From positions 21,347 to 85,346 of the forward strand of contig JACRDK010000004.1 of assembly GCA_016218585.1 (NCBI GenBank): DNA of 64,000 nucleotides. The letters run 5' to 3'. The translations under genes were made by a program, and so were the position numbers. This DNA is from Candidatus Doudnabacteria bacterium (GTDB lineage Bacteria; Patescibacteriota; Doudnabacteria; UBA920). This document shows, one piece after another, positions 1-64,000 of the stretch. Under the pieces are notes generated by a model. That model was not told the origin of the DNA. It worked only from the letters and a program-made list of their open reading frames with translations, and searched no databases. Positions within the stretch are counted from its first letter, which is position 1. Every line of letters starts with the position of its first letter.

Positions 1-254
1 AATTAAAAAACTGGCTTTGCTGAAAAAAGCTTTTTAAGCCAGAAACGTCTATTCCCGGAATTGGCACGTGGGCCAAAATTCTAGTTATGAATAAAAGACC
101 TAGCACAATTAAAATTTTGTTGCGCAGGTCTTTGGTTTTCCAAATAAGAGTGATTTTGTTCATAATAATCTAATGCGAATTACTAATTATTATGCGAATT
201 ATGCGAAAATTTTATTTTCATTTTTCGCATTTTATTTCGTATTATTCGCATTCG

Positions 255-680
255 TTATTTGACTGTGCCGCCAGCTTTTTCAACCTCTGCTTTAACGGAA
301 GCGGATACAGGCAACATAATATTTAATTTCTTTTTGATTTCACCTTTTAAAATTTTCACTTTCAAAACGCCGGAGTCAACCAAGCCTTTATCTTTTAAGG
401 CTTTTAAATCTACGGTTTCGCCTTCGTTGAAGACGCTGAGTTTGGAAAGGCTCAAAGCTAAAACTTTGTCATTCAAAGACCTAAAACCGCGGGACTTAGG
501 CAGCTGTCTTACGAGCGGTTGGCGGCCACCTTCAAAAGTCACGGGCATTTTGCTGTGACCGGTGCGCTTGGTCTGACCTTTGTTACCGCGAGTGGAATAA
601 GTACCTTTACCGCTACCCAAACCACGACCGACAACTTTGCGGCGGTGAATGGATTTTGATTCTTTTTTAACTGATGTAAT
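255..680 (-). CDS. rplO: 50S ribosomal protein L15; the true start is upstream of the ORF-track TTG and is non-canonical or uncertain
   Basis: Translation GRGxGSGKGTYSTRGNKGQ matches the L15 glycine-rich N-terminus. The conserved RRKVVGRG lies in frame upstream of the track start, with no in-frame ATG before a stop. Confidence 0.85.
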   Translation of the reverse strand: MTSVKKESKSIHRRKVVGRGLGSGKGTYSTRGNKGQTKRTGHSKMPVTFEGGRQPLVRQLPKSRGFRSLNDKVLALSLSKLSVFNEGETVDLKALKDKGLVDSGVLKVKILKGEIKKKLNIMLPVSASVKAEVEKAGGTVK

Positions 681-759
681 TTAAGCATAATCTGGTGAAT
701 TAGTAATTTAGAAAATTAGTGAACTAGTTTTCTAATTCTCTAGTTCTTATTCCTACACT

Positions 760-1269
760 TTACTTACGAAGTAACGCAAGCTTTTCTTTACTCTTCATTT
801 TCTTGAAAGCGGCGAATACTGCCTTAACGTTGTTCACTTTGTTGTTGGAACCCAACATTTTGCAGACAATATTCTTAACACCGGACAATTCCATAACAGA
901 ACGGACAGCGCCACCGGCAATAACTCCGGTACCTGGCTTAGCAGGCTTAAGCATTAAAGAGCTGGATTTGTACTTGATGTTAACTCCGTGCGGAATAGTT
1001 TCATTAACAAGAGGCAAAGTCACCATGTTCTTTTTGGCGGCATTAACAGCTTTGTTTACGCTTTCAGATACGTCGGCTCCTTTTTTCAAACCCATGCCAA
1101 CTTTACCTTTGCGATCACCAATAACAACCAAAGCTCTAAAGCGCATTCTTTTACCACCAGCAACTACGCGAGTAACTCTTTTTACTTCCACGACTTTCTG
1201 GTCGAATTCGCTTCTTTCGCGTTCGCCTTCTCTATTTGAATTCTTTCGTCTTTTTTCCATATTATTCAC
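760..1269 (-). CDS. rpsE: 30S ribosomal protein S5
   Basis: The VVAGGKRMRFRALVVIGDRKGKVGMGLKKG motif and its position between L18 and L15. Confidence 0.9.
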   Translation of the reverse strand: MNNMEKRRKNSNREGERERSEFDQKVVEVKRVTRVVAGGKRMRFRALVVIGDRKGKVGMGLKKGADVSESVNKAVNAAKKNMVTLPLVNETIPHGVNIKYKSSSLMLKPAKPGTGVIAGGAVRSVMELSGVKNIVCKMLGSNNKVNNVKAVFAAFKKMKSKEKLALLRK

Positions 1270-1339
1270 TAATTAACACTGATTATTAAAGGATAGACAC
1301 GGATCTGCGTTAATCCGTTTTCAATCCGTGTTTATTATT
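1270..1339. repeat. Intergenic repeat family R3 (CACGGAT hairpin); second copy at 2480-2569
   Basis: TTAACACTGATT...GACACGGAT.T...GTTAATCCGTTTTC..TCCGTGTTT is shared. Confidence 0.8.
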
Positions 1340-1693
1340 TTAAAACTCGAGCCCGCCTTCTCTAGCACCTTCTGCCAATGCCTTTATTCTACCATGATAT
1401 GCGAATCCGCCGCGATCAAAACTAACCGACTTGATATTTTTGGCCATGGCTTTGCCGGCAACCAACTTGCCTACTTCTTTGGCAATTTCGCTCTTTTTGG
1501 CTTTGGATTCAACTTCCAAGCTGGAAGCTGCGGCCAAAGTTTTGCCAACATTGTCATCAATTACTTGAGCGTAAATATGGCGGTTTGCCTTAAATACAGC
1601 CAAGCGTGGACGCTGGGCGCTGCCGGAAATTCTGCTTCTTACGCGGGTGTGGCGAATAGTTCTTTTTAAATTTTTCTGCTTCTGTCTGTTCAT
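1340..1693 (-). CDS. rplR: 50S ribosomal protein L18; start trimmed to the internal ATG (MNRQKQKN...)
   Basis: [23 protein letters not shown] is the typical L18 sequence; the track ORF is over-extended at its 5' end. Confidence 0.85.
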
Positions 1694-1807
1694 ATAATAT
1701 CGCTGAATGATGCGGAACTTAACGCTGAATGTCGCGGAAAGAACCACAACTTGTTAATTAAATTTCTGCGTACTTCCGCGTTATTTTCCGCGCGTTTCCG
1801 CGTTTAT
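1694..1807. repeat. Intergenic repeat family R1 (GCGGAA/TTCCGCG words), copy 1; copy 2 at 3859-3968 is about 95% identical
   Basis: ATCGCTGAATGATGCGGAACTTAACGC...GCGGAAAGAACCACAACTTGTTAATTAAATTTCTGCGTACTTCCGCGTTAT.TTCCGCG.GTTTCCGCGTT occurs in both rplR/rplF and rplE/rplX spacers. Confidence 0.85.
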
Positions 1808-2479
1808 TTATTTGCCGCCTCCGACTACTTTAACAACTTTACCGGCTTTGCGGATTATTACTTCATCGCTGTATTTAATTCCTTTTCCTTTGTATGGTTC
1901 CGGTTTTTTCAATTCTCTAATTTCAGCCGCAAACTGTCCAACCTGCTGTTTGTCCGGACCGGAAATGGTCATAACATTTTTTTCAATGGCAAAAGTCAGA
2001 TTTTCTGGTACTTGGACAAAAATCGGATGGGAAAAACCTAACTGCAAATCTATAACCATGCCTTTTAACTGTCCCAAGCGGGTCACCGCGTTGGCAAAAG
2101 TTTGAGCCTGTCCGGCTTGGTCTTTCTTTTCGGCGTCAGCCTGTTTAACCTGATAGGCTTTCTTTAACTCTTCGGCTTTCTTAACTTCCATTTTAAAACC
2201 AACACCGTTAAGTTCAAGTTTCTTTTCAAAACCTTTTGTTACGCCGTCTACCAAATTTTGAATCAAAGCGCGGAACAAACCCCAAAGAGCTTTTTCCTTC
2301 TTGTTCTCTTTGTTCTTCACGTCAACCAAAATTTCCTTTTCGCTTATGCTAACTTCCACTTTCGGGTTTAAAGGCAAAACTAAAGTACCCTTCGGACCGG
2401 TTACGGTCAAAGTTAAGTCCTTCTTTTCTGCTTTCACTCCCTGGGGGAGGCTAACTGGTTTTTTTCCGACTCTGCTCAT
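1808..2479 (-). CDS. rplF: 50S ribosomal protein L6 with an internal insertion of about 35-40 aa
   Basis: MSRVGKKPV...LGFSHP signature. The protein is 223 aa against about 178 aa normally; the extra segment is KAEELKKAYQVKQADAEKK... Confidence 0.85.
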   Translation of the reverse strand: MSRVGKKPVSLPQGVKAEKKDLTLTVTGPKGTLVLPLNPKVEVSISEKEILVDVKNKENKKEKALWGLFRALIQNLVDGVTKGFEKKLELNGVGFKMEVKKAEELKKAYQVKQADAEKKDQAGQAQTFANAVTRLGQLKGMVIDLQLGFSHPIFVQVPENLTFAIEKNVMTISGPDKQQVGQFAAEIRELKKPEPYKGKGIKYSDEVIIRKAGKVVKVVGGGK

Positions 2480-2569
2480 AAAATTAATATAAATTGATTA
2501 ACACTGATTTAGAACGGATGGACACGGATATCTCTGTTAATCCGTTTTCTGTCCGTGTTTGTCTGTTTT

Positions 2570-2962
2570 TTACCAAACCTGGCACACTACTTCTCCGCCC
2601 ATGCGGGACTTGCGAGCTTCTTTGTCAGTCATCAGACCTTTGGAGGTAGATACCACTGTAATACCATAACCGCTGTTAGTGCGAGGAAGCTTGTCTGCTG
2701 CTAAGTAAATTCTCTGTCCCGGTTTGCTTACTCTCTGAATTCCGCCAATTACCGCTTCGCCGCTTTCCGAGTATTTCAGAGTTATCTTCAACATTTTGTG
2801 CTTATCGGAGAACTCCTCAACGCCGCTAACGAAACCCTCTTTCAATAAAAGCTTTGCCAAGTTATCTTTGAAATTGGAATAGGGCAAAACCAGCTCGTTT
2901 TTGCGGGCTGCGCTTGCATTGCGAATGCGGGTTAACATGTCGGCGATTGGATCTGTGAACAT
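2570..2962 (-). CDS. rpsH: 30S ribosomal protein S8
   Basis: MFTDPIADMLTRIRNA N-terminus; gene order. Confidence 0.9.
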   Translation of the reverse strand: MFTDPIADMLTRIRNASAARKNELVLPYSNFKDNLAKLLLKEGFVSGVEEFSDKHKMLKITLKYSESGEAVIGGIQRVSKPGQRIYLAADKLPRTNSGYGITVVSTSKGLMTDKEARKSRMGGEVVCQVW

Positions 2963-3061
2963 AATTTTACTAAATACTAATTGTTTACTAATATGCTAAT
3001 CTTGATGAATCGTAAGTGAATTGTGTTATTTTGTAAGCAGAAATTCGTGCTTCGTAAAGTT

Positions 3062-3256
3062 CTACCAACTGGCTTTAACTACTCCGGGTATTTCCCCTTT
3101 GCTGGCTAATTCTCTAAAACAGATTCTGCACATATCAAAATCTCTCATATAACCGGCTTTACGGCCGCACTTCCAACAGCGCCTCACTACCCGAGTCTGG
3201 TATTTAGGATTTGTTCTGCTCCTTAAAGATTTTATGATTTGTGCTTGTGTAGCCAT
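3062..3256 (-). CDS. rpsZ: 30S ribosomal protein S14, zinc-ribbon type Z
   Basis: 64 aa with CWKCGR...CRIC Cys4 motif, between S8 and L5. Confidence 0.9.
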
Positions 3257-3318
3257 ACAAAATTAATTTAAGATACTAATCTACTAATTTATGCTAATGA
3301 TACTAACTCGGCTTTAAT

Positions 3319-3858
3319 TTATTTTTTAAACGGGAAGCCTAATAAAGTTAACAATTCTCTGGCTGGTGCGTCTTTGCCTGCGTTAGTAACAACAGAAATT
3401 TCTAAGCCAAAAACATTTTCTAGCGATTCGGAGGAAATTTCCGGGAAAACCAAGTGTTCTTTCATGCCGAGGTGATAATTACCTCTGCCGTCAAAACCAT
3501 CTTTGTTAATCCCCTGGAAATCGCGCACTCTTGGCAAAGCAACGTTTACCAGTTTATCCAAGAAGCTGTACATGCGGTAACCTCTTAAGGTGCAAACAAT
3601 ACCGACAACCTGGTTTTCTCTGACCTTAAATCCGGCAATGGATTTTCTGGCCTTAGTCTTAACCGGAGCCTGTCCGGTAATTTTCTTAACGTCTTCGACA
3701 TATTGGTCAATCTTCTTTTTGTCGTCCTTAACTTTACCAACACCGACGTTAACAATGACTTTAAGAATTTTCGGCACTTGCATAACATTCTTGTAGCCGA
3801 ATTTTTCTTTTAAAACCGGGACTATCTTCTTATTATATTGTTCCTGTAATCTTTCCAT
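3319..3858 (-). CDS. rplE: 50S ribosomal protein L5
   Basis: MERLQEQYNKKIVPVL...VNVGVG typical L5 sequence. Confidence 0.9.
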   Translation of the reverse strand: MERLQEQYNKKIVPVLKEKFGYKNVMQVPKILKVIVNVGVGKVKDDKKKIDQYVEDVKKITGQAPVKTKARKSIAGFKVRENQVVGIVCTLRGYRMYSFLDKLVNVALPRVRDFQGINKDGFDGRGNYHLGMKEHLVFPEISSESLENVFGLEISVVTNAGKDAPARELLTLLGFPFKK

Positions 3859-3968
3859 AAAATCGCTGAATGATGCGGAACTTAACGCGGACTATCGCGG
3901 AAAGAACCACAACTTGTTAATTAAATTTCTGCGTACTTCCGCGTTATCTTCCGCGTGTTTCCGCGTTG
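3859..3968. repeat. Intergenic repeat family R1, copy 2
   Basis: See copy 1. Confidence 0.85.
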
Positions 3969-4292
3969 TTAAACTGCTTTACCGCTGGTTCTGGCCATTC
4001 TCTGCTTGCTGCCATTTTCCAAAAAAGTAAATCCAACGCGGGATGGGTTGCCGGAATTCGGGTCGAGCAGCATAACTTTAGAAACATGGAGGGCTGCAAA
4101 AAATGTAACTTTCTTTCCTGGCTCGCCGGCTTTTTTAGACTTTTCAAACCTGGTATGGACATTAACGTTTTCCACCATCACCTTGGAGATTTTGGGTAAA
4201 ACTTTAATAACCTTGCCGGTCTTTCCTTTGTCTTTTCCGGAAATGACTTTTACGGTATCGCCTGTCTTAATTTTTAGTCTGTTATTATTCAT
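3969..4292 (-). CDS. rplX: 50S ribosomal protein L24
   Basis: KIKTGDTVKVISGKDKGKTGKV is the KOW motif. Confidence 0.9.
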   Translation of the reverse strand: MNNNRLKIKTGDTVKVISGKDKGKTGKVIKVLPKISKVMVENVNVHTRFEKSKKAGEPGKKVTFFAALHVSKVMLLDPNSGNPSRVGFTFLENGSKQRMARTSGKAV

Positions 4293-4418
4293 ATCTTTAC
4301 TAAATACTAATTGATACTAATATACTAATCATTAAATGTTGGGTAATCTTTGAGAGTAAGAATTCGTATATTCGCCTGCCTGCCGGTAGGCAGGTACAAA
4401 TTCGTACTTCGTAAAGTT
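4293..4418. repeat. Intergenic repeat family R2 (ACTAAT and GAATTCGTA words). Copies also lie at 2963-3061, 3257-3318 (partial), 5378-5483, 5901-6020 and 7373-7482
   Basis: CTTTACTAAATACTAATTGATACTAATATACTAAT...AGTAAGAATTCGTATATTCG[P20]TACAAATTCGTACTTCGTAAAGT. Confidence 0.85.
4375..4394. repeat. 20-bp perfect palindrome P20, CCTGCC(T)ACCGGCAGGCAGG; other copies at 7439-7458, 13399-13418 and 24476-24495
   Basis: Exact copies. Two are inserted into R2 copies (R2 at 5378-5483 lacks it), one is inside the partial tRNA-Leu copy, and one is upstream of tuf. Confidence 0.85.
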
Positions 4419-4811
4419 TTAAATTACTTCTGGTGCCAAGCTGACAATTTTCTTAAATCCATCTTCAAAGGAGCCTTTAGCTTTTTCGCGAATTTCTCTC
4501 GGGATAGGACCGAATATGCGGCTTCCTTTTGGCTCACCTTTTTCTTTATCTACAATCACTCCGGCATTTTCATCAAAGCGTATATAAGATCCGTCTTTTC
4601 TGCGAATTTCTTTGCGCAAGCGAACAATTACCGCATAAACTTTATCACCCTTCTTTAAGGAAGAGTTCGGCGCAACCTGCTTGACGGAGCCGGCAACAAT
4701 GTCGCCGATTCTGGCAAAACGATTGCTGTTTTTTCCGTTGACGGAGAAAACATTGACGATCTTTGCGCCAGTATTGTCTGCTATATTAATCCAGGATCTT
4801 ACTTGTAACAT
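4419..4811 (-). CDS. rplN: 50S ribosomal protein L14
   Basis: MLQVRSWINIADNTGAK N-terminus. Confidence 0.9.
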   Translation of the reverse strand: MLQVRSWINIADNTGAKIVNVFSVNGKNSNRFARIGDIVAGSVKQVAPNSSLKKGDKVYAVIVRLRKEIRRKDGSYIRFDENAGVIVDKEKGEPKGSRIFGPIPREIREKAKGSFEDGFKKIVSLAPEVI

Positions 4812-4919
4812 ATAATTCTTTCGCTAGTGCACGGAGGTTGTAGACTCCGCGGATATCATTGACCAAAGCAATTCCTTTTGATCAGCGCTATCCGTGGAAT
4901 CTGCGTATCCGCGAGATAA

Positions 4920-5162
4920 CTAAATTTTATTAATTACTTTAAACTTCTTATCTTTGCTTATTGGTTTAACCGATTCAATCACCACACGGTCTCCGGTTTT
5001 ATACTCATTCGCTTCATCATGAGCTTTAAAACGCTTGGAAATAGTGTAAGATTTTTTATACTTAGCGTGGCGCTTTCTCATATCTACCTTTACCACCACG
5101 GTTTTGTCCATTTTATCGGACACTATAACACCGGTAAGTTGTTGCTTCTTTGATTGTGTCAT
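4920..5162 (-). CDS. rpsQ: 30S ribosomal protein S17
   Basis: LTGVIVSDKMDKTVVVKV; gene order. Confidence 0.85.
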   Translation of the reverse strand: MTQSKKQQLTGVIVSDKMDKTVVVKVDMRKRHAKYKKSYTISKRFKAHDEANEYKTGDRVVIESVKPISKDKKFKVINKI

Positions 5163-5176
5163 ATACTTGATACCTA

Positions 5177-5377
5177 CTACTTAATGCTTTCAACTTTCTT
5201 CTGATTTAGATAAGTCATTATACGGGCAATGTCTTTTTTAACCGCTCCCAATTCCCGGGGGTTCTTTAACTGATTGAGGCGGATTTTAACCGCTAAATCG
5301 TGAGCTTTAGCGCGCAATTCGAGCAACAAGCTTTTAATTTCACCTTCTGATTTAGTTGTTAATTCCTTAAATTTCAT
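5177..5377 (-). CDS. rpmC: 50S ribosomal protein L29
   Basis: 66 aa, MKFKELTTKSEGEI...LRAK; gene order. Confidence 0.8.
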   Translation of the reverse strand: MKFKELTTKSEGEIKSLLLELRAKAHDLAVKIRLNQLKNPRELGAVKKDIARIMTYLNQKKVESIK

Positions 5378-5483
5378 ATCTTTACTAAATACTTATTGAT
5401 ACTAATATACTAATTTTAATCTAAAAGGTAATTTATGGAAGTAAGAATTCGTATATTCGTACAAATTCGTACTTCATAAAGTT

Positions 5484-5900
5484 TTAACCTTGCTTTTCTT
5501 TAACTAAGAATCTGGATTTTACCGGAAGTTTGTAGCTGGCTAATCTCATAGCTTCCTGGGCCTGCTCTCTGGTCACCCCGTCCATTTCAAATAAAATCTT
5601 GCCTTTTTTTACAACTGAAACAAAGTGGTCAACAGCACCTTTACCGCCACCCATAGGGCTTTCGTTTCCGTGGAGGGTAACCGGTTTGTCGGCAAATACG
5701 CGGATCCAAATTTTACCGCCTCTTTGCACATAGCGAGTCATAGCGCGGCGGGCTGCTTCAATCTGACGAGCGGTAACCCAGCTGCTTTCCATGGCTTTTA
5801 AGGCAAAGGTGCCGAAAGCGATTTGTTCGCCGGCGGAAGCCTGTCCTTTAGTATGACCGCGGTGATGTTTGCGGTGTTTTAACTTTTTCGGGATAAACAT
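5484..5900 (-). CDS. rplP: 50S ribosomal protein L16
   Basis: MFIPKKLKHRKHHRG N-terminus. Confidence 0.9.
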   Translation of the reverse strand: MFIPKKLKHRKHHRGHTKGQASAGEQIAFGTFALKAMESSWVTARQIEAARRAMTRYVQRGGKIWIRVFADKPVTLHGNESPMGGGKGAVDHFVSVVKKGKILFEMDGVTREQAQEAMRLASYKLPVKSRFLVKEKQG

Positions 5901-6020
5901 ATCGGTTAAATTTACTATCTTTACTAACTACTAATCGGTACTAATATACTAATCTGTGATTATTAAATTGGTATATTCGTAAAAATTAGTAGTTAGTAAA
6001 GTAAGAGAATTAATTAACAA

Positions 6021-6704
6021 TTAGGCTTTTTTTGGAGCGTCGGCGATATCTTTTACAAAGGTTTTCTTACTTTCAAATACGTCTCCTTTATAAATCCAGA
6101 TTTTTACTCCGACAGTTCCGTAAGTGGTAAAAGCAGTGCTTCTGGCAAAATCTATATTGGCGCGCAAGGTATGAAGAGGAATTTTACCGGAGGAAAGATG
6201 TTCTGTGCGGGCAATATCAGCCCCGTTCAACCTACCGCCAATTGCTACTTTTGCTCCCTTAGCACCGGCGTTCATCATCTGTTCCAAGGACTGCTTCATC
6301 AGTTTTCTAAAAGCAACGCGCTTTTCCAACTGTTCGGCAATGCCGTTAGCAATAACTTGAGCTTGCAGGTTAACTTCTTTAATATCTTCGATGTTAACTT
6401 TTAATTCCTGCTTAATCCCCAACTTCGCTTTAATCTTTTTCTTAAGCTCTTCAATGCCGGCGCCGCCTTTGCCGATTATTAAACCCGGTTTAGTGGTTTT
6501 AATAATGACAGTAATAGTGCCGTCGTTTAAGCGCTCAATGTCGATTCTAACCAAGCCGGCCTTTTTCAAATGCAATTCCAAATATTCGCGAATTTTTACG
6601 TCTTCAGCCAATTGCTTGGAGTAGTTCGCTTTGGAAAACCATCTGGACTTCCAGGTATCGGTTATCTTCAATCTTAGTGATGTTGGGTTTATCTTATGTC
6701 CCAT
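6021..6704 (-). CDS. rpsC: 30S ribosomal protein S3
   Basis: MGHKINPTSLRLKITDTW N-terminus; KH domain. Confidence 0.9.
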   Translation of the reverse strand: MGHKINPTSLRLKITDTWKSRWFSKANYSKQLAEDVKIREYLELHLKKAGLVRIDIERLNDGTITVIIKTTKPGLIIGKGGAGIEELKKKIKAKLGIKQELKVNIEDIKEVNLQAQVIANGIAEQLEKRVAFRKLMKQSLEQMMNAGAKGAKVAIGGRLNGADIARTEHLSSGKIPLHTLRANIDFARSTAFTTYGTVGVKIWIYKGDVFESKKTFVKDIADAPKKA

Positions 6705-6793
6705 AATTTTAGTTAAAAGTTAATCAGGTTAATCAAGTTTATCAAGTCATTTACTTTGCAACTTTATGAACTTGATAACTTTATAAACTCGTT

Positions 6794-7372
6794 TTATACT
6801 CCGGTTTTTCTGTTAAATAATCTGCGTTTGTTGGCAACTTTGTTCATCTTTACTTCTTCATCAGTCTTGAACACCTGGCTCTTTTTCGGTGCGGCATTTA
6901 CCGGCTTCTTGCTTACTGCGTCTTGCTGGTCAACATTTTCAGGTTTAACTTCTTTGCCTTCAGTTTTCTTTAAGAAGCCAAGCTTGGTTTTGCTGGCTTT
7001 GGCCTTCTTCTTTTCTTCCAGCACAACATTAACGTGGCTCATCTTTCTTCTAATTACGAAAGCGCTGCCGCGGGCTCTGGGGAAATAACGCTTCATTTCT
7101 TTGCCCTGGTCGGCGGTAATGCTTTTTATAAACAAAAACTGAGGATCTAAAGAAAAATTATTCTTGGCATTGGCAATGGCGGACTGAAGTAATTTAATAA
7201 CAATCGGGGCAGCCTTTTTGTTGGCATGCTGGAGCTGGACAATCGCGTCCATCGCATTCATGTTCTTGATTAAATTAGTAACCAAGCGCATTTTTCTTGG
7301 GGCAATATGAATATGCCGGGCTGAAGCCTTAACCAATTTTCCGTTATTCTGTTTAGTTGCTTGCTCTGTCAT
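6794..7372 (-). CDS. rplV: 50S ribosomal protein L22 with a Lys-rich C-terminal extension of about 70 aa
   Basis: ASARHIHIAPRKMRLV core. The protein is 192 aa against about 110 aa normally. Confidence 0.85.
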   Translation of the reverse strand: MTEQATKQNNGKLVKASARHIHIAPRKMRLVTNLIKNMNAMDAIVQLQHANKKAAPIVIKLLQSAIANAKNNFSLDPQFLFIKSITADQGKEMKRYFPRARGSAFVIRRKMSHVNVVLEEKKKAKASKTKLGFLKKTEGKEVKPENVDQQDAVSKKPVNAAPKKSQVFKTDEEVKMNKVANKRRLFNRKTGV

Positions 7373-7482
7373 ATTACTATATTTACTAAATACTAATTTT
7401 AAATGGTTTAAATTTTGGAATAAGAATTCGTATATTCGCCTGCCTGCCGGTAGGCAGGTACAAATTCGTACTTCGTAAAGTG

Positions 7483-7815
7483 TTACTTCTTGCTGTCGTC
7501 TTTGGCGGCGTTAAGCTTGGCCTTTTCGGCTTCGGCTTTGGCTAATTCTTGTTCTTTAGCCATCTTACCACCATGACGGAGGAACTTACGAGTCGGAGAA
7601 AATTCTCCAAGCTTGTGGCCTACCATGTTTTCTGTAACGAATACCGGAACGTGAGTACGGCCGTTATGAACCAGGAAAGTAAAGCCTACAAACTCAGGGG
7701 CAATAGTGCAGGATCTGGACCAAGTTTTAATTTGGGTCTGACCGGCCTTGCCGTTTTGCACTTTCTTTACCACTCTCGGGTCTACGTATGGTCCTTTTTT
7801 TAGTGATCTAGACAT
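7483..7815 (-). CDS. rpsS: 30S ribosomal protein S19 with a C-terminal extension
   Basis: [12 protein letters not shown]...TFLVHNGR. Confidence 0.9.
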
Positions 7816-7900
7816 AAAATCAGTTCTTAAAGTTAATCAAGTTTTAAAGTTTATAAAGTTATGCCGTCCACTTGATGAACTTGATAACTTGATAAGCTTG

Positions 7901-8737
7901 TTACTTACTGCGTCTCTTAATAATCATTTTATTGCTGTATTTCTTCTTGCTTCTGGTCTTAACGCCAAGGGCATGTTTACCCCATGGAGTCTTTGGATAT
8001 TTCATACCAATCGGGTTATGACCTTCACCACCACCATGAGGGTGATCTACCGGGTTCATAACTTTACCGCGAACAGTTGGTCTCCAACCCATCAAGCGCA
8101 TTCTGCCGGCCTTGCCAATACGGACATTCATCCAATCGGAATTAGCTAACTGGCCAACTGTGGCTAAACAGGTTTCTCTGACTCTGCGGATTTCACCGCT
8201 TGGTAATTTAAGCAAAGCATAACCGGCTTCAACTGTCTGCAAGGTGGCATAAGCTCCGGCGCTTCTAGCCATTCTGCCGCCCTGTCCTGGAGTTAACTCA
8301 ATATCATGTATAAAAGTACCAACTGGAATATTTTTAATAGCTAAGCGGTTTCCCGGTAAAATTTCAGCTGTTTCGCCGAACATAACTTTGTCGCCAACTT
8401 TTAAACCCTGGGGGGTTAAAATAAAACGCTTGGCTCCATCATTATAGTGCAATAAGGAAATAAAAGCTGTGCGGGTCGGATCGTATTCAATGGTAACAAC
8501 TTTCGCCGGGATATTCTTTTTATCTTCACGGGAAAAATCCACCAAGCGAACTTTGCGGATAGCGCCGCCGCCCTGATGGCGAACGGTGATTTTTCCGCTG
8601 TTGTTGCGTCCGGCCGGTTTGGCTTTGGAAACTATCAAACCCTTCGGGGTCTTGGAAGTTTTATGCAAAACCGAATAATCGGTCACACTTTGAATGCGCC
8701 TTCCTGCGGATGTTGGTTTGTATAATTTAACGGCCAT
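7901..8737 (-). CDS. rplB: 50S ribosomal protein L2
   Basis: [14 protein letters not shown]...[10 protein letters not shown]. Confidence 0.9.
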
Positions 8738-8840
8738 AGTTAGATTTAAAAAATTAAATAATATTTAAATGATTGGGCATGATTTTAGCAATCTAATTCT
8801 TGTCATTCTTAATTAATCATACCAATCTTGTCAATTACGT

Positions 8841-9197
8841 TTATATTACGTCGGTTAAGCCTTCAATTTTGTCGCCCTTTTTCAAAGTGACAATGGCTTT
8901 TTTAAAAGATGAGGTTCTGCCGCTGCGCTGGCCAAAGTTTCTCTGTTTGCCGCGGTTGATTACCATATTCACCTGCAAAACTTTTACCTTATAAGCATCT
9001 TCAACAGCTTTCTTAACTTCCACTTTGTTTGCGCCCATGCCAACTTTAAACACGTACTTGTTTAGTTTAACTAAGTGGCCGGCTTTCTCGGAAATTCTCG
9101 GGCTTACCAACACGCTAGGAATCCTAATGGCTGGGGCTCCGGCTGTTTCAGTTGCCTTTTCGGCAGTTGTAGTTTTCTTCTTGCTAATAATAGCCAT
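8841..9197 (-). CDS. rplW: 50S ribosomal protein L23 with an N-terminal extension
   Basis: Gene order, with a KYVFKV...core. Confidence 0.75.
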   Translation of the reverse strand: MAIISKKKTTTAEKATETAGAPAIRIPSVLVSPRISEKAGHLVKLNKYVFKVGMGANKVEVKKAVEDAYKVKVLQVNMVINRGKQRNFGQRSGRTSSFKKAIVTLKKGDKIEGLTDVI

Positions 9198-9202
9198 AAA
9201 AA

Positions 9203-9856
9203 TTACTTAACGTTATTCTTCAAATAGGTTTTTTCAATAACCTGCAAGCTGTCCTTTAATACTATCATGCTATCGGCTTTCAAGATATCCAGAAGATTCA
9301 GGCTGCTAGCTAATATTGGAGTGACAAAAGGGAGATTGCGGGAGCTGCGGACTAATTTGTCGTCTTTCTTTGCCATGACCAACAATTGCTTTTTGCCGGA
9401 ATTTTTTACGGCATTCTTTAAGCCGTCTAAAATTTTGGCCATATCTTTGGTCTTTGGATTTTCCATGGAAATCTGATCGACAACTATGAACCGGTTTTCT
9501 TTAGCCTTGTCGGAAAGAGTCATAAACAAAGCCTGAACTTTAGCTTTTTTATTCAACTTTAATTCCCAATTGCGGTTGCTGCGCGGTCCAAAGGTTACTC
9601 CACCATGACGCCAAATCGGGCTGCGGGTGCTGCCAGCTCTAGCTCGGCCGGTACCTTTTTGCTTCCAAGGTTTTTTACCGCCACCAGATACTTCACCGCG
9701 GGTTTTGGTATGAGCAGAACCCTGGCGGGCATTTGACTGTTGGATGCGAACCGCTTCCGCGAGCAAATGAGTTTTAGGCTTAACGTCAAAGATTTTGGAA
9801 TTTAATTCCACATCCCCGACAACTTCCGCTTTTTGGTTGTAAAGATTTACTTTCAT
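9203..9856 (-). CDS. rplD: 50S ribosomal protein L4
   Basis: 217 aa with a Gly/Arg-rich loop (KQKGTGRARAGSTRSPIWRHGG). Confidence 0.85.
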   Translation of the reverse strand: MKVNLYNQKAEVVGDVELNSKIFDVKPKTHLLAEAVRIQQSNARQGSAHTKTRGEVSGGGKKPWKQKGTGRARAGSTRSPIWRHGGVTFGPRSNRNWELKLNKKAKVQALFMTLSDKAKENRFIVVDQISMENPKTKDMAKILDGLKNAVKNSGKKQLLVMAKKDDKLVRSSRNLPFVTPILASSLNLLDILKADSMIVLKDSLQVIEKTYLKNNVK

Positions 9857-9932
9857 AACTTGAGTGAATTAGTGATACACAGATCTAGTGAGTTAGTTAT
9901 CTAATTCTCTAACTCTCTTTTTCTCTAGCTTG

Positions 9933-10598
9933 CTACTTCTTTTTCTTATCGTCTTTTACTTTAGGAATTATTACTAAAGGTTTAACTTTTCCGGTGGAAA
10001 TAACTTTTATAGTTCCATTTCTGTGTCCCGGAACCGCACCCTTTAAAGTAATTAAATTATTTTTAGCATCAACTTCGACAATCTGTAAATTCTTTACTGT
10101 AACCTGCTCAACGCCCATATGTCCGGACATTCTTAGGCCCCTGCGGGTATGCTGAGGAAAACGTTGACCAATGGAACCGACAGAGCGGGGCTTGTTATGA
10201 CCGTGGCTGGCTGGGAAACCGGCGAAACCGTGGCGCTTCATTGCACCGGCGAAACCGCGTCCCTTACTTATGCCAATAACATTAACCACTTCACCCGGAA
10301 CAAAGCTGCTAATTTCCAATTTCTGTCCGCGTTCGTATTTGTCGTTTTCGCCTACGCGAAATTCCGACAAAACGCCAAAAGTACCCAAATCCTTTAGGTG
10401 TCCCTGTAAAGATTTAGATACTTTTTTCTTTTTGTCGATACCGACTTGCACTGCATTATATTTATCTTTGCCACCGGCAGACTTAACCTGGGTAACAACC
10501 ATAGATCCGGCCTTAACAACAGTAACCGGAATTACTTCGCCGGTTGCTTCGTCAAAATACTGAGTCATATTGAGTTTCTTGCCTATCAAAAAGTTCAT
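9933..10598 (-). CDS. rplC: 50S ribosomal protein L3
   Basis: LIGKKLNMTQYFDEATGEVIPVTVV. Confidence 0.9.
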   Translation of the reverse strand: MNFLIGKKLNMTQYFDEATGEVIPVTVVKAGSMVVTQVKSAGGKDKYNAVQVGIDKKKKVSKSLQGHLKDLGTFGVLSEFRVGENDKYERGQKLEISSFVPGEVVNVIGISKGRGFAGAMKRHGFAGFPASHGHNKPRSVGSIGQRFPQHTRRGLRMSGHMGVEQVTVKNLQIVEVDAKNNLITLKGAVPGHRNGTIKVISTGKVKPLVIIPKVKDDKKKK

Positions 10599-10821
10599 AG
10601 TTTGGTAATAAGTTAAAAAAAACGGGCCGATTTGCCCGTAAGTATCAACACGGAATCAATACCATGTTGGTTCTTGCTGGTAAATCGTTGTCCCATTGGT
10701 TGACCCGTTACGACGGGTTTGGCCTATGAGAACTAATTTCCAAATAATTTGATTGTTTTATTTGCGCAATCTACGCCCGCCTGCAACGCATATGCGTAGC
10801 ATTTCGGGCAGGTATCTGCGA

Positions 10822-11145
10822 TTACGACATCTTAATCTCTACATCCACACCGGCCGGAAGATTTAAGTTAGTAAGGGCGTCGATGGTTTTAGGAGTTGCG
10901 GAAACTATATCAATTAATCTTTTATGAACGCGCATTTCAAACTGTTCGCGGCTGTCTTTGTGAACGAAAGTAGAACGAAGTACTGTGTACTTAGTTTTTT
11001 CCGTAGGCAGCGGAATTGGGCCTGAAATAGTCGCCCCGGTCCTTTTGGCCGTGTCAACAATTTGTTTAGAGCTCTGGTCAATAAGCTTATGATCGTAAGC
11101 TCTAATCTTTATACGAATTTTGGGAGCGGCTGGTTGCTTGTCCAT
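10822..11145 (-). CDS. rpsJ: 30S ribosomal protein S10
   Basis: [17 protein letters not shown]. Confidence 0.9.
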
Positions 11146-11376
11146 TTGTTAAGATGCTCTTAACTTGATTAATATGGGCTACAAAACAAGGCTTTTTAAA
11201 GCCCTTGTAGCACTTGCAATATTTTATACGAACCCTGAGATTTTGTCAAATAGCAAATCTGCTCAAAACCTAAATGACCAAATGCCAATTATCCACCCCA
11301 AAACAGCTTAAAAATATGCTTTTACCTCTGTTTTTCACAAATTCCGCTTAATTATAAGCATTTTCAGTAAAAACCA

Positions 11377-11405
11377 TTGACAAAATACTTAAAAAATGCT
11401 ATAAT
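11377..11405 (+). promoter_or_regulatory. Near-perfect sigma70 promoter, TTGACA-17 bp-TATAAT, driving the small ORF at 11443
   Basis: TTGACA at 11377-11382, a 17-nt spacer and TATAAT at 11400-11405. An AAGGAGGG ribosome-binding site lies 8 nt before the ATG. Confidence 0.6.
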
Positions 11406-11442
11406 CTTTGGGTTAAATTTCCTTTAAGGAGGGAGAATAGAA

Positions 11443-11688
11443 ATGACTGTAAGGATAGAGCGACTGGCTGTGAGAATGTCAATTTTCCTCTATGGCATTC
11501 TGAACGCGATTTTCGTGGGCATCGCCTATAAGCCGGCCATGTCCTACACAAAAAGCTCATCGGGAGAGTTGGCAAACCTGCTGACGATGCTTCTGATTGA
11601 AGCCCTTGTGTTGTTCAACCTCGCGATAGCGGCAACAGCCCTACTCATGAGGCTTGAGAAAAAACCTGACGCCACGACTCAAACGTAA
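11443..11688 (+). CDS. Small hydrophobic protein (81 aa, two predicted TM helices), antisense to the ribosomal-protein and tuf genes
   Basis: Consensus promoter, strong ribosome-binding site and two tandem terminators; local GC is higher than the surroundings. Confidence 0.55.
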   Translation: MTVRIERLAVRMSIFLYGILNAIFVGIAYKPAMSYTKSSSGELANLLTMLLIEALVLFNLAIAATALLMRLEKKPDATTQT

Positions 11689-11719
11689 ACAACCCGGGCT
11701 TGCCCGAGATGGCAAGCAG

Positions 11720-11806
11720 ACAGCGCAGACCTTTACCGGCCTGCGCTGTTTTCAATTTCTTAATACAAACTAAAACTCCCCTCGCGAAAGCGGGGGGAGT
11801 TTTTTC
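11720..11806 (+). terminator. Tandem rho-independent terminators
   Basis: CAGCGCAG...CTGCGCTG+TTTT, then CTCCCCTCGCGAAAGCGGGGGGAG+TTTTTT. Confidence 0.6.
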
Positions 11807-11845
11807 TACAAGCTAATTACTACTTACTACTAACTAGTAATTAAG

Positions 11846-13033
11846 CTATTTGATGATTTTAGTAACAACACCAGCGCCTACGGTATGGCCACCTTCGCGA
11901 ATAGCGAATTTGCCTTTTTCTTCCAAAGCGACCGGAGTAATTAATTTCACAACCAACTTTACGGTGTCTCCTGGCATAACCATTTCCTGACCTTCCGGCA
12001 AGGTAACGTCACCAGTAACATCGGTGGTGCGAATATAGAATTGCGGCTTATAACCCTTAAAGAACGGGGTATGGCGTCCGCCTTCTTCTTTGCTCAAAAT
12101 ATATACTTCGGTTTCAAACTCGGTATGAGGAGTAATGGAACCCGGTTTGCACAAAACTTGTCCGCGTTCTACTTCTTCTTTCTTAGTACCGCGGAGCAAA
12201 ATTCCTGCGTTGTCCCCTGCCATACCGCTGTCCAACTGCTTGTTGAACATTTCGATACCGGTAACAACAGTCTTAGTTGTTGGCTTTAAACCAACAATTT
12301 CAATTTCATCGGATAATTTAATTTCACCGCGTTCGATTCTACCGGTAACTACGGTACCGCGTCCTTCAATGGAGAAGATGTCTTCAATCGGCATTAAGAA
12401 CGGTTTGTCGGTTTCGCGCTTCGGATCCGGGATGTAGGTGTCCAAATATTCAACAAGTTTCAAAATGGAACCTTCGCCCATTTCAGAAGTGTCTCCTTCC
12501 AAGGCTTTCAAAGCAGAACCGCGAACAATCGGGGTGTCTTTGCCTGGGAATTCGTATTTGGTCAAAAGGTCGCGAATTTCTTCTTCAACCAATTCCAAAA
12601 GTTCAGCATCCTGAACCATATCGCACTTGTTCATGTAAACAATAATGTAAGGAACACCTACCTGCTTGGCTAACAAAATGTGTTCGCGAGTCTGCGGCAT
12701 AGGACCGTCAGTAGCGGATACAACCAAGATGGCTCCGTCCATTTGAGCAGCACCGGTAATCATGTTCTTGATATAGTCGGCGTGTCCCGGACAGTCAACG
12801 TGGGCGTAGTGGCGCTTAGCGCTTTCATATTCCACGTGAGCAGTGTTAATGGTAATACCACGGGCTTTTTCTTCCGGGGCATTGTCAATGCTGTCGTAGG
12901 CGCGAGCCTTGGCTCCACCAGTTTTAGACAGAACTGTAGTAATAGCAGCAGTAAGGGTGGTTTTGCCGTGGTCAACGTGACCAATGGTACCAACGTTTAC
13001 GTGCGTTTTGCTACGGTCAAATTTGTCTGCCAT
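11846..13033 (-). CDS. tuf: Elongation factor Tu
   Basis: [15 protein letters not shown] and the full-length EF-Tu sequence. Confidence 0.95.
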
Positions 13034-13459
13034 TTGAATTTGCCTTTCTTTCGGAGAATCGGATTGTCGGAGAATCGGAAATAAAGTTTTGGCTTAATTT
13101 TCCGACTTTCTGATTTTTCTGATTTTCCGGGTTGCCCGAGACCCCCTCATCACTAATGCTTATCGATAAGGCATCAGTGCCGAGGGTATCTCTTTCTTTC
13201 CTTACGGAATCCAGGGCATTTGATTAATTAATTTTTACCCGCCTTAAGCTCGAAAGCTTTGGTTAGGGCTAGAACTTATTTTAAAGATATTTTGCCTTGC
13301 TGTCAAACAGCATAATGTGATACTGATATACAAATACATTCGGATGATACTGATAATACCGATTCGCTCTTTGTCAGTTTGTCAGTATCTTTATTAACCC
13401 TGCCTACCGGCAGGCAGGCGTATTATCAGTATTCAAATCTGTATATCTGCATCATAGCT

Positions 13460-13816
13460 CTATAAATCTTCCATATCCATCTTTGGGCCTTCAAAGTCAA
13501 AACTCGGATCTATGACCTCAGCGCGCAAATCCACCCTGGGAAATGCCCGCTCGCTAATTATAACCGGCCCTTTAACCGCCGCCTCGGGAACAGACGGCGC
13601 GGGCGAAACAGGAGCCTCTTCCTGTAATTGCGCATTTAAAATTTCCCTATTTATTTTTTCAACATCCAAAATTTGTTTTTGCAGTTTTCCCAGCAGCAGG
13701 CGCTGATATTCCGCCAGCGGCAAAATTACCAATTGTGTCTCCCCTGTTTCATCAATAACAAAAAACTTGCCTCCATCGGCCTTGGCTAAATTTATAATAT
13801 CCTTTAATGAATTCAT
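13460..13816 (-). CDS. Hypothetical protein; the N-terminus weakly resembles a Phd/YefM-type fold (QLVILPLAEYQRLL)
   Basis: 118-aa ORF; motif similarity only. Confidence 0.35.
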   Translation of the reverse strand: MNSLKDIINLAKADGGKFFVIDETGETQLVILPLAEYQRLLLGKLQKQILDVEKINREILNAQLQEEAPVSPAPSVPEAAVKGPVIISERAFPRVDLRAEVIDPSFDFEGPKMDMEDL

Positions 13817-13951
13817 GATTTTTCTTTCTTAATTTCCCGCCAGGGGCGGGCATTCCCTAATTTCATTCTCATTATACGCCTCTTAGAAAGGCTTTACAAC
13901 TTTCTAAATAATTTGGTATTCTTGGGACTAGAATTTTGCAGGAGGATTGCG

Positions 13952-14320
13952 ATGTTGATTGTTTGTAAGGTGTTTGCTGTTTTGGTTTTTTATCACTCAG
14001 CGTCCTTTATGCATGCTGCCATAAATATGTTAATTTACAGAAACTTACCTAGCAGCGAAAGGAAAACTTCTGGCCCAATAACAAAAGCCTTCCACCTCGG
14101 AATTGCCATTTTGGCAACGACTCTTCTCCCCCCCTCACAAATCACAATACAAGAACTAGCCTTAGCAATTTTGGTTTATGCTGGCACGGCCATCTGGTGT
14201 TTTAACAAGGCAGTGAAGCACGTAAAGGATCAAAAAACGAGAGAGGCAAATGTATTTGGCGGTACTGGGATAGCGTTTATGTCGTTAGTTTTTTTCTTTT
14301 TTGGGTTGTGCTTGGTGTAG
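13952..14320 (+). CDS. Hypothetical membrane protein (about 122 aa, roughly 4 TM helices); start moved to the ATG preceded by AGGAGG
   Basis: gcAGGAGGattgcgATG; a hairpin plus T-run terminator lies at 14353-14400. Confidence 0.5.
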   Translation: MLIVCKVFAVLVFYHSASFMHAAINMLIYRNLPSSERKTSGPITKAFHLGIAILATTLLPPSQITIQELALAILVYAGTAIWCFNKAVKHVKDQKTREANVFGGTGIAFMSLVFFFFGLCLV

Positions 14321-14550
14321 AACCTCCTTACCGCAAAACAAGAACAGCTTTGTGCCGGCGGGTCCGTAAGGACTCCGCCGGCATCATCATTTTTATATTT
14401 TATAAATTGTGCAGATTTGGACGATCGTCAGAATATGTACAAAGATAAAAATGTAAAATACTCTGAAAGCTCTAAATTTAAAACAGGCCAATGCAATCGC
14501 ATTGGCCTGTTTTTATCTGTACTATCTGTTCCCATCCGTAATCCGTGATT

Positions 14551-16671
14551 CTACATACCTTTTCTAACATTGATGCCGGCGCGGGATTCAATAATCTTTT
14601 CCGCTACGTTCTTCGGCACTTCAGCGTAATGGTCAAATTCCATAGTATAGCTGGCTTGACCCTGGGTCATAGAACGCAAGGCTGTGGCGTAACCGAACAT
14701 TTCGGACAACGGCACAAAAGCGTCAATAATCTTTAAGTGCAAGCGGTCAGTCATTTCATTAATCTGAGCGCGTTTGCTGTTTAAGTCTCCGATTACGTCA
14801 CCCATGTTTGTTTCCGGAGTGGTAACTTCAACTTTCATAATCGGTTCCAAAATAATTGGGGTAGCTTTTTTAACAGCATCCTGCAAACCCTTGGAAGCGG
14901 CAATTTTGAAAGCCATTTCCGAGGAGTCAACTTCGTGGTAGCTACCATCGAACACAGCAGCTCTAAAGTCTACCAATGGGTAACCGGCAATAACGCCGTT
15001 TGCGGCAGATTCCTGAATACCTTTGTCGATTGGCTTGATATATTCTTTTGGAATAACACCACCAACAACTTCATCCACGAATTCATAACCCTTGCCGCGC
15101 TCAAGCGGTTCAACGCGAATATAACAATGTCCGTATTGTCCGCGTCCACCAGTCTGGCGAATGTATTTGCTTTCCGCTTCGGCAATCTTCTTAATGGTTT
15201 CCTTGTAAGCTACTTCCGGCTTACCAACGTTAGCTTCCACTTTAAACTCGCGCTTCATGCGGTCAACAATAATTTCCAAGTGCAATTCACCCATACCGGC
15301 AATAATTGTCTGCTGGGTTTCTTCGTTAGTGGAAAGTTTGAAGGTCGGATCTTCTTCAGCCAATTTAGACAAAGCAATGCCCATTTTTTCCTGGTCAGCT
15401 TTGGTCTTCGGTTCAATGGACATGGAAATAACCGTGTCGGCAAACTTGATAGTTTCCAAACGAATCGGCTTTTCTACATCGCACAAAGTATCTCCGGTAA
15501 ATGTTTCTTTTGGTCCCACAAGGGCGCAAATATCTCCGGCAAAAACTTCTTTAACTTCATCGCGCTGGTCGGCACGCATACGGACAATACGTCCAACGCG
15601 TTCTTTGTTGCCGGTGCGGGCGTTAAGAACATAAGAACCGGCTTCCAATTTTCCCGCGTACACGCGGAAGAAACACAAGCGTCCAACGAACGGGTCGGTG
15701 GCAATTTTAAAAGCCAAAGCTGTAAATGGTTCTTCGTCGGAAGGCTTTCTTAAAATTTCCGCATCGGTTTTTAAGTCATGGCCTTTTACCACGCCGCGGT
15801 CAACCGGGGAAGGTAAAAAGTTAACAACGGCGTCAAGAATTTTTTGAACAATAATTCCGCGTCCGTCGCCGCCTAAGACCGGGAAGAATTTTCCGCCCTG
15901 AACGGCTTTGCGAATTGCAACCAAGAATTCATTTTCTGTGAGTTCTTGTCCGCCTAAATATTTTTCCATTAAGGCGTCATCGCTTTCAACTACTTTTTCA
16001 AGCAACTTATGGCGATATTCCTTGGCTTTTTCCAGCATATCGGCCGGCACTTCGCCAACGGTAAACTCTTTGTCGGTAAAATCTTTATAGGTGTAGGACT
16101 TCATATTAATAAGGTCAACTACGCCATTGATATCTTTTTCAAAACCAATCGGCAACTGAATTGGGAAAGCATTCGGGGAAAGGCGCTTATGAATAGAATC
16201 CAAAGACTTATAAAAATCTCCGCCAGTTTGGTTGATTTTGTTAATGAAGCACATGCGAGGCACCTGGTATTTATCGGCCTGGCGCCAAACAGTTTCACTT
16301 TGCGGTTCTACACCCATTTTTCCATCAAAGACAACAACCGCGCCGTCGAGAACGCGCAAACTGCGTTCTACTTCCACGGTAAAGTCCACGTGGCCCGGAG
16401 TGTCAATAATGTTAATTTTGTGCTTAACGTCCCCTGCCAATTTAATAAAGCGGGGGGTCCAGTAGCAGGTAACGGCGGCGGAGGTAATGGTAATACCGCG
16501 CTCGCGTTCCTGTTCCATCCAGTCGGTGGTAGTTTCACCTTCGTGCACCGCGCCAATCTTGTGAATCATACCGGTGTTATACAAAACACCTTCGGTGACG
16601 GTGGTTTTACCGGCATCAATGTGGGCAATAATTCCAATATTGCGGGTTACTTCTATAGGATATTCTCTCAT
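14551..16671 (-). CDS. fusA: Elongation factor G
   Basis: [12 protein letters not shown] and the full 706-aa EF-G sequence. Confidence 0.95.
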
Positions 16672-16864
16672 AAATAAATATTAGATTAGAGATTTAAGAA
16701 TTAAACTTTTATTTTTAATTTTGAAGTTTCCAAAACTTTTGTAACAGTCTATCAAGCTTTTAAAGTTGTAAAGTTTTTCAAGTTTCTACATCCGCTTTAT
16801 GAACTTAACGGACACGGCTAACTTGATAAACTTTACAAACTTGATGAACTTTTAACTCGTCGCT

Positions 16865-17431
16865 TTAGCGGCGGCCAAAACGCGCAAAGTGGGCAAAAGC
16901 TTTGTTGGCTTCAGCCATACGGTGTACATCTTCGCGTTTCTTCATAGCGCCACCGGTCTTGTTGTATGCATCCATAATTTCACCGGCAAGTCTTTGCGCC
17001 ATAGGAGAACCTTTTTTGGCGCGGCAGGCGGCCAATAACCAGCGCATGGCTAAAGTGGTGCGGCGAGGTTCCATAACTTCCATTGGTACCTGATAGTTAG
17101 CACCGCCAATGCGGCGGGATTTTAATTCCATAATTGGGGAAACATTTTTTAAAGCAATATCAAAAACCTGGCGGCCTTCCAACACTGCCGGCTTTTCTTC
17201 TTTTGCCGGTTTTTCTCCGGTTGTTTTAGAAGCCGTTGTGGCTGTAGCCGGGGCGGTTAGAGTAGCGGCTTTTTCGCCGACTATGTCTAATGCATCGTAA
17301 AAAATCTTGCGGGCAACATTCTTCTTGCCGCGTTCCATTAAATAGTTAATGAATTTTGCATATTTAACCGAGCCGTAACGAGGGTCCGGTTCTGGAACGT
17401 GTTTATCGTAACTTCTGGATTTTCTTGGCAT
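16865..17431 (-). CDS. rpsG: 30S ribosomal protein S7 with an Ala/Thr/Lys-rich internal insertion of about 35 aa
   Basis: MPRKSRSYDKHVPEPDPRYGS. The protein is 188 aa against about 156 aa normally. Confidence 0.9.
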   Translation of the reverse strand: MPRKSRSYDKHVPEPDPRYGSVKYAKFINYLMERGKKNVARKIFYDALDIVGEKAATLTAPATATTASKTTGEKPAKEEKPAVLEGRQVFDIALKNVSPIMELKSRRIGGANYQVPMEVMEPRRTTLAMRWLLAACRAKKGSPMAQRLAGEIMDAYNKTGGAMKKREDVHRMAEANKAFAHFARFGRR

Positions 17432-17519
17432 ATGTTTATTCCACTAATTCACGAATTCTCACTAATTTCACGAATACCACTTAGTGTGATTCGTGATGAT
17501 TAGTGAATTCGTGGATAAA
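17432..17519. repeat. Repeat family R6 (CACGAAT words) immediately downstream and upstream of rpsL; second copy at 17934-18019, about 90% identical over about 75 bp
   Basis: CACTAATTTCACGAATA.CACTTAGT.T.ATTCG.GATGATTAGTGAATTCGTGGATAAATTATT occurs on both sides of rpsL. Confidence 0.85.
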
Positions 17520-17933
17520 TTATTTTCTCTTCGTTCCGTATTTAGAACGGCTTCTCTTTCTCCCGTCGACTCCGAGAGTATCTAGCTTTCCGCGAACAAT
17601 GTGATAACGGACACCGGGAAGATCTTTTACACGTCCGCCGCGGATCATTACTACGCTGTGTTCCTGTAAGTTGTGGCCAATACCCGGGATGTAAGCAATA
17701 ACTTCCATTCCGTTGGTAAGTTTGACCTTAGCCACTTTACGCAAAGCCGAGTTCGGCTTTTTAGGCGTTGTGGTATAAACCTTTAAACAGACACCGCGCA
17801 TAAACGGGGCGCCGGTTTTTATGAACAATGTCTTGTTCTTTATCAAGTTCTGCCTGCGCATTAACGCCGGAGACTTGCTTTTGGTTTTAAGAGGGCTTCT
17901 GCCTCTGCGAACCAATTGATTGATTGTTGGCAT
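17520..17933 (-). CDS. rpsL: 30S ribosomal protein S12
   Basis: [12 protein letters not shown]...[10 protein letters not shown]. Confidence 0.95.
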
Positions 17934-18310
17934 TTTTTCTCCACCAATTCTCGAATTAACACTAATTTCACGAATACTACTTAGTATAATTCGCGATGAT
18001 TAGTGAATTCGTGGATAAATTATTTTCTTGAATACTTTAAATAGCCATAAAAAAACTGACAAAAGATGTCAGATCTTTCGCGCTCGCCTGCTTGGTACTC
18101 ATCAGAAACCTTTTGATGTTTCTTCCCTCCCCTCCTAAGGGGAGGGTGAAGGGAGAGGTTGTCTTCCCAAAACTTGCGACTAATAAATAGTGATTCAATC
18201 GCCAATACGCTGATATGCACAGATTGCGCGGATTTCTGCATCCGTGTTATCTGTTGCTATTTGCGTATTTGCGACTGGGCTTCTTATTCAATTAAACACA
18301 TTATACAGAA

Positions 18311-18339
18311 TTGACTTTAATCTGTCAATTTGCTACGAT
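18311..18339 (+). promoter_or_regulatory. Candidate sigma70 promoter (TTGACT-17-TACGAT) upstream of the Cys-rich ORF
   Basis: Spacing and sequence only. Confidence 0.35.
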
Positions 18340-18374
18340 AAAATGTTTTCAGGCTATTTTTAAGGAGGACGATC

Positions 18375-18701
18375 GTGTCTGTTTTTCATTATCAGGGCAT
18401 GAGAGTTGAAGGCGGTACAGAACCTACAATAACCGAAGCCCCTCTCAAACAATGCCCAGGCGGCGAACACTCGTGGACTATGACCAGCTTTGAATGGGTA
18501 CTGGCTAAGTCGGGTATCTTCCACAGCAACTACTTCTGGACAAAGACGTGCCCTTTATGTAGCCACCTGTTCAAACGGTACAGGCGCAAAGAGCTGTACT
18601 ACTGCCTGGTGTGCCACTCCAAAGGCCACATCACGCCGTCCGTTGTGCACGGGCGCTGTGATGACTGCAACACATTCCAAACAAATTTGGCTGAGAGATA
18701 G
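18375..18701 (+). CDS. Cys-rich small protein (108 aa) with two predicted zinc ribbons; GTG start
   Basis: A perfect AGGAGG sits 7 nt upstream of the GTG. Motifs CPGGEH, CPLC, CLVCH and CDDC. About 52% GC against a background of about 38%. Confidence 0.55.
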   Translation: MSVFHYQGMRVEGGTEPTITEAPLKQCPGGEHSWTMTSFEWVLAKSGIFHSNYFWTKTCPLCSHLFKRYRRKELYYCLVCHSKGHITPSVVHGRCDDCNTFQTNLAER

Positions 18702-18711
18702 GAGGAATAGC

Positions 18712-18918
18712 ATGCCGACGATGTCAGAGGTAACTGGTGTAATGGAGATCGCCATATTTTTAGGAGGGCACCTTGGCTCGATGGCCCTCAAGACTGTCAC
18801 AGCCCGAACACCACTTTCTGAAAGGAAAACAACACGCAATCTCAGCTTTGTGATTGCCGTGACAGCGATCTGTTTTTTCGCCCCCATCGCCGCCGCGATT
18901 TACTTTTTGAGAGGCTAG
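18712..18918 (+). CDS. Small membrane protein (68 aa, 2 TM), translationally coupled to the Cys-rich ORF
   Basis: AGGAGGaatagcATG starts 10 nt after the upstream stop; a terminator follows at 18931-18972. Confidence 0.5.
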   Translation: MPTMSEVTGVMEIAIFLGGHLGSMALKTVTARTPLSERKTTRNLSFVIAVTAICFFAPIAAAIYFLRG

Positions 18919-18930
18919 TCCTCTCCTCAC

Positions 18931-18972
18931 CGCCGGCCGCTTCTAACCATCGAAGCGGCCGGTTTTGCTTTT
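18931..18972 (+). terminator. Rho-independent terminator
   Basis: CCGGCCGCTTC...GAAGCGGCCGG followed by TTTT. Confidence 0.6.
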
Positions 18973-19010
18973 CTTAGACATTGACAAATGCTCACAAATT
19001 CAGTAAAGTA

Positions 19011-19241
19011 ATGCCTATGCCAGTTTTAGTACCGCTTGTTGATGAAGTCATCGGCTGTAAGGTTATTGCCATAAACGGCAAAGCCGTATCAGTAAATGGC
19101 GAAATTGCCGTAGAAGGAGGAATGGTCAAAAGATGTTGGGTGGAGAGAGGACACAAGTTCTATAAGTTGCTTGACCCGACAACCCGCTCGGAGTTTCCAA
19201 GCTACTTCCGGGCTTCGGATTTCACTACTGTCGACGGATAA
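19011..19241 (+). CDS. Hypothetical small protein (about 74-76 aa), possibly leaderless
   Basis: TTGACA (18981)-17-TAAAGT lies immediately before the ATG codons at 19011 and 19017; a terminator follows at 19265-19305. Confidence 0.4.
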   Translation: MPMPVLVPLVDEVIGCKVIAINGKAVSVNGEIAVEGGMVKRCWVERGHKFYKLLDPTTRSEFPSYFRASDFTTVDG

Positions 19242-19437
19242 CACCGTTACCCACCCAAACGCAAAAGGGCGCCCCGTCCAATTCGGACGTGTGGCGCTTT
19301 TTTCTTTACCTCTAAATATTTTACTTGTCTAAGACTTTCCAATTTATAAAAAAATAGACAAGCTTTGTACAATGACTATATAGCTACAAATTCCACTCAT
19401 TCACGGCCGTGAATGAGTGGAATTTGTTAAATTAGGC

Positions 19438-20046
19438 CTAAAAAAATGACAAGTTAAATACTTTTCCAAACAGCAAGACAACAGGCATTAGCAAATAACT
19501 TAACCAGCCTAAATATAAAAAAATTAAAACCAAAACAAAACCATACCGCTCTAAGGATAAGATTTTTTCCATCCAGGCATTTGGCGCCAAAGAAGCTAAA
19601 ATTTTGCTGCCATCAAGCGGCGGAATCGGTACAAGGTTAAATGTTCCCAAGACTAGGTTTATTAAAATAGCCTGAAGCAATATTGGATATGAAATTGAAT
19701 TGGTGAGCCCGAGTTTTATTGGAATAACAAACAAAATAGCCAAAGCAAAGTTAGAAAGCGGCCCGGCCAAACTCACCAAAGCCATGCCCAATTTTGGTTT
19801 ACGCAAATTACTAAAATTTACCGGCACCGGTTTGGCAGCGCCAAAAATAATTGGCGAATGAACGGCCAACAGCAGCAAAGGCAACAAAATGCTGCCCATT
19901 GGGTCTATGTGGGGAATTGGATTTAAAGTAATCCTCCCCTCTTCCCTGGCAGTATCGTCACCCAATCTTTCCGCCATTAAACCATGGCTCACTTCGTGAA
20001 CAATAGCGGAAAACAATAAAATTATTAGAATTATTACTATATCCAT
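19438..20046 (-). CDS. M50-family (site-2 protease-like) zinc metalloprotease
   Basis: HEVSHG HExxH motif inside a TM segment; polytopic membrane protein. Confidence 0.7.
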   Translation of the reverse strand: MDIVIILIILLFSAIVHEVSHGLMAERLGDDTAREEGRITLNPIPHIDPMGSILLPLLLLAVHSPIIFGAAKPVPVNFSNLRKPKLGMALVSLAGPLSNFALAILFVIPIKLGLTNSISYPILLQAILINLVLGTFNLVPIPPLDGSKILASLAPNAWMEKILSLERYGFVLVLIFLYLGWLSYLLMPVVLLFGKVFNLSFF

Positions 20047-20229
20047 AAAATCATACTCTCATTTTATCATTCTAACATGCTAACATATTTTACCTCAGAT
20101 AATATTAGTATGTTAATATGCTTAAATGTTAAACTGTATTCCTTCTTGACCATTATAACAAACTGTGTTAATCTATACAAAGTTAGATTTTATATCTTAC
20201 ATCTTATATCATAAATCCTAAATTATTTT

Positions 20230-20403
20230 ATGCCCAGAATGTGCACAGTATGCGGCAAAACTTATTCCCGCACTATAAAACGCTCTCACAGTATGCGCCC
20301 TTCTATTGTTAGACTTTTACCAAATTTACAGTATACGGTAATTGGCGGCAAAAGAGTAAAGGCTTGCACCCGCTGTATTAAGACGAAAAGCAAGAGCAAA
20401 TAG
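20230..20403 (+). CDS. rpmB: 50S ribosomal protein L28 (57 aa); absent from the ORF track because it is under 60 aa
   Basis: Manual translation MPRMCTVCGKTYSRTIKRSHSMRPSIVRLLPNLQY... matches the L28 signature (C.V.GK...SHS...R.F.PNL). Confidence 0.7.
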   Translation: MPRMCTVCGKTYSRTIKRSHSMRPSIVRLLPNLQYTVIGGKRVKACTRCIKTKSKSK

Positions 20404-20410
20404 TTTAAAT

Positions 20411-20447
20411 TAAAATCCTCTCCCGTTTATGGGAGAGGATTTTTTTG
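20411..20447. terminator. Bidirectional rho-independent terminator
   Basis: AAAATCCTCTCCC...GGGAGAGGATTTTTTT. Confidence 0.65.
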
Positions 20448-20451
20448 TTGA

Positions 20452-21486
20452 TTATTTTAAAACAATTTTACTCTCTTTATCTTGCGGCACCAGCTCTATC
20501 CAAATTGGCCCGCGGTTAAAGGCAACCTCCTGGCCGGCTTCGTTATAATAATGAGTGCGGTTATTTTGCTTTTTCCAGGTTCCTATTATTTCTTTGCCAT
20601 CTTGCAGAATTATAGCCTTACCGCCGGAGTCCATATCTATATTTACATGCAATAAGGGGTCTTTAGGCACTGGGGTGACATTTACAATCTGTGCCACCAC
20701 ATTTTTGGCGGTAATTTGTTTTTTTGCCGCCTCATCCATATGGGCTTCAAAATACTGCAAACGTTTATAGCTATTTGTTAGCGCATCGTACTGCCAGCCA
20801 ACTTCATAGCCGGCGCGGGAGAAATCAATATTCAGCTCTTTTGCGGTTGCCATATCTGCCGGTTGATCACTTTTAAATTTCCAAGCGGTATAAATAGCGG
20901 TGTTGGAAAAGTCGTGAAATTTAATTAGTTCGCGCAACTTTTCCACCGAAGTAAAAATATGGTGCGGTTGAGGCTTATAATTATTGCGAGGGAAAAAATC
21001 AAAATTATAATATTCGTTGGCGTCGCTTAAATTTTTAAAATAATTATTTTTCAACTGATTTATAACTTCGTTCGAACCGCCAACGTGGGCAAACAACGCG
21101 CCCCACTCGTCGGCGATTTCCGCAAAATATTCACGCGCGCTCCTAACCGGGCCAATTGCCTTGGCCTGGCTTGACTGGAAAATGGCCAAAAATCTGGTAA
21201 TGCCGCCTTCGGCCAAAGTTTCGTAAACCACATCTGCCGAAGACAAACCGGACTGCGGCCGTGCGTCGGGATGGTTTTCTATAATTACCGCCAAAGGCCT
21301 TGCTGCGGCAAGCTCTTTATTTACAGGCACTCCGTTAATTGCCTCAAGCTTTTCCTCGGCCTGTTGGTTGCCGGCAGCCTGAACATTTTGAGAGCTTTGA
21401 GGGTTTGTTTTTTTACGCCAAAAAACCCCGACCAAAATAGCCGATACTAAAATTAATATCGTAAAAATTAAAACAATTTTTTTCAT
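20452..21486 (-). CDS. Secreted or lipoprotein-like hypothetical protein (DUF3048-like)
   Basis: Signal peptide and TM at the N-terminus; resemblance to YerB-type DUF3048. Confidence 0.45.
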   Translation of the reverse strand: MKKIVLIFTILILVSAILVGVFWRKKTNPQSSQNVQAAGNQQAEEKLEAINGVPVNKELAAARPLAVIIENHPDARPQSGLSSADVVYETLAEGGITRFLAIFQSSQAKAIGPVRSAREYFAEIADEWGALFAHVGGSNEVINQLKNNYFKNLSDANEYYNFDFFPRNNYKPQPHHIFTSVEKLRELIKFHDFSNTAIYTAWKFKSDQPADMATAKELNIDFSRAGYEVGWQYDALTNSYKRLQYFEAHMDEAAKKQITAKNVVAQIVNVTPVPKDPLLHVNIDMDSGGKAIILQDGKEIIGTWKKQNNRTHYYNEAGQEVAFNRGPIWIELVPQDKESKIVLK

Positions 21487-21489
21487 AAT

Positions 21490-21675
21490 TTATATAACTT
21501 CGGCGTCTTCGGCTTCTATGGTCGTATTCGGATGCTCGTAAGCCTGTTCGTGATGCCCGTCGCCGCAATGGCAAACCGTCAGCGGCTGGTGGTACTTAAT
21601 ACAACTTTGATTGTTGCAGGTACCCGGGATTTCCGAATACTCACCGCATCCGCCAGTGCAAATGTAGTGGGTCAT
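21490..21675 (-). CDS. Small Cys/His-rich hypothetical protein
   Basis: CTGGCGEY...CNNQSC...CHCGDGHH. Confidence 0.35.
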   Translation of the reverse strand: MTHYICTGGCGEYSEIPGTCNNQSCIKYHQPLTVCHCGDGHHEQAYEHPNTTIEAEDAEVI

Positions 21676-21683
21676 ATTTTATT

Positions 21684-22151
21684 TTAATTTTTAACTTTTT
21701 CTTTCCAGGACTCTAACTTTGCGCCAATATTTAATACCAGCGCAATCAACACTAAATTTTTAATTATATATTGCCCTTCCATAGTCGGGGTTAAAAATCC
21801 CTGCCAGGTAACCTGGGGCAAAAACAATAAAGGCATAAAGGTCGTCCCCATATGCAAAACAAAAAGCAAAATAGTCAGCCGGTCAAATTTGGAAAACAAA
21901 AATAAAATTCCAATTAACATTTCATACAAACTGAAAAAAATAATAAACTGGTGGAAAGACAAGAATGGCAAAGTTTTTTCCTGCAATTCCATAACCAACG
22001 GATTGGCCGGACTAGTATCTAAAATTTTCAGTATTCCAAACCAAAAATAAACCACAAACAAAGCAAACCGGGCAAAATGAGGGTGAAATTTCCTAAAAAA
22101 GCTAATTAAACTATGGTCAAATTCTTGTAATTTTGTGTTCATATTATGCAT
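21684..22151 (-). CDS. Hypothetical integral membrane protein
   Basis: Four hydrophobic segments. Confidence 0.45.
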   Translation of the reverse strand: MHNMNTKLQEFDHSLISFFRKFHPHFARFALFVVYFWFGILKILDTSPANPLVMELQEKTLPFLSFHQFIIFFSLYEMLIGILFLFSKFDRLTILLFVLHMGTTFMPLLFLPQVTWQGFLTPTMEGQYIIKNLVLIALVLNIGAKLESWKEKVKN

Positions 22152-22301
22152 TATGGATTACCCATATATTATAGCAAATAATTAAACGCGCTACTTAAGG
22201 GGTTTTATTTTTTAGGGATTTCTGCTAAACTATCCAAGAAAGTTAAATGTTTTACAAAAAAATATATTTAACGGGCTGTAGTTAAAATATTTACATCTAC
22301 A

Positions 22302-22375
22302 CGGGATATAGTATAGTGGCAGTACGCGTGCATGGGGTGCATGTAGTCCCGGTTCGATTCCGGGTATCCCGACCA
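22302..22375 (+). tRNA. tRNA-Pro (anticodon GGG)
   Basis: Manual cloverleaf: acceptor CGGGATA/TATCCCG, anticodon loop ATGGGGT, T-loop GTTCGATTC, 3' CCA encoded. Confidence 0.75.
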
Positions 22376-22419
22376 AAAAAAGATTACACTTTAGTGTGGT
22401 CTTTTTTTGTTTGTACAAA

Positions 22420-22900
22420 GTGAAAGCTCGCCGTCCGGGAAGGAACGGCGAGCTTATTGCGTGCAGCTGTTGCTGCGGTTGATGATGAGTCAGCCTTGGG
22501 CTTGCGCCGCGGGCTGGGATTTTCCCTCCGTTGAAAGCGGAGACTGACCATCTCGAGTCAAGAGCGCCTTACACTTGGTGCATTCAAACCCGTGTGGGGT
22601 TTCTGTGTGAACCCGTTCTTGATCGCATTGACAGCAAAACAACATTGCGTCCATTTGCCGCATCTAACGCTCCTAGGCGACTGAAGCCGCTTGTTCGAAC
22701 ATCCTTTGCAAGGTTGATTCCCTCGCTCTGCCGGAACGCTTGGATACCACCAAGCATCTCCAGCAAATCTTAAACGTACCGTGACAATCACGAACGCTGA
22801 CGAAAGTCCGAGCCGCCCTGGCGCAGTGTGGGCAATGCATCGCAGGCAACTCTTTAGAAATAACCTCATCAACCTCCATCTGGAGGCCAAAAATAACAAC
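22420..22900. other. GC-rich (about 55%) region without a credible ORF; candidate structured RNA of unknown class
   Basis: Abrupt composition shift. Overlapping ORFs in several frames translate to R/C/W/P-rich proteins. Many stems. Contains GACGAAAGTCCGAGCC, which resembles RNase P RNA CR-I. Confidence 0.35.
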
Positions 22901-23206
22901 CTGCACTTTTCAATCCCCCTTAACTCTTTAATTCTAACCAACAATACATTTCCGATATAATCAGAAAATAATTGCTATCTAGAATCCCATTTTAAAACCC
23001 TAAAGTTTTTAGCTTTAGGGTTAAGGTGTAAGAAATCTTTTGGTAAAAATCTGTAAACGCCTATTCCCTAAATAACCCTGCCAAAACAATGGCCTTAGTA
23101 AAGACCGGGAGGGTATTAATGGAATTGTGGCGAAAATTCATCATATTGCAATTATATTACAACTTTATGCAAAATCCGTCAAATAGATTTTTCCACAATA
23201 AAAAAA

Positions 23207-23242
23207 TTGGTCAAATTTGGACGATCGTCCAAATTTGACCAA
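23207..23242. repeat. 36-bp perfect palindrome TTGGTCAAATTTGGACGATCGTCCAAATTTGACCAA downstream of parB
   Basis: Exact dyad. The 15-mer ATTTGGACGATCGTC recurs at 14415-14429, and GGACGATCGTG overlaps the ribosome-binding site at 18365. Confidence 0.8.
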
Positions 23243-23257
23243 AATATAATCTTAAAT

Positions 23258-24229
23258 TTAAACAGTTAAATACGGCAAGCCGGAAGCTGACTGTTCCGTG
23301 GCCATTTTGTGAACCAAGTCAGAAAGCTCCTCATCGCTAAAGAACTCAATAGTAATTTTTCCGCCCTGGCCTTGGCGCTGAATTTTCACCTGGGTACCAA
23401 GCTTGCCACGGAGTTCTGTTTCCAGTGCCATTAACTTTGGATCCGGAGCGGCTGAGTCCATTTGCCTCTTGGTGGTAAGCTCGCGAACCTTAGCTTCCAC
23501 TTGGCGGACATTTAAATTCTGTTCCTGCACCATTTTATACATTAACAGCATTTTTTCGGGGTCGAGCAGGCCTAAAATTGCGCGGGCGTGCCCTTCCATA
23601 ATTTTACCTTCAATAACGCCACGCTGAATTTCCGCCGGCAAGTTTAACAAACGCACGGTATTGGCAACTGCCGGACGGCTCTTACCGACCTTCTTAGCTA
23701 CCTGTTCCTGCGTCATATTAAAAGTCTTCATTAGCCTCTCATAGGCTTGAGCTTCTTCAATCGGATTCAATTCCTGGCGCTGAATATTTTCAATAAGAGC
23801 AACTTCCAATTTCGTCTGGTCAACCATTGCGTCTTTAATAATAGCAGGCACCAATTGCATACCGGCTAATTGGGAAGCGCGAAAACGCCTTTCCCCTACC
23901 ACTAATTCATACCCAATTGGGGTTTTAGTAACAACTAACGGCTGAATGACGCCATGTTCTTTTATGGAATCGGCTAATTCTTTTAATGCAGCGGGGTCAA
24001 AAGTTTTTCTTGGCTGAAAAGGGTTTGGGGCAATTTTTGCCACTTCAATTTCCTGAATCTGAGCGTCTGCATAAGACACCCTGCCCTGCTCCGGCGTAAC
24101 CTGAGGCATTGGCACCGGCGGATTTACTATCGCATTTTCGGCAACAGCCACAGGGCTGGCAGAAGTTGGCAGCACTGACCCGTCTAAAGACTGAATTGTG
24201 ATTTTTGGTTGAGAGTTTATTTCGTCCAT
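23258..24229 (-). CDS. parB: Chromosome partitioning protein ParB/Spo0J with an N-terminal extension
   Basis: GVIQPLVV...GERRFRA...HTH region. Confidence 0.85.
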   Translation of the reverse strand: MDEINSQPKITIQSLDGSVLPTSASPVAVAENAIVNPPVPMPQVTPEQGRVSYADAQIQEIEVAKIAPNPFQPRKTFDPAALKELADSIKEHGVIQPLVVTKTPIGYELVVGERRFRASQLAGMQLVPAIIKDAMVDQTKLEVALIENIQRQELNPIEEAQAYERLMKTFNMTQEQVAKKVGKSRPAVANTVRLLNLPAEIQRGVIEGKIMEGHARAILGLLDPEKMLLMYKMVQEQNLNVRQVEAKVRELTTKRQMDSAAPDPKLMALETELRGKLGTQVKIQRQGQGGKITIEFFSDEELSDLVHKMATEQSASGLPYLTV

Positions 24230-24453
24230 AAGTGTATTATTTACTTAAAAAGTCTATCAAATTTATGGCCCTAACGCAAACCTCCTATAACAATTCACTT
24301 TTCTGATGTTTGCCGTAGTCTGCCGATTTATCGGCCATGCAACACGGTTATAGCCTGATAAATCAGGCAACTACGACTACGACACCTTTAGGATACACCC
24401 TTGAGCCTTTACGGGTAATTTCTTTTCTGCTAAAATAAATTAGTTTTCAATTC

Positions 24454-24506
24454 GGCCGAGTGGTGGAATGGCAGACCTGCCTACCGGCAGGCAGGCACAA
24501 ACGACT
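24454..24506 (+). pseudogene. Partial duplicate of the tRNA-Leu 5' half (acceptor, D-arm and 5' anticodon stem), interrupted by the 20-bp palindrome
   Basis: GGCCGAGTGGTGGAATGGCAGAC + CTGCCTACCGGCAGGCAGG + CACAAACGACT are identical to the 5' half of the intact tRNA at 24759. Confidence 0.75.
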
Positions 24507-24520
24507 AATCTGTATAATAT

Positions 24521-24808
24521 ATGTACACAGTTTATGCTATAAGTAGCTTAACTAAGAATTACATATACGTAGGTCTAACAGATAATATTCTCAGGAGATT
24601 TACTCAGCATAATCAAGGCTGGGTAAAAACAACAAGAAGCTATAAACCTTTTAAGCTCTTATATACGGAAAACGTTCCTAACCGTATATCTGCTAGAGCA
24701 AGAGAGAAATACTTAAAGAGCGGCATAGGAAAAGAATTTTTAAAAAGTTTATTGATAAGGCCGAGTGGTGGAATGGCAGACACAAACGACTCAAAATCGT
24801 TCGCTTAA
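24521..24808 (+). CDS. GIY-YIG domain (URI-type) endonuclease, about 80-95 aa; the 3' end runs into the tRNA-Leu gene
   Basis: YTVYAISS...YIYVGLT...RRFTQHNQG...KLLYTE...REKYLKS motifs; TATAAT sits 4 nt before the ATG. Confidence 0.7.
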   Translation: MYTVYAISSLTKNYIYVGLTDNILRRFTQHNQGWVKTTRSYKPFKLLYTENVPNRISARAREKYLKSGIGKEFLKSLLIRPSGGMADTNDSKSFA

Positions 24809-24842
24809 CGGCATGAGGGTTCGACTCCCTCCTCGGCCACCA
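24759..24842 (+). tRNA. tRNA-Leu (anticodon CAA), type II with a long variable arm
   Basis: Acceptor GGCCGAG/CTCGGCC, anticodon loop CTCAAAA, T-arm GAGGGTTCGACTCCCTC, CCA. Confidence 0.8.
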
Positions 24843-24870
24843 AAAAACATCCCTATAACAGGGATGTTTT

Positions 24871-25398
24871 TTAATGGAGAACAATTGGCCAAATCCAACC
24901 CATCGCTACCCAGGCTGCGAGCAATCCCACCAGCCAGCCGGCTAAAATGTCCGAAATATAATGATACCCCAATACAATTCTGGACAGCCCATTAAAAATG
25001 GCAATAATTATTATTACCCCACCAAGCAACGGAAAAAATATAACCAACGGGGCCGCGATTGAAGCAAAACTCGCAGCATGATCAGAAGGAAAAGAATTAT
25101 ATCTCGCGGTGATATTAGAAAACAACCAGGCATTATGAGGCGGCACAAAATTTAACTTTTGGTACGGACGCTGCCTCTTATAAACCAAAAAAACCAGCGG
25201 ATTAATTATAATCCTCGCCAAAACAAAAGACACCAGCAACAAAATAAGTTCTTTATATTTTCCTAAAACTAAAAGATACAATCCGGCGGCGTAAATTAAC
25301 AACAGTGAATAAAGGCCAAAAAATACAACAATACTTTTCAGCATGGAATTTTCTTCCAGCTTTTTATGCCAACTCAAATATGTTTTATTGGATATCAT
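24871..25398 (-). CDS. PAP2-family membrane phosphatase; start uncertain
   Basis: KRQRP, PSDH and SRxxxxxHxxxD motifs. Confidence 0.7.
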   Translation of the reverse strand: MISNKTYLSWHKKLEENSMLKSIVVFFGLYSLLLIYAAGLYLLVLGKYKELILLLVSFVLARIIINPLVFLVYKRQRPYQKLNFVPPHNAWLFSNITARYNSFPSDHAASFASIAAPLVIFFPLLGGVIIIIAIFNGLSRIVLGYHYISDILAGWLVGLLAAWVAMGWIWPIVLH

Positions 25399-26204
25399 TT
25401 TCTTAGGAAGTAAACTGCCAAAATTAATGCGGTTAAAGCTAAGCGGTACCAAACAAAAATCTTAAAACCATGTTTAGACAAATATTGCAACAAATACTTT
25501 ATGGATAAAAATCCAAAAAAAGCGGCGGAAACAAAACCGACAATTAGCTCCTGAGTTGTAACCCCGGTATGAAAGTTTTTAATATTTGCCAAACCGGCCC
25601 CAAAAATTATTGGGATAGACATTAAAAAAGAAAATCTCGCCGCATCTTCGCGCTTAAAACCTAAAAACATTCCTGCAGCCATTGTGCTGCCGCTGCGCGA
25701 AACTCCCGGGATTATCGCCAGCGCTTGTGAAAGACCAACCCACAAAGCATCCATCCATGCAATTCTGTCTAAGTTCTTTTGCTTGGCGCCAACCCAATCC
25801 ACCCACCAAATAATTAGCCCGAAGGAAGACAAAGTTATGGCAATTAACAACGGATTTCTAAAGACGGTCTCTGCTTTTTGTTCAAGCAACTTGCCAATTA
25901 TTGCGCCCGGCACAGAAGCAATAATTAACAGCCAGGCTAATTTTTGGTAGATGTTGTTCTGGAGATTTCTGGTTGATTTAAACAGGCTATGCCAAAAACC
26001 TTTTATTAGCAACCAAACATCGTTTCTAAAATAAACCAAAACCGCCAGGAGCGTTCCCCAGTGGAGCGCAACGTCAAAACCCAAGCCCGGATCATTCCAT
26101 TTAAAAAACCATGGCGCCAAAATTAAATGTGCGGAAGAAGAAATCGGTAAAAATTCCCCGAGTCCCTGAACCAAACCTAAAACTGCTGATTGAAAAATTG
26201 TCAT
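25395..26204 (-). CDS. uppP: Undecaprenyl-diphosphatase
   Basis: GLVQGLGEFLPISSSAHL. Confidence 0.85.
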   Translation of the reverse strand: MTIFQSAVLGLVQGLGEFLPISSSAHLILAPWFFKWNDPGLGFDVALHWGTLLAVLVYFRNDVWLLIKGFWHSLFKSTRNLQNNIYQKLAWLLIIASVPGAIIGKLLEQKAETVFRNPLLIAITLSSFGLIIWWVDWVGAKQKNLDRIAWMDALWVGLSQALAIIPGVSRSGSTMAAGMFLGFKREDAARFSFLMSIPIIFGAGLANIKNFHTGVTTQELIVGFVSAAFFGFLSIKYLLQYLSKHGFKIFVWYRLALTALILAVYFLRK

Positions 26205-26221
26205 GATTTAACTTTTAATTA

Positions 26222-27472
26222 TTATTCCACCCCTGGAACCGGAAAGCGCAAAGCAAATTGTTTTACTTTTTCTTTAATTTCCGTTAGCTTATTTTCATCC
26301 GAACGGTTCATAAGAGCTTCGTCCATTAAGTCGGCCACGGTTTGCATGTCTTTTTCCATGCAGCCACGGGTAGTAACAGCCGGAGTACCAACGCGAATTC
26401 CGGAAGGATCCATTGGTTTTCTTGGGTCAAACGGAATCATATTCTTGTTTATGGATATACCAACATGTTCCAAACATTTTTCCGCTTCTTTTCCGGTAAT
26501 CTGCTTGCTTCCAAATAAATCTACCAACATTAAATGGTTGTCGGTGCCGCCGGAAACTATTCGGTATCCCTTGCCTTGCAAAGCGGTGGCAAGCGCTCGC
26601 GCATTCTTAATAATCTGCGCGGCGTAATTTGTAAATTCCGGTTTTAAGGCTTCTCCATAAGCTATGGCCTTGGCTGCGTTAATGTGATCATGCGGACCGC
26701 CCTGAACTCCCGGAAAGACGGCCTTGTCTATGGCGGAAGCAAATTGTTCTTTACACATAATCATCGCCCCGCGCGGACCTCTTAAAGTTTTATGGGTTGT
26801 GGTAGAAACTACGTCAAAATACGGTACCGGATTTTCTAATTGTTTGCCGGCAATAAGACCGGCCACATGGGCAATATCCGCAAAAGTAAACGCGCCAATT
26901 TTGTCCGCAATGGCTTTAAATCTTTTCCAGTCAAAATCCCTGGAGTAAGCGCTGAACCCCGCCAAGATCATTTTTGGTTTTTCTCTAAGAGCTATTTCTT
27001 CCACTTTATCCATATCTATGACTTCTGTTTCTTTTTCCGCGAAATACGGAATTATGGTATAAAGTTTTCCGCTAAAATTTAAAGGATGGCCATGGGAAAG
27101 ATGCCCGCCTTGGTCCAGGGAAAAACCCAAAACTTTATCGCCGGGGTTTAGCAAACCCATATACACGGCCAAGTTGGCCGGACTGCCGGAAAGAGGCTGG
27201 ACATTAACATGTTCGGCGTTAAATAGCTGTTTGGCGCGCTCTACCGCCAAACTTTCCACTTGGTCAATAATTTCATTTCCCCCGTAATATCTTTTTCCCG
27301 GATAGCCTTCGGAATATTTGTTGGTGAGAGTGGAACCCATTGCTTCAAGCACGGCACGGGAGACATAATTTTCAGAGGCGATTAATTCAATCCCCTCTTT
27401 TTGCCTCTGCTCTTCGCGCTTCATAATTTCATAAACCGCCGGGTCTTCTGTTTGTATTGTTGGATATATCAT
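26222..27472 (-). CDS. glyA: Serine hydroxymethyltransferase
   Basis: Full-length SHMT including the TTTHKTLRGPRG motif. Confidence 0.95.
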   Translation of the reverse strand: MIYPTIQTEDPAVYEIMKREEQRQKEGIELIASENYVSRAVLEAMGSTLTNKYSEGYPGKRYYGGNEIIDQVESLAVERAKQLFNAEHVNVQPLSGSPANLAVYMGLLNPGDKVLGFSLDQGGHLSHGHPLNFSGKLYTIIPYFAEKETEVIDMDKVEEIALREKPKMILAGFSAYSRDFDWKRFKAIADKIGAFTFADIAHVAGLIAGKQLENPVPYFDVVSTTTHKTLRGPRGAMIMCKEQFASAIDKAVFPGVQGGPHDHINAAKAIAYGEALKPEFTNYAAQIIKNARALATALQGKGYRIVSGGTDNHLMLVDLFGSKQITGKEAEKCLEHVGISINKNMIPFDPRKPMDPSGIRVGTPAVTTRGCMEKDMQTVADLMDEALMNRSDENKLTEIKEKVKQFALRFPVPGVE

Positions 27473-27577
27473 TTTGGTAGATTTAGTAATTAGTAAATAG
27501 TGCTAAGTGAATAGTAAATCCAAAACTACCACTGAATAATAAGATATTTAATTTGAAAATGATATTTATTCATTTTG

Positions 27578-28000
27578 TTAAAACTTAATTTCAAAAATAT
27601 TATTTGGCTTTGCTCCATAATCTGAATAACGAATCCAAACTGGAGATACTTTAAAAAATCGGGCTTCCAGCATTTCCGAAAATTTTAACTCAATAGGATT
27701 TTTCTGTATATGATACTTTAAATATGGTAAAAACTCCGTTTTTCCCAATTCCTTTGCCTCACCTTCATACTGAACTGTAATATTATTTTTACCGCCGAAT
27801 GTCAGTGCAACATTTGAATTTTGTTTTAAATCTTCATATTTACGGTAGCTTAATAAGGTTGTAAATATTATCTCTAAATCCCCCGTTTCAGAAAAATCTA
27901 TAACTGCCGATCTTGGCTTGTTCCCATGTAGGTAAGACAAAACAGCCAGATTTTCCTTTTTTAATAACTCTAAAACTTTTTCTTTTTGTTCCTGGTTCAT
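27578..28000 (-). CDS. Hypothetical protein, possibly with a pyridoxamine-5'-phosphate-oxidase-like FMN-binding fold
   Basis: 140 aa; weak pattern only. Confidence 0.35.
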   Translation of the reverse strand: MNQEQKEKVLELLKKENLAVLSYLHGNKPRSAVIDFSETGDLEIIFTTLLSYRKYEDLKQNSNVALTFGGKNNITVQYEGEAKELGKTEFLPYLKYHIQKNPIELKFSEMLEARFFKVSPVWIRYSDYGAKPNNIFEIKF

Positions 28001-28034
28001 TTTCTTAAATCTTATATCCTAAATCTTAAATCTA

Positions 28035-29183
28035 TCAAATGTACATATAAAGCAAACTGTAAATTGCAGCTATTATAAATAATACCACAAAGCTTCCGGT
28101 GAAGCTAAAAAGCAGGGCGCCTATTAAGCAGGCAGACAGTTTGCCAATAGCCAGGCTTTGCTCAAAAAATACGGCATAAGGAACAATATGGGTCGCTTCC
28201 GCTCGCAGATAGGTTAAAGTTGAAAGCGGAATGAACAAAGTTTCTTTTGCCGCCTTTGAGGCAGAGTCAGATGCAAAAGCTGTTACAAAAGTTCCGGAAA
28301 AAATTCTGCCCAGCCAAAAAATTGAAGAAAAGAAAGCGCCTATTTTTACCAAAACTCGTTTGGTGTATTGGTCGGAGATTTTTCCCAAAAATAAAGCAAT
28401 CACCGCTGCCACAAAACTGGATGAAGCGGAAAGAAGACCGGTGTCTTTATAATCTTTTACAACTATAAAAATAAATATCGGCCAAATTGTTAAGACCAAA
28501 AGTTCTTCCCCAAAACCTATATATCCCAAAAATTTTCTTGGGTAATCTTTATACAGCTGCAAAGTGTCTTTAAAACTGTAAATTTTAGGAATAAAAATTT
28601 CTTTGGCCATTAAAAGCGGCACAATGCTTAAACAATAAATTACCGCCGCCAAAAGGAATGCGGAAGACAGCCCCATATACTGCGACAGAATTCCGCCAAT
28701 TAATGGTCCGCCTATTTGTGCAATGCTATTTATGGCGTAAGACATGCCAAATTCCCTACCCATTTGTTCGGTTTGGGAATAGCGGGCAATAACAGAATGA
28801 AAGCCTGGCCAATAAAAAGATTTTTGCAACCCAAACACCACCGCGGCAAGAAAAGCCGCGTTAGGATGGGTTGTAGAGGCAAGCAGAGCTAACCAGTAAA
28901 AAATCTGGAATGGTACCGAAAGGGCAATGCAATGCCTATATCCATAAACACTAGCGAACTTTCCGCCAAAAGGTATAAAAACAATATAGACCGCGTAAAC
29001 CACGGCCATAAACATTAAAACCTTGGGAATGCTAAAATGCAAAACACTAAACAAAAATATCGGCTCAAACAAAGTTATAACCGAGAGCGCAAAGTTGGAA
29101 ATAGCCGAGGAGGCATATAGTTGCCCCATTTCTTTGCGGACATTTTTGCTAAAGTAATGTGGTAGATGGAAATTTAAAAACAC
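28035..29183 (-). CDS. MFS-type transporter
   Basis: About 12 TM helices with typical MFS loops. Confidence 0.6.
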   Translation of the reverse strand: MFLNFHLPHYFSKNVRKEMGQLYASSAISNFALSVITLFEPIFLFSVLHFSIPKVLMFMAVVYAVYIVFIPFGGKFASVYGYRHCIALSVPFQIFYWLALLASTTHPNAAFLAAVVFGLQKSFYWPGFHSVIARYSQTEQMGREFGMSYAINSIAQIGGPLIGGILSQYMGLSSAFLLAAVIYCLSIVPLLMAKEIFIPKIYSFKDTLQLYKDYPRKFLGYIGFGEELLVLTIWPIFIFIVVKDYKDTGLLSASSSFVAAVIALFLGKISDQYTKRVLVKIGAFFSSIFWLGRIFSGTFVTAFASDSASKAAKETLFIPLSTLTYLRAEATHIVPYAVFFEQSLAIGKLSACLIGALLFSFTGSFVVLFIIAAIYSLLYMYI

Positions 29184-29192
29184 GGAGGAAAT

Positions 29193-29852
29193 TTAAGATT
29201 TATGATGTAAGATGTATGATTTGATTTTTCTTTCAGAGATTGGGCCGGCTCGCAAAACAATAGCTTCGCCATTTACAACTTTTATTAATGTAGACGGTTT
29301 ACGCTTAGCAAGCCTGCCGGAGTTTATAATAATATCCGGTTTATATTTGGCTTTTTCAAATTGTTTTAATAACTCTTCCGCGGAATAACATTCTGGCTCG
29401 CCGCTAATATTGGCGCTGGTCGTGGTAATTGGCTGTTTTAAATATTTTGCCAAATCAAGTGCAATATTATTTTTCGGCTGCCTAATCCCCAACTCTCCTG
29501 TGTTTGCCGATAACGCTTTAATATTTTTTCCCCTTAATTCTTGATTCTTAATACTTAATACTAGTGTGATTGGCCCAGGAAAAAACTTTTTTGCCAATTT
29601 TTCCGATAGTTTATCCCAAACAACTATTTTTTTAGACGCGGCTGCTGACGGCGGAATTATTGAAACAGGTTTTTTAAAACTTCGCCCCTTTACGGCAAAA
29701 ACTTTTTTTACCGCCGCTAAATTGCTAACGTCTGCCGCCAAACCATAACAAGTATCCGTTGGGTACGCCACAACCTTCCCCTGCTTTAGCGCGGCAACGC
29801 AGGCGTGAATAATTTTTTGATGATGTTTTTTGTTGTAATCAATAATAACCAT
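29193..29852 (-). CDS. tsaC: L-threonylcarbamoyladenylate synthase (YrdC/Sua5 family)
   Basis: VAYPTDTCYGLAADV. Confidence 0.8.
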   Translation of the reverse strand: MVIIDYNKKHHQKIIHACVAALKQGKVVAYPTDTCYGLAADVSNLAAVKKVFAVKGRSFKKPVSIIPPSAAASKKIVVWDKLSEKLAKKFFPGPITLVLSIKNQELRGKNIKALSANTGELGIRQPKNNIALDLAKYLKQPITTTSANISGEPECYSAEELLKQFEKAKYKPDIIINSGRLAKRKPSTLIKVVNGEAIVLRAGPISERKIKSYILHHKS

Positions 29853-29969
29853 AATATTCAGATTTACGAATAGAACGAATCTACAGATACCTACAGATTC
29901 AAATTGTGTTGCCTTGGAAAATTAACATCTGTAGTTATCTGTAAATCTGTTTTCATCTGTATATCGGAA

Positions 29970-32861
29970 TTATATAACAAGGTTTATTAATCTGTTTGGC
30001 ACAAAAATTACCCGCTTAACGCTTTCTCCGACCAATGCCTGTTTAACTGCGTCCATTGCCATAACCTGAGCTTGCACTGCTTCCTGAGTCGCGCCGGCCG
30101 CAACGGTAAGTTTGGCTTTTACCCTGCCATTAATTTGCACAATTATTTCTACTGACGATTCAATAACCAATGCGGGATCAAAATTTGGCCAACTTAAATA
30201 CTGTAATGAGCCGACTTTCTTTTTTTCAACTTTGCTAACTTTCTCGTTTAATTCTTCCGCTATGTGCGGAGCAAATGGATACAACAAAATCAAGAATGTT
30301 TTAATGGATTCTAAGGTAATAAATTCATCCTTAATCTCATTATGAAATTCCATAAAAGCGGAAATGGAAGTGTTAAAACGGAAATTTTCCAAATCCTCGG
30401 TAATTTTCTTTATTAATTTATTCAACGCCCTCTGCACCTTATCAGTATCTTTTGCCCTTGATTCCTGATTCCTGATTCCTGATTCTTGTTGGTGGGGCGC
30501 TTCCGCAATTTCATTTACCCAGGTCCAAACTCTGTCTAAAAATCTTCTCACCCCAACAACGCCCTGGTCATTCCACGACACCATGGACTCGTGAGGCCCT
30601 AAAAACATTTCGTACATTCTTAGGGTATCGGCTCCATATTTTTTTACAACCTCATCAGGATTTACCACATTGCCCCGGCTCTTGGACATTTTCTCGCCAT
30701 CCGGGCCCAAAACAATTCCGTGCGGATGGCGTTTTTTATACGGTTCAGACACAGTAACCAAACCCTGGTCATACAAAAATAAATTCCAAAACCTGCTGTA
30801 AAGCAAATGCAAGGTTGTGTGCTCCATGCCGCCCAAATATACGTCTACCGGTTGCCAGTACTTTAACTTTTTCATATCGGCAAATTTGGTTTTATTTTTT
30901 GGGTCAGCATAGCGCAGCCAATACCAAGAACTGCCGGCCCATTGCGGCATAGTGTTAGTTTCCCGCCAAGCGGTCTTTTTACATTTTGGGCACTTGGTTT
31001 TTACCCAGCTTTTAATATCGGCCAATGGAGATTCTCCGTTGCCCGTTGGTTCATATTTTTTTACATTCGGCAGCTTTACCGGCAAATCCTTTTCCGGAAC
31101 CGGCACAATACCGCAATCTTCACAATGAATTAACGGAATTGGCTCGCCCCAATATCTTTGCCTGCTAAAAACCCAATCGCGCAGTTTATATTGAACGGTT
31201 AACTTGCCAAACTCCCCGCCCATTTTTGTTATTGCTTCTTCTGTTTTAAGTCCGTCAAATTTTTCAGAATTAATTACCACTCCGCTTTCCACCAGGGCTT
31301 TTGGCCCCGTCTTATACAAATCCCAAAAATGTTTAAACACCGCGCCCTTAATAAAAGCGGCCACGGATTTTTCACTTACCCAAACCGGTTTATGTTTGGC
31401 CAGTTCTTCTCCCACAACTTCTGTTTTATCTTCGTTTACCAAATCAAACACAAAACCTTTAAAATAAGCGTGGCGATTTTCTTTTTTTAACAAATGGTAA
31501 AACTTTTCATGCGCTTGCCCAAGTTCCGCAACAAGTTTTATATTTTTATAGCCGGTTTCTTCCGCCACTTCTCTCTGGCAGGCAACAATGTAATCTTCGC
31601 CTTTTTCCACCCCGCCGGTTACAAAAGTTTTCCAGGCTTCAGAAACCTGCCACTGCAAGCACAAAAATTCATTGGTTTTTGGATTGCGAACCAAACAAAC
31701 CACCGCATTTCTAGGAACGAACGGTAATTCAGGCTTGGGAGGTTCGTCTTTAGAAACAAACTCCGGAGCCACAACCTGGACTATTGGCAATTTAAATTTT
31801 GTTGCAAATTCAAAATCGCGAACATCGTGCGCCGGCACGGCCATAATTGCTCCCGTTCCATAATGGCCAAGAACATAGTCTGCCACCCACACCGGAATTT
31901 CCTGTTTGGTTGCTGGGTTAATTGCCTTAATTCCTTTTAACTCAACTCCGGTTTTTTCTTTTCCTTCGGCCGTGCGGTCCATTTCCGCCTTCTCTTTTGC
32001 CTTAGCAATATACTTTGCGACCTCGTCGTAATTCTTGATTCTTGATTCTTGATTCTTAATTAAAGGGTGCTCCGGCGCCACCACCATATAACTCGCGCCA
32101 AAAATAGTATCCGGTCGGGTGGTGAAAACCTCAATTGGAAATTGGAAATTGGAAATTGGAAATTTAATAATCGCTCCCGTGCTCTTTCCAATCCAATTCT
32201 CCTGTTGCAGCTTTACCGCTTCAGGCCATTCGGGCAAATTTTTTAATCCTTCCAATAATTTTTCCGCGTAAGCGGTTATGCGCAAATACCACTGCCGCAG
32301 CTCTTTCTTTTCCACGATAGTGCCGCAGCGTTCGCATTTGCCGTCTATTACTTCCTCGTTAGCCAATCCGGTTTTGTCTTTTGGACACCAATTAATCAAG
32401 CCGGTAGCTTCATAAGCCAACCCTTTTTTGTAAAATTGCAAAAACAGCCACTGCGTCCATTTATAATATTCCGGGTCGGTAGTGTTTATTTCCCTGCTCC
32501 AATCAAAACTCAAACCCCAACTTTGAATTTGTTTCTTGGCGTTGGCAACATTTTTTTTGGTAGTAATGGAAGGATGCACGCCCATTTTTATGGCATAGTT
32601 TTCCGCAGGCAGACCAAAAGCATCCCAACCAATTGGAAACATAGTCTCAAAACCTTTTAACCTGTTAAATCTGCTGTAAACATCGCCCGCCACATAAGGG
32701 CGCAAATGCCCCATATGCAAACCTGCGCCGGACGGATAAGGAAATTCAACCAACACAAACTTTTTTGGTTTTTTGGCCGACTCTTTGGCGATAAAAGTTT
32801 TATTTTTTGCCCAAAATGCTTGCCACTTGCCTTCTATTTTTTTATGGTCGTACTTTTGCAT
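29970..32861 (-). CDS. leuS: Leucyl-tRNA synthetase
   Basis: HMGH, KMSKS and the CP1 domain; 963 aa. Confidence 0.95.
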   Translation of the reverse strand: MQKYDHKKIEGKWQAFWAKNKTFIAKESAKKPKKFVLVEFPYPSGAGLHMGHLRPYVAGDVYSRFNRLKGFETMFPIGWDAFGLPAENYAIKMGVHPSITTKKNVANAKKQIQSWGLSFDWSREINTTDPEYYKWTQWLFLQFYKKGLAYEATGLINWCPKDKTGLANEEVIDGKCERCGTIVEKKELRQWYLRITAYAEKLLEGLKNLPEWPEAVKLQQENWIGKSTGAIIKFPISNFQFPIEVFTTRPDTIFGASYMVVAPEHPLIKNQESRIKNYDEVAKYIAKAKEKAEMDRTAEGKEKTGVELKGIKAINPATKQEIPVWVADYVLGHYGTGAIMAVPAHDVRDFEFATKFKLPIVQVVAPEFVSKDEPPKPELPFVPRNAVVCLVRNPKTNEFLCLQWQVSEAWKTFVTGGVEKGEDYIVACQREVAEETGYKNIKLVAELGQAHEKFYHLLKKENRHAYFKGFVFDLVNEDKTEVVGEELAKHKPVWVSEKSVAAFIKGAVFKHFWDLYKTGPKALVESGVVINSEKFDGLKTEEAITKMGGEFGKLTVQYKLRDWVFSRQRYWGEPIPLIHCEDCGIVPVPEKDLPVKLPNVKKYEPTGNGESPLADIKSWVKTKCPKCKKTAWRETNTMPQWAGSSWYWLRYADPKNKTKFADMKKLKYWQPVDVYLGGMEHTTLHLLYSRFWNLFLYDQGLVTVSEPYKKRHPHGIVLGPDGEKMSKSRGNVVNPDEVVKKYGADTLRMYEMFLGPHESMVSWNDQGVVGVRRFLDRVWTWVNEIAEAPHQQESGIRNQESRAKDTDKVQRALNKLIKKITEDLENFRFNTSISAFMEFHNEIKDEFITLESIKTFLILLYPFAPHIAEELNEKVSKVEKKKVGSLQYLSWPNFDPALVIESSVEIIVQINGRVKAKLTVAAGATQEAVQAQVMAMDAVKQALVGESVKRVIFVPNRLINLVI

Positions 32862-32897
32862 AGGTTTATTATTAATCGTAGTCTGCCGATTTATCGG

Positions 32898-33311
32898 CTA
32901 TTCGTAAAACTTTTTAAATTCCACAATTTCCTGAGTTGGATTTTTTAAAATGTATTCCCTAATCTTATTCAAAGCATTTTCGTTTCTAATAATATGCTCA
33001 TAATAATTTGGCTGCCAGATAAACTCTTCCAGCGCATGCGATACTTTTGCCTTAAACCTCCTAACAATCTCACCTAATTTTAACGTTGACGATTTTAGGA
33101 CAAAGATAATATGGACATGGTTCGGCATAATAACATAGAGATCTAGTTCTAACCCTTCGGTCTTACTCACCAAATCTCTTAGTTCACGTTCAACTTCTTT
33201 TTCTTTATCTTTAAAATAATTTAATCTTAAATCGGTAACTATGGTCACAAAATAATAACCGTTTGACCCATAATCATATTGCTTAAGTCTAATGTGTTTT
33301 AAATTCCTCAT
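32898..33311 (-). mobile_element. tnpA: IS200/IS605-family Y1 (HUH) transposase TnpA or RAYT-like, with flanking hairpins
   Basis: YYFVTIVT...PNHVHIIF motif. A hairpin CGTAGTCTGCCGATTTATCGGC lies at 32877-32898, and GCCGATGAATCGGC at 33325-33340. Confidence 0.75.
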
Positions 33312-33351
33312 ACCATGAAGAAGCTTAAGTCAAAGCCGATGAATCGGCGAA

Positions 33352-34194
33352 CTACAATCTAAACAAATGTCTGGCGTTATCCGTAGTAATTTCTTCAATT
33401 TCTGATATTGATAATTTCTTAATTTCAGCAACTTTTTCCGCAACATATTTTACGAAACTTGGTTCATTTCTTTTTCCCCGATTTGGTATGGGTGTTAAGT
33501 ATGGGCAATCGGTCTCAAGCAAAATTTTATCTAGCGGAGCTAGCTTTACCAGCTCTGCCATATTTCCAGTTTTATCAAAAGTAATTATGCCGTTAAAAGA
33601 CACATAAGCCCCGAGTTCCAAAAACTTTTTAAAATACTCCGGGGTATGAGTATAGCTATGAATTTCAAAGCGCATCTCGCTAACTTTTTCTTCCTCAAAG
33701 ACTTTCAGCATATCTTCATAAAGCTCGTCGCTTCCTTTTTCGGGACGGCTATGAACGACCAAAACTTTATCATGCTCTTTGGCAAACCTAATTTGTTTTT
33801 TAAAAACTTCAATCTGTTTTTGTTTGATTTCTTTGTGTAAAGTTTTGTCTTCTGGTAAGCGGTAATAATCTAAGCCGCATTCCCCAATTCCCACAACTTT
33901 GGGATTTTTTACGAGCTCGGAATACAAATCTGCGTCAAAATTTTCTTCCCTGCTTTTAAAATGGGTTTCTTCTTCATCCACGTACTGCGAATGTGTGTGT
34001 TCGGGGTGCACGCCAATTACCGCATAGACTCCCTCATTAAATTCGCTAGCCAATTCCACCGCCTGCCTGGAGGTATCTATTTGGCTGCCAACATTTATTA
34101 TCCAAGTTCCATTATCTAAAGCCCGCTGCAAAGTTTCCTTAGCATCGTCTTTAAATGAATGAAAATTTACATGCGCATGGGTATCTATTAACAT
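33352..34194 (-). CDS. tatD: TatD-family metal-dependent hydrolase or DNase
   Basis: MLIDTHAHVNF. Confidence 0.8.
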   Translation of the reverse strand: MLIDTHAHVNFHSFKDDAKETLQRALDNGTWIINVGSQIDTSRQAVELASEFNEGVYAVIGVHPEHTHSQYVDEEETHFKSREENFDADLYSELVKNPKVVGIGECGLDYYRLPEDKTLHKEIKQKQIEVFKKQIRFAKEHDKVLVVHSRPEKGSDELYEDMLKVFEEEKVSEMRFEIHSYTHTPEYFKKFLELGAYVSFNGIITFDKTGNMAELVKLAPLDKILLETDCPYLTPIPNRGKRNEPSFVKYVAEKVAEIKKLSISEIEEITTDNARHLFRL

Positions 34195-34195
34195 A

Positions 34196-34858
34196 CTAAG
34201 GCAACTCTTTGGTTTTATTTAAATCGAATATATATATTTTTCCGGTTCTGGGATCGTAGGACATATTGTGTGGTTTAGTATCCCAATATTTAATTCCTAA
34301 AATATTCTGGATATTTTTAATTCTTTCCAATAACTTAAGTTCTTGTTCGGTAGGCTGTTTGCCTTTTTCTTTAATGTCTTCGAGGTATGCCAGGGTGCTT
34401 TCAAAATTCGGATCCCATTTTGAAACAAAATATTTATAATTAGTACCGTCATAACCCAAAACATATTCAACAATTTCCACATTTTCCACCCCGGCCAATA
34501 ATTTTTTGGCTTCTCGGGTGTCATACAACTCGCTCACACCGCCCCCGGTTTCATAATTTAAAGCAGCGGGAATTCTTTTTACAAAAAAAGAATTTTCAGG
34601 TATGTCTAATTTATAATAAAATGCCTCTTCGTCTTTCCATTTTTCCGACCCCAGATGCCCTTTTGCAGTCACAGTATAATCGCCATCGGAGACAATGGCA
34701 TTTTCCCGATCTTGAGCATCAGCTAGATCAAATAATTTAACCGCTTTCCTAATTTTACTTCTTTCCAATAGCGCCTCGCCTTCCGGTGTATAAACCAAAT
34801 CGTTCATAGAAAATTCAACTGAAGTAAGGTTGTCTGGATGATTTGTTTTTAAGGCCAT
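34196..34858 (-). CDS. Hypothetical protein
   Basis: ORF only. Confidence 0.4.
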   Translation of the reverse strand: MALKTNHPDNLTSVEFSMNDLVYTPEGEALLERSKIRKAVKLFDLADAQDRENAIVSDGDYTVTAKGHLGSEKWKDEEAFYYKLDIPENSFFVKRIPAALNYETGGGVSELYDTREAKKLLAGVENVEIVEYVLGYDGTNYKYFVSKWDPNFESTLAYLEDIKEKGKQPTEQELKLLERIKNIQNILGIKYWDTKPHNMSYDPRTGKIYIFDLNKTKELP

Positions 34859-34892
34859 AAAATAAATTTACAATTTTTTCGAAATATAATAT

Positions 34893-36422
34893 CTAAATTC
34901 TTGGAAATAATCTTGGAATGTTCCCCGATGTTAAATCTTTTAACGCTAAAAGTATTTGCCCTGCTGTATTAGGAAGAAACGGCTTTAAGCTCTGTGCAAT
35001 ACCTTCTAACTCACTAAGCAAAAACTCGATGTCCTTTTTTGCCGCGGCTTCATCAACCTTAATTTTTTTAAATGGCTCTTCTTTTTGAATATACTGGTCG
35101 CAAGCTTGGATTTTTTTCCAAACTTCGTCCGTTGCTTTGGCTAATTCATAATGATTCAGCAACTCGTTTCCCTGATTCATAATTCTTAACTCATACTTCG
35201 TGATTCCCGCATTAACCGCCATTTTCAAAATTCTGCTGGTTAAATTTCCAATTCCATTAGCAAGTCCGGCGTTATAGGTTTCCACAAAATGTTCCCAGGT
35301 GTAATCCCCGTCTTCAAAGGTTGGAATTTCCCGCAACAAATAATAGCGCAAGGCATCAGTTGCCTGCTCTTTCGTTAAGCCCAAACTTTCCAGCTTGGCC
35401 AAAATTTCATATGGGTCGGCAACATTGCCGAGAGACTTGGACATTTTTTGCCCGCCGCTGGTAATAAACCCATGAATTATTATTTGTTTGGAGTTTGTCA
35501 ATCCAGCTGACATTAACATCGCCTGCCACATTGCCGATTGTTGGCGAAGGTTGTCTTTTCCGGCAATTTGTACCCCGGGCCAGAATTCAGCAAATAGGAA
35601 GTCGGAAGTCGGAAGTCGGTTCGAGTCCGATCCTCCGGTTATCCGGTTATCCGATTTTTCCGATTCAGGCCAACCCAAAGTGGAAATATAGTTAATGAGC
35701 GCATCAAACCACACATACATTACATGAGCTTCGTCTCCGGGCACCGGAACCCCCCAGGACATTTTTTCTTTTAAACGCGATACGCTAAAATCTTCCAGGC
35801 CTTTTTTCACAAATTCTTTTATTTCATTAAACCGAAAATCGGGAATAACAAAGTCCGGTTGTTTTTCGTATAAATCTAACAACTGTTGCTGGTACTTAGA
35901 CCAACGAAAAAAATAATTTTCTTCTTCTCTTATTTCCAACTCTAAATTGGGATGAAGCGGGCATTTGCCGTCTACCAATTCACTTTCGGTTTTTTCCAGC
36001 TCACAACCAACGCAATATTTAATTTTATAATTCTTTTTATAAATATCGCCGTTCTTCTCGCATCTCTTCCAAAATTCCTGGGCCGCGGCAATATGATTTG
36101 CATCTGTAGTTCTAACAAAATGAATGTCCGGGCTAATACCCAAAGCAGGCATAAGTTGTTTAAATTTTTCGGCATATTCGTCTACATAAGCCTGAACATC
36201 CTGTTTTTTACTTTCTGCTTTCTGAAAGATTTTTTGTCCGTGTTCATCTGTTCCCGTATTAAAAAACACCTCTTGTCCTAAAATTTCTTTATGATATCTC
36301 GCGATTACGTCGGCTTGAACCATTTCTAAAGCAAACCCTAAATGAGGGTCAGAATTAACATAAGGCAACGTTGTTGTAATGTAAAACTTATTTTTGTTCA
36401 TAATCGTATAAAACTCTCGCAA
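34893..36422 (-). CDS. metG: Methionyl-tRNA synthetase with an in-frame insertion of about 20 aa made of tandem short repeats
   Basis: KMSKS and the LGWPE...FWP region. The insertion SEKSDNRITGGSDSNRLPTSD is encoded by GGAAGTCGG x3 and CCGGTTATC x2 (35595-35665). Confidence 0.9.
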   Translation of the reverse strand: MREFYTIMNKNKFYITTTLPYVNSDPHLGFALEMVQADVIARYHKEILGQEVFFNTGTDEHGQKIFQKAESKKQDVQAYVDEYAEKFKQLMPALGISPDIHFVRTTDANHIAAAQEFWKRCEKNGDIYKKNYKIKYCVGCELEKTESELVDGKCPLHPNLELEIREEENYFFRWSKYQQQLLDLYEKQPDFVIPDFRFNEIKEFVKKGLEDFSVSRLKEKMSWGVPVPGDEAHVMYVWFDALINYISTLGWPESEKSDNRITGGSDSNRLPTSDFLFAEFWPGVQIAGKDNLRQQSAMWQAMLMSAGLTNSKQIIIHGFITSGGQKMSKSLGNVADPYEILAKLESLGLTKEQATDALRYYLLREIPTFEDGDYTWEHFVETYNAGLANGIGNLTSRILKMAVNAGITKYELRIMNQGNELLNHYELAKATDEVWKKIQACDQYIQKEEPFKKIKVDEAAAKKDIEFLLSELEGIAQSLKPFLPNTAGQILLALKDLTSGNIPRLFPRI

Positions 36423-36432
36423 TTACAATAAA

Positions 36433-36456
36433 AAAGGCTACTTTTAGCCTTTTAAT
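36433..36456 (-). terminator. Rho-independent terminator for the transporter gene
   Basis: AAGGCTA...TAGCCTT with a T-run on the minus strand. Confidence 0.5.
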
Positions 36457-36485
36457 TATAGCGTTTTATTGGGTTTTTAACAAAT

Positions 36486-37499
36486 TTAGGAGTTAGTTGC
36501 GGTTTTCGCCGCCCAAAATTCATTTACTATAACCGTTATGGCGCTTACCAAAGGCACTGCAATAAGCAAACCGACTACTCCGGCGAGTTTAAAACCAATT
36601 AAGACCGCAAGCAAAACCGCCAAAGGCGAGGTGCCAACGGTTTTTTCCATAACCTTAGGAACCAGAATATAACCTTCTGTTTTTTGAATCAACAAATATA
36701 ATACGCCAACGGCAAAAGCCAGGGGCGGGTTTTGAATAAATGCCACGAACATGGCCGGTACTGCGGACAAAAATGGTCCAATATAAGGAATTACTTCCAA
36801 CATGCCGGCTATAATCGCCAAAACAAAAGCATACTTAATTCCTAAAATAGACAAGCCTACCCAAGTTAAAACAAAAATAGAAACGCTCAAAATTAACTGG
36901 CCCAAAATCCATAAACCCATTTTCTTTTGAATTTTTTCAATTATTCCCAAAGTGAATTCATGGTGGCGTTCCGGCAACAGAGTTCCAACGAATTTTTTCA
37001 TCCCCTGTTCTTCAGCAACAAGATAAAAAGAAATAACCAACACGCTAACAAAAGACAATAAGCCGTTAAATACGCCAAAAGTTTGGCTTAAAACATTACT
37101 GCCAGGTTCCGGACTAGAAACCGCGCTCTTTATAAAGTCGGAAACATCTACGTTGCCCAAACCAAAACTCGACAATCTTTCCTGCAAACTGGTTAAATAC
37201 TGTGGCAGATTAACTTTTAAAATTCCAAACTGCGAAACTACAGGCGGAATAGCCAAAAAAATAATCAGCCCAATAAGTCCAAAAAATAACAAATACGTAA
37301 CTAAAACGCTAACCGCTCTGGGCACTCTTTTTTCATTAAAGTAGTCAACCATTGGTTCCATTGCCGAAGCCAAAATTAAAGACAGCAGTAAAATTAAAAT
37401 AACGTCGCGAGTCACCCACAAAAATGCCAAGGCAAGCACGACAAAAACAACTTTTAAAATAACTTTGGTTGAATTTTCTAAATCAGCGTACTTCATCAA
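36486..37499 (-). CDS. AI-2E family (UPF0118/PerM) transporter
   Basis: 337 aa, 8 TM, typical family topology. Confidence 0.65.
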   Translation of the reverse strand: MMKYADLENSTKVILKVVFVVLALAFLWVTRDVILILLLSLILASAMEPMVDYFNEKRVPRAVSVLVTYLLFFGLIGLIIFLAIPPVVSQFGILKVNLPQYLTSLQERLSSFGLGNVDVSDFIKSAVSSPEPGSNVLSQTFGVFNGLLSFVSVLVISFYLVAEEQGMKKFVGTLLPERHHEFTLGIIEKIQKKMGLWILGQLILSVSIFVLTWVGLSILGIKYAFVLAIIAGMLEVIPYIGPFLSAVPAMFVAFIQNPPLAFAVGVLYLLIQKTEGYILVPKVMEKTVGTSPLAVLLAVLIGFKLAGVVGLLIAVPLVSAITVIVNEFWAAKTATNS

Positions 37500-37585
37500 A
37501 ATAATGCGAAATTAAGGAAACAATGCTAATTATGCGAAAACACATTTACATAAATTTTAACACAATGAAAAGCAAAAATCCACCT

Positions 37586-37813
37586 CTATAACAGAGATGG
37601 ATCTTCGGCAGGGGCAGTTTCTAATTCTTTTTTGGCCGCGGCAATCTTTTCATCAATAACTTTTAAGCCTTCCAGACAATAAGCTTTAATTTGTTCGCGC
37701 AGAAAATCGGTAAGGCCTTCGTTTTCCAGGTCTCGGATTAAAATATCTTTAATTGTTGGATCCAGCGGAGAAGCTTGGATTAAATGAATAATGTTTTGAA
37801 TTTTATCGTCCAT
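37586..37813 (-). CDS. Hypothetical small protein (75 aa); start trimmed to MDDKIQN
   Basis: The upstream small ORF's stop overlaps the extended frame. Confidence 0.35.
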   Translation of the reverse strand: MDDKIQNIIHLIQASPLDPTIKDILIRDLENEGLTDFLREQIKAYCLEGLKVIDEKIAAAKKELETAPAEDPSLL

Positions 37814-37817
37814 AGTT

Positions 37818-37994
37818 TTATTTCCCCACTGCTTGTAATAAAGCATTCAGGCTTTTTTGATATTCTAATAATTTTTCCATACTAACACCTTCCATCGCTT
37901 TTTCATCTAAACGATACTGCGCGTCAACAGCTACGCCAATCTTTGGGTCAATCAAACCTCTGCGTTCCACACCAGCCTCCATATTGTTAGACAT
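37818..37994 (-). CDS. Hypothetical small protein (58 aa), not in the ORF track
   Basis: Manual translation MSNNMEAGVERRGLIDPKIGVAVDAQYRLDEK.... Confidence 0.3.
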   Translation of the reverse strand: MSNNMEAGVERRGLIDPKIGVAVDAQYRLDEKAMEGVSMEKLLEYQKSLNALLQAVGK

Positions 37995-38012
37995 AAATGT
38001 CCCTTTCGATTT

Positions 38013-38888
38013 TTATTTCTTGAGTTTATCCCTCAAGGCTTTTAAGATTTTAATATCTGTTTCAACTTTATCATGCTCGGTTTCCAAAATCAAGGGCACG
38101 GCTTCGCCAGATTTATGATTTAAGATAGAAGATTTAAGATTTGACTGCAAAGACTGCAAAAAAATACCAAAGCCCTTCTTTCCTATTAAACCTTCGTTAA
38201 TATGCTCGTGCCTGTCTTTGCGGCTGGCTAATTCCACCTTGGAGTCGTTTATATGGCTCATTTTCAGCCATTTTAAGCCGATTGCTTTATCAAATTGCTT
38301 TATCCAATCCCCTTTTCTTACGTCGTACCCGGAAGCAAAAGCATGCTGGGTATCAAAACATACCCCGCCAAAACCAGGATGTTTAACCAGCGGCGCCATA
38401 AGCTCTGTTACTTCTTCAAAAGTATCGCCCAAAACCTCGCCCGCGCCGGCGGCGATTTCAATTAACAGCTGGGCTGAGCCTTTATACCCGTCCAAAACTT
38501 TTTTTAAGCCTTCCTGAGCCTGTTTTATGGCCTTTAGCTTGCCCTGGTCTTTGCCGCTGCCGGTATGGAACATTACATATTGCCCGCCAAGCAAGCTGGT
38601 GCGATCAAGCTCTCCCCGCACAATGGAAATTGAACCATGAAAGGTCTGCGGCTTGCCGCTGCCAAAATTTATGTAATAAGGGCAGTGAACAACAAACTCA
38701 CTTAATTTATGCTTTTGCATCTCATCTTTAAATTTTTCAATTACCTCGCCATTTAATTCCGGCGCGGGTCCGCCCTGTGGGCTTCTGGTAAAAATCTGGA
38801 AAGTCTCGCACCCCAAAGCCGCCGCACGTTCCGGCGCGTTCCAAACTCCCCCGGCAATAGAAACATGGCAGCCTATTTTAAAATTCAT
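38013..38888 (-). CDS. nfo: Endonuclease IV (AP endonuclease family 2)
   Basis: MNFKIGCHVSIAGG...; start trimmed to match the family N-terminus. Confidence 0.8.
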   Translation of the reverse strand: MNFKIGCHVSIAGGVWNAPERAAALGCETFQIFTRSPQGGPAPELNGEVIEKFKDEMQKHKLSEFVVHCPYYINFGSGKPQTFHGSISIVRGELDRTSLLGGQYVMFHTGSGKDQGKLKAIKQAQEGLKKVLDGYKGSAQLLIEIAAGAGEVLGDTFEEVTELMAPLVKHPGFGGVCFDTQHAFASGYDVRKGDWIKQFDKAIGLKWLKMSHINDSKVELASRKDRHEHINEGLIGKKGFGIFLQSLQSNLKSSILNHKSGEAVPLILETEHDKVETDIKILKALRDKLKK

Positions 38889-39433
38889 TTTGTTTTGAGC
38901 CATTGGTTAATTTTATCTTGAGCTTCCAAATAACAAAGCGACGCCCAATTGGCAGGATCTTTCTGGCCTTCCTGTAAGGCTTCCAGCATATCCCGCCATT
39001 CAACTTTTTCAATTTCTCCGTCGTTAAATTTTATGTCGGACTTTTTTCCGTCAAATACATAAGCGTACAGCCAGGAAACATGCTTAAAGTTTGGATTCTT
39101 TCTGGTATCTAAAAAATACAAATCTGCGGACGAAACCTTAAGCCCTATTTCTTCATCTAATTCATCTACCGCATTTTGCGCCGGGGTTTGCGAATATTTT
39201 ACGTGTCCGCCAAAAGCCATTTGCCAGCGTCCAGGATTTTGGTTTAACTTTTCACTGCGTTTGGAACATAAAATCCGGCCTTCCGGATTAACCACATAAA
39301 TTCCCGTGGTCAAATGCCAAAATTTTAACGGCTGCTCGTGAACCTCCGCCCTGGTTTTTCCCACGGTGATTTTGCCATTTTCATCACAGCATTGCAATAT
39401 TTCATTTTCCGGTTCCGGGGAAACATAATCCAT
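38885..39433 (-). CDS. NUDIX hydrolase
   Basis: GGHVKYSQTPAQNAVDELDEEIG matches the Nudix box. Confidence 0.7.
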   Translation of the reverse strand: MDYVSPEPENEILQCCDENGKITVGKTRAEVHEQPLKFWHLTTGIYVVNPEGRILCSKRSEKLNQNPGRWQMAFGGHVKYSQTPAQNAVDELDEEIGLKVSSADLYFLDTRKNPNFKHVSWLYAYVFDGKKSDIKFNDGEIEKVEWRDMLEALQEGQKDPANWASLCYLEAQDKINQWLKTK

Positions 39434-39443
39434 AAACTAAAAA

Positions 39444-40712
39444 TTAAATTTTTAACAATGATTTAAAAACTTTTTCATCTTTATATGGGCCAATAATTGC
39501 CAAAGTCATTTTCTTTTTATTAAATAGCTCCTTAGCCAATTTTTGGATATCGTCGGCGGTTACCGCGTCAATTTTCTTTAAGGCTTCTTTTGGCGTTAAA
39601 ACTTTTGGATAAAAAGCCTGCCGCTCCAAAAACCAATCAAGCCGAACCTGGTTGTCTTCCAGAGCCAATGCGGTTTTGCCTTTAATATATTCTTTTGCTT
39701 TATTTAACTCTTCTTTACCAACTTTGGTCTTTGCGGCAAATTCCAACACTTGCAAAATAGTTTGTATAGCTTCTTCTATTTTCTCCACTCTCACACCCGC
39801 GTTTACCGAAAAATTTCCGGCGTCTTGGTACGCGCCGCCGCTAGCCCTTACATAATACGCCAGCCCGCGCTTTTCACGAACCTCCATAAATAATCGGCCG
39901 GACATGCCGCCGGAAAGAACTGCGGAAAGAACCGACTGAACGGCAAGGCGCTTATCACTATAAGGCAAGCCCTTAAAGCCAAAGGCCAAATGAGCTTGTT
40001 CTGTTTCCTTAAATTGTAAATTCAATCGGGAAGCATTTTGTCCATCTTTAACTTTTTGCCAACCGCCGGCTTTGGCTTTTGGATACTTTAACCAATGTTT
40101 GGCAATTAGCGAATTTAATTTCTTCTGATCATATTTTCCGGAAATTCCCAAAATCATATTGGTTGTTTGGTAATGCCGATTCATATAATCTTTAAACATT
40201 TCCGGCGTAAACTTGGTGACAATCTCTTTTGTTCCCGCAATATCCCGGCCTAAAGGATCCTGCGGCCACATTGCGCTTTCTAAAATATTATCTATTTCGT
40301 ACATTGGCGCGTCTTTGTACATATTTATTTCTTCTACAATAACGCCTTTCTCTTTTTCCAATTCCACCGCATCCAAAAGGGGCTGCTGAATCATATCGGT
40401 AAGCACTTCAAAAATAAGCGGCAAATGTTGCGAGGCCGCCTTAATGTAGAACTGGGTATGTTCCTTGCCGGTATTAGCGTTCATTTCCCCGCCAATGGAA
40501 TCCACCAGGGTGGAAATTGCCAAAGCTGTCGGGTATTTTTTGGTTCCTTTAAACAAAAAATGTTCCAAAAAATGGGAAATGCCATTTTCTTTTTCCGTTT
40601 CGCTTCTGGAGCCGGTCTTAATAAAAAAATCCACCACCACGCTTTCCGCGTCGGTGGAAGGAACCTGAATTATGGTTAAACCGTTTTTTAAAACTTGTTT
40701 GGTATATTTCAT
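39444..40712 (-). CDS. M16-family (insulinase-like) zinc peptidase
   Basis: HFLEHFLFKGT is the inverted HxxEH zinc motif. Confidence 0.8.
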   Translation of the reverse strand: MKYTKQVLKNGLTIIQVPSTDAESVVVDFFIKTGSRSETEKENGISHFLEHFLFKGTKKYPTALAISTLVDSIGGEMNANTGKEHTQFYIKAASQHLPLIFEVLTDMIQQPLLDAVELEKEKGVIVEEINMYKDAPMYEIDNILESAMWPQDPLGRDIAGTKEIVTKFTPEMFKDYMNRHYQTTNMILGISGKYDQKKLNSLIAKHWLKYPKAKAGGWQKVKDGQNASRLNLQFKETEQAHLAFGFKGLPYSDKRLAVQSVLSAVLSGGMSGRLFMEVREKRGLAYYVRASGGAYQDAGNFSVNAGVRVEKIEEAIQTILQVLEFAAKTKVGKEELNKAKEYIKGKTALALEDNQVRLDWFLERQAFYPKVLTPKEALKKIDAVTADDIQKLAKELFNKKKMTLAIIGPYKDEKVFKSLLKI

Positions 40713-40718
40713 AGCACT

Positions 40719-41270
40719 TTAAAATTCCTCGCTAGATAATAGGCTCATTAATTTTTCATAATCATCTAGTTGACTGGAGTATCGTTTACAGTCGGACTCC
40801 AAGTCTTCTTTTGTTAACTTTAATCCTCCAAAAACATCGGGACTGTTAATTGCTTCTTTTATCATACCAACTTCGGTAATGACAGAATTCGGCAAGTAGG
40901 TCATAATTTCTGACTCCTTTATATGCCCCAGGGCCCAATCCATAAATTCTTGTCGCTGGACTGCAATTTCTTTATGCCTAGTTTCAGGTTCTTCAAATAA
41001 CTTTTTCTGTTTAATAAGTTCTAGTCGCAACTCTTGTTTTTTTGCGTTCTCCGACTCAACCATTTTGTCAAAAAGTTCATTTATTGGCTCAACCTTTTCT
41101 TTTTTAATATTTGCTGCCTTGGCTCTTATTTTTTCAGCGACACTTTTATACTGCGCTTCCAAGCTGGCTGCCCGCTGGCTTAAAGCGTCTAATGTCGATA
41201 AATATTCCCTTAATTCTGGCTTTTGTACTTCGGGCTCTTGTATGCGGCCTCTTGATTCTGTCCCGATCAT
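40719..41270 (-). CDS. Hypothetical coiled-coil protein
   Basis: ORF only. Confidence 0.4.
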   Translation of the reverse strand: MIGTESRGRIQEPEVQKPELREYLSTLDALSQRAASLEAQYKSVAEKIRAKAANIKKEKVEPINELFDKMVESENAKKQELRLELIKQKKLFEEPETRHKEIAVQRQEFMDWALGHIKESEIMTYLPNSVITEVGMIKEAINSPDVFGGLKLTKEDLESDCKRYSSQLDDYEKLMSLLSSEEF

Positions 41271-42349
41271 ATAATATTGTCTTTTAATTTTGTGGGAACA
41301 TTAATAAACTTTTCAACGTTTCCTTGCTTTAAATATACCAAATCTTCAATTCTTATGCCACCACAGCTTGGCAAATAAACCCCCGGCTCAATGCTAAAAA
41401 CCATATTATTTTGCATTATACTTTTAGATTTGGGCGATATATTTGGCAATTCGTGAATTTCCAAACCTGTCCCATGCCCTAAGGAATGAATAAAGTACTT
41501 ATCTAAATCTTTCTCCGCTAAAACTTTTACAGACAAGTCGTAAACTTTATCAGCCAAAGTCCCGGATTTTGTAAAATTAATCGCCTGATTATAAGCTTCC
41601 TCGACTTGATTATAAGCATCGGCTAATTTGGCGGGAGCTGTCTTTAAAAAAACAGTCCTGGTAAAATCACTGCAATAATTTTTATACTTAAAACCGAAGT
41701 CCAAAATTATTGACTCTCCGGTCTTAAGTTTTTTCTTTGATGGTACATGATGAGGAATGGCAGCATTGGCTCCGCTGGCAACTATTGCCGGAAAACTAAC
41801 GTCTTCGGCTCCTAGTTTTAAACCGGCTGATTCAATAAACTTTGCCAAGCCCTCTTCCGTCATCCCCGGTTTTTTTATTTCTTTTCTTACCAGTTTAAAC
41901 ACAGCCTCCACAATTTGCATGGACTTTTTTACCAACGCAATTTCCATGGGCTCTTTAATTACCCGCATCTGATCTACCGGGCTTAGCTCCGGCTTGACTT
42001 CAATCTTTAATCCTAAATCTTTAAGCTTACTTTTTATATACTCGCCTTCTCCGTAATTAAAACCCCATTCTAAATCCAGACGTTTTTGTTTTTTTAAATA
42101 TTTGCCGATATTTTTCAAGCTGTCAGAATTTTTGATCCAATGCATAGCTTCGAGCCCGCTGCCAAAACCGACCACATCCGTGTTAGTCCGTCCTTTATCC
42201 GCGTTTTTCCGTCTTGGGCTCACCAACAAATATTCTTCAGCGCGTATATCAAAAGACCGGCCAGTTAAATAAAACAGGTTCTCTTTCTTTTTTATTAAAA
42301 TAGGATTCTGAATTTTCGCCTGGAGTATTTTTAGGCGCGATGTATTCAT
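41267..42349 (-). CDS. pepP: M24-family Xaa-Pro aminopeptidase
   Basis: HSLGHGTGLEIHE pita-bread motif. Confidence 0.8.
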   Translation of the reverse strand: MNTSRLKILQAKIQNPILIKKKENLFYLTGRSFDIRAEEYLLVSPRRKNADKGRTNTDVVGFGSGLEAMHWIKNSDSLKNIGKYLKKQKRLDLEWGFNYGEGEYIKSKLKDLGLKIEVKPELSPVDQMRVIKEPMEIALVKKSMQIVEAVFKLVRKEIKKPGMTEEGLAKFIESAGLKLGAEDVSFPAIVASGANAAIPHHVPSKKKLKTGESIILDFGFKYKNYCSDFTRTVFLKTAPAKLADAYNQVEEAYNQAINFTKSGTLADKVYDLSVKVLAEKDLDKYFIHSLGHGTGLEIHELPNISPKSKSIMQNNMVFSIEPGVYLPSCGGIRIEDLVYLKQGNVEKFINVPTKLKDNII

Positions 42350-42795
42350 TATTTATTTTCCCTCCCCTGATTAAGGGGAGGGATTAAGGGAGAGGTTGGC
42401 TTAAATATTTTGCTTTATTATTTCCAACACCCCATTAATATTTTTATCTATATCATTATTCCAAAACCTTAAAACTTTATAACCTTGCTTAGAAGCGAAA
42501 TCTTGTTTTAGAATATCATACTGGTTAATATGTAACTCACTATGCTGGCTGCCATCAAGTTCAATAAGAAGCATTTTTCCTCTACAACTGAAGTCAAAAA
42601 TATATTGTCCGATTTGGACTTGCCGTTTAAATTTTAAATTGCAAAACCGTCCGGCACGCAAGTATTGCCATAATTTTGTTTCCCAAGGGTTGTGAGTTTT
42701 TCGAAGTACGCGAGAATTGGTTAAATAAGGTTCGGGGATAATTCTTTTCATACAACCTCTCCCCTGCCCCTCTCCTTAGAAGGAGAGGGAATTAC
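42350..42795. mobile_element. DUF559 endonuclease gene bracketed by inverted hairpin repeats (CCCTCCCCT..AAGGGGAGGG..AGGGAGAGGTTG)
   Basis: Left repeat at 42351-42400. The right end at 42752-42795 starts with CAACCTCTCCC, the reverse complement of GGGAGAGGTTG. A solo copy of the repeat lies at 18112-18170. Confidence 0.5.
42401..42751 (-). CDS. DUF559 / Vsr-like PD-(D/E)xK endonuclease domain protein
   Basis: IFDFSC...LIELDGSQH...YKVLRFWNNDI. Confidence 0.7.
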   Translation of the reverse strand: MKRIIPEPYLTNSRVLRKTHNPWETKLWQYLRAGRFCNLKFKRQVQIGQYIFDFSCRGKMLLIELDGSQHSELHINQYDILKQDFASKQGYKVLRFWNNDIDKNINGVLEIIKQNI

Positions 42796-44108
42796 TGCAA
42801 TGATTTTTTAATATAATCCGCCAATTCGCTAATTTTTATTCTTGGCTGTTCTTTTGTGTCGCGGTTGCGCACAGTGACACAGTCGTCTTTTTCTACGGTG
42901 TCAAAATCCACTGTTACGCAAAACGGCGTACCAATTTCGTCCTGGCTGTAGTATCTTTTTCCCACGTTGCCGCGATCATCCCAGGCAACGTTAAAATGTT
43001 TTTGTAAATCTTTGTAAACTTCTCTGGCTTTGCCAACCAGCTGTTCTTTATTTTTAAGCAATGGGAATACAGCAACAGTATAAGGAGCCAATTTTGCCGG
43101 TAAGTGTAAAATTATATTTTCCGGGTTGCTGTCGTCGTAAGCTTCACAAAGCACCGCCAATACGCTGCGGTCAACTCCCCAGGTCGGTTCTATGCAATGA
43201 GGAATAAATTTTTCGCCGGATTGCGGGTCAGTATAACGAATATCCTGTTTTGAGCTTTCCATGTGATTTTTCAAATCAAAGTCCGTTCGGTAAGCCAAAC
43301 CGTAAAGTTCGCTAACGCCAAAAGGAAAATGGTATTCAAAATCTATAGTGCGCTTGCTGTAATGTGCCAATTCATCTTTAGGAACTTCCAACTCGTGGAC
43401 GTGTTCCCATTTTAAACCTAAAACTTCTGTCATCCAGGCTTTCATTTCTCCGCGCCACATTTCAAAAACATTATTCCAATCTTCATCGTTTTGCGGGGGC
43501 TTAATAAAATATTCAATTTCCATTTGTTCAAACTCGCGGGTGCGGAAAATAAAATTTCCCGGGGTTATTTCATTGCGAAAAGCCTTGCCCTGCTGGGCAA
43601 TGCCAAACGGGAGCTGTTTTCTGGAAGTATCTAAAACGTTTTTAAAATCCACAAACATCGCCTGCGCGGTTTCCGGCCTAAAATAAGCAACATTTGCCTG
43701 CTCCTGCGCCGGACCAATGTATGTTTGGAACATTAAATTAAACATCTTGGCCTCGGAAAACTCCTTGCCGCCGCAACCTTCACACTTCTCCGGCAGCTTG
43801 TCCTGGCGGTATCTCATATGGCATTTTTTGCACTCCACCAAGGGATCGGAAAAATTCTGCAAATGTCCGCTCGCCTGCCAAACTTTTGGGTTCATTATTA
43901 AAGCCGCGTCTATGCCTACCATATCATCGCGCTGTTTAACAAACCTGCTCCACCAAGCCTGCTTAATATTATTTTTTAATTCCACACCCAAAGGACCATA
44001 GTCCCATGAGTTAGCCATGCCGCCATAAATTTCACTGCCGGGAAATACAAACCCGCGGCGCTTACAAAGTGAAACTATTTTATCCATCAAATCATTTTTT
44101 TCAGCCAT
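42792..44108 (-). CDS. glyQS: Glycyl-tRNA synthetase (alpha2 type)
   Basis: FVFPGSEIYGGMANSWDYGPLG. Confidence 0.9.
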   Translation of the reverse strand: MAEKNDLMDKIVSLCKRRGFVFPGSEIYGGMANSWDYGPLGVELKNNIKQAWWSRFVKQRDDMVGIDAALIMNPKVWQASGHLQNFSDPLVECKKCHMRYRQDKLPEKCEGCGGKEFSEAKMFNLMFQTYIGPAQEQANVAYFRPETAQAMFVDFKNVLDTSRKQLPFGIAQQGKAFRNEITPGNFIFRTREFEQMEIEYFIKPPQNDEDWNNVFEMWRGEMKAWMTEVLGLKWEHVHELEVPKDELAHYSKRTIDFEYHFPFGVSELYGLAYRTDFDLKNHMESSKQDIRYTDPQSGEKFIPHCIEPTWGVDRSVLAVLCEAYDDSNPENIILHLPAKLAPYTVAVFPLLKNKEQLVGKAREVYKDLQKHFNVAWDDRGNVGKRYYSQDEIGTPFCVTVDFDTVEKDDCVTVRNRDTKEQPRIKISELADYIKKSLQ

Positions 44109-44312
44109 AAATCTACAAAATTAAAAATTAATCTGACACTACAGAAACCTACAGAACCTAAACTTTATAAACGCTTAAATAATGAAATTCTGTGAGTTTC
44201 TGTAGTGTTCCTCGCCGGTTTATTCTGAAGTATTATACCAAAACCGCCATATTTTGGCTAATTACTAAAACAGCCACTTTGTCAGTGACTGTTTTAGATT
44301 TATAGTTTCTAG

Positions 44313-47294
44313 TTACTGTGGCGATCCGCCTTCGTTGAGTTTGCTGGCTCTATTAAATATTCCCAAAGTTGAACTTCCGGTAAAACTATTTACGCCGTCG
44401 CCCGTTGCTGTCGACAAGCAGAAAATATTAGCACCAGAATTCGAATTCGCGTAATACGAAGCCCAAATATTATAATATCCATTATCTAAGGCTGAAATTC
44501 CTGTAGCATAAGGAATTGCCGCGCCGGTGGTTGTGCCAACGGTGCCATTTTGAATGTCAAAATATACCCAGCTGCCGCAAGTGGAAATAAAGGACAATGC
44601 GGCCCAAGTTCTGCCGTTTGGTTTTACTTCCGCTGAAACTGTATAGAGCGCTTGGCTTTTTACGTAACTGCCCAAAGCATAATTTACCCGGTGAATTAAG
44701 TTCTGCGTATTTTCCATAAATGAGTTTGCGGTTCTTGTTCCTACGCCTTGCACCGCCCAGGTGCCTTGGGTCATATCTACATTTGCGGTTGAAGGGAATA
44801 ATTGCGCAATTGTTGCGGGAGTAGTATTTAACTCCTGGCTTAACACTGTCCTGACTGTTGGCAAAGAATAATATGTTGTGGTTGCAATAACATATTTAAA
44901 ATTCTGTCCGAGATAGCTGTTATAATCGGCGCTAAAATTGGCAACGCTAACTCCGCCTAAGCTATAAATTGTTTGCGTGCCGTCGTTAACTGTTGGGGAA
45001 TTCCAGGTATTGCCGCGAGAGCTCAAAGAAGAGCCCGTGCCGGACATTGTAATTCCGCCAATTAACGTTGAACTGGCAATTGTTAACGCTGCGTTAGTTC
45101 CGCTTAAATACGCGGCGGTTCCGGTTCCGGTTAGAGTAACGTTGCTCATGCTAATAATCTCCCCTGTTGTATTAGTTCCGGCCAGAGCTCTGCCTCCATT
45201 TGTCATTTGGCAGCTAGAATTAGAAATGGTTGTGGTGCCAACTCCTGCCTGGAAACAAGCAGTGCTCGAAGAGTCCGCGGGAGAATTGGTGATTGTGGTA
45301 TTTTTAATTATAAAGTTGGAAACTTCATTAGCCGCCGGACCTCTCATATTATCTGAGGTTAAATTATCAACTGTAACGGTGCCGAAAGTGTCGGGCGTTC
45401 CACCGGTATGGGAAATAAAAGAAGAGGCGCCTGCCACATAAGTGGTTGAATCATTATAAGCGGTACTATTCCTAACTTCGCCGCTGCCGCCGTTGGCAAA
45501 GAACGAACCCGGGTGCAATACGTACATGCCATAGCCGCCATTATGAGCCACGGAGTCAGTAACCAAAGAGCCGTCTGAAAAATAATATTGATGGCTATAA
45601 CTTTCTTCCGATAAACAATTGGAAATATATGCGTTAGTAAAGGCGCGGATTGAACCGTCGTTTGCCTGAACTCTTCTAGCATGAAGGCCAATATACCTGG
45701 TGCCATCTTTGGAACTGTCTACCGCTCTGGCTCTTGCCGTATATTCATACTGACTGCCGTTTGAAGAAGGATTCCCGGTTGTTGCGTGCACATAAATTGT
45801 CGGCGAAGTTGTACTAGCGTTGCCAATATAAAAACTTCCGGCTATAGAATCACAACTTGAAGTTGACGTCTGCATAGAAAGACGGGATCCATTTTCAAAA
45901 ACCCAAATTTGGTTAGGGTTGGCGTTATCAGATGGCAAAACCGCTTTATAGCAATTGGTTGTCCCGGCAGTAAGGCTCCAGGCAGACGAAGAAATAATGT
46001 CAGAGGCATCAACCAATGGCTTAGCTCCGGATCCATAAGATTGAACGGTCATGTTATCTCTGGGAACTGTAAGAGTTTCTCTCCAGGCAGAGTCGGTAAC
46101 CAAATTCCATGTATTAAGAGGCGCGGAGGCATCTACAGTTTGCAGGCGGGAAATTGTTTTTACAGCCTGCGCCGGAGATAACCCGGAGTTGCTGTCATTG
46201 CCGTTAACGGAATCTACATAATAAGTTGGCGTAGGGTTTGTATAATCTGCCGAGGTTACCGTATTACTGCTTGCGTCAGTGGATTTAATATGAAAATGGT
46301 AGGCGGTTGTGGTTGCTAATCCGGTTAAAACCAGCGAATGGGAAGTTACCATCGATGCAGACGAAGTTGAAAATCCATACGAAGTTGTTGTTCCATATTC
46401 AATTAACGAATTAGATAATTCGTCGGTAGTCCAGGTTATTTGTAAACTGGTTGCTGTTGGCGTACTGGTAGCAACCGAAGAGATTACCGGCGCGGTTGTA
46501 TCTGGCGTAGAGCCGGAAGACCCTCCGGAAGATGAGCCGCCTCCCCCGCCACCACTGGCATAACCGCCGCTGTAAGTAGGCGGGGGGTTATTATTTCCGG
46601 TTGTATTATTGGAAGATGAACCATTATTGGCTACGGTGGTTCTGGTTTCCACCACTCCGCCAACAGGCAAAGCTAAATCTGCTTCATTAGCAGGGACCAC
46701 TGTTTTAAAATCATTATCTATATGCCATGCATTATAGACGTCCAAAGAAGGATAAGGATAGAGTGTTCCGTTATTTATCCAATAAATCGTGCCGTTGCTT
46801 AAAATATCAACTCCGTTTAAATGAGCGGATGATGAATCGAAAATATTAGAACCTTTTGGCAGCAGCTGTTCTTCCGGATTAGTTACCAAAAGTACGGACG
46901 TAAATCTAAAGCCGAGCCCAAGAAAAACTTCTGCGGAAGTAAAAGCGCGGCGCGTGCCATCGGACACCAAATAAACGGTTTTATCTTCGGCAGATTTAAT
47001 TAAAGCTCCGTTATTTGGAAGCAAAAGACTTCCCTGCGGCAAGCTTAAATCTTCGGCCGTTGCCGCGGCTGCATCCTTAAATTCAAAACCATAGGAAAAT
47101 AAAATTCCGGGACTGGTTACTCCTTGCAGCGTATTGTTTTGGATTAAATAAAATGTTCCGTTGTTATTTATAAGCCTTATTGGATTTGATTTTGGAAAAG
47201 TTAGCGTCTCCCCCATAACTCGCATAGGAAAAGGAGTAAAAATAAAAATCGCTGTAATTATCAAATAAAAAAAAGACCGCTTTAAAATATCCAT
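44313..47294 (-). CDS. Large secreted surface protein: signal peptide, Gly/Ser-rich linker, Fn3-like domain, beta-helix-like repeats
   Basis: Signal peptide; GGGGGGSSSGGSSGS linker; ITWTTDE...EYGTTTSYG Fn3-like segment; NxT/S-rich repeats. Confidence 0.6.
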   Translation of the reverse strand: MDILKRSFFYLIITAIFIFTPFPMRVMGETLTFPKSNPIRLINNNGTFYLIQNNTLQGVTSPGILFSYGFEFKDAAAATAEDLSLPQGSLLLPNNGALIKSAEDKTVYLVSDGTRRAFTSAEVFLGLGFRFTSVLLVTNPEEQLLPKGSNIFDSSSAHLNGVDILSNGTIYWINNGTLYPYPSLDVYNAWHIDNDFKTVVPANEADLALPVGGVVETRTTVANNGSSSNNTTGNNNPPPTYSGGYASGGGGGGSSSGGSSGSTPDTTAPVISSVATSTPTATSLQITWTTDELSNSLIEYGTTTSYGFSTSSASMVTSHSLVLTGLATTTAYHFHIKSTDASSNTVTSADYTNPTPTYYVDSVNGNDSNSGLSPAQAVKTISRLQTVDASAPLNTWNLVTDSAWRETLTVPRDNMTVQSYGSGAKPLVDASDIISSSAWSLTAGTTNCYKAVLPSDNANPNQIWVFENGSRLSMQTSTSSCDSIAGSFYIGNASTTSPTIYVHATTGNPSSNGSQYEYTARARAVDSSKDGTRYIGLHARRVQANDGSIRAFTNAYISNCLSEESYSHQYYFSDGSLVTDSVAHNGGYGMYVLHPGSFFANGGSGEVRNSTAYNDSTTYVAGASSFISHTGGTPDTFGTVTVDNLTSDNMRGPAANEVSNFIIKNTTITNSPADSSSTACFQAGVGTTTISNSSCQMTNGGRALAGTNTTGEIISMSNVTLTGTGTAAYLSGTNAALTIASSTLIGGITMSGTGSSLSSRGNTWNSPTVNDGTQTIYSLGGVSVANFSADYNSYLGQNFKYVIATTTYYSLPTVRTVLSQELNTTPATIAQLFPSTANVDMTQGTWAVQGVGTRTANSFMENTQNLIHRVNYALGSYVKSQALYTVSAEVKPNGRTWAALSFISTCGSWVYFDIQNGTVGTTTGAAIPYATGISALDNGYYNIWASYYANSNSGANIFCLSTATGDGVNSFTGSSTLGIFNRASKLNEGGSPQ

Positions 47295-47432
47295 TATAAA
47301 TAACGTTTAATTTTTTTGTCTATTGGGACTAAAAGTGCCCTCGAGATTTAGTAATTATGTGTGCTTTAATCATAAATAATAAAAACTTTAATGTCAAAAA
47401 AACTCAAGGGAAATCCCTTGAGTTTTTATAAT

Positions 47433-48680
47433 TTAAATTTTTGGTTCGGTGTAATCTTTGTAATCTCTAACCATATCTTCAAAATAATCATAACTAATTG
47501 CGGTGCGAATTTTTTTCATCAGATTTAAATAGAAACGCAAATTATGCATTGTTGCCAGGCGAATGGCCAGAGGCTCGCCTGTGGCGAACAAATGTCGCAA
47601 ATAACTGCGCGTATGGTTTAAACACAAATAACAATCACAGGTGTTATCTATTGTTGTAAAATCTTCTTTATATTTTTCCAAACGAATATCTATAGTAGAA
47701 TAACCTTCCTTTTTTGTGTCATCCCGGCCTTCGAGCCGGGATCCAGGATTCACTGCACTGGATTCCGGATACCCCTCGGATGCACTTGGGCTTCCGGAAT
47801 GACAAACAGCCGAAACATACAAACGCCCATGTCGTGCTTCGCGGGTAGGAATAACACAATCAAAAGTATCGCAGCCTCTGCTGGCGGCCTGAACTATATC
47901 AAATGGAGTTCCAACGCCCAAAAGATGCTTTGGTGAATTTTCCGGCAAATGGGGAATTGCGGCCTCAACTGCTTTCATCATTTCCTCGTGCGGCTCCCCT
48001 ACTGCCACGCCGCCAATGGCAAAAGCTTCAAAACCAAGAGCCACCATATCTTTGGCGGATTGTTCTCGCAAATCCGGGAATGAAGCGCCCTGAACTATGC
48101 CCCAAAGTTTTTGTCCGGGGTTTATAGGGTCGCCGTCTATAATTATTTTTTGATATTCTCTAATTGCCCGCTCGGCCCAGCGCTTGGTAAGCGCAATGGA
48201 TTCCTTGCTTCGTTCATACTCAAAAGGATAGCCGGGAAAATCGTCTAAAATTAGCGCAATGTCGCTTCCTAAATTCGCCTGAATGTCTACCGACTTTTCC
48301 GGAGACAAAATTTCTGTTTTGCCGTCCAAGTCAAACTGAAACACCACGCCGCCTTCCCCTACTTTTCTCATTTTGGCCAAAGAGAAAACTTGAAATCCTC
48401 CCGAGTCCGTAAAAATCGGCCCTTTCCAATTCATAAATTCGTGCAAGCCGCCGGCTTTATAAATAAGGCCGTCTCCCGGCCTTTGCCAGAGATGGTAGGT
48501 ATTGGCTAAAATAATATCCGCACCCCAGAATTTTAATTCTTCGGAAGTTATTGATTTTACCGCACCCTTTGTGCCAATTGGCAAAAACGCCGGAGTTTGA
48601 ATATCTCCGTGAGCGGTATGAATAACACCCGTTCTAGCGCGAGAGCCGGGATCGGATTTTAAAATTTCAAAATATGGCAT
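47433..48680 (-). CDS. tgt: Queuine tRNA-ribosyltransferase with an in-frame GC-rich palindromic insertion of about 40 aa
   Basis: Zinc site CxCxxC...H. The insertion VSAVCHSGSPSASEGYPESSAVNPGSRLEGRDDTKKEGYS is encoded at 47706-47830 and contains the hairpin TCCCGGCcttcgaGCCGGGA. Confidence 0.85.
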   Translation of the reverse strand: MPYFEILKSDPGSRARTGVIHTAHGDIQTPAFLPIGTKGAVKSITSEELKFWGADIILANTYHLWQRPGDGLIYKAGGLHEFMNWKGPIFTDSGGFQVFSLAKMRKVGEGGVVFQFDLDGKTEILSPEKSVDIQANLGSDIALILDDFPGYPFEYERSKESIALTKRWAERAIREYQKIIIDGDPINPGQKLWGIVQGASFPDLREQSAKDMVALGFEAFAIGGVAVGEPHEEMMKAVEAAIPHLPENSPKHLLGVGTPFDIVQAASRGCDTFDCVIPTREARHGRLYVSAVCHSGSPSASEGYPESSAVNPGSRLEGRDDTKKEGYSTIDIRLEKYKEDFTTIDNTCDCYLCLNHTRSYLRHLFATGEPLAIRLATMHNLRFYLNLMKKIRTAISYDYFEDMVRDYKDYTEPKI

Positions 48681-48758
48681 TGGCTAAATTATAACTGATT
48701 TATCTGAAAGTATAAAGCAAAAAACCGAACTAATTTAGAACGGTTTTTGCTAATAATT

Positions 48759-49097
48759 TTATTGAACTTTTTTATTCTTTTCCTTTTCTAAATCAGCTGA
48801 CAAATCATCCAGAAAATTTTTCAATGGCTTATCGGTATTACTTAGATTGCTTGATAATCCTTTAAAAAAATCTGCTATGCTTTTTGCAACTTCTGCCGCT
48901 TTTTCTGGACTTAAATTTCCAAATCCTTTTATGATTTCGATAATCGCCGCTTGACTCCCATAATCCAATCCCTTAAAAGAACTCTCCAAACTTCCTACCC
49001 AGCCCCTAGCTTCAGCCGGGACTTTGACTCCACTAAGTTCATTTAACTTACGAGAGGAACTAGAAATTCTGCCTTGTGAATTTTCTAATGAGTTCAT
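48759..49097 (-). CDS. Hypothetical protein
   Basis: ORF only. Confidence 0.35.
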   Translation of the reverse strand: MNSLENSQGRISSSSRKLNELSGVKVPAEARGWVGSLESSFKGLDYGSQAAIIEIIKGFGNLSPEKAAEVAKSIADFFKGLSSNLSNTDKPLKNFLDDLSADLEKEKNKKVQ

Positions 49098-49111
49098 ATT
49101 TTTATAATTAT

Positions 49112-51406
49112 TTATCTGTCAAAGTTTCTTCTTGGGGGGCGGGAGCCGCCGTGGCCGCCGCGGTTGCCACCCATTGGTCGGCGCGGACGGTCAAAACCGT
49201 GATCACCGCCTCCTTGAGCGAGTTGCTCAGGAGTAGCTGCTGCTGCAAACGGCTTATGGGTTAAATTAATTCTCCCTTGGTCGTCTATTTCGCTTACCTG
49301 AACCTTTAATGTGTCGCCAATCTTTACAACATCTTCTACTTTGTTCACGCGATAATTGGCTAACTGGGAAATATGGACAAGTCCGTCTTTGCCCGGCAAG
49401 ACTTCCACAAAAGCGCCAAAATCCATAATGCGAACAACTTTGCCTTCGTAAATTTCTCCCGGCTCAACTTCTTTAACAATATTTTGAATCCATTCCACTG
49501 CTTTCTTGGCGCTTTCGGCATCGGTAGAAGTTACCATAACCAAACCGTCGTCTTCAATATCAATTTTAACACCCGGGCAGTTGGCAATAATTTCGTTAAT
49601 GGTTTTACCGCCGCTGCCAATAACTTCGCGGATTTTATCAGGCTTGATTTTGAATGAAGTAATGCGAGGAGCATACGGAGACAAATCTGCGCGCGGAGCG
49701 GAAATAGCTTCTTTCATTTTGCTTATAATATGGGTACGGGCAGGTTTGGCTTGTTCTAAAGCTTTAGCCAAAATATCCGCACTCAAACCTTTTAGCTTCA
49801 TATCTAACTGCAAAGCGGTTACGCCGTCTTCGCTGCCGGTAACTTTAAAGTCCATATGTCCGTTAAAATCTTCTATTCCGGCAATGTCGGTTAAAACTTT
49901 AAAATTATTCGGGTTTTGTTCATCCATAACCAAACCCATGGCGCATCCGCCAATAATATGTTTTATAGGCACACCGGCATCCATTAAGGCCAGAGTTGAG
50001 CCGCAAGTGGAAGCCATAGAGGTTGAGCCATTGGAAGACATAATTTCAGAAACCAAGCGCATAGTGTAAGGGAATGCTTCCTGTTCCGGCAAAACTACTT
50101 CTACCGCGCGCTCAGCGAGCATACCGTGGCCAATTTCTCTGCGGCCAGGTCCGCGCAAAGGCGCAACTTCGCCAACAGAATATCCCGGCATATTGTAATG
50201 ATGAATATAGCGCTTGGTGCGGCCTTCAGTTGGATCTTCCATGCCGTCCAAAGTCTGTTCGTCACCTTTGCTGCCTAAAGTTACTACTGTAAGAGCTTGT
50301 GTTTCTCCGCGAGTAAACAAAGCGCTGCCGTGAGTTCTCGGCAATATTCCAACTTCGCAGGAAATTGGGCGAGTTTCGTTAAGAGCGCGCCCGTCCACGC
50401 GGCGTTCTTTTTCCAAAATTTGCTTTTGCTGATATTTCTTTAAAATTTTGTCTATAGATTTTGCAACTTCTTTTTCAATATTAACGCCTTCAATTTCGCC
50501 CAATGCGGCCATAGTTGCGGCAACAATTTCTTTAGACAAAGCGCTGACATTGGCTTCGCGGTCTTCCTTGCTTTTTACATACAAAGCCGCGTCTATTTTG
50601 TCGTCGGTCAATAATTCTTTAACTTTGGCAAAAACCTGTTCATTCGGTTTTATAATAATCGGTTCGGCTTTGGCTTTGCCAATTTGTTTGGCAAAATCCA
50701 GCTGGCATTTAACCAAAGTTCCTAAGAAGGGTTGCGCAAATTTAATTCCCTCTACAATTTCCGCTTCAGAAACCAGCTTAGCGCCCATTTCCACCATAAT
50801 AATGTGTTCGCCGGTACCACAGACAATTAAATCCATTGTGGAAGTTTCTTGCTGTTCGTGGGTTGGATTGATAATATATTTACCGTCAATTTTTCCAACT
50901 CTAACTCCGGCTACCGGACCGTCAAACGGCACTTCGGAAATAGCCAAAGCCATAGAGGCGGCGTTTACCGCGAGCATATCAGGTTCATTTTCTCCATCAA
51001 TGGAAAGAACCATGGCGGTTACCTGCACGTCGTTGCGCATGCCATCAGGAAACAACGGCCTTAAAGTTCGGTCAATAACGCGGCCCTTTAAAATTGCGTC
51101 ATCTGTTGCTCTGCCTTCGCGCTTAATCCAGCGGGAGCCTTTAATTTTTCCTGCCGCGTAAAGTCTTTCTTCGTAGTCAAGCAACAGTGGAAAAAAATCT
51201 ATTCCTTCCCTGGCTTTGTCATTCATAATTGTGGTTGCCAAAACAACCGTATCCCCTACGCGGGCTAATACGGCTCCACTGGCCTGACCGGCTAATTTGC
51301 CGGTTTCAAATACAAAATCAACTTCGCCGATTTTGCACGAAATCTTTTTGGATTCCATTTGGTTATCCTTTTGTTTCAAGAGACTGGCAAATTGACGATT
51401 CCCCAT
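49112..51406 (-). CDS. pnp: Polynucleotide phosphorylase with a Gly/Arg-rich C-terminal tail
   Basis: Two RNase PH domains, KH and S1 domains; tail GGGDHGFDRPRRPMGGNRGGHGGSRPPRRNFDR. Confidence 0.95.
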   Translation of the reverse strand: MGNRQFASLLKQKDNQMESKKISCKIGEVDFVFETGKLAGQASGAVLARVGDTVVLATTIMNDKAREGIDFFPLLLDYEERLYAAGKIKGSRWIKREGRATDDAILKGRVIDRTLRPLFPDGMRNDVQVTAMVLSIDGENEPDMLAVNAASMALAISEVPFDGPVAGVRVGKIDGKYIINPTHEQQETSTMDLIVCGTGEHIIMVEMGAKLVSEAEIVEGIKFAQPFLGTLVKCQLDFAKQIGKAKAEPIIIKPNEQVFAKVKELLTDDKIDAALYVKSKEDREANVSALSKEIVAATMAALGEIEGVNIEKEVAKSIDKILKKYQQKQILEKERRVDGRALNETRPISCEVGILPRTHGSALFTRGETQALTVVTLGSKGDEQTLDGMEDPTEGRTKRYIHHYNMPGYSVGEVAPLRGPGRREIGHGMLAERAVEVVLPEQEAFPYTMRLVSEIMSSNGSTSMASTCGSTLALMDAGVPIKHIIGGCAMGLVMDEQNPNNFKVLTDIAGIEDFNGHMDFKVTGSEDGVTALQLDMKLKGLSADILAKALEQAKPARTHIISKMKEAISAPRADLSPYAPRITSFKIKPDKIREVIGSGGKTINEIIANCPGVKIDIEDDGLVMVTSTDAESAKKAVEWIQNIVKEVEPGEIYEGKVVRIMDFGAFVEVLPGKDGLVHISQLANYRVNKVEDVVKIGDTLKVQVSEIDDQGRINLTHKPFAAAATPEQLAQGGGDHGFDRPRRPMGGNRGGHGGSRPPRRNFDR

Positions 51407-51459
51407 AGCTCTTAAGGCTATAAGTCTTCGCTATATCTGCCAACCTTTTGAAAACTTAA

Positions 51460-51873
51460 TTATTTTTTACTGCTTAAAACTTCCCTAATTTTACCTAAAA
51501 TTTCGTCCGGTGTAAAGTAGGCTTTTACCATATAACCGTCGACTTTTAGAGCCTGGGTTTTTAAAATATCTTCGTTGCTCCAAAGATTGCTTAGCACGAT
51601 TATTGGCAATGAAGCTAACTTTTTGTCTTTGCTGCCGCGGATTTTTGCCAAAACCTGAAAACCGTCCATCTCCGGCATCATTAAATCAAGCAACATTAAA
51701 TCAGGAGCGGACTCCTCGCACATTTCCACGGCACGAAGGCCATTTTCTGCATGGCGAACGTCATAACCGCTCGCAGTTAGCTTATGGCTTACAATTTCCG
51801 CCATCGCCGCGTCATCTTCAGCAACAATAATATTTATTTTTGTTTGAGCCATATATAATAAAAAATTTCCCAT
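51460..51873 (-). CDS. Stand-alone response-regulator receiver (CheY-like) domain
   Basis: IVAEDD...LMLLDLMMP...K receiver motifs; 137 aa with no output domain. Confidence 0.8.
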   Translation of the reverse strand: MGNFLLYMAQTKINIIVAEDDAAMAEIVSHKLTASGYDVRHAENGLRAVEMCEESAPDLMLLDLMMPEMDGFQVLAKIRGSKDKKLASLPIIVLSNLWSNEDILKTQALKVDGYMVKAYFTPDEILGKIREVLSSKK

Positions 51874-51907
51874 AATTATTATAACATAAATAGTATTTTC
51901 GCTTAAA

Positions 51908-51920
51908 TTGTGGTATAATA
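51908..51920 (+). promoter_or_regulatory. Extended -10 promoter element (TGGTATAAT) for the 51.9-58.4 kb operon
   Basis: TGnTATAAT about 30 nt upstream of the first start codon. Confidence 0.4.
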
Positions 51921-51949
51921 TTTAATATTATTTAATATTTACTTATATT

Positions 51950-53008
51950 TTGGCAAAACAAAAAAATAATAAAAATTCTGACCAATTTGAACTTAAGGAA
52001 TTCGACGGACACCGCCTAGTCTCTTTCATTTACGACCCCAAAACTAATCTGGAAGGTTTTATCGCAATTCACCGAGGAGACCCGGCTTTTGGCGCTACTA
52101 GAATTTGTTCATACCAAAATAGAACTGAGGCATTACGCGATGCGCTCAGGCTCTCCAAATTAATGTCGTACAAAGCAGCAATGGCTGGTTTGAAATATGG
52201 CGGAGCAAAATCAGTAATTATTCTTCCGAAGCAAAGTCAAAACAAAAATAACCTGCTTAAAGCCTATGCAAAAAAAGTTAATTTGCTTGGCGGACATTTT
52301 ATTACCGGTGCGGACGTTGGCATTTCTGCGGATGATGTTAAATTAATGCGGCAATCCAGTCCTTATTTTATCGGCGTTAATGTTGACCCGGTAAAATATA
52401 CAGCTTTAGGAATTTTTTACGCTTTAGAAGAATCTTTGAAAGAGATTTTTGGCGACAAAAGCTTGAGCAACAGGAGTTTCGCCATTCAGGGAGCGGGAAA
52501 AATTGGCACAGCCTTTCTAAAACATCTGTATGGGAAAACAAAAACTATTTATATTGCGGACAGCAACTTACAAAAGCTAAAAGAAGTTAAAAAAGCTTTT
52601 CCTAAAGTAATTATTACCAGCGTCGAAGACATATTTAAACAAAAAGTGGACGTGCTATCCCCTTGCGCTATGGGGCATGTTTTAAACTCCGAAACCATAA
52701 AACAAATAAGAGCGCCTTTAATTGTAGGCGGCGCAAATAACCAACTTGCAAGCCCTGAAATTGGCAATACCTTGTTTAAACAAGGTATCTTATACGCCCC
52801 CGATTATATTGTTAACGGAGGCGGAATGATTTCTGTTGTATCTGAATACGAAAATTCTAAAATAAATGACTCGAAAATAATAAAAAAACTGGATATTATT
52901 CCTCAGACTCTCGGCAAGGTCATAAAAAAAAGTTTACAACAAAAACTTGCAACCAATATTGTAGCCGATAGAATGGCTGAAAAAATATTCAACAATTTAA
53001 ATATTTAA
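51950..53008 (+). CDS. Glu/Leu/Phe/Val dehydrogenase-family amino-acid dehydrogenase (352 aa, Leu/Val/Phe-DH size); TTG start
   Basis: GFIAIHRGDPAFGATR and the KYGGAKSVI lysine motif; Rossmann fold GAGKIG. Confidence 0.75.
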   Translation: MAKQKNNKNSDQFELKEFDGHRLVSFIYDPKTNLEGFIAIHRGDPAFGATRICSYQNRTEALRDALRLSKLMSYKAAMAGLKYGGAKSVIILPKQSQNKNNLLKAYAKKVNLLGGHFITGADVGISADDVKLMRQSSPYFIGVNVDPVKYTALGIFYALEESLKEIFGDKSLSNRSFAIQGAGKIGTAFLKHLYGKTKTIYIADSNLQKLKEVKKAFPKVIITSVEDIFKQKVDVLSPCAMGHVLNSETIKQIRAPLIVGGANNQLASPEIGNTLFKQGILYAPDYIVNGGGMISVVSEYENSKINDSKIIKKLDIIPQTLGKVIKKSLQQKLATNIVADRMAEKIFNNLNI

Positions 53009-54507
53009 TGCCCACCCCGACGCCAAAACAAATTTTAAAAGATCTTAAATCCAAACAAGAAAACTACTGGCTAAAAAGAGGGGAAAATATGGCGCTCAAG
53101 CTTTTTAAGCAAATGGCAGCCAGAGTTCCCGCCTATAAAGACTTTTTAAAAAAACAAAAAATTAACCCGGATAAAATTAAATCGGGCGCAGATTTTTCTT
53201 CTGTCCCTGTAACTTCAAAAGACACTTACCTGCGCCGCTATCCGCTGGAACAACTTTGTTGGGATGGAAAATTTTCAAGCAAGCAGTGGGTAATTGCCGC
53301 TACATCGGGCTCAACCGGTGAACCATTTTATTTTCCAAGAACTTCAGAGCAAGACCGGCAATATGCATTATTAGCAGAGCTTTACTTAAAAACAAATTTT
53401 CAGATTGATAAAAAATCAACTCTTTATATAAATGCTTTTGCTTTAGGGATATGGATTGGCGGTTTGTTTACTTACCAGGCAATAAAATTAATTGCGGATA
53501 CGGGACAGTACCACTTAAGCATTATTAACCCAGGTTTAAATAAAAATGAAATTTTAAATGCGGTTAAAAAATTTGGCGGAAAATTCGACCAAATAATTAT
53601 TGGCGGCTACCCTCCATTTGTAAAAGAAGTTCTTGATGAGGGTGTTGAAAAAAAGATAAACTGGAAAAAAAATAATTTGAAATTCGTTTTTTCTGCTGAG
53701 TCATTCACTGAAAATTTTCGGGATTATATTTTAAATCTAGCCGGAGCTTCTAATCCTTATTTATCTACCCTAAACCATTACGGCACTGTTGATCAAGGAA
53801 CTCTCGCCTACGAAACGCCAATCAGCGTTTTAATTAGACGGCTCGAAGTTGAAGGGGGGCTAAAAAGCAAACCAATTTTTAGTGATTCTATGACTCAGCC
53901 AACATTAGCTCAATATTTACCTGAGATGTTTTATTTTCAAGAAGAAAGAGGGCGCCTAATTTGTTCCTCACAGAGCGGGATTCCATTATTTCGATATGAC
54001 CTGAAAGATAAAGGAGGCATAATACATTTTGAAAAAATGACAGAGCTTTTCTCAGAAAATGGCGTTGATTTAAAAAAAGAGTGTATAAATAAAAAAATTT
54101 CTGAAACGGTTTGGAAACTTCCCTTTGTTTATGTTTATGAAAGAAGTGATATGGTGGTTAGCTGGTATGGCGCCAATATTTACCCGCAGCATATCAAAGA
54201 ATCACTCCTTTTAACAGAACAGTCCGGCAAACTTACCGGCAAGTTCAGCTCCGTATTAGAGAGAGATAAAAACCACAATCCTTTTTTACACGTCAACATT
54301 GAACTTAAAAAAAATGTTCAACCCACGGCAAATCTTTCTAATTTACTAACAGCATCTTTAGTCAGAACTCTTTTAGAAAAAAATTCAGAATTTCGAAACA
54401 ACTACTCTACCCTGCCTAAAAAAAATACCCCAAAAATTACCCTTTGGCCTTATAAGAGCTCGCCTTACTTCAAAGGCGGAGGAAAACAAAAATGGACAAT
54501 AAAATAA
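53008..54507 (+). CDS. PaaK / coenzyme-F390-synthetase-like adenylate-forming ligase (ANL superfamily, COG1541-like)
   Basis: ATSGSTGEPFYFPRT P-loop analogue, YGTVDQG and RYDLKDKGG motifs; its start overlaps the upstream stop (TAATG). Confidence 0.6.
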   Translation: MPTPTPKQILKDLKSKQENYWLKRGENMALKLFKQMAARVPAYKDFLKKQKINPDKIKSGADFSSVPVTSKDTYLRRYPLEQLCWDGKFSSKQWVIAATSGSTGEPFYFPRTSEQDRQYALLAELYLKTNFQIDKKSTLYINAFALGIWIGGLFTYQAIKLIADTGQYHLSIINPGLNKNEILNAVKKFGGKFDQIIIGGYPPFVKEVLDEGVEKKINWKKNNLKFVFSAESFTENFRDYILNLAGASNPYLSTLNHYGTVDQGTLAYETPISVLIRRLEVEGGLKSKPIFSDSMTQPTLAQYLPEMFYFQEERGRLICSSQSGIPLFRYDLKDKGGIIHFEKMTELFSENGVDLKKECINKKISETVWKLPFVYVYERSDMVVSWYGANIYPQHIKESLLLTEQSGKLTGKFSSVLERDKNHNPFLHVNIELKKNVQPTANLSNLLTASLVRTLLEKNSEFRNNYSTLPKKNTPKITLWPYKSSPYFKGGGKQKWTIK

Positions 54508-54516
54508 ACAGACAAA

Positions 54517-55650
54517 ATGAAAAAAAATATTACAACAACTGAAGACCGCGAACTGTGGCAGCCAATCCACATAAAAAATATTGAGAATTGGCAAAAAACT
54601 CTTGCTAAATTAAACCAACCTTCAGGTGGTGTGACTTTTGTTAATGAGGCAGAAACGCAGCTAGAGGAGCTTTACCAATTGCGCAACCCAAAAACCAGAT
54701 TTTTGCAGGATTACAAAAAAGAGTCTGACGAATTCAAATTCAAAAACATTCACAAGACTGAATGGTTTTATTTTCCGTGGCTAAAAAAAATGGTTTTATT
54801 TCTGAAAGAAGACATGCATACTGAACTTCGGACAGGAAGAAACAGAAACTTAATTACCAGTCAGGAACAAAAAAAATTCTATAACAGCCATATTACGATT
54901 TTGGGAATGAGCGTTGGCAGCCACGTAGCGCTCACTATTGCTTTGACGGGCGGAGGAAAATTCCTCACTCTTGCAGATCCGGATAAAATTTCCGGATCCA
55001 ACATTAATAGAATTCGCACAGGTTTTTATAACCTTGGGTTAAATAAAACCAAAGCCGTCGCCAGACAAATTTTTGAAATTAATCCTTATTCTAAAATAAA
55101 AATCTATCCTGAAGGCGTTAACGAAAAAAATCTTCATTCATTATTAAACAATAAAATAGACTTATTAATTGAAGAAACCGATTATCCTTATCTAAAAATT
55201 AAAATTAGGGAAATGGTAAGGCCTCTTGGCATACCGGTTATAATGGCCGCAGATAACGGAGATGGCGTGATTGCAGATATTGAAAGATATGATAAAAACA
55301 AAAAACTTCAAATCCTGCATGGACTTTTAGGATCCATGACCTCGGAAGAGTTTAAATTAATCCCCCCTCGCAATCTGCCTAAAATTATGGCTAAAATTGC
55401 GGGCGCAAAACTTTCCAGCGTAAGGATGATTGAATCTGTTATGGAAGTTGGCAATACTTTATATTCCTGGCCGCAACTCGGAAGTGCTGCAACTTTATGC
55501 GGTTCAGTCTTGGCAAATATTGGCAGAAAAATACTGTTAGGCCAACCATTAAAAAGCGGGAGATACGATATTAATATTGACGGTTTTTTCGGCGAGGAAA
55601 AAAATAAAAAACGCAAGGCCGTGTTATTAAAAAAATTAGGTGTAGAATGA
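54517..55650 (+). CDS. E1-like ThiF/MoeB/MccB-family adenylyltransferase with an N-terminal extension of about 115 aa
   Basis: ILGMSVGSHVALTIALTGGGKFLTLADPDKISGSNINR nucleotide-binding motif; IDLLIEETDYPY; the N-terminal domain has no ThiF counterpart. Confidence 0.65.
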   Translation: MKKNITTTEDRELWQPIHIKNIENWQKTLAKLNQPSGGVTFVNEAETQLEELYQLRNPKTRFLQDYKKESDEFKFKNIHKTEWFYFPWLKKMVLFLKEDMHTELRTGRNRNLITSQEQKKFYNSHITILGMSVGSHVALTIALTGGGKFLTLADPDKISGSNINRIRTGFYNLGLNKTKAVARQIFEINPYSKIKIYPEGVNEKNLHSLLNNKIDLLIEETDYPYLKIKIREMVRPLGIPVIMAADNGDGVIADIERYDKNKKLQILHGLLGSMTSEEFKLIPPRNLPKIMAKIAGAKLSSVRMIESVMEVGNTLYSWPQLGSAATLCGSVLANIGRKILLGQPLKSGRYDINIDGFFGEEKNKKRKAVLLKKLGVE

Positions 55651-56702
55651 TTGAAAAAATAACAAAAATACTTACTGAGGCAAATTTTGCTCCATCAGGT
55701 GACAACTGCCAGCCATGGAAGTTTAAAATAACCCCTAACGGATTACTATTATTCAACTTACCCGAAAAAGATAAGTCGGTATATAATTTTAATCAAAAGG
55801 CTGCTTATATCTCGCATGGCGCATTTATAGAAAATATTAAAATTGCCGCCCTTGCACATGGTTTAAAAACCACTATAAATTTATTTCCAGACATAAAAAA
55901 CCCAGACCTCGTAGCCGAGCTTGATTTTTCGCCATCAAATGGAGAAATCGATAATTTGTATGAATTCATAGAAAAAAGACACACCAACAGAAAACCATAC
56001 CTAGCAAAGCCAATCAGTGAAAATCAACTTTCGGAACTACTAAACTTAAAAGTTGATTCTTTCGACGGGAAAATTGTAATGGTTACAGCGCGTGAACATA
56101 TAAAAACTTTAGCGCAACTATTAAGTATTAATGAGAAGATAGTATTACAAAACAAAAAACTGCACCAATTCTTGTTCGGCAATATTAGTTGGGGCCAGGA
56201 AGGCTTACAAAAAAATGACAAAATGTTCATAAAAACTCTGGAGATGAATCCGTTACAACAGTTCGTCTTCAAATTATGTTCCTCCTGGAAAATAATGAAT
56301 TTTTTTGACAAATTTGGGTTGGCAAAATTTATCTCCAAAGAGAATTCTAAAATATACTCTAACTCGGGTGCAATTGGAGCAATAATAACTTCAAAAAACT
56401 CCAAAACTGATTTTGTGCAGGGTGGCAGACTACTGCAACGAACTTGGCTATTAGCCACCTCCATGGGATTATCATTACAGCCACTTGCCGGCATGGCTCT
56501 ACTTAATCAGATATTGGTTGCGGGGCAAAGGCAAGCACTTTCGCCAGAACACGCTATGGAAATCGAGGATTCAATAAAACACATATCAACTTTGATTAAT
56601 TCCGGCGACGAAAATATAATCTTTATGTTCCGAGTCGGCGAATCATCCGCGCCTTCTGCCGTTACCCCGCGGCTTCCAGTTGAAGAAATACTCTCCAAAT
56701 AA
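55647..56702 (+). CDS. Nitroreductase-fold (two-lobed, SagB/McbC-like) FMN oxidoreductase
   Basis: APSGDNCQPWKF motif; 351 aa double-domain arrangement; ATGA overlap with the upstream gene. Confidence 0.6.
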   Translation: MIEKITKILTEANFAPSGDNCQPWKFKITPNGLLLFNLPEKDKSVYNFNQKAAYISHGAFIENIKIAALAHGLKTTINLFPDIKNPDLVAELDFSPSNGEIDNLYEFIEKRHTNRKPYLAKPISENQLSELLNLKVDSFDGKIVMVTAREHIKTLAQLLSINEKIVLQNKKLHQFLFGNISWGQEGLQKNDKMFIKTLEMNPLQQFVFKLCSSWKIMNFFDKFGLAKFISKENSKIYSNSGAIGAIITSKNSKTDFVQGGRLLQRTWLLATSMGLSLQPLAGMALLNQILVAGQRQALSPEHAMEIEDSIKHISTLINSGDENIIFMFRVGESSAPSAVTPRLPVEEILSK

Positions 56703-56704
56703 AA

Positions 56705-58375
56705 ATGACAAACTTACTCACAAATTTAGGACTTCTTTCAGTCGGCATAGCAACCGCCGCAAATATTTTATTGGGGCTAGTAGTTTATTTGAGCAACAAG
56801 AAAAGCCAAACAAATAACTATTTTTTCTTATTTACATTTATCAGTTCAATTTGGGGAATATTTAATTTTTTACTTTATCAATTTCAAGATACCATAATTA
56901 TTTTATGGTTTATTCGCCTTGTAATGTTTTGTGCTATTTGGCAAGCCTATTCATTTTTCTTATTAACCTACGTTTATCCCGAAGAACAAAAAGACCTCCC
57001 TGTCATTACAAAAAAATATCTTATTTGGATAGTAATTATAACCTCAATTATCACACTTACTCCCATTATGTACTCTTCGGTAATCCCTCCAAAAAGTATT
57101 GGACAGGTTGCTGAAGCTGTTCCTGGGCCTGGAGTTTTAATATTTGCGATTGTTGCAATTGGCCTTGTTATAGTGAGCATTATTCAATTAATAAAAAGGC
57201 ATAAAAAGATTGCTCCAACTCAACGGACGCAGCTCAACCTGCTTTTTGCGGGCACTGCGATGACCTTCCTGTTAATAATTACCTTTAACTTTATTGCACC
57301 AAACTTCTTTCAAAATTATAATTACATACCCTTAGGATCAGTTTTTGTCTTCCCGTTTATAATTTTTACGGCTTATGCAATCTTAAAACACCACCTATTC
57401 AACGCAAAAGTAATTTCAACTGAAATCGCAACTTTTTTGCTTTTAGTTGCCAGCCTTGTTGAAATTGTTTTGTCTAAAACTTCATTTGAAATTACCCTGC
57501 GGTTCGTGATTTTTCTGATTTTGCTCGCTATAAGTACTGTTCTACTTAGAAGTGTAAGAAAAGAAGTTGAGCAGCGGGAGCAGTTGGAAATTTTGACCAA
57601 AGAATTAGAAAATGCAAACGAGAAATTAAAAGCTTTGGACAAAGCCAGGGCGGAATTTATTACTATTGCTTCCCACCAGCTGCGCACGCCGCCGGCGACA
57701 ATTAAATGGTATTTAAGCTCGGTCTTAGATGGCGACTACGGAAAAGTGCCAAAAGAGTTAAAAGATATTTTAGAAAAAACTAATCGCACCAACAACTCTT
57801 TAATTTCATTAGTTGATGACATGCTAAATGTCTCACGCATAGAGCGCGGCAAAATGGAATTTTTATTTCAGGAATCTAACCTGCTTGAGCTAGCCAAAAC
57901 CACCTTTGAACAACTTGAGCCAATAGCTAAAGAAAAAGGCCTCAAGCTCACTTTCAAATATCTTCCAAAAACCAAATTCCCCAAACTTATGGCAGACAAG
58001 GAAAAAGTCCGCCAGGTTATGAATAATTTAATAGATAACGCTATAAAATATACCAAACAAGGCTCCGTGGCTGTCATGCTGTCGGCCGATAATCAAGAAA
58101 TTAAATTTAGCGTTACCGATTCCGGCAAAGGCATAACCCCGGAAGAAAAAGAAAGCATCTTTGAAAAGTTCTCCCGCGGCAAAGAATCTGTTAAACAAAG
58201 CGCGGGACTAGGACTAGGCTTGTACGTTGCCAAAATTATTATTGCCCAGCACAAAGGCAAAATTTGGGCGGAGAGCCCCGGAGACGGTATGGGTTCTTCT
58301 TTTATCTTTACCTTGCCAATTAATAATGAATTAAAAGAAACGACATTGGTGGATTTAGCAAAAAACCAAGGTTAA
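56705..58375 (+). CDS. Sensor histidine kinase with an N-terminal polytopic (7-8 TM) domain
   Basis: H-box SHQLRTP, N-box NLIDNAIKYT, G1 DSGKGI, G2 GLGLGLY; starts 3 nt after the nitroreductase stop. Confidence 0.85.
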   Translation: MTNLLTNLGLLSVGIATAANILLGLVVYLSNKKSQTNNYFFLFTFISSIWGIFNFLLYQFQDTIIILWFIRLVMFCAIWQAYSFFLLTYVYPEEQKDLPVITKKYLIWIVIITSIITLTPIMYSSVIPPKSIGQVAEAVPGPGVLIFAIVAIGLVIVSIIQLIKRHKKIAPTQRTQLNLLFAGTAMTFLLIITFNFIAPNFFQNYNYIPLGSVFVFPFIIFTAYAILKHHLFNAKVISTEIATFLLLVASLVEIVLSKTSFEITLRFVIFLILLAISTVLLRSVRKEVEQREQLEILTKELENANEKLKALDKARAEFITIASHQLRTPPATIKWYLSSVLDGDYGKVPKELKDILEKTNRTNNSLISLVDDMLNVSRIERGKMEFLFQESNLLELAKTTFEQLEPIAKEKGLKLTFKYLPKTKFPKLMADKEKVRQVMNNLIDNAIKYTKQGSVAVMLSADNQEIKFSVTDSGKGITPEEKESIFEKFSRGKESVKQSAGLGLGLYVAKIIIAQHKGKIWAESPGDGMGSSFIFTLPINNELKETTLVDLAKNQG

Positions 58376-58389
58376 GTTTATAACAAAAA

Positions 58390-58421
58390 TCCCGCTCCGG
58401 TTTCTCGAGCGGGATTTTTTT
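58390..58421 (+). terminator. Rho-independent terminator closing the operon
   Basis: TCCCGCTC...GAGCGGGA followed by TTTTTTT. Confidence 0.7.
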
Positions 58422-58459
58422 ATTGTCTAATAACTATTCACTATTGCCTATTTACTATA

Positions 58460-58864
58460 TTACTTTTTCATACTGCCAAGCATCTCTTCTTCAAAGTGAA
58501 GCAAAAAAGGCAACGGATCAGGCGTGCTGCCAAATAATATATGGTCAACGCTGCTGCGCTGTCCCCTGTCTTTTTGGCTTTCTACGCCTTTCTTTTGAAA
58601 CCACTGGCGCCAATTTACGCTGAAATCTTTGTAAGTTTGGCTGTTCTCGCCGCCAAATCTTTCAAAAATAATATCGTACTTAGTTTTGTCGCAAATGTTA
58701 ATAAATTCACTTTTTTCATCAAGGCTTAAGAATCCATTTTTTTGTAGCGAATTCTTAATCTTCTGAATTGCCGGATTAATGTAAACCGCCTGACAAATTT
58801 CTCTGCCTAACTGCGTCCACAGCTTATCAAACTCTTCAAAATCAAAATTACCATTTTGGGTCAT
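58460..58864 (-). CDS. Hypothetical protein
   Basis: ORF only. Confidence 0.35.
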   Translation of the reverse strand: MTQNGNFDFEEFDKLWTQLGREICQAVYINPAIQKIKNSLQKNGFLSLDEKSEFINICDKTKYDIIFERFGGENSQTYKDFSVNWRQWFQKKGVESQKDRGQRSSVDHILFGSTPDPLPFLLHFEEEMLGSMKK

Positions 58865-58884
58865 GGTTTTTGTATTAATTTAAG

Positions 58885-59184
58885 TTATTCAGCTTTTTCG
58901 GCTACTTTCAATTTGAGCTTTTCAGCGATTTTTTCAAAGCGCTTTTGATCCTCATTTTTCAAGAATCTCAAAAGTCTTCTGCGATTGCCAACCATTTTTA
59001 ACAAACCTCTTCTGGAATGGTTGTCTTTGCGGTGAACTTTCAAGTGTTCGGAAACCTGTTCAATTTCCTTGGTCAAAATGGCAATTTGGACTTCCGGGCT
59101 TCCGGTGTCGTCCTTGTGCACTTGAAACTTTTTAATAATGGCGTTCTTCTCTTTTGCGCTTAACATGTTGTTGTCCTTCTGCAC
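58885..59184 (-). CDS. rpsO: 30S ribosomal protein S15
   Basis: [12 protein letters not shown]...[19 protein letters not shown]. Confidence 0.9.
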
Positions 59185-59261
59185 GTAACCAGTAGATTGC
59201 CTAAAATCTTTATTAACTGATTCGTGGATTAAAATTATTGCTTTTATTATACCTTAAATCG

Positions 59262-60122
59262 CTAATTTTGTAAATATGCCTTTTTGGCCCCGGACACCAA
59301 GTATTTAACAAACTCTCGGGCCACATTAAACTTAGTCAGCGCTTCAAAAGACTGGAGACCCGGAAACCGGTTCACTTCCAAAATATACAGCTTGCCGTTG
59401 CTTTCCAAAATGTCGGTTTTAGCCAGCTCGCGGCCTAAAATTTTTGCTGCTTTTTGAGCCAGACTGACCGCCTCAGCCAGCATATGGTCTCCTGCGGTGG
59501 TTGAAATATTAAGCACCTGATAATTTTTAAAATCCGGCCTTTTGGTTTTTTTATTAATAGCAAACTTTAAAATAACCGGCAGGGCTTTATAGCCTGCGGT
59601 TATAACTTTATATTCATATTCCGCGTTTACAAACTCCTGAAGCATTAGCTCGCTTTCCGGGTAAGCGCCGGGCAAGGAGCCTCCGGATTTTACCAAAAAT
59701 ACATTTTTGCCCTTAAACCCATAAATCCATTTGGCAATAAATATATCCTGTTTTAAAAATTCGGATTGCATGCTAAATAGCTCGGTTTTTGGAATGGGTA
59801 AACTATTTGCGAAAAGCACCCTATAGTCATCCCATTTGCCGCCGCCTAACAAACCATCTGCAATTACCTCATCCACAACTCTTTTGCCCCTGTTTTTAAA
59901 TTTCTTGGCCAAAGAAATAACATCTTTCAAATATTTAGGGCTTCTTTGCACATAAGGATTCCTAATATAAAGAACGTCATACTCGCCAGGTTCAATAATA
60001 AAGTTTTTTTCTGCCAGTTCAACAATTGGCATTACAACAAACTCACAATTTAAATTGCCGGCTTCGGCAAACAACCGCTTAGAAGCATAAGTTTCTGATG
60101 AAGATATGGCAAGAATTCTCAT
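59262..60122 (-). CDS. ATP-grasp fold ligase (RimK / glutathione-synthetase-like)
   Basis: KLYILEVNRFPGL C-terminal ATP-grasp motif; 286 aa. Confidence 0.55.
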   Translation of the reverse strand: MRILAISSSETYASKRLFAEAGNLNCEFVVMPIVELAEKNFIIEPGEYDVLYIRNPYVQRSPKYLKDVISLAKKFKNRGKRVVDEVIADGLLGGGKWDDYRVLFANSLPIPKTELFSMQSEFLKQDIFIAKWIYGFKGKNVFLVKSGGSLPGAYPESELMLQEFVNAEYEYKVITAGYKALPVILKFAINKKTKRPDFKNYQVLNISTTAGDHMLAEAVSLAQKAAKILGRELAKTDILESNGKLYILEVNRFPGLQSFEALTKFNVAREFVKYLVSGAKKAYLQN

Positions 60123-60158
60123 ATCTTTGATTCTACGCTAAAACCTGCTATACTGACA

Positions 60159-60255
60159 ATGTCGCATAATGCATTTATGAGCCATGCAAAAAAGACGTGG
60201 TCGTAATATGTCCTGTGGGCATTGTGGATAAACTATGATGTCGCATAATGCATTT
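60159..60255 (+). promoter_or_regulatory. Two 18-bp direct repeats, ATGTCGCATAATGCATTT, 79 bp apart upstream of the xer gene; the second resembles a dif-like site
   Basis: GTCGCATAA + TGCATT + TTAAATTA compared with E. coli dif GTGCGCATAA + TGTATA + TTATGTTAAAT. Confidence 0.4.
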
Positions 60256-60273
60256 TAAATTACCAAAAAGTTT

Positions 60274-61329
60274 ATGGCCGAAATTAAAACAAAACTAGAC
60301 TCCCCTCTTTACCGTTATATAACGGAGTTTTTGGAATTCTGTGAAATTGGTAAAAACCAGAGCCGCAACACTATTGCCGCTTATTACCGCTACCTAAATA
60401 AATTTTTAAACTTTGCCATTCCTTTGGGAGTAAAAGATCCAAAAGATATTGATTTGGAAATCATTAAAAAGTACCGCCTCTATTTAAACAGGCTGCAGGA
60501 TGATAAAGGCAACACTCTAAAACTGGTTACCCAAAACTATCATTTAATAGCTTTGCGGGCTTTCTTGAAATACTTGGCGAAGCAGGACGTAAAAACCCTT
60601 TCTCCGGAAAAAATTGAACTTCCAAAAAACCCTCAAAGACAAGTTGAGTTCCTGGAAAAAGAGGAATTGGAAAGGCTGTTTCAGGCTGTGGCCAATGAAA
60701 AAGATGAATTACAGCGACTGCGCGACTCAGCTATTTTACATACTCTCTTTTCCACCGGACTGCGGGTATCCGAACTTGCTTCCCTAAAAATAGAAAGCAT
60801 TAACTTAGACCGAAGGGAATTTACCGTACGCGGCAAAGGCAGTAAACTTCGCCTGGTATTTTTGTCGGACGAAGCGGCGGAAACAATAAAGAAATATTTG
60901 GCTAAACGAAAAGATAACAGCAAGGCGCTGTTTGTCGGACACTCGGAAATAGGCCAATCATCCCCTGCCGCCAAAACCCCAGGCAAAGGTGAAAAGCTTA
61001 CAGCGGAACAAAAAAAAGTAGAAAAAGAAATTGCCAGCCAGGGCTTTAGCAAAAATGGGGACAAAAATACCAATAGAGCCAGCGGTTTAACAGTCAGGCA
61101 AATCCAAAGAATAATAAAAAAATATTGCCGCGTGGCGGGAATAATAAAAAAAGTTACTCCACACACTCTTCGCCATAGCTTTGCCACAGACCTGCTGCAA
61201 AACGGGGCAGATATCCGCTCAGTGCAAACCCTGCTCGGGCACGCCTCAATAACCACTACCCAAATTTACACGCACATTACCAACCAAGGCCTGCGTGATA
61301 TTCATAAAAAATTCCACGATAAAAAATAA
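60274..61329 (+). CDS. xerC: Tyrosine site-specific recombinase (XerC/XerD family) with an internal insertion of about 50 aa
   Basis: R..HxxR...Y catalytic box: TPHTLRHSFATDLLQNGADIRSVQTLLGHASITTTQIYTH. Confidence 0.8.
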   Translation: MAEIKTKLDSPLYRYITEFLEFCEIGKNQSRNTIAAYYRYLNKFLNFAIPLGVKDPKDIDLEIIKKYRLYLNRLQDDKGNTLKLVTQNYHLIALRAFLKYLAKQDVKTLSPEKIELPKNPQRQVEFLEKEELERLFQAVANEKDELQRLRDSAILHTLFSTGLRVSELASLKIESINLDRREFTVRGKGSKLRLVFLSDEAAETIKKYLAKRKDNSKALFVGHSEIGQSSPAAKTPGKGEKLTAEQKKVEKEIASQGFSKNGDKNTNRASGLTVRQIQRIIKKYCRVAGIIKKVTPHTLRHSFATDLLQNGADIRSVQTLLGHASITTTQIYTHITNQGLRDIHKKFHDKK

Positions 61330-61339
61330 ACGCAAACAA

Positions 61340-61906
61340 ATGCCTACTGAAAACAATTATGAATACCAACCTCCTGAAATAAGGGCACCAGTTTCAGAAA
61401 TTGAAATGCAAAATGGACTAGCCTATTATCAAGAGCACAAAAAACAACTTGCAGTTGCAGCGGCTGTTACCAGCAACAATGCCAATTCTTGGAGAGATAA
61501 ACCTTTTAAAGTTGGTTGTGCCTTGCTGACAATTGGCGAAAACACCCCAGAAGGAGAATATGTTGTATTTAATGCGTACAACTTCAAACCGGAACCAGGC
61601 GATGTTAAGGGCTGGAAAAAAAGATGTGCTGAAAGAAATGCAGTTCAGGATGCTTTAGAGCGTAAGACAAGGGCTATTATTTCAATTACCACTTCTAGCA
61701 CTGAAACCCATACTGGAGACCCAACCAAAGCTCATGACGCCCTTCACCCATGCTTAGAATGCCGGCAGATGTTTAGAGACTTACTTAAGAACGGGGTTTT
61801 AAAAAATGAAAGCATTATTTGCAACGCCAATCATACAGATCCTAAAAACATCGTTATGGAAGAACGGACTGTCGGGGAACTGCTAGAGCTATACAAAGAT
61901 GACTAA
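61340..61906 (+). CDS. Cytidine/deoxycytidylate deaminase-fold protein (Cdd-like, CAE...PCxxC)
   Basis: CAERNAVQ and PCLECRQ zinc-binding motifs; start trimmed to the ATG after the xer stop. Confidence 0.6.
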   Translation: MPTENNYEYQPPEIRAPVSEIEMQNGLAYYQEHKKQLAVAAAVTSNNANSWRDKPFKVGCALLTIGENTPEGEYVVFNAYNFKPEPGDVKGWKKRCAERNAVQDALERKTRAIISITTSSTETHTGDPTKAHDALHPCLECRQMFRDLLKNGVLKNESIICNANHTDPKNIVMEERTVGELLELYKDD

Positions 61907-62004
61907 ACTAAAAAGACCTTTATGTTTCCATAAAGGTCTTTTTATAATTCTGATTTCGACATTTTCCCTTAACTCTTAATTCTTAATACTATCTACCAAC
62001 TCCG

Positions 62005-62190
62005 TCACACATACCACTTATACTCGCTCATTGAACGCATTGCTTCTTCCATATCTACCTGGTACTCTGACTGCCCTTCCTTGCTGTATTCGGTAAGCGG
62101 CAACTCGCAGTGCGGACAAACCCCCGGGTTTTGTTTACTAAACCCGCAGACGTCGCACATATACATATAAAAGTTTTGCATATAAATCAC
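62005..62190 (-). CDS. Small zinc-ribbon protein
   Basis: CDVCGF...CPHCE. Confidence 0.4.
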   Translation of the reverse strand: MIYMQNFYMYMCDVCGFSKQNPGVCPHCELPLTEYSKEGQSEYQVDMEEAMRSMSEYKWYV

Positions 62191-62475
62191 CTCCCTCGTT
62201 GTGATTTAATTTTTTAAATTGTTTTTTGATTTTATGGCTTTTTCCCTCCTTATCTATGGTTTAACTCTTTTTAAAAAGGAAGTCAATTGTTTAAAATCCG
62301 ATTTGCTCACATTGATGATAAAAAAAATATTTTACCTCTAACAAAAGGCAAAAAAATAGACCTGGGTAAGGCTAAAAAGATGCTGTAATTAACCGCTTAA
62401 GCACTGTTTGTCCACTTATTTTGAACCACTTGAAAAATATCAACATTTATGATATAGTTTAGCAAGTTCTAATGT

Positions 62476-62552
62476 GGTCGCGTAGCTCAGTTGGATAGAG
62501 CGTCAGCTTGCGGAGCTGAAGGTCGCAGGTTCGACTCCTGCCGCGATCACCA
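62476..62552 (+). tRNA. tRNA-Arg (anticodon GCG as read; an unusual isoacceptor)
   Basis: Acceptor GGTCGCG/CGCGATC, D-arm GCTCAGTTGGATAGAGC, anticodon loop TTGCGGA, T-arm GCAGGTTCGACTCCTGC, CCA. Confidence 0.65.
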
Positions 62553-62657
62553 TAACTAAATTTAATCTTTTCTTTCAAAGTATAAATACCGCACCTTTTA
62601 AAGCAGAACTATCTTACACTCAAAGTCTAAAGGATAGCGTCCCGCGGCTTCTGATTT

Positions 62658-62732
62658 GGTCTCGTAGCTCAATGGATAGAGCCGCAGCCTTCTAAGCTGC
62701 TGATGCAGGTCCGATTCCTGCCGAGGCCACCA
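62658..62732 (+). tRNA. tRNA-Arg (anticodon TCT)
   Basis: Acceptor GGTCTCG/CGAGGCC, anticodon loop CTTCTAA, CCA encoded. Confidence 0.7.
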
Positions 62733-62786
62733 GAAGCGGCGGGATTCAGTTCCTGATCTGCTAACCAAAAAATATTTTCCAATTTG

Positions 62787-62822
62787 AAAAACCTCTCCCG
62801 ATATTTGGGAGAGGTTTTTTTG
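62787..62822. terminator. Bidirectional rho-independent terminator
   Basis: AAAAACCTCTCCC...GGGAGAGGTTTTTTT. Confidence 0.65.
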
Positions 62823-62824
62823 TT

Positions 62825-63808
62825 TTAAACTTTGGCTGCGAAATATTTTTTATTCAACTTTACCGCGTAATACCCTACTCCCATAATTGCCAAACCGGCC
62901 AGCACCAGTGCCAGCGGCCAGCCGAGGCCTGAACTAAAATACTCAGCGGTAAGTTTTAATATATAACCAATTAAGAACAAGGAACCAAATACCAAGAATG
63001 ACTTGCTCTTAACATAAACGCTTAAGAATATTACCCCGAAGACTAACAGCGGAAATATTAATTCCCAAAAGGCATTCTGCTCCGGCGACCAGCCGCCAAG
63101 GGCCATTGCCGAACCCAAAAAAGTTAAAATACCAAAGCCAAATAAAGTTCCAGTAAGTGCTTTAAAACTTGTAGGTTTCAAATAATAGCCAATTAAGACC
63201 CAGGAAAAGCCTTCAACCAGAAAACGATACTCCCAAATTTTTCCAGTATCAGTACTTAACAAGTTCTGCCCAACAACCATATTCACCAAAAAATGAAACA
63301 ATCCGGTAGCAAAAATTATCCCAAAAAATAATAGTATAGTTTGTCGGAAAAACCAAAGAGAGCCAAAAAATACACCTGTTAGAATCAAATAAATCAGAAC
63401 CTGAAGGCTGTCTGCGCTAATATCCATACCTGCTTCCTTAAAAGCAACATTCACGCCCAAAGGCGCTAAACAACCGGCTATTAAGAAAAACGCTTGTGAG
63501 ATCTTTTTTAAATTCTCATAGCGGTATAACAACCCTCCCACTACAAAAGCGGCAATCCCGCTTCCCAGAGTTAACAACACTCGAACAACCGAGGAAAAAT
63601 TATCCCAGTTTTGATACGCCAGCACGCAAATCCCCAAAAAAACTATACCGCCGCCAATGTAGTACAAAATCTCCGAAAGGCTTAAGTTATGTTTAACAAC
63701 ATCGCTTTCCGCACCCTGCCCGGCAATTGCTGCCATTATTTCTTCCCTGCTAATTTGCCCAGATGCTGCCAACTGTTTTAGCTCGGACAAAACTTGTTGC
63801 TTATCCAT
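62825..63808 (-). CDS. Hypothetical polytopic membrane protein
   Basis: 327 aa, about 9 TM. Confidence 0.45.
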   Translation of the reverse strand: MDKQQVLSELKQLAASGQISREEIMAAIAGQGAESDVVKHNLSLSEILYYIGGGIVFLGICVLAYQNWDNFSSVVRVLLTLGSGIAAFVVGGLLYRYENLKKISQAFFLIAGCLAPLGVNVAFKEAGMDISADSLQVLIYLILTGVFFGSLWFFRQTILLFFGIIFATGLFHFLVNMVVGQNLLSTDTGKIWEYRFLVEGFSWVLIGYYLKPTSFKALTGTLFGFGILTFLGSAMALGGWSPEQNAFWELIFPLLVFGVIFLSVYVKSKSFLVFGSLFLIGYILKLTAEYFSSGLGWPLALVLAGLAIMGVGYYAVKLNKKYFAAKV

Positions 63809-64000
63809 ATAAATTCTCCCTATATTAAATCTTTCTAATCCTTAAATTTTAAATCTTTTAATTAACTTACTCCACCCAGCCCAAAAACTGGATGCCGTAA
63901 TAATCATTTGAAGTTATTTTCATATTCAATTTTTTGCTGCGATTATGACCCTTTATAAACCAACTGTTATAATCATTGCTATTGGACCCAAACAAAAAAT

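Follow-up and report, generated by a model that had tools for sequence, protein, structure and literature searches.

In Escherichia coli, the regulator PaaX is a repressor of its own promoter, and the dyad that it recognises, TGATTC-N27-GAATCA, spans approximately 39 bp (PMC9493321). In REP/RAYT systems, the gene for an HUH Y1 enzyme is bracketed by a hairpin repeat, an imperfect palindrome with a GTAG head, that is also found in solo and doublet intergenic copies, some of which act as terminators. The HIP1 element of cyanobacteria (GCGATCGC), which is iterated and palindromic around CGATCG, is an 8-10-mer that is present in thousands of copies, also inside genes. Here we describe a 36-bp perfect palindrome, denoted S1, that is located downstream of parB in a 64-kb stretch of DNA (the whole stretch analysed, hereafter the window) and is best classified, from its sequence, as a solo member of a family of CGATCG-centred palindromes. 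This family extends to other phyla and is genetically linked to genes for PaaX-family, Cas2-like proteins.

S1 is present in the window as a single exact copy, is fully self-complementary and is separated by 16 nt from the stop codon of parB, in full agreement with the original prediction of a 36-bp perfect palindrome at this position (Table 1). The ParB protein encoded by the adjacent gene is 100% identical to a Candidatus Doudnabacteria (Patescibacteria) protein in NCBI. The gene order established from Pfam scans and synteny with relatives is, on the minus strand, glyA-bacA-PAP2-parB-S1-small conserved unit-...-DUF3048-M50-...-rpsL-rpsG-fusA-S2-tuf-S10/spc ribosomal operons. This order identifies the supposed 'islets' as core genes, and the notion that the copies of the palindrome mark islet boundaries finds no support: the second site, S2, falls between fusA (14551-16671) and tuf (11846-13033), within the conserved str/S10 ribosomal cluster. 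Neither ParA nor a methyltransferase nor a restriction enzyme was detected among the scanned ORFs of the window. One doublet of the REP that belongs to the window's own RAYT is located upstream of parB.

Table 1. Coordinates of S1, related sites and neighbouring features in the window
Feature	Coordinates	Strand	Description
S1	23207-23242	.	36-bp perfect palindrome TTGGTCAAATTTGGACGATCGTCCAAATTTGACCAA = TTGGTCAAATTTGGAC-GATC-GTCCAAATTTGACCAA
S2	14407-14442	.	decayed copy of the 36-bp S1 unit, TTGTGCAGATTTGGACGATCGTCAGAATATGTACAA; 28/36 identical to S1
S3	18367-18377	+	GGACGATCGTG; overlaps ribosome-binding site and GTG start of ORF 18375-18701
U-tract	23197-23206	-	TTTTTTTATT, directly after the S1 hairpin; with S1, an intrinsic-terminator-like signal for parB
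Conserved promoter after S1	23182-23154		TGTGGAAAA box, then TTGACG-17-TAATAT
Promoter-like element	23187-23214	-	-35 TTGACC in S1 distal arm, 16-nt spacer, TGGAAAAAT; from promoter scan
parB	23258-24229	-	323 aa; Pfam ParB_N, HTH_ParB, ParB_C
RAYT	32898-33311		window's own; flanked by REP GTAG-N3-GCCGA-N4-TCGGC, unrelated to S1
Tyrosine recombinase gene	60274-61329

The 8 mismatches between S2 and S1 are to be compared with the 11 to 16 mismatches in the best chance matches to the S1 36-mer, as recorded in 300 simulated first-order Markov versions of the window. The predicted recurrence of the 15-mer ATTTGGACGATCGTC at 14415-14429 is confirmed, and the resemblance reaches further, over the entire 36-bp span of S2. 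S2 is flanked by two terminator hairpins, those of fusA and of a small ORF on the plus strand that converges with it; there is no U-tract at S2. The third site, S3, does overlap the ribosome-binding site and start of the Cys-rich gene, as had been claimed, albeit at a position 4 nt away from the 18363-18373 originally assigned to it. S3 has only a 10-11-nt apex in common with S1, and reading of the sequence indicates that its dyad symmetry ends with the 10-mer; the rough p value for a chance match is 0.004-0.02. S3 may be such a chance match, and its membership in the palindrome family is doubtful. With at most one mismatch, GACGATCGTC is found at three sites in the window (14420, 18368 and 23220) against 0.38 expected, and three such sites were reached in 2 of 100 shuffles. 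The DNA had been described as AT-rich; the window is 40% G+C. The hexamer CGATCG occurs three times in the window compared to 6.6 expected, a shortfall that is not significant, and each of the three copies is embedded in GGACGATCGT.

A scan of species-representative genomes with CANATTTGGACGATCGTC produced 30 matches, 26 of which are chance-like, whereas three carry the complementary half beyond the pattern. These three come from metagenome-assembled genomes of Saccharibacteria (L035; AATCTAGCAAATTTGGACGATCGTCCAAATTTGCTAGATT, a 40-bp perfect palindrome), Harrisonbacteria (L027) and Terrimicrobiaceae (Verrucomicrobiota; L034). All three share with S1 the 26-bp core, which in the Saccharibacteria palindrome, located upstream of a PaaX-like gene, is the identical central 26 bp; the outer arms are different yet self-complementary. 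A metagenome scan with ATTTGGACGATCGTCNAAAT yielded 107 sites on 96 stretches, on host contigs with 33-72% G+C. Nearly all of these sites are palindromes of 26-42 bp, with arms of 13-21 nt, lineage-specific outer arms that stay complementary and the invariant core ATTTGGACGATCGTCCAAAT. The original expectation of a specific, recurring site was right.

The arms of the palindromes covary. In an alignment of 22 diverse members, base pairing is maintained in 89% of the cells compared to 57% in shuffles, changes on both sides are seen in 16 of 17 pairs, and the covariation score is 0.78, against 0.20 for shuffles and 0.11-0.15 for slid controls. Even within single loci (L035, L140), 3-4 mid-stem positions distinguish the two copies, and these changes are fully compensated. 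G-U pairs are rare in the family; the comparison of G-U with A-C strand bias, which bears on an RNA-level hairpin, includes few informative cases.

The genomic context was assessed for 89 unique metagenome sites, with crude gene calls in the G+C-rich contigs. The 49 classifiable sites are located between divergent (20), convergent (14) and tandem (15) gene pairs, the neighbours are assorted housekeeping genes, and no enrichment of transposases or recombinases was detected among 77 neighbouring proteins. Because only 34 of the 89 members have a T-rich tail, termination is not the general role of the family. Copies in the same genome are near-identical over 36 bp, and their number can be high; in G+C-rich Verrucomicrobia-type contigs, doublets at distances of 109-113 bp, with a non-conserved AT-rich spacer, are frequent, and tandem units are found occasionally. 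Plasmids contain no match to the palindrome; phages have chance partial matches in coding genes, and viral contigs have one match, which is not palindromic. Rfam scans, at both gathering and E-value thresholds, returned generic hairpin matches only, far under gathering scores. In the searchable literature, we found no relevant paper for the string GGACGATCGTCC and none combining PaaX and Cas2. There is no CRISPR array in the window, and the family does not have the layout of a CRISPR repeat, in which unique spacers of about 25-50 bp separate the units of an array: its copies stand alone or are spaced by 109-113 bp or 180-380 bp. Insertion of a mobile core into older terminator loops was rejected given that the copies in each genome share the outer arms (S1/S2; L035, L140, Hainich), and a library linker artefact was dismissed on the grounds that the arms vary by lineage, that the gene order around copies is conserved and that one copy has decayed.

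The ORF directly 3' of the Saccharibacteria palindrome encodes a 158-aa protein that matches Pfam PaaX_M (Cas2-like) as well as CRISPR_Cas2 above the cut-off. Using tblastn and a family HMM, homologues with PaaX_M/Cas2-like domains were identified beside the palindrome in L045, L105, L123 (a 255-aa form with PaaX_C), L109, L076 and, weakly, L067; by the same searches, there is no PaaX-like gene in the 64-kb window. The link was also examined in reverse, with six loci retrieved via protein homologues alone (L138, L140, L141, L142, L143 and L144), and each of the six has a related hairpin upstream of the start codon and another after the stop codon. A distant Doudnabacteria paralogue in L005 has hairpins on both sides as well, with a palindrome sequence of its own. 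Palindromes are present at the PaaX-like gene in 12 of the 12 loci, often as the sole copies in 15-20 kb; in both L138 and L140, the locus contains just two CGATCG sites, which are those flanking this gene. In 9 of the 12 loci, a distance of 6-35 nt separates the end of a strong upstream palindrome from the start codon, the other three palindromes being imperfect or further upstream, and the downstream one, which is usually present, begins between -7 and +69 nt from the stop codon. The stems are lineage-specific but the centres are alike (CGATCG, CGATAG/CTATCG or CGACCG). Where the loop is asymmetric (L144, L005), the flanking copies are inverted; in L142, the two copies are in direct orientation and both hairpins are shaped like canonical bidirectional terminators.

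The PaaX/Cas2-like family, with matches to Pfam PF20803 (PaaX_M) and to NCBIfam cas2 and PaaX, comprises more than 1200 clusters in Patescibacteria, with proteins of approximately 160-190 aa that are annotated as hypothetical, Cas2 or PaaX, whereas the Verrucomicrobiota forms, of approximately 250 aa with PaaX_C, are named PaaX-family regulator. The profile of the family matches E. coli PaaX (8A39; E = 6.6e-6) from the wHTH (winged helix-turn-helix) to the C-terminal region. In an AlphaFold model (pLDDT 82.6), a winged helix precedes a beta-alpha-beta-beta-alpha-beta domain, and the folds that the model matches best are those of PaaX (8A39) and the type II-A Cas2 5ZYF. The signature FD(I/L)PE...R..LR..L...GF..LQ.SVW is invariant in the family; the Asp of FD(I/L)PE aligns with the Asp of Cas2 beta1, and E. 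coli PaaX does not contain this motif. The recognition-helix residues differ between L035 and L142, whose proteins are 73% identical and whose palindromes have different arms, and are nearly identical between L109 and L140, whose arms are the same.

The best explanation of these observations, to which we assign a probability of about 0.5, is that S1 and S2 would be solo cognate sites of a PaaX-family protein, with S1 also terminating parB. We infer that a PaaX-like protein binds the palindrome and, because the source genome is seen only within the window, that it encodes such a protein in a gene outside the window. At the PaaX-like gene, one palindrome lies just 5' of the start codon, over the likely promoter, and the second one after the stop codon. 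Under the proposed mechanism, the dyad would be bound by a dimer that represses the protein's own gene, in the manner of E. coli PaaX at its operator, and the dispersed extra copies would be further binding sites or relics. A protein-binding operator was one of the options originally proposed; it is still a live one, now with a family-level link to a PaaX-type winged-helix gene. A palindrome at the regulator's own gene is found at the level of the family (9 of 12 loci) but not for S1, and the linked protein is of the PaaX family, combining a wHTH with PaaX_M. Compared with TGATTC-N27-GAATCA, the palindrome has a similar span (36-40 bp) and a different sequence and is palindromic throughout; because all 36 bp, rather than only the distal half-sites, are palindromic, a hairpin or cruciform constraint is also indicated. 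Several observations do not fit the operator interpretation easily: S2 and many Verrucomicrobia-type copies are located between convergent genes, where there is nothing to regulate; the numerous near-identical 36-bp copies and the doublets at 109-113 bp resemble a dispersed repeat more than a regulon; and the 73% identical proteins of L035 and L142 are accompanied by quite different palindromes. The convergent sites, the near-identity of copies, the doublets, the full palindromy and the two-sided flanking therefore keep alive the alternatives in which the element is a hairpin repeat or a REP-like module.

S1 also has the anatomy of an intrinsic terminator on the parB strand, a feature that the original prediction overlooked. 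A terminator scan of the minus strand identified a stem at 23242-23207 with 16 pairs, a loop of 4 and the tail TTTTTTTATT; in RNA of the parB sense strand, the 16-bp stem, which starts 16 nt past the stop codon and has a GAUC loop, is immediately followed by the tail UUUUUUUAUU, with a folding energy of -25.5 kcal/mol (z = -5.4). Long perfect palindromes are common at gene ends in Doudnabacteria loci, many with flanking A/T runs, and because of this the terminator role of S1 is anatomically well supported. Thus, S1 probably doubles as the transcription terminator of parB; the hairpin would end parB transcription and thereby shield the conserved promoter that follows it. Part of a promoter-like element also falls within the distal arm of S1. 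In L035, the distal palindrome arm contains TTGCTA, a near-consensus -35 element that precedes TATAAT by 16 nt, and the putative element in the S1 arm seems to match this geometry of the L035 PaaX-like gene.

Could S1 be only a hairpin, that is, a dispersed repeat that serves as a terminator or RNA-stability element with no dedicated protein? The adjacency to PaaX-like genes would then reflect a small transcription unit insulated by two usual terminators, which is how the bidirectional terminator shape of the L142 hairpins could be read, and the 16-bp stem and U-tract past the parB stop, the different perfect palindrome that L007-L010 carry at the same place and the abundance of perfect palindromes with A/T runs at Doudnabacteria gene ends are all consistent with such a role. 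However, an element selected for structure only would not keep a 20-26-nt apex identical across phyla and from 33 to 72% G+C; 62% of the members lack a T-rich tail, 20 of the 49 classifiable sites are located between divergent genes, G-U pairs are rare, unlike in RNA stems, and hairpins are present in all 12 PaaX-like loci, often with no other copies in 15-20 kb. We therefore consider this explanation unlikely, albeit deserving of attention. The bracketing of the gene by two copies, inverted where the loop is asymmetric, suggests instead a selfish module analogous to REP/RAYT, in which the Cas2-like protein would nick or mobilise the flanking hairpins, with S1 and S2 being products of this activity or of recombination between flanking copies. 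The invariance of the Asp motif of Cas2 beta1, which E. coli PaaX does not have, the near-identical copies, of which Verrucomicrobia-type contigs have dozens, together with their tandem units and doublets, and the maintenance of symmetry by compensated changes within one locus (L035, L140) are compatible with this scenario. It is made improbable by the fact that most Patescibacteria loci have two flanking copies only, by the housekeeping genes at conserved positions next to the copies, by the direct orientation in L142 and by target-site duplications not having been seen; moreover, we know of no Cas2-like transposase. The RAYT of the window itself uses a different REP, so S1 is not the repeat of that system, and S1 as the REP of this RAYT was rejected given that S1 has no GTAG head and the REP flanking the RAYT is unrelated. 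A broader and slightly more remote version of this idea, put forward here as a speculation, is that the palindromes and the wHTH/Cas2-like protein form an undescribed repeat-plus-enzyme module of Patescibacteria and Verrucomicrobiota. Retaining the catalytic Asp, the protein might bind and perhaps cut or mobilise its own hairpins, and solo copies might have been exapted as terminators or operators.

The remaining alternatives concern proteins encoded in the window or suggested by the sequence of the centre. The view that S1 is a restriction-modification or methylation target (CGATCG/GATC), or else a core recombination site for a tyrosine recombinase (11 + 6 + 11 around CGATCG), draws on the 3 observed CGATCG hexamers against 6.6 expected, all inside the motif, and on the tyrosine recombinase gene of the window. 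The first of these options gained no support: the proposed check for a cognate enzyme revealed neither a methyltransferase nor an endonuclease among the scanned window ORFs, and sister palindromes elsewhere have CGATAG or CGACCG centres; conservation also spans 36 bp, and the depletion of CGATCG is not significant. There was no support for a recombination site either, the copies being multiple and dispersed with no recombinase enriched next to them (77 neighbouring proteins), and both readings seem highly unlikely to us. Finally, given that S1 adjoins parB, it could be a non-canonical parS or a Noc-type site bound by the adjacent ParB, all the more so as canonical parS (at most 2 mismatches) is missing from the window and, in ten loci of relatives, from the 10 kb around parB. 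Furthermore, the palindrome core starts with ATTT and ends with AAAT, as the Noc site does. The original statement that S1 does not resemble the canonical parS, TGTTNCACGTGAAACA, is correct: its half-sites agree with parS in only 4 of 8 positions, with 4 extra bp between them. The implied connection with ParB fails because the palindrome is absent 3' of parB in relatives and adjoins unrelated genes in other phyla. Specifically, S1 was not found in the ten loci that encode 80-86% identical ParB in the same gene order; at this site, L007-L010 have a different 24-bp perfect palindrome, L005 has no palindrome, and in L001 and L003 small genes have been inserted. In other phyla, the family copies are located beside glyS, mutY, HIT and other genes. 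The HTH of the window ParB aligns with that of Bacillus subtilis Spo0J (6SDK; E = 5e-59) and keeps the ParB-type residues KSR, ANT and eGHAR, at positions that we take to be specificity-determining; accordingly, specificity for canonical parS is predicted. The lack of a canonical match, the non-conservation with parB and the canonical ParB residues led us to reject the identity of S1 as parS, a reading that retains almost no probability; the sequence comparisons argue that parB and the palindrome are functionally unconnected and that S1 is not a ParB site.

With these results, the PaaX/Cas2-like proteins gain a concrete candidate partner, a long palindrome centred at CGATCG, CGATAG or CGACCG. 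A near-identical 20-26-bp DNA core is common to Patescibacteria and Verrucomicrobiota, and such cross-phylum conservation is, to our knowledge, rare for bacterial DNA sites other than parS or CIRCE-type operators. Certain of the striking perfect palindromes found where genes end in these small genomes are accounted for by the family, and caution is called for in annotation: a palindrome beside parB need not be a centromere. Should the speculative repeat-plus-enzyme module be real, it would represent a free-living relative of the partnership between Cas2 and palindromic repeats, outside CRISPR.

Among the known systems, Rho-independent terminators share with S1 the stable stem-loop and the immediate U-tract, 16 nt after the stop codon on the sense strand, but the stem of S1, in which 6 of the 16 pairs are G-C, is long and AT-rich, the sequence of the palindrome is kept across phyla and most family members have no U-tract. 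With the parS/ParB system and the Noc site, the likeness is that of a palindromic DNA site adjoining the parB gene; S1 is, however, unrelated to TGTTNCACGTGAAACA and is not conserved with parB, and the family is mostly found far from any parB. The similarity to HIP1 lies in the iterated palindrome with its CGATCG centre, whereas the palindromes described here measure 36-40 bp, lie between genes, have few copies in Patescibacteria and are linked to a protein gene. REP/RAYT systems resemble this family in having a gene bracketed by a hairpin repeat, with solo and doublet intergenic copies some of which serve as terminators; S1 differs in being a perfect palindrome without the GTAG head, and the palindrome-linked protein combines a wHTH with a Cas2-like domain rather than being an HUH Y1 enzyme. 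The Lrp/AsnC regulators also have an HTH followed by a beta-alpha-beta-beta-alpha-beta domain, with AhbA/B among the fold matches, and multiple spaced sites comparable to the 110-bp doublets, the similarity observed being one of architecture. E. coli PaaX belongs to the same protein superfamily, with a winged-helix N-terminus and the best fold match (8A39), and likewise has its site, a long dyad of about 36-40 bp, at the regulator's own promoter (Px). However, the operator of E. coli PaaX consists of two distal hexamers, in contrast to the full perfect palindrome centred at CGATCG, and, unlike in E. coli, there is a second palindrome after the stop codon, and further solo copies are scattered over the genome. 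The CoA-sensing C-terminal domain of E. coli PaaX is missing from the short Patescibacteria proteins, which have no paa catabolic genes nearby and keep the Cas2-type FD(I/L)PE motif that PaaX has lost.

The parB gene (23258-24229, minus strand) is solitary, both in the window and in the loci of the relatives of its product (L001-L010). The scanned ORFs included no parA, and no canonical parS, with up to two mismatches allowed, was detected in the window, nor at distances of up to 10 kb from parB in the relatives. The top NCBIfam match of the ParB protein is Noc, with a score of 244 bits versus the cut-off of 315; nonetheless, the HTH residues are ParB-like. The segment of the PAP2-parB interval that consists of the GIY-YIG ORF and a tRNA gene (24521-24839) is missing in the relatives. 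In one relative, L001, a 46-codon ORF is inserted directly after parB (10970-11190), flanked on both sides by an inverted repeat of about 35 nt that is rich in GGGTT/AACCC.

The conserved unit downstream of parB opens with a TGTGGAAAA box followed by a TTGACG-17-TAATAT promoter, continues with either an ORF of about 27 to 33 codons (MNS.H.NS.IT..V..K..VW..) or a non-coding RNA with an internal CGGTC...GGCC hairpin, and closes with the terminator CCCTAAAGCTAAAAACTTTAGGGTTTT; a search of Rfam yielded no match for this unit.

Genes, repeats and palindromes in the window
Feature	Position	Strand	Description
111-nt repeat	1694-1804 and 3857-3967		95% identity
CCTGCC(T/G)(A/C)CCGG(C/T)AGGCAGG	4375, 7439, 13399, 24476		G+C-rich palindrome, 4 copies in intergenic spacers
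97-nt direct repeat	17432-17528 and 17932-18028		89% identity; upstream of both rpsG and rpsL
ACAAATTCCACTCATTCACGGCCGTGAATGAGTGGAATTTGT	19386-19427		42-bp perfect palindrome after M50 peptidase gene
Conserved unit	22985-23195	minus	Kept in all relatives (L001, L005, L007 downstream of parB)
GIY-YIG ORF	24521-24808	plus	95 aa; between PAP2 and parB
tRNA gene	24759-24839		Overlapped by GIY-YIG ORF
REP-associated tyrosine transposase	32898-33311	minus	Pfam Y1_Tnp; between tatD and leuS
Tyrosine recombinase	60274-61329		Phage_integrase and SAM-like N-terminal domain

The 42-bp palindrome shares the apex TTCACGGCCGTGAA with a 36-bp palindrome of a relative (L007, 941-976), with different arms; the two constitute a second family of conserved-apex palindromes, centred on CGGCCG. 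One copy of the G+C-rich palindrome is located upstream of parB. Palindromes of the CGATCG-centred family are often paired in G+C-rich Verrucomicrobia-type contigs at a centre-to-centre distance of 109-113 bp (metagenome contigs listed for doublets: L044, L045, L053, L073, L105, L113, L114, L123, L124 and L131), in convergent and divergent intergenic regions alike, with an AT-rich spacer of about 75 bp that shows no conservation. Another contig, L088, carries a 383-bp tandem unit with three palindrome copies. At L144, a locus retrieved via a homologue of the PaaX-like protein, twin identical palindromes ATGTTGGACATCCGATGTCCAACAT (1077-1101 and 2154-2178) enclose an unrelated gene for a 314-aa protein, for which Pfam gave no match; therefore, twin-hairpin bracketing of genes may be common in these genomes.

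Repeats are also present in the ribosomal protein region, where the 97-nt repeat contains the internal inverted repeats CACGAATTC/GAATTCGTG, and several short families recur in the S10/spc operon spacers (2960-7485), for example, TACAAATTCGTACTTCGTAAAGT with five copies and CATATCTTTACTAAATACTAATTG with four. Two tRNA genes (62476-62549 and 62658-62729) lie near the tyrosine recombinase gene.

The transposase scores 77 bits against NCBIfam REP_Tyr_transpos, under the cut-off of 80. Inverted REPs, GTAG-N3-GCCGA-N4-TCGGC, occur on both sides of its gene (region 32885-33348), and this REP recurs upstream of parB as a REPIN-like doublet (24307-24375). The transposase gene and its REPs form a REP/RAYT system, and the genome that carries it belongs to the Patescibacteria.

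Follow-up and report, generated by a model that had tools for sequence, protein, structure and literature searches.

The Ssn nucleases, among them SsnA of Neisseria meningitidis, are single-domain GIY-YIG enzymes that bind hairpin repeats (NTS/SRM) next to the genes that encode them, and cut ssDNA close to these repeats (Chenal et al. 2025, PMC11893778). SsnA modulates transformation, and the authors of that work note the likeness of the Ssn system to an insertion sequence and to REP/RAYT (PMC11893778). Homing endonucleases with a GIY-YIG catalytic fold, such as I-TevI and Seg, are encoded in or beside a specific conserved host gene and show presence/absence polymorphism. In REP/BIME-RAYT and IS200/IS605, short hairpin repeats are spread in trans from one enzyme gene, the enzyme being a HUH/Y1 transposase that works through covalent intermediates. 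Tyrosine-integrase islands and prophages restore their tRNA target with a duplicated segment and leave a partial copy at the far end.

Here we describe a locus in a 64,000-nucleotide stretch of a Candidatus Doudnabacteria genome (the window) where a small GIY-YIG gene lies between a partial and a complete copy of tRNA-Leu(CAA), along with the family to which the gene belongs. Like the Ssn proteins, members of this family are single-domain GIY-YIG proteins (about 80-95 aa; the window core is 78 aa), and in both cases the gene is flanked by an inverted repeat, about 20-30 nt long and able to form a hairpin, that is also dispersed genome-wide without it. The repeat found here, which we call PAL, differs: its family consensus (CCTGCCTGCCGGCAGGCAGG) is perfectly palindromic over 20 nt and the sequence on either side is not conserved, and the SRM pattern (HGTCWY..YYVSBRH..WNVSBRG..RNCYNB) overlaps 0/4 PALs in the window and 0/82 PALs at family loci (0/86). 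The window family is also tied to tRNA-Leu and to partial tRNA duplications, whereas tRNA is nowhere mentioned in the Ssn paper (PMC11893778). With the homing endonucleases the family shares all three features given above, but it has no DNA-binding domain and no intron, is accompanied by a palindrome, and it is duplication that keeps its target whole, not splicing or insertion between genes. The window module is likened to REP-RAYT and IS200/IS605 in its short hairpin repeats, but instead of a HUH/Y1 transposase gene it has a single ORF, which encodes a hydrolytic GIY-YIG nuclease, and what moves is no more than a 20-nt palindrome. A literature search with the PAL string gave no match, and searches for GIY-YIG with tRNA-Leu, a palindrome or a duplication brought up nothing besides the Ssn paper and papers on mitochondrial genomes; the pairing of this gene with PAL seems to be previously undescribed.

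The occupied tRNA-Leu(CAA) locus and its nuclease

An intact tRNA-Leu(CAA) had been predicted at 24759-24842 (plus strand), and both ARAGORN and Rfam (56.3 bits) call it there; it is presumably functional. The ancestral tRNA promoter, found by a promoter scan at 24408-24436 (plus strand; TTTACG, 17 nt, then TAAAAT with an upstream TG), now stands 5′ of a tRNA fragment. On the 3′ side of the tRNA is a terminator hairpin (CATCCCT/AGGGATG and a T run) at 24848-24872 (plus strand), recognised from the sequence as inverted repeat I1 and absent from the output of the consensus terminator scan. The ancestral unit is the promoter, tRNA-Leu(CAA) and terminator, and the present unit is the promoter, tRNA nt 1-23, PAL, tRNA nt 24-33, the ORF, the complete tRNA and the terminator. 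The whole insert measures 305 bp and holds one 78-aa ORF. Since a complete tRNA lies 3′ of the ORF, the host still has a tRNA that works, and what is left of the old 5′ part is a broken spare copy.

The displaced original 5′ piece (nt 1-23) occupies 24454-24476 (plus strand; direct repeat D1) and aligns with 24759-24781 at 100% identity over 23 nt, where the chance expectation for exact 23-mer repeat pairs in 64 kb is ~6e-5. It continues at 24497-24506 (plus strand; repeat D5) with tRNA nt 24-33 (ACAAACGACT); in the sister allele L100, the fragment extends through the anticodon. The original prediction of an exact copy broken by a 20-bp palindrome holds, but the copy is 33 nt long (23 + 10) rather than about 45, and the 53-nt span that had been given counts the palindrome. 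This PAL (CCTGCCTACCGGCAGGCAGG; 24476-24495, no strand assigned) is one mismatch from the family consensus and is itself a near-palindrome with a single A.C mismatch, its register being ambiguous by 1 nt. It is inserted where the D-loop of the fragment meets the 3′ D-stem, with bases neither gained nor lost, and forms a hairpin as DNA.

The GIY-YIG ORF (24521-24808, plus strand; Pfam match) lies between the two copies and has a conserved core at 24521-24754. As predicted, its frame enters the tRNA. There is no stop codon before the tRNA, and translation ends at a TAA within it, leaving a 17-aa tail that results from stop-codon loss; the L100 ORF closes with its own TAG, and a Flavobacterium version likewise has a stop codon of its own. 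The window copy, being without its stop codon, may be decaying. The ATG follows a TATAAT (24513-24518) by 2 nt and not by 4 nt as had been reported. This TATAAT is unlikely to be the promoter of the ORF, given that spacing and its absence from the promoter scan, which did find the ancestral tRNA promoter upstream.

The ORF product matches Pfam PF01541 (GIY-YIG) with 59.4 bits (E 4e-16) against a curated cut-off of 22.6 bits. Residues Y5, Y16, G18, R26, H30 and E62, which include the catalytic Tyr, Arg, His and Glu, are invariant among 37 family sequences; the window protein has all of them, and the family-invariant KSGxGK motif as well. An AlphaFold model (pLDDT 87) has the GIY-YIG fold and matches 1zg2, Slx1 and I-TevI, with UPF0213 and Slx1 nearest; by sequence and fold together the closest solved structures are 1zg2, 1ywl and 6sei, though the sequence similarity is marginal (E about 0.08). 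The nearest structural relatives are thus the small UPF0213/YhbQ-type GIY-YIG proteins and the Slx1 domain, and unlike the window protein Slx1 has an added RING domain and a Slx4 partner. We know of no association of UPF0213/YhbQ or Slx1 with tRNA or a palindrome. No second or DNA-binding domain was found by Pfam, alignment or the AlphaFold model, so that the protein is a nuclease domain of 78 aa and nothing more. Against TIGR01453, the model for group I intron endonucleases, it scored 16.2 bits (cut-off 56), and searches of NCBIfam, PHROGs and PADLOC gave sub-threshold matches only. The median dN/dS of the ORF is 0.13, so the ORF is under strong purifying selection. The family comprises 368 clusters at 50% identity (E<=1e-10), and in many of its gene calls the extensions are translated tRNA-Leu plus PAL.

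Occupied, empty and remnant tRNA-Leu loci

Comparing related tRNA-Leu loci, as proposed with the original prediction, recovered occupied, empty and remnant alleles. In the relatives L081 and L084 (ParB 85% and 81% identical to that of the window), a tRNA 100% identical to the window's lies directly behind the same promoter type, and the fragment, PAL and ORF are all absent. Because close relatives carry the identical tRNA without these parts, the window arrangement is an insertion that shows presence/absence polymorphism. The window's TGnTAnAAT promoter box recurs in relatives: at the empty sites of L081, L084 and L088 the intact tRNA follows it directly, and at L100 and L083 the tRNA fragment lies 3′ of it. 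The sister allele L100 is occupied; since this lineage holds the element at the same site, with a protein ~81% identical to the window's, the window copy is old and vertically inherited. L083 is identical to L100 at 143/143 upstream bases, but it is without the ORF and PAL and has a 12-nt tRNA duplicate left. Its 44-nt remnant is only weakly like the end of the L100 element (15/17, p about 0.06). The pair L083 and L100 shows that both states exist side by side.

With these alleles in hand, it is hard to see the locus as something other than an element, whether an assembly artefact, the remnant of an integrase island, a tRNA intron, or a split or permuted tRNA. Integration sites typically show partial tRNA duplications, and cyanobacterial tRNA-Leu genes host group I introns, so both of those options have precedent. 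The same layout occurs in dozens of independent assemblies, however, which excludes the assembly error raised earlier as a possible refutation. Rfam found tRNA as the sole family over the window, with no intron. The 305-bp insert encodes neither a tyrosine nor a serine integrase and duplicates the 5′ part of the tRNA, not the 3′ end; the family differs from integrase islands in its inserts of about 300 bp, in duplicating either the 5′ or the 3′ part, and in the displaced copy being broken by a palindrome. The split or permuted tRNA offered as an alternative in the original prediction is rejected, since nothing is missing from the downstream tRNA and relatives with an empty site have the identical one. 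We regard this whole group of explanations as refuted, with practically no probability left to it.

We surveyed 80 loci encoding relatives of the window protein in Bacteroidota, Ignavibacteriota, Saccharibacteria and others. An adjacent same-strand tRNA-Leu is present in 73/80, with the anticodon CAA, CAG, GAG, TAA or TAG, and tRNA-Leu accounts for 85 of the 117 tRNAs found across the family loci. The element is specific for tRNA-Leu. Together with the empty-site relatives, this association bears out the idea that a mobile GIY-YIG gene inserted into tRNA-Leu and that function was kept by a duplicated tRNA segment. A look for similar duplications at other tRNAs had been proposed as a check; the window's other three tRNAs are without partial copies.

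The partial tRNA copy lies on the far side of the ORF, as a 5′ piece when the tRNA is downstream and as a 3′ piece when it is upstream. Duplication of the 5′ rather than the 3′ end had been thought to set the element apart, but it is not a family trait, as 31/80 loci have the ORF 3′ of an intact tRNA with the 3′ part duplicated. A replacement 5′ segment carried in by the element, also proposed, fares no better: in most cases the duplicated piece has the very sequence of the host tRNA beside it, acceptor and anticodon stems included, which suggests that it was generated locally and is not foreign. For the window, we also rejected an element that carries its own tRNA as cargo, there being no displaced 3′ tRNA piece downstream. 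No known GIY-YIG reaction accounts for how the tRNA came to be duplicated locally.

Lineages differ in which position of a given tRNA cluster is occupied, tandem arrays reach up to 3-4 ORF units, and decayed copies occur among the family loci. Relatives in different phyla share 60-74% identity, with a patchy distribution. These observations weigh on the possibility that the gene is a domesticated host function, kept by tRNA-Leu for co-expression and serving, for example, to control recombination or incoming ssDNA like SsnA in Neisseria, with the tRNA fragments as by-products of its activity. The low dN/dS and the long vertical persistence in the window lineage (window vs L100) would suit such a role, for which the modulation of transformation by SsnA is a precedent (PMC11893778). 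A gene that is missing from close relatives with the same tRNA, varies in its position within one tRNA cluster among related lineages, and forms tandem arrays and decayed copies with patchy spread across phyla does not behave like a host function, and we find this explanation very doubtful. As to a vehicle, a plasmid search found no homologue, and a phage search found 43% identical genes in Rhizobium phages without adjacent tRNAs, so a phage or plasmid vehicle is unsupported.

The PAL palindrome

PAL was originally described as interrupting the tRNA copy. It is no incidental break: the 20-nt element goes with the gene from phylum to phylum, where it is conserved more strongly than the protein, and it also inserts alone. 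In 61/80 family loci PAL and the ORF are no more than 130 nt apart. PAL splits the partial tRNA copy, with one or more PALs per spare copy; in L100, one PAL is nested inside another. The tRNA remnant between PAL and the ORF side has a mode of 7 nt. Within tRNA copies, 49/58 mappable insertions are exact, with bases neither duplicated nor lost. A few positions of the tRNA recur as insertion points, and 39/40 strictly mapped insertions fall within a loop or on the edge of one. PAL goes in precisely and leaves no target duplication, like the hairpin elements of REP-RAYT and IS200/IS605.

The window holds 4 PAL copies where 0 are expected. Besides the copy in the tRNA fragment there are three solo PALs, none with an assigned strand: two within copies of a 61-nt intergenic repeat (4375-4394, CCTGCCTGCCGGTAGGCAGG, and 7439-7458) and one beside the 3′ arm of a long inverted repeat (13399-13418, again CCTGCCTACCGGCAGGCAGG). 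Repeat comparison identified a paralogous empty site at 5440-5487 (no strand assigned), where the same intergenic repeat is without the 20-nt PAL; this pair agrees with exact insertion. PALs also occur in phage tRNAs, among them a tRNA-Met that has a PAL in its variable loop. The ORF need not be close by for PAL to insert, and in a PAL-anchored sample of viral contigs a GIY-YIG gene is near only 1/68 PALs. With the linkage of PAL to the gene being one-sided in this way, PAL could have another mover.

Targeting of hairpin loops by PAL is a hypothesis. It looked convincing at the four window sites and in the tRNA copies, but a controlled test on 51 non-tRNA sites failed (31% vs 32%), and a boundary test was not significant (p=0.07).

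The position of PAL bears on the strongest competing explanation, that of a classical free-standing homing endonuclease. Such an enzyme would cut the dsDNA of an unoccupied tRNA-Leu, and repair of the break from the occupied allele would copy the gene with its flanking tRNA pieces; PAL would then be an unrelated miniature repeat gathering in a dispensable copy, or would only destroy the enzyme's site there. Occupied and empty alleles at an identical target, a strict target family in tRNA-Leu, tandem re-insertions and a weak resemblance to I-TevI and to models of group I intron endonucleases are all in keeping with homing, the recurrent tRNA positions of PAL could mark a cleavage site, and most viral-contig PALs are without the gene. 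What this explanation handles poorly is the protein and the palindrome themselves. Characterised GIY-YIG homing enzymes need a DNA-binding module that a 78-aa catalytic domain does not have, and the TIGR01453 score falls far below its cut-off. An intact, cleavable tRNA still adjoins the occupied allele, and close linkage to the ORF together with conservation above that of the protein is hard to reconcile with an unrelated hitchhiker. We therefore consider homing unlikely, though it carries real weight.

A probable nuclease and hairpin module and its implications

The explanation that we favour, and think probable, is a selfish module composed of a ~78-aa single-domain GIY-YIG nuclease gene and its 20-nt companion PAL, living in tRNA-Leu transcription units. 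We infer the chemistry of its mobility as follows. The nuclease mRNA would be the 5′ leader of the pre-tRNA, made from the tRNA promoter and freed by RNase P; read-through from the tRNA promoter is not general, since a terminator often lies between the tRNA and the ORF in layouts with the ORF downstream. The nuclease would recognise the PAL hairpin, probably in ssDNA as the Ssn nucleases do with their hairpin repeats, and may cut at a short fixed distance from it, as suggested by the ORF-side tRNA remnant being most often 7 nt. Breaks would drive recombination between tRNA-Leu repeats, by which the cassette could be copied or moved and PAL spread, and the only products to survive would be those that retain an intact tRNA.

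More tentatively, PAL may be mobile DNA of the smallest size known, nothing but a 20-nt hairpin, excised and pasted, or copied, precisely into ssDNA by a hydrolytic single-domain GIY-YIG nuclease, with tRNA-Leu genes acting as a universal safe harbour across phyla and the module making its own spare tRNA landing pad. We put this forward as an unlikely but possible extension. If true, it would be a transposition-like mechanism without a transposase or integrase, and the large, functionally unexplained Ssn-like families would be drivers of the spread of hairpin repeats.

There are practical consequences for annotation, which at present hides the element as 'GIY-YIG nuclease family protein'. Gene callers turn the tRNA fragment and PAL into false N- or C-terminal extensions, and PAL-containing tRNA copies can mislead tRNA finders. 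A compact nuclease with a 20-nt hairpin site is also a possible tool, like those proposed for Ssn enzymes. For biology, the module would add a widespread kind of selfish element, with at least 368 clusters at 50% identity in Bacteroidota, Ignavibacteriota and the candidate phyla radiation. It offers single-domain GIY-YIG nucleases a testable role beyond Neisseria. Its exact 20-nt insertions, made again and again, also document in nature the way in which short hairpin repeats spread, which bears on REP, NTS/SRM and similar repeats.

The tRNA-Leu gene of the window and its relatives

An intact type II tRNA-Leu(CAA) is called at 24759–24842 by both ARAGORN and Rfam, as originally predicted. Upstream of it lie an exact copy of tRNA nt 1–23 (24454–24476), a 20-nt near-palindrome, CCTGCCTACCGGCAGGCAGG (PAL, 24476–24495, register uncertain by one base), and ACAAACGACT (24497–24506), which copies tRNA nt 24–33. 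The duplicated part is thus 33 nt long and not the roughly 45 nt first proposed. By chance, ~6e-5 pairs of exact 23-mer repeats are expected in 64 kb, and no partial copies of the window's three other tRNAs were found within it. Between both tRNA copies is an ORF (24521–24808) whose residues 1–78 form a GIY-YIG domain (Pfam, E 4e-16). Its ATG follows a TATAAT by 2 nt rather than 4 nt, and its reading frame does enter the tRNA, with no stop ahead of the tRNA and a TAA inside it. Since the ancestral promoter (24408–24436) sits upstream of the fragment, the fragment is the original 5′ end of the gene.

Using the neighbouring ParB gene as an anchor, we compared 19 metagenome loci, which brought out the empty and occupied sites that the original prediction had suggested looking for. 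In L081 and L084 (ParB 85% and 81% identical, respectively) the identical tRNA-Leu(CAA) comes directly after a TGnTAnAAT promoter and fragment, PAL and ORF are all missing, and the site is empty in eight remoter relatives as well. L100 is an occupied sister allele with an 81% identical ORF; its order is promoter, tRNA nt 1–22, nested PAL, the tRNA on through the anticodon, and the ORF, which has its own TAG stop followed by three bases and the intact tRNA. Another locus, L083, matches L100 at 143/143 upstream bases and is probably a deleted form, because all that remains before its intact tRNA is a duplicate of the first 12 nt of the tRNA, plus 44 nt. Comparison of these alleles shows that the arrangement in the window is an insertion and that the gene has been both gained and lost. 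The core of the prediction, that a tRNA gene harbours a mobile GIY-YIG element and is kept functional through duplication, was right.

The usual order in relatives (L081, L084, L090 and others) is PAP2, tRNA-Leu and parB on one strand. The promoter-tRNA-terminator unit (24408–24872 in the window) is inverted between PAP2 and parB in the window, L083, L088 and L100, and in L088 the inverted unit lacks the element. An insert of ~115 nt (24305–24420) between parB and the tRNA promoter forms a long imperfect hairpin (−37 kcal/mol, z −3.8), is bordered on both sides by TTTTCTG and has no counterpart in L083 and L100, which can otherwise be aligned. Part of it (22 nt) is found again at 32877–32898, and the insert probably represents a further family of small hairpin repeats.

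A family of nuclease genes beside tRNA-Leu

A one-genome-per-species scan returned 236 relatives, and we analysed the best 80 of these 236 loci (protein identity 58–74%), which come from Bacteroidota, Ignavibacteriota, Balneolaceae, Saccharibacteria, Paceibacterota, Doudnabacteria and one gammaproteobacterial bin. A same-strand tRNA-Leu is directly beside the gene at 73 of these 80; among the other seven, four are cut off by the end of the contig and the tRNA of one is masked. All five leucine anticodons are present, and Leu accounts for 85 of the 117 tRNAs at these loci. The tRNA-Leu follows the gene in 37 cases (layout A, the window type), precedes it in 31 (layout B) and flanks it on both sides in five. 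Layout A carries a 5′ piece of the adjoining tRNA upstream of the ORF, in keeping with the predicted duplication of the 5′ part, whereas layout B, to which that prediction does not extend, duplicates a 3′ piece downstream of the ORF, often accompanied by a duplicate of the terminator. As a rule the pieces are identical to the neighbouring tRNA, lineage-specific acceptor and anticodon stems included; at six loci, most of them in the candidate phyla radiation, the source is another tRNA-Leu. Nuclease gene and palindrome occupy tRNA-Leu transcription units, with one tRNA copy intact and the other broken by PAL.

Conserved tRNA clusters are occupied at differing places across the 80 loci. The order Thr-Leu(GAG)-ORF-Leu(CAG) is found in L011, L034, L061 and L077 and Thr-Leu(GAG)-Leu(CAG)-ORF in L012 and L062, and both Gly-Leu(TAA)-ORF and Gly-fragment-ORF-Leu(TAA) are seen. 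Tandem arrays of 2–4 ORF units are present in L008, L024, L049, L058, L063 and L071. In L009 (612–952) the same tRNA-Leu(GAG) has a second GIY-YIG gene, of divergent sequence (38% identical), on its 3′ side; other hairpins (CCTGACGTTGCC..GGCAAGTCAGG and GCTGAGCG..CGTCAGC) and a 3′ tRNA fragment come after this gene, which suggests sister families, each with its own hairpin. In a Doudnabacteria-like relative (L091, reverse strand, 2923–3355), tRNA-Pro(GGG) is followed 125 nt downstream by a GIY-YIG gene of 37% identity, and neither a PAL nor an obvious tRNA fragment was seen there.

Across 37 sequences of the protein there is no variation in Y5, Y16, G18, R26, H30, E62 or the C-terminal KSGxGK motif. 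The structure model (pLDDT 87) has a GIY-YIG fold and no second domain; among solved structures it comes closest to UPF0213 protein BH0048, Slx1 and the I-TevI catalytic domain. A median dN/dS of 0.13 (30 pairs) shows purifying selection on the gene. An exhaustive search gave 368 clusters (50% identity) at E ≤ 1e-10 and 4134 at E ≤ 1e-3; no homologues were found in plasmids, and the few phage homologues do not adjoin tRNAs. Of 70 representatives whose gene calls are extended, at least 39 contain translated tRNA-Leu or PAL (e.g., LPAGRQ, PACRQA, AELVD), so the association reaches well past the 80 loci. ORF calls are often prolonged over the tRNA fragment and PAL (proteins P0002, P0013 and P0121–P0270), giving false N- or C-terminal peptides that are translated tRNA-Leu (AEWWNGRPAYR, LPAGRQ, PACRQA, AELVDALDSKSS); these gene-caller extensions are an annotation artefact to flag.

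Conservation and insertion of the palindrome

The PAL consensus across these phyla is CCTGCCTGCCGGCAGGCAGG, perfect in 33 of 82 copies. Among the best 80 of the 236 loci, 61 have a PAL no more than 130 nt from the ORF or array of ORFs, located 33–72 nt ahead of the start codon in layout A and soon past the stop in layout B. Where both flanks can be mapped to the local tRNA, 49 of 58 insertions are exact, with zero bases gained or lost. Under stricter mapping 39/40 PALs fall in tRNA loops or loop edges, namely D-loop positions 14/15/16, the junction of the D-loop and 3′ D-stem (the window's site), the T-loop and the anticodon-loop edges. The window holds three further PALs (0 expected), two of them at the same point in two copies of a 61-nt intergenic repeat whose third copy (5440–5487) is without precisely those 20 nt. 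PAL thus inserts precisely, and the gene need not be present in cis. The repeated motif of these intergenic sites, AAGAATTCGTATATTCGTACAAATTCGTACTTCGTAAAG, occurs at 4357–4417, 7421–7481, 5440–5487 and 3041–3061, just 3′ of successive minus-strand ORFs.

In L100 a second PAL is inserted in the apex of the first, at the window's single-PAL site; the nested palindromes (3020–3066) read CCTGCCTACCG + (CCTGCCTGCCGGCAGGCAGG) + GCAAGGCAGG. Tandem or nested PALs are also present in L069 and L012. The tRNA sites and four window sites fit the idea that PAL targets hairpin loops; at 51 non-tRNA PAL sites such targeting was not significant (31% vs 32% of controls), and the loop/3′-stem boundary was used at 10/51 vs 11% (p = 0.07, post hoc). 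In a PAL-anchored sample of viral contigs, only 1 of 68 PALs had a GIY-YIG gene nearby. The link is strong going from gene to PAL and is not so going from PAL to gene, a situation also seen for REP or NTS repeats.

Exactly 7 nt is the modal length of the tRNA stretch left between PAL and the ORF side, and 25/55 cases fall at 6–10 nt. The 7-nt remnants (GGCGGAA, GTGCGGG, GGTTCGA, CGCGCTA and others) come from various tRNA positions in unrelated lineages (L001–L080 and the window), and the mode would be consistent with cleavage a constant number of bases away from the hairpin.

PAL was also observed in viral contigs. A phage-type tRNA-Met(CAT) in L126 (2239–2330) has PAL in its variable loop, where it may mimic a long variable arm, as ARAGORN still calls a 92-nt tRNA; in L103 (8573–8650) a tRNA-Met(CAT) with PAL is decayed, and part of the T-arm is also gone. 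In L133 (495–880) a 43% identical GIY-YIG gene has the same layout on a non-Leu tRNA-like sequence, in the order TCCCCGGTAGCTCAGTTGGTA, PAL, GAGCGGTTGGCT, ORF and a second copy of the same 5′ part. PAL is at the D-loop/D-stem junction of the duplicated piece, and no complete tRNA was called there by ARAGORN. The tRNA habit of the element may extend past tRNA-Leu. L135 (3916–4124) carries a tandem array of at least ten PAL-like 21-nt units (..CGGCAGGCAGGC / CCATGCCTACCG..), and several other viral contigs (L122, L124) have 4–6 dispersed PALs apiece.

Likeness to known systems and a possible mechanism

The module works most like REP/RAYT systems and the pairing of Ssn, the single-domain GIY-YIG nucleases, with hairpin repeats, and shares its target logic with homing endonuclease genes and tRNA-targeting islands. 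Membership of none of these is demonstrated: PAL fails the test for the published Ssn-related repeat motif (SRM; 0/86 fit) and the module has no DNA-binding domain, unlike homing endonucleases, no integrase, unlike tRNA-targeting islands, and no HUH transposase, unlike REP/RAYT. Our literature search found no description of a bacterial GIY-YIG/tRNA-Leu association or of the PAL sequence. The original prediction is extended by the palindrome's role, by the mirror-image layout with a 3′ piece and, by analogy, by a likely Ssn-like biochemistry.

An Ssn nuclease binds the hairpin repeats that flank its own gene, and it cleaves single-stranded DNA a set distance away (PMC11893778). By analogy, the enzyme here could recognise PAL and cut nearby, which the 7-nt mode between PAL and the ORF side supports. 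Since only 0–30 nt separate the stop codon from the tRNA start in layout A, the nuclease message would have to be the pre-tRNA leader, from which RNase P would release it. In the window, the missing stop codon would leave a stop-less message, and this copy may be decaying. Such breaks between the direct tRNA repeats would favour pop-out and re-integration as well as gene conversion into further tRNA-Leu genes, and the only survivors would be products that retain an intact tRNA.

Follow-up and report, generated by a model that had tools for sequence, protein, structure and literature searches.

The metG gene in this stretch of Candidatus Doudnabacteria DNA, which encodes methionyl-tRNA synthetase (MetRS), carries a short in-frame insert of tandem 7- and 8-nt units that, on balance, probably represents non-functional (neutral or selfish) repeat DNA evolving by slippage in a permissive, disordered loop of the enzyme, its two arms being the remnant of a decayed hairpin. 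The insert is one among many arrays of period 7-9 in the genome, and related Doudnabacteria have homologous, stronger TCGGA/TCCGA hairpin arrays at the corresponding codon. Throughout, the window denotes the whole 64 kb stretch of DNA that was analysed.

Position and structural context of the metG insert

34893 to 36422, minus strand: metG (methionyl-tRNA synthetase) open reading frame (ORF) of 509 codons, assigned from MetRS structures and a protein match
35598 to 35654, minus strand: metG insert, in frame, 57 nt or 19 residues (SDNRITGGSDSNRLPTSDF), placed by orthologue and structure alignments

The metG product matches Thermus MetRS (1woy) with a TM-score of 0.80. Its database match P0001, from a Ca. 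Doudnabacteria MAG, is 100% identical over 502 aa and begins at the ATG at 36401, which is probably the true start and would give a protein of 502 aa. A first-pass annotation made from the letters alone had claimed an in-frame insertion of about 20 extra residues; comparison with insertion-free orthologues (LGWPEDEKTFGEFWPG) gives 19 additional residues (57 nt), which 35 of 120 orthologues lack. The peptide stretch at the site is SDNRITGGSDSNR, with ESEKSDNRITGGSDSNRLPTSDF encoded by positions 35598-35666 of the minus strand, and the insert contains no stop codon. The alignment of MetRS orthologues delimits it as a true insertion rather than a shared ancestral loop, with boundaries that can shift by about 9 nt, since ESEK is aligned to the native EDEK; counting this ambiguous flank, the upper limit of its length is about 66 nt. 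The outer repeat units run into native codons on both sides (...TCC GAT TTC TGG; CAG TTT).

Solved structures place the insert where MetRS is variable in length, as Brucella MetRS (4dlp) has a 19-residue gap at the site and Aquifex MetRS (2csx) is about 24 residues shorter there. The E. coli enzyme also differs in length at this loop. In the AlphaFold2 model, residues 246-265 of the 502-aa protein have pLDDT values below 50 and no secondary structure. The insert is thus predicted to form a disordered surface loop, a location that the first-pass annotation had suggested checking.

Repeat units and the residual hairpin

35597 to 35619, plus strand: array GGAAGTC x3.3, period 7, 100% matches (Tandem Repeats Finder); on the coding strand, the 3' arm (CGACTTC)n
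35634 to 35664 with a degenerate extension, plus strand: array TCCGGTTA x2.5, period 8, 100% matches over 35634-35653 (Tandem Repeats Finder)
35615 to 35631, no strand assigned: central mini-hairpin GTCGG TTCGAGT CCGAT, read from the sequence and by folding, the sole clean stem

The repeats had been described as 9-mers present three and two times; Tandem Repeats Finder instead resolves periods of 7 and 8, and the proposed 9-mers overlap by two bases. Beyond 35653 the TCCGGTTA array decays into TTWTCCGRT units spaced 8-9 nt apart, reaching 35664, and on the coding strand the whole array constitutes a 5' arm with five CGGA blocks. The decayed hairpin has CGGA-containing 8-9-mers as its 5' arm and (CGACTTC)3 as its 3' arm, and the GGAAGTC unit equals, on the opposite strand, the TCGGAAG unit of the 5' arm in the metG insert of relative L163. 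Matches to the 16-mer GGAAGTCGGAAGTCGG (3 against 0.23 expected) and to the 19-mer CCGGTTATCCGGTTATCCG (2 against 0.01 expected) all fall within the insert. A search of the 64 kb window for the same repeat units, allowing up to 3 mismatches, returned no second copy outside the insert.

The small hairpin that had been suggested is present as the one clean stem at 35615-35631, but folding of the insert is weak overall, with the sense RNA at -26.6 kcal/mol (z -1.5), the plus-strand DNA at z -3.1 and the insert alone at z -2.9; no exact inverted seed of at least 6 nt was found in it. On the plus strand, GGTTCGAGTCC at the mini-hairpin resembles a tRNA T-arm. A tRNA origin was considered and rejected, as ARAGORN and Rfam returned nothing and the central loops of relatives are unrelated, and the resemblance is probably a coincidence.

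A hypervariable loop across MetRS orthologues

Among the 120 orthologues, the loop carries no extra residues in 35, 7 in 13, 8 in 15, 17-19 in 16 and 23-24 in 8; at least 5 extra residues are found in 81, and the loop is hypervariable across Doudnabacteria. The extra length peaks at 7-8 residues, corresponding to 3 x 7 or 3 x 8 nt, and all inserts (120 proteins, about 150 loci) are in frame and stop-free. Their peptides are enriched in Ser (2.9-fold) and Gly (1.6-fold) and depleted in Trp, Cys, Tyr, Ile and Leu.

At the DNA level, the orthologous inserts consist of tandem 7-8-mers, often arranged as paired inverted arrays that fold into strong hairpins. The insert of L163 reads (TCGGAAG)5...(TTCTCCGA)4 (-44.6 kcal/mol, z -5.4) and that of L162 reads (TCGGAAAA)4...(TCCGAnn)4 (-39 kcal/mol, z -6.8), while the L161 insert, (TCAGAGAA)3, has 61 of 78 nt in common with the window insert and has a hairpin decayed on the sense strand. 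Homologous TCGGA/TCCGA hairpins occur at the metG site in three relatives. Direct arrays without any palindrome occupy the same site in L082, with (AATCAGCA)4, L083, with (AAGAGAC)4, and L006, L010 and L011. In distant Patescibacteria, GC-rich palindromes such as GGCCCGCCTCCGCCGAGGCTACGGCGGGCAAGCC (peptide ASAEATAGKP) are found at this position.

The first-pass annotation had reasoned that an equally long, non-repetitive loop in relatives would point to an ordinary insertion; relatives are instead either empty at this site or hold other repeat-built inserts, which differ greatly from the metG insert in length and sequence. Turnover is fast, as the five nearest MetRS sequences, 80-90% identical outside the loop, show four different loop states, and neither sequence, length nor even type of insert is conserved among close relatives. 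Change at the site takes the form of gain, loss and replacement of 7-8-nt units, a pattern which, as read from the alignments, matches the behaviour of a slippage-driven minisatellite. Insert families cluster weakly on the MetRS tree, which makes gradual divergence no more plausible than replacement or re-insertion.

A native palindrome was considered as a possible seed for the inserts, given that the codons of W-P-E (TGG CCN GAR) and F-W-P (TTY TGG CCN) are potentially reverse complementary; the mean match across 147 loci is 5/9 nt and is no higher in insert-bearing loci (4.0 vs 5.0), and the idea was discarded.

Period-7-9 arrays across the window and other genomes

The window contains 32 arrays of at least 2.8 copies, whereas 20 shuffles averaged 1.65. 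A period of 7-9 is found in 27 of the 32, where about 1 would be expected by chance; identical Tandem Repeats Finder settings gave 0 arrays in 50 kb of E. coli. Per 10 kb, the window has 4.2 arrays, close relatives have 3.1 and other Patescibacteria 1.1. The period-7-9 arrays are concentrated in non-coding DNA (17 of 27 in 12.6% of the sequence, p 1e-9), mostly in intercistronic positions, and a minority lie in frame within the leucyl-tRNA synthetase (LeuRS) gene and other genes, at loops of housekeeping proteins. The LeuRS ORF (29970-32861) holds three, all on the minus strand and in frame:

30459 to 30485, minus strand: array GAATCAG x3.9, peptide ESGIRNQES
32031 to 32061, minus strand: array AAGAATC x4.4, peptide LIKNQESRIKN, directly after the conserved APEHP motif
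32133 to 32164, minus strand: array AATTTCC x4.6, peptide KFPISNFQFPI, at the site where relatives have an inserted hydrolase domain

In relative L162 the LeuRS gene is split, and frameshift-prone arrays were considered as the cause; the breaks fall at homopolymer runs and not at arrays, and are read as long-read errors because such runs are typical of these errors.

The units are heterogeneous: dozens of different 7-, 8- and 9-nt sequences occur, and a few families are seen 2-4 times. The idea of one unit vocabulary common to all arrays was rejected, as the top 6-mers of 174 arrays are simply AT-rich and yield no universal motif. Hairpins of two families lie between genes:

6705 to 6790, minus strand: family A copy 1, inverted arrays (ATMAAGTT)n...(AACTTGAT)n forming an intercistronic hairpin between the L22 and S3 genes
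7812 to 7900, minus strand: family A copy 2, between the L2 and S19 genes
16745 to 16860, minus strand: family A copy 3, between the S7 and EF-G genes
13040 to 13132, minus strand: intergenic hairpin of the TCGGA/TCAGA...TCCGA family, immediately upstream of the EF-Tu gene (tuf, 11846-13033)

The three ATCAAGTT hairpins align along most of their length, and the tuf-upstream hairpin and the metG insert of L163 have 58 of 77 nt in common (z 12 relative to shuffled sequence). Peptides of the (TCGGAAG)n type, such as SEVGSRKSE, also occur in the loop of tRNA-guanine transglycosylase (TGT) in other genomes. This recurrence of unit families at separate loci points to copying between them.

Taken with the orthologue data, these arrays bear on the view that the metG insert reflects nothing unusual in repeat biology, being either an ordinary lineage-specific extension of the loop or an artefact of assembly. 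The general length variability of the MetRS loop, as in Aquifex and Brucella, fits an ordinary extension, yet the tandem units are perfect and well above chance, equivalent repeat-built inserts are present in independent NCBI, ENA, JGI and Logan assemblies, and the excess of arrays across the genome is incompatible with a one-off event. Such an origin is contradicted by the perfect arrays, the window-wide excess and the orthologous repeat inserts, and is scarcely credible.

Relation to known repeat elements and the tgt insert

47717 to 47804, minus strand: tgt insert, an 88-nt element of GC 0.60, in frame within the hypervariable TGT loop RHGRLY...EGY, placed by orthologue alignment

The metG insert had been likened to the Rickettsia palindromic elements (RPEs), which are repeat DNA placed in frame in unrelated housekeeping genes, translated and compatible with the protein fold (PMC10969869), and which are about 100-150 bp long and form families with a conserved peptide and tens of copies, 44 of them in R. 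conorii. The likeness extends to an in-frame position in a housekeeping ORF, at a structurally tolerated place, in a bacterium with a small genome. The specific analogy is not supported for the metG copy, as the insert is only 57 nt long, is built of 7-8-nt tandem units that change unit-wise between relatives, lacks terminal inverted repeats and a target-site duplication, and has within the 64 kb window no second unit copy and one related hairpin, that upstream of tuf. Palindromicity is low in the window copy (z -1.5 to -3.1), and the homologous inserts of L162 and L163 are strong hairpins (z -6.8 and -5.4). Judged on its size, its lack of terminal repeats and the missing second copy within the window, the metG insert is probably not an RPE.

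The insertion in tgt that had been described as analogous does exist, with 32 extra residues relative to the shortest orthologues and 20 relative to close relative L165, but it is built differently. Its ends are imperfect 11-nt terminal inverted repeats, TGTCATTCCGG ... CCGGGATGACA (10/11 nt), no target-site duplication is evident at the site, and homologues are present in several TGT orthologues. [quoted passage not shown] The broader proposal of tolerance inside essential genes is supported, the metG insert belonging to a wider set of such sequences in MetRS, LeuRS and TGT.

REP and REPIN elements are palindromes of 20-40 bp whose tips carry a conserved GTAG or CGTC and which are associated with RAYT transposases. 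The elements considered here resemble MITEs, REPs and REPINs as small, dispersed hairpin repeats that are frequent between genes of an operon, and the terminal inverted repeats of the tgt insert are MITE-like. The metG insert differs in having internally periodic arms and in lacking terminal inverted repeats, a flanking direct repeat or a target-site duplication; no GTAG or CGTC tips are evident in it, and no RAYT was found among the 20 window ORFs scanned.

Closer in layout are the heptamer arrays (cyanobacterial STRR, TAACTGA of Beggiatoaceae and cyanobacteria, and GGGAATC of Xanthomonas), in which tandem 7-nt units occur in 2-6 or more copies at many, mostly intergenic loci, often just 5' of start codons and in ribosomal-protein operons, and sometimes in ORFs (PMC4679880, PMC4692102). 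The window has the same layout, with units of about 7 nt, few copies per locus and many, mostly intergenic loci. Known systems, however, use one or a few units genome-wide (CCCCAGT, TAACTGA), whereas the window units are heterogeneous without a dominant motif, often form paired inverted arms and in some cases lie well inside essential synthetase genes, away from the ORF ends.

A further parallel is offered by the aaTRs of Borgs, extrachromosomal elements of Methanoperedens, which are perfect, fast-evolving, locus-specific repeats in both intergenic regions and ORFs; like the arrays described here, they evolve rapidly and make polar disordered regions absent from homologues (bioRxiv 10.1101/2022.05.18.492195). 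Borg ORF units are divisible by three and direct, whereas the window arrays are often inverted pairs, and the coding units here are 7-8 nt long, so that each unit is read in all three frames and divisibility by three applies to the total length alone. A literature search on the Candidate Phyla Radiation and Patescibacteria found nothing relevant on such repeats.

These comparisons frame the possibility that the metG insert is a decayed, non-autonomous mobile palindromic element, RPE-, MITE- or REPIN-like, that transposed in frame into a loop repeatedly struck by different families. Dispersed hairpin families (three copies of family A; TCGGA in metG and upstream of tuf), the patchy spread of insert types over the MetRS tree (the five closest relatives show four states), the raised GC content of the insert (0.56 vs 0.40 for the whole gene), the tgt element with its terminal repeats and homologues, and the GC-rich palindromes at the same site in distant Patescibacteria all speak for such an origin. 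Yet besides its small size, its single copy within the 64 kb window and its lack of terminal inverted repeats and of an inverted seed of 6 nt or more, the metG insert has outer units that blend with native codons without a visible target-site duplication, copy number and units shift stepwise among orthologues, many inserts at the site are purely direct arrays, and no transposase occurs among the 20 window ORFs scanned. Transposition of this kind is a serious contender but rather unlikely.

Function or neutrality

A functional insert, acting as an adaptive loop contacting tRNA or a partner, as an mRNA hairpin controlling translation or decay, or as a slippage-based contingency switch, appears improbable. 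It would be in keeping with the tRNA-binding role of all three insert-bearing enzymes (MetRS, LeuRS and TGT), with the retention of an insert in most orthologues, with the very stable hairpins of relatives (z -5 to -7) and with the capacity, in principle, of perfect 7-nt repeats to shift the frame. However, 35 of the 120 orthologues do without any insert, its sequence, length and type vary among close relatives, and the peptide is predicted to be disordered. Selection on the hairpin at the RNA level was considered and rejected, as the sense strand folds better in 17 of 31 inserts, with no consistent sense/antisense asymmetry; the L161 hairpin has decayed on the sense strand, and that of the window copy is weak. 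In an essential, single-copy synthetase, switching by frameshift would kill the cell instead of regulating the enzyme. On the favoured reading, the insert would be translated as a floppy, Ser/Gly-rich loop that neither aids nor greatly hurts the enzyme, and would be neutral for MetRS.

Origin of the arrays and implications

If the metG insert is slippage-evolving repeat DNA, as favoured here, such arrays would lengthen, shorten and homogenise through slipped-strand mispairing, aided by their hairpin-forming arms, and in coding DNA survival would be limited to variants whose total length is a multiple of three, which contain no stop codon and which encode polar residues. A filter of this kind would account for the gathering of inserts in one loop and for their typical lengths of 7-8 residues, and the reading-frame component would be visible in the length spectrum as the peaks at 3 x 7 and 3 x 8 nt.

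Two features of the arrays do not follow from plain slippage and stand against this explanation, namely the unit size of 7-9 nt rather than 1-4 nt and the frequent inverted pairing. The recurrence of unit families at separate loci and the weak clustering of insert families on the MetRS tree also weigh against it.

More tentatively, Doudnabacteria, and to a lesser extent other Patescibacteria, may possibly harbour undescribed elements, hairpins with tandem 7-9-nt arms of lineage-specific origin that fill operon spacers and time and again invade the same loops of MetRS, LeuRS and TGT. They would stem either from an activity that mobilises or templates them or from an unusual defect in replication-repair, and new disordered protein segments would then be created continually in essential tRNA-handling enzymes.

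In practical terms, such loops inflate apparent divergence in Patescibacteria marker-gene alignments, and the arrays could act as strain-typing loci in metagenomes. The arrays may reflect a deficit in replication or repair that leaves its mutational imprint in ultra-small bacteria, or they may be a very small new kind of selfish element; either way, conserved essential enzymes of streamlined genomes would keep gaining disordered segments.

A repeat-built, predicted disordered loop in MetRS

The features of the gene encoding methionyl-tRNA synthetase (MetRS) are as follows.

34893-36422, minus strand: metG, methionyl-tRNA synthetase, 509-codon ORF
35597-35619: GGAAGTC tandem array in metG, 3.3 copies matching 100% (Tandem Repeats Finder)
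35634-35653: TCCGGTTA tandem array in metG, 2.5 copies matching 100% (Tandem Repeats Finder)
Loop, coding strand: tgg cct gaa tcg gaa aaa tcg gat aac cgg ata acc gga gga tcg gac tcg aac cga ctt ccg act tcc gac ttc cta ttt gct gaa ttc tgg

Judging from sequence, translation probably starts at the ATG at 36401, because a 100% identical database protein, from a Candidatus Doudnabacteria MAG (174 kb contig), has 502 aa. The protein matches solved MetRS structures with E-values down to 1e-96, and its AlphaFold2 model compares with Thermus MetRS at a TM-score of 0.80. The extra residues noted in the first-pass annotation are borne out by the Brucella enzyme (4dlp), which shows a 19-residue gap facing the segment, while Aquifex MetRS (2csx) is shorter by about 24 residues at this position. 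Residues 246-265, exactly ESEKSDNRITGGSDSNRLPT, are predicted without secondary structure (pLDDT <50), the remainder of the enzyme being confidently modelled.

The Tandem Repeats Finder calls give units of 7 and 8 nt; the 9-mers originally described overlap each other by two bases. Both arrays are above chance expectation (3 matches vs 0.23 expected, and 2 vs 0.01) and, when their units were searched across the window, proved unique there. The proposed hairpin is modest in the window copy (RNA sense z -1.5; DNA plus strand z -3.1; insert alone z -2.9), and no exact inverted seed of at least 6 nt was found in the insert. Antisense to metG, GGTTCGAGTCC at 35618-35628 (+) has a 5-bp stem resembling a tRNA T-arm; it has no match to tRNA or Rfam and is missing from relatives.

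Variation of the loop among orthologues

In an alignment of the 120 top-ranking homologues in the database (62-100% identity, every one from Doudnabacteria or Patescibacteria), the stretch between LGWP and FxxFW is hypervariable. Relative to an 11-residue baseline, PEDEKTFGEFW, extra residues are absent in 35 of the 120 proteins, number at least 5 in 81 and at least 15 in 34. Lengths peak at 7 (n=13), 8 (n=15), 17-19 (n=16) and 23-24 residues (n=8), with 1-5 or 10 being rare; the peak at 7-8 is explained by unit triplets, 21 nt long for 7-nt units and 24 nt for 8-nt units. Ser (2.9x) and Gly (1.6x) are over-represented in the insert peptides, and Trp, Cys, Tyr, Ile and Leu under-represented.

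At the DNA level (about 165 orthologous metG loci retrieved), the inserts consist of 7- or 8-nt tandem units, and the window family occurs in three relatives.

L163 metG insert: (TCGGAAG)5 ... (TTCTCCGA)4, near-perfect hairpin, -44.6 kcal/mol
L162 metG insert: (TCGGAAAA)4 ... (TCCGAnn)4, -39 kcal/mol
L161 metG insert: (TCAGAGAA)3 ... TCCGA units

The L161 insert has 61 of 78 nt in common with that of the window, and the 5' arm unit of L163 is the exact complement of the window 3' arm. Other species carry unrelated units at this site, including an (ATGAAGC)n/(TTTCAAG)n hairpin, (AATCAGCA)4, (AAGAGAC)4, (AGTGACG)4, (AGTGGAC)4, CT-rich/GA-rich hairpins and a GC-rich palindrome whose peptide is ASAEATAGKP. 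Long inserts fold much better than shuffles (z -3 to -7); short ones are direct arrays without a hairpin.

Outside the loop, the five nearest MetRS share 90, 86, 86, 84 and 80% identity with the window protein; in the loop they have, respectively, a CT/GA hairpin, a TCGGA hairpin, an AATCAG array, no insert and a CT/GA hairpin. Insert families cluster weakly on the tree (within-family identity about 0.74 vs 0.69 in random sets). Taken together, these differences indicate that the loop is remodelled much faster than the enzyme.

The GC-rich palindrome, GGCCCGCCTCCGCCGAGGCTACGGCGGGCAAGCC, lies in the MetRS loop of distant Patescibacteria lineages (L003, L005, L020, L029, L053, L067, L074), where it encodes ASAEATAGKP or SFAKTSEGKP; FAEATADKP, a peptide related to these, is present in a TGT loop (P0150). 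It looks like a widely dispersed REP-like element.

Repeats in tgt, LeuRS and other genes

47717-47804: tgt insert, 88 nt, 60% GC, with ends TGTCATTCCGG ... CCGGGATGACA

The TGT loop from RHGRLY to EGY is hypervariable like that of MetRS, the segment measured spanning 26 to 120 residues among 120 orthologues and 58 in the window. The tgt insertion, put forward as analogous to that in metG, is a real in-frame insert but differs in kind, having terminal inverted repeats and resembling a MITE or REP element. Its ends recur in the orthologous locus L168 (peptide terminus ...SRFRGND) and several more orthologues; a search of the window yielded no further copy. Many Doudnabacteria conserve the peptide DPPSPRLRRTAPD in this loop (P0129, P0131, P0145, P0149, P0150, P0215, P0216, P0224, P0232), and further families recur, e.g., NPSASAALGISPQEERGLQSPSPFEERVGERLQ and ...PPPEGGRLGGGD; these peptides are probably translated dispersed GC-rich repeats.

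The leucyl enzyme (LeuRS) contains three coding arrays (KFPISNFQFPI, LIKNQESRIKN and ESGIRNQES), others lie in an AP endonuclease gene and in that for Sua5, and the close relative L165 has related yet different arrays at matching positions. The LeuRS of L165 (1197 aa; 13128-16721), L162 and L163 is interrupted by an alpha/beta-hydrolase domain (Pfam Ser_hydrolase, about 180 aa) that the array-encoded peptide KNQESGIKN flanks; in the window LeuRS (963 aa), the same site holds the KFPISNFQFPI heptamer array alone (32133-32164). On a long-read contig, L162 LeuRS falls into three ORFs (12666-15772); the breaks fall in A-rich homopolymers and so are probably sequencing errors, not slippage at repeat arrays. 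Between tgt and a class II synthetase gene, a 993-aa ORF without a Pfam match (44313-47294, minus strand), missing from the otherwise syntenic L165, contains a (CGGTTC)2.8 array encoding LTGTGTA.

Arrays across the window and possible origin of the metG insert

The window holds 32 tandem arrays of at least 2.8 copies vs a dinucleotide-shuffle mean of 1.65 (maximum 4), 27 of them with a period of 7, 8 or 9; an independent core-spacing scan found 33 loci vs 1-7 in shuffles. Fifty kilobases of E. coli K-12 yielded no arrays under the same settings. Per 10 kb, the window has 4.2 arrays, compared with 3.1 for close relatives and 1.1 for loci of other Patescibacteria. Non-coding DNA, 12.6% of the window sequence, holds 17 of 27 arrays (p 1e-9), and many intergenic arrays are inverted pairs forming hairpins in ribosomal-protein and str operon spacers (L22/S3, L2/S19, S7/EF-G and upstream of EF-Tu).

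13040-13132: hairpin upstream of tuf, architecture TCGGA/TCAGA...TTCTCCGA

Three spacer hairpins on the ATCAAGTT/AACTTGAT unit align along most of their length and thus form a dispersed family, and the tuf-upstream hairpin and the L163 metG insert agree at 58 of 77 nt. Because hairpin families recur at separate loci and insert types are patchy on the tree, copying between loci, via mobility or gene conversion, is a serious rival explanation for the metG insert; the outer units of the insert, however, merge into native codons, which favours local growth. Slipped-strand mispairing, filtered for reading frame and polarity, fits the insert's stepwise unit changes, its locally perfect copies and the quantisation of lengths at 3 x 7 / 3 x 8. 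From sequence and modelling, the best reading of the segment is repeat DNA that would have no function for MetRS: a third of orthologues lack it, neither its sequence nor its length nor its type is conserved, it is predicted to be disordered, and it folds without strand bias.

Other arrays lie close to genes. On the gene-sense strand, (ATTAGTAT)n arrays (4298-4329, 5913-5953, 7375-7395; also 5389-5411 and 3276-3298) abut, on the upstream side, start codons of the minus-strand ribosomal-protein cluster, and an (AGATTTA)n array (28003-28033) ends 5 nt ahead of an ATG; both resemble the TAACTGA repeats of Beggiatoaceae, proposed translational regulation sites. Two alike direct arrays of ACGCGGAA-type units with a common tail, TAACGCGGAAGTACGCAGAAAT (1750-1815 and 3925-3975), are intergenic, lie upstream of genes on the minus strand and could be repeats of an operator or promoter. 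Further intergenic structures lie at 17430-17520 and 29920-29972, an 18-nt-period hairpin of ATTCCACTAATTTCACGA units (-29.7 kcal/mol) downstream of the S7 gene region, and a direct (ACAGATNN)4 array directly 5' of LeuRS.

Comparison with known repeat systems

Rickettsia genes receive palindromic elements (RPEs) in frame (PMC10969869). The parallel once drawn with them survives as to the in-frame position of the metG insert in a tolerant part of the protein, fails on length, and is no more than putative as to copy number and palindromy. Dispersed heptamer arrays are already known as STRR in cyanobacteria, TAACTGA in Beggiatoaceae (at sites including ribosomal operons and just 5' of start codons) and GGGAATC in Xanthomonas (PMC4679880, PMC4692102). 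Borg tandem repeats encode disordered protein regions with unit lengths that are always a multiple of three (10.1101/2022.05.18.492195), unlike the 7- and 8-nt units of metG. A literature search found no description of such repeat arrays in Patescibacteria. The Doudnabacteria case combines features of heptamer arrays, Borg repeats and RPEs, with many distinct 7-9-nt units, frequent inverted pairing and a location of repeats within internal loops of synthetases that are essential.

Follow-up and report, generated by a model that had tools for sequence, protein, structure and literature searches.

The tgt gene of a Candidatus Doudnabacteria genome most probably carries a non-autonomous selfish repeat, made up of two hairpin units of the CGTC superfamily placed head to head, which was inserted in frame and is translated as part of an enzyme that would remain functional. 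The gene lies on the minus strand at 47433..48680 of the 64-kb stretch of DNA that was analyzed (hereafter the window) and encodes a queuine/preQ1 tRNA-guanine transglycosylase (TGT) of 415 aa, the host of the insert. An in-frame selfish palindromic insertion at this position had been proposed in the initial annotation of the window, and this proposal was supported, as the corresponding site is short and empty in the nearest relatives and the repeat family is dispersed elsewhere. The same insertion with divergent, non-palindromic DNA was not encountered in relatives; the inserts found at the same site in relatives (L002, L003 and L014) again consisted of palindromic DNA.

The tgt gene and its extra segment

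The product of the open reading frame was identified as TGT both by Pfam (PF01702, E 1.6e-136) and by solved TGT structures in the PDB (E 1e-100), and an identical protein (100%) is encoded by a metagenome-assembled genome (MAG) of Candidatus Doudnabacteria in NCBI. The zinc-site residues C348, C350, C353 and H356 were invariant, and the catalytic residues were also conserved. In the PDB alignment, the match to the window TGT broke off at residue 290 and restarted at residue 329, while the E. coli TGT proceeded only from 281 to 284, and therefore approximately 38 residues have no counterpart in solved TGTs, close to the approximately 40 extra residues noted previously. Alignment of TGT orthologues showed that the insert is missing in the closest relatives, P0002 and P0003 (88% identity), compared to which the window TGT has an excess of 27 residues, its loop being 48 residues long versus 21 in these two proteins without the element. 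The insert follows the conserved RHGR segment by a few residues and precedes the CxCxxC zinc motif by approximately 20, in agreement with the earlier placement before the zinc subdomain.

The GC content of the 88-nt core of the segment (47717-47804) was 59.1%, compared to 43.5% for the rest of tgt and 40.7% for the window. The initial annotation had given about 60%; for the wider span stated there (47706-47830), 53.6% was obtained. The tgt frame is open through the insert. Because the frame is kept and there is no in-frame stop codon, the insert should be translated, giving approximately 27-29 additional residues. The exact ends of the insertion in tgt cannot be fixed, because the element comprises 88 nt versus a net gain of 81 nt, and no direct target-site duplication was visible at the junctions.

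In an AlphaFold2 model of the protein, residues 296-319 had pLDDT values below 50 and were located between strands 286-294 and 323-331. The model was of moderate quality (mean pLDDT 66.9, from a shallow alignment of close homologues), and it was therefore used only for the statement on the loop and the strands. According to this model, the insert is positioned at the tip of the beta-hairpin that precedes the zinc subdomain, and the extra residues are predicted to form a disordered, probably floppy, surface loop. Despite the insert, TGT function is expected to be retained.

Structure of the 88-nt element

The whole inserted element (47717..47804) is a head-head heterodimer of two TGTC-tagged hairpin units with the tags pointing outward, and it reads CHSGSPSASEGYPESSAVNPGSRLEGRDD in the tgt frame (residues ~293-321). 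Unit 1 (47717..47745, plus strand) consists of the tag TGTC (47717-20), a perfect 8-bp stem (ATCCCGGC at 47721-28 and GCCGGGAT at 47735-42) enclosing the 6-nt loop CTTCGA (47729-34), and the tail CCA (47743-45); its stem recurs in one unit of L011. Unit 2 (47759..47804) is located on the minus strand, which is the coding strand, with the tag TGTC at 47804-01, a perfect 8-bp stem ATTCCGGA/TCCGGAAT (47800-793 / 47769-62) and the tail CCA at 47761-59. Its 23-nt loop (47792-70), which contains an inner stem GCCC/GGGG and a AGTGCATCCGA core, is really an extension of the stem. A unit of the same type is present in L014 (13135-13182), with the inner pairing GCCC/GGGG replaced by the compensated pairing TTTTT/AAAAA.

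Both stems of the element begin with the pairs A-T, T-A. The 13-nt spacer between the two units (47746..47758), together with the adjacent AT+CCAG / CTGG+AT, can form a central ATCCAG/CTGGAT hairpin. On the coding strand, the order is TGTC-ATTCCGGA-(23 nt)-TCCGGAAT-CCA, the 13-nt spacer, and TGG-ATCCCGGC-TCGAAG-GCCGGGAT-GACA, and the element is bounded by terminal inverted repeats of the form TGTCATYCC...GGRATGACA.

Two dyads had been noted previously in the segment. The first, TCCCGGCcttcgaGCCGGGA (TCCCGGC-cttcga-GCCGGGA), was confirmed as an exact dyad (47722-47741), and 100 shuffles gave 0 matches by chance. The second had been misdescribed as ATCCAGG...CCGGAT, and the real pairs are ATCCAG/CTGGAT (47741-46 / 47758-63) and ATTCCGGA/TCCGGAAT (47762-69 / 47793-800).

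The DNA of the element folds into a closing stem with three hairpins. The folding energy was modestly unusual for DNA (z = -2.0, with 5/200 shuffles as good) and gave z = -1.3 for RNA, and the strong signal is the architecture of tag, stem and tail, not the folding energy alone. The closing stem with three hairpins hinted at a cloverleaf and thus at a tRNA-like element, a candidate that was rejected after ARAGORN found nothing there, as was a known RNA family, for which Rfam returned only sub-threshold noise for the segment.

Copies of the element in Doudnabacteria and metagenomes

Further copies of the segment, for which a genome search had been suggested in the initial annotation, were absent from the 64-kb window when it was searched with the exact pattern (tolerating as many as 3 mismatches), with blastn-short and with a regular expression for the termini. 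Copies in relatives were sought in a data set of 1.10 Mb of Doudnabacteria DNA, composed of the window and 62 tgt loci. The strict scan, which comprised the tag, a perfect 8-bp stem beginning with AT and a C[CT] tail, identified 16 units in the 1.10 Mb versus 0-1 in each of 20 shuffles that preserved the local composition. A looser hairpin scan that allowed one mismatch in the stem was noisy (49 matches vs 18-30) and was abandoned for the strict one. The stem was perfect in 16/17 collected units, and compensatory changes on both sides were observed at stem positions 3, 6 and 8. The excess over the shuffles, together with these compensatory changes, indicates that the units form a family and did not arise by chance.

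Intergenic copies were found in L020, L013, L011, L032 and L065, of which the copy in L020 (11389-11462) is located approximately 100 nt past tgt and has a left unit that resembles the Neisseria NTS repeat discussed below. Copies in frame within genes were found at two sites in an M24 peptidase gene, each common to two relatives, and in a MetRS-like and a TatD-like gene. Of the 16 strict units, four are located in the tgt loop, and another three are found approximately 100 nt downstream of the gene. In metagenomes, the type of the left unit was present in at least 120 loci with GC contents of 31-68%. Among the matches listed, a head-head partner accompanied 58/124 metagenome occurrences, and in copies with the same outer stem the loop length varied between 5 and 28 nt, many of these loops being extended stems.

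Variation of the tgt loop and insertion sites in other genes

The tgt loop varied in length from 16 to 110 residues in 111 homologues (72-88% identity), while the parts of TGT on either side were near-constant, with 258 and 51 residues in all homologues that had the anchors. The loop exceeded 21 residues in 94/111 homologues and comprised at least 33 residues in 39/111. The inserts belonged to at least six GC-rich palindromic families, including the CGTC type, LDPPSPRLRRTAPD, PPPxGGRLGGGD, SPQEERGLQSPSPFEERVGERLQ, GHPSLAGGEAP and others, and short inserts built of tandem heptamers were also present. Every long loop insert folds as a strong DNA hairpin, and copies of several families were also found at other places in the loci. 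The tgt loop is thus a recurrent insertion site, with at least six repeat families among its inserts.

Inserts at the tgt site were sequenced in four loci, namely the window, L002 (= P0007), L003 (= P0018) and L014 (= P0044). All four have common ends of the TGTCAT...ATGACA type, with a degenerate right end in L014 (...GATGATA), and unrelated interiors; the insert of L003 is a nearly perfect 82-nt palindrome. In a neighbor-joining TGT tree without support values, the nine carriers of the CGTC type were scattered among relatives with short loops, and the window TGT was the sister of four proteins without the element.

Recurrent insertion sites were not confined to tgt. Two such sites were found in the M24 peptidase (8 and 10 carriers), two in an AP endonuclease (6 and 8 carriers) and one in metG (7 carriers), and the inserts at these sites were repeat-type peptides of several families. 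Core position 106 of glyS was considered as a further hot spot and rejected, since it corresponds to a conserved insertion domain without a repeat. The initial annotation had likened the tgt insert to one in metG of the same window. The metG insert is real (~35600-35670), but it belongs to a different family consisting of tandem and inverted heptamers, and the comparison holds only in principle because of this heptamer composition.

Origin of the insert and alternative explanations

The preferred explanation is that a pair of hairpin repeats would have inserted at the tip of the TGT beta-hairpin with the frame kept, and that its translation would add the approximately 27-29 residues as a disordered surface loop. 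The loop would be a hot spot mainly through its tolerance, with selection filtering a high genome-wide flux of hairpin insertions. The presence of recurrent loops of their own in other housekeeping genes favors this genome-wide flux filtered by protein tolerance, and an insertion mechanism specific for tgt appears less likely.

Alternatively, the tgt loop could be actively targeted through its DNA sequence or structure, or earlier inserts could attract later ones, an explanation that we consider rather unlikely. Some targeting is conceivable because the inserts of the window, L002 and L003 have an identical insertion point and frame despite their unrelated interiors, and because some homologues contain two or three inserts, nested or in tandem, in which EGYSTIDIRL is duplicated. 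For these three inserts, common descent or recombination may also account for the shared position. The concentration of strict units in and just downstream of tgt, and the fact that some insertion sequences and phage recombinases are known to target REPs (PMC11893778), are consistent with targeting as well. However, the at least six unrelated families in the loop argue against one sequence-specific mechanism, the element of L014 starts at a different nucleotide and is in a different frame, other genes repeat the pattern at loops of their own, and the loci were picked around tgt, so that ascertainment accounts for part of the enrichment near this gene.

The loop could also be a lineage-specific functional structure under protein selection, for example for binding of tRNA or of a partner, with the palindromic DNA being incidental. 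The position of the insert near the RHGR segment agrees with such a role, as does the observation that most Doudnabacteria are already nine residues longer at this point than the E. coli or Z. mobilis TGT. A functional loop is nevertheless very improbable, since the nearest relatives have no insert, the carriers conserve the DNA tags and stems and not the peptide, the same DNA is also found between genes, and the insert is predicted to be disordered.

An assembly artefact in the form of a repeat-induced chimera was considered because the protein comes from a MAG and was found in its exact form on one contig only, and it is most improbable given that the reading frame is intact and that the same type of element occurs at the same site in independent assemblies (L002 from Logan, L003 and L014 from NCBI). 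Finally, the in-frame interruption of a conserved gene might suggest an intervening sequence that the mature protein no longer contains, such as a mini-intein, intron or bypassed element, which is scarcely conceivable since an intein or a group I/II intron would need far more than 88 nt, no intein junction residues, Rfam match or tRNA-like gene were found, and comparable RPE inserts of Rickettsia are reported to be expressed in the protein (PMC3733652).

GIY-YIG genes and possible mobilization

In Neisseria, NTS and related motifs flank the genes of SsnA, a GIY-YIG nuclease of 94 residues, which cuts single-stranded DNA beside a hairpin in a manner that depends on three bases upstream of the palindrome, and the NTS-ssnA-NTS arrangement was likened to an insertion sequence by the authors of that study (PMC11893778, 2025). 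Spread of the repeats studied here would depend on an enzyme that acts on hairpins in single-stranded DNA, for which a small GIY-YIG nuclease of the Ssn type would be the best candidate.

Five small GIY-YIG open reading frames were found in the DNA examined. Of the two in L177, the first has inverted TGTCATCCT...GAAGGATCTC units on both sides, and the second has only a lone tag approximately 350 nt upstream. In L065, a palindrome of the CGTC type is located 15 nt after the GIY-YIG gene. The GIY-YIG gene of the window (24521-24808; PF01541, E 4e-16) has no CGTC unit alongside, and no unit was found within 400 nt of the gene in L060. The best solved relatives of the Doudnabacteria GIY-YIG proteins were UPF0213 proteins (E 6e-5), and the Ssn family corresponds to cd10448. 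Nuclease genes had also been suspected in a region of repeated small open reading frames of the window (1300-8000), which turned out to be a ribosomal protein operon.

The arrangements in L177 and L065 fit the published association of Ssn genes with repeats. From this analysis of gene neighborhoods, we infer tentatively that an Ssn-type GIY-YIG enzyme might mobilize the repeats, a possibility that deserves attention and falls short of being the probable one. A broader proposal would be that, in Doudnabacteria and perhaps more widely in CPR bacteria, hairpin repeats of multiple families are a main source of protein-length variation, recurring in one or two loops per housekeeping protein, with the tip of the TGT beta-hairpin as the most extreme case, and driven by repeat-flanked GIY-YIG nucleases as their autonomous partners. 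In this full form the proposal is unlikely; if true, the CGTC repeats would be miniature derivatives of a new kind of mobile element based on GIY-YIG nucleases.

Taken by itself, the locus in the window is ordinary, being one more in-frame REP insertion of a superfamily that has already been described. The wider setting amounts to a natural experiment that shows where proteins tolerate the insertion of random peptides, and it provides a data set on how CGTC repeats move, a question since 2013 that can be tested through the 2025 work on Ssn nucleases.

Comparison with known repeat systems

The CGTC-tagged REPs were defined by Di Nocera, De Gregorio and Rocco in 2013 by a tag at the terminus (CGTC, in many cases TGTC or CCTC), an 8-9 bp stem that nearly always begins with AT, a loop of 4-5 nt (other lengths in some families) and a CCA tail (PMC3733652). 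They are mainly found as head-head dimers, that is, with the tags outside, and heterodimers are common; the superfamily includes dRS3/NTS of Neisseria as well as RPE-4 and RPE-6 of Rickettsia, which were equated with CGTC-4 and CGTC-1, respectively (PMC3733652). Some copies are located in frame within genes, where they encode 20-30 residues, no associated transposase and no link to a tyrosine transposase was reported, and the repeats were reported from five phyla, with Patescibacteria/CPR not among them (PMC3733652).

The element in the window shares with these repeats the TGTC variant of the tag, the 8-bp stem starting with AT, the CCA tail, the head-head dimer and the intragenic in-frame location. 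It differs in its loops, which are 6 and 23 nt long as opposed to 4-5 nt, the longer one being a stem extension with a core containing TGCAT, in its Patescibacteria/CPR host and in its single copy in the 64-kb window. The element is thus supported as a pair of TGTC-tagged REP units in head-head arrangement that belongs to the CGTC superfamily, a kind already described. The literature search yielded no paper that connects Patescibacteria to REP, MITE or RPE elements, and as far as the searched literature shows, the new points are the host phylum for CGTC repeats and the repeated use of one loop by multiple families.

The Neisseria NTS sequence, CGTCATTCCCGCGMAVGCGGGAATCYRG (PMC11893778), is matched at 27/28 positions of its consensus by the left unit of the L020 copy that follows tgt. 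The SRM motif, HGTCWYN(0-2)YYVSBRHN(0-5)WNVSBRGN(0-2)RNCYNB (PMC11893778), is matched by the right-hand unit that L002 carries at its tgt site. Small GIY-YIG genes with inverted units alongside, as in L177 and L065, may be a further likeness to the NTS/Ssn system. In contrast, neither unit in the window matches the SRM motif, and the GIY-YIG gene of the window is without flanking units. Matches to the SRM motif were found for units in L002 (tgt site), L014, L032 and L065, and as a detector the motif was unselective in this data set, with 6 matches versus 2-6 in shuffles.

The likeness to the Rickettsia palindromic elements (RPE-1 and others) consists of palindromic repeats that are located in frame in housekeeping genes, are translated and occupy permissive surface positions; the tgt insert is likewise a palindromic repeat in frame in a conserved gene and missing from orthologues. 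RPE-1 is, however, longer and unrelated in sequence, and a site in Rickettsia is usually used by one family, whereas the tgt loop is used by at least six across relatives. With the REPIN/RAYT system the element shares an inverted doublet of tagged hairpins as the mobile unit and a likely recognition of single-stranded hairpins, but the tag is of the type (C/T)GTC and not GTAG, and no link to a Y1 (RAYT) enzyme is known for CGTC repeats, nor was one noticed in the present data. Bacterial MITEs are similarly short, non-coding, dispersed and non-autonomous, with terminal inverted repeats, here TGTCAT...ATGACA; the element differs from them in that it has no detectable target-site duplication and that an insertion sequence with the same ends, which could be its parent, was not identified. 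The SRM-GIY-YIG-SRM unit of L177 may be the counterpart of such a parent element.

Additional insertions in tgt and its surroundings

In some relatives, the loop of tRNA-guanine transglycosylase (TGT) that carries the TGTC-tagged hairpin pair in the window held two or three inserts, as in the tgt locus L008 (5416-5700) and in the homologous proteins P0009, P0011 and P0030. A duplicated host segment, EGYSTIDIRL (about 30 nt), was located between the inserts of such loops, which suggests either that alleles with different occupancy recombined unequally or that the LDPPSPRLRRTAPD element made a long target duplication. Near its N-terminus (core positions 9-12), TGT has a further, minor site of insertion, which was occupied by repeat-type peptides, such as HPGPLPQGEGGK, in L002 (6186-7457, P0007), L033, L013 and L057.

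The window contains a 993-residue, Gly/Ser/Thr-rich ORF (44313-47294) with tgt and glyS as its neighbours on either side. In relatives, its position was taken by a sigma-70 gene (L001) or glyS was directly adjacent (L002); 44313-47294 is a synteny break adjoining the tgt insertion.

CGTC-type units at other sites in relatives

In two relatives (L020, 11389-11462; L013, 11376-11413), units of the CGTC-tagged REP superfamily were also identified about 100 nt 3' of the stop codon of tgt, and therefore this family both flanks and interrupts tgt in the lineage. The M24 peptidase gene of relatives carried in-frame CGTC-type dimers at two distinct sites, one filled in L014 (13136-13225) and L018 (15025-15150), and the other in L028 (13245-13315) and L001 (14463-14536). 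Since each site was filled in at least two relatives, they represent two more recurrent insertion loops.

Other repeat families in the window

A GC-rich element (ACAACCTCTCCC...GGGAGGG...) was present in the window as two inverted copies (18123-18162 and 42752-42791); other members of its family are the tgt-loop insert of L033 and copies in L010, L001 and L065.

Inserts of tandem heptamers were found in genes for aminoacyl-tRNA synthetases. The in-frame insert in metG (about 35600-35670) consists of repeats of the heptamers CGGATAA and CGACTTC arranged as an inverted pair, and the leuS-like ORF (29970-32861), which encodes a large aminoacyl-tRNA synthetase, has an in-frame insert at 30441-30492 made of CTGATTC repeats and translated as IRNQESR. 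The frame is kept in these inserts because three heptamers amount to 21 nt. Mini-inserts of the same tandem-heptamer kind fill the tgt loop of many relatives.

The intergenic spacers of the ribosomal protein operon in the window (S5, L6, S8, L5, L24, L14, L16, S3, L22 and S19) were unusually long and held AT-rich repeat families of short tandem and inverted motifs. AT-rich families D1-D6, D9, D10 and D13 were located at about 700-8000, 9860-9925 and 17430-18030.

A perfect 20-nt palindrome, CCTGCCTRCCGGYAGGCAGG, occurred four times in the window (4375-4394, 7439-7458, 13399-13418 and 24476-24495), either within other AT-rich repeats or within a tRNA-Leu fragment; in relatives it was read as LPAGR in a loop of AP endonuclease. 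The tRNA-Leu fragment (24453-24510), which this palindrome splits, is a partial copy of tRNA-Leu(CAA) that comprises the 5' half and ends at the anticodon loop. It lies on one side of a 95-residue GIY-YIG ORF (24521-24808; PF01541, E 4e-16), and the intact tRNA-Leu gene (24759-24842) lies on the other, its 5' half encoding the final residues of the ORF. The region 24453-24842 has the appearance of a tRNA-Leu gene that a small GIY-YIG element entered, duplicating the 5' part of the tRNA.
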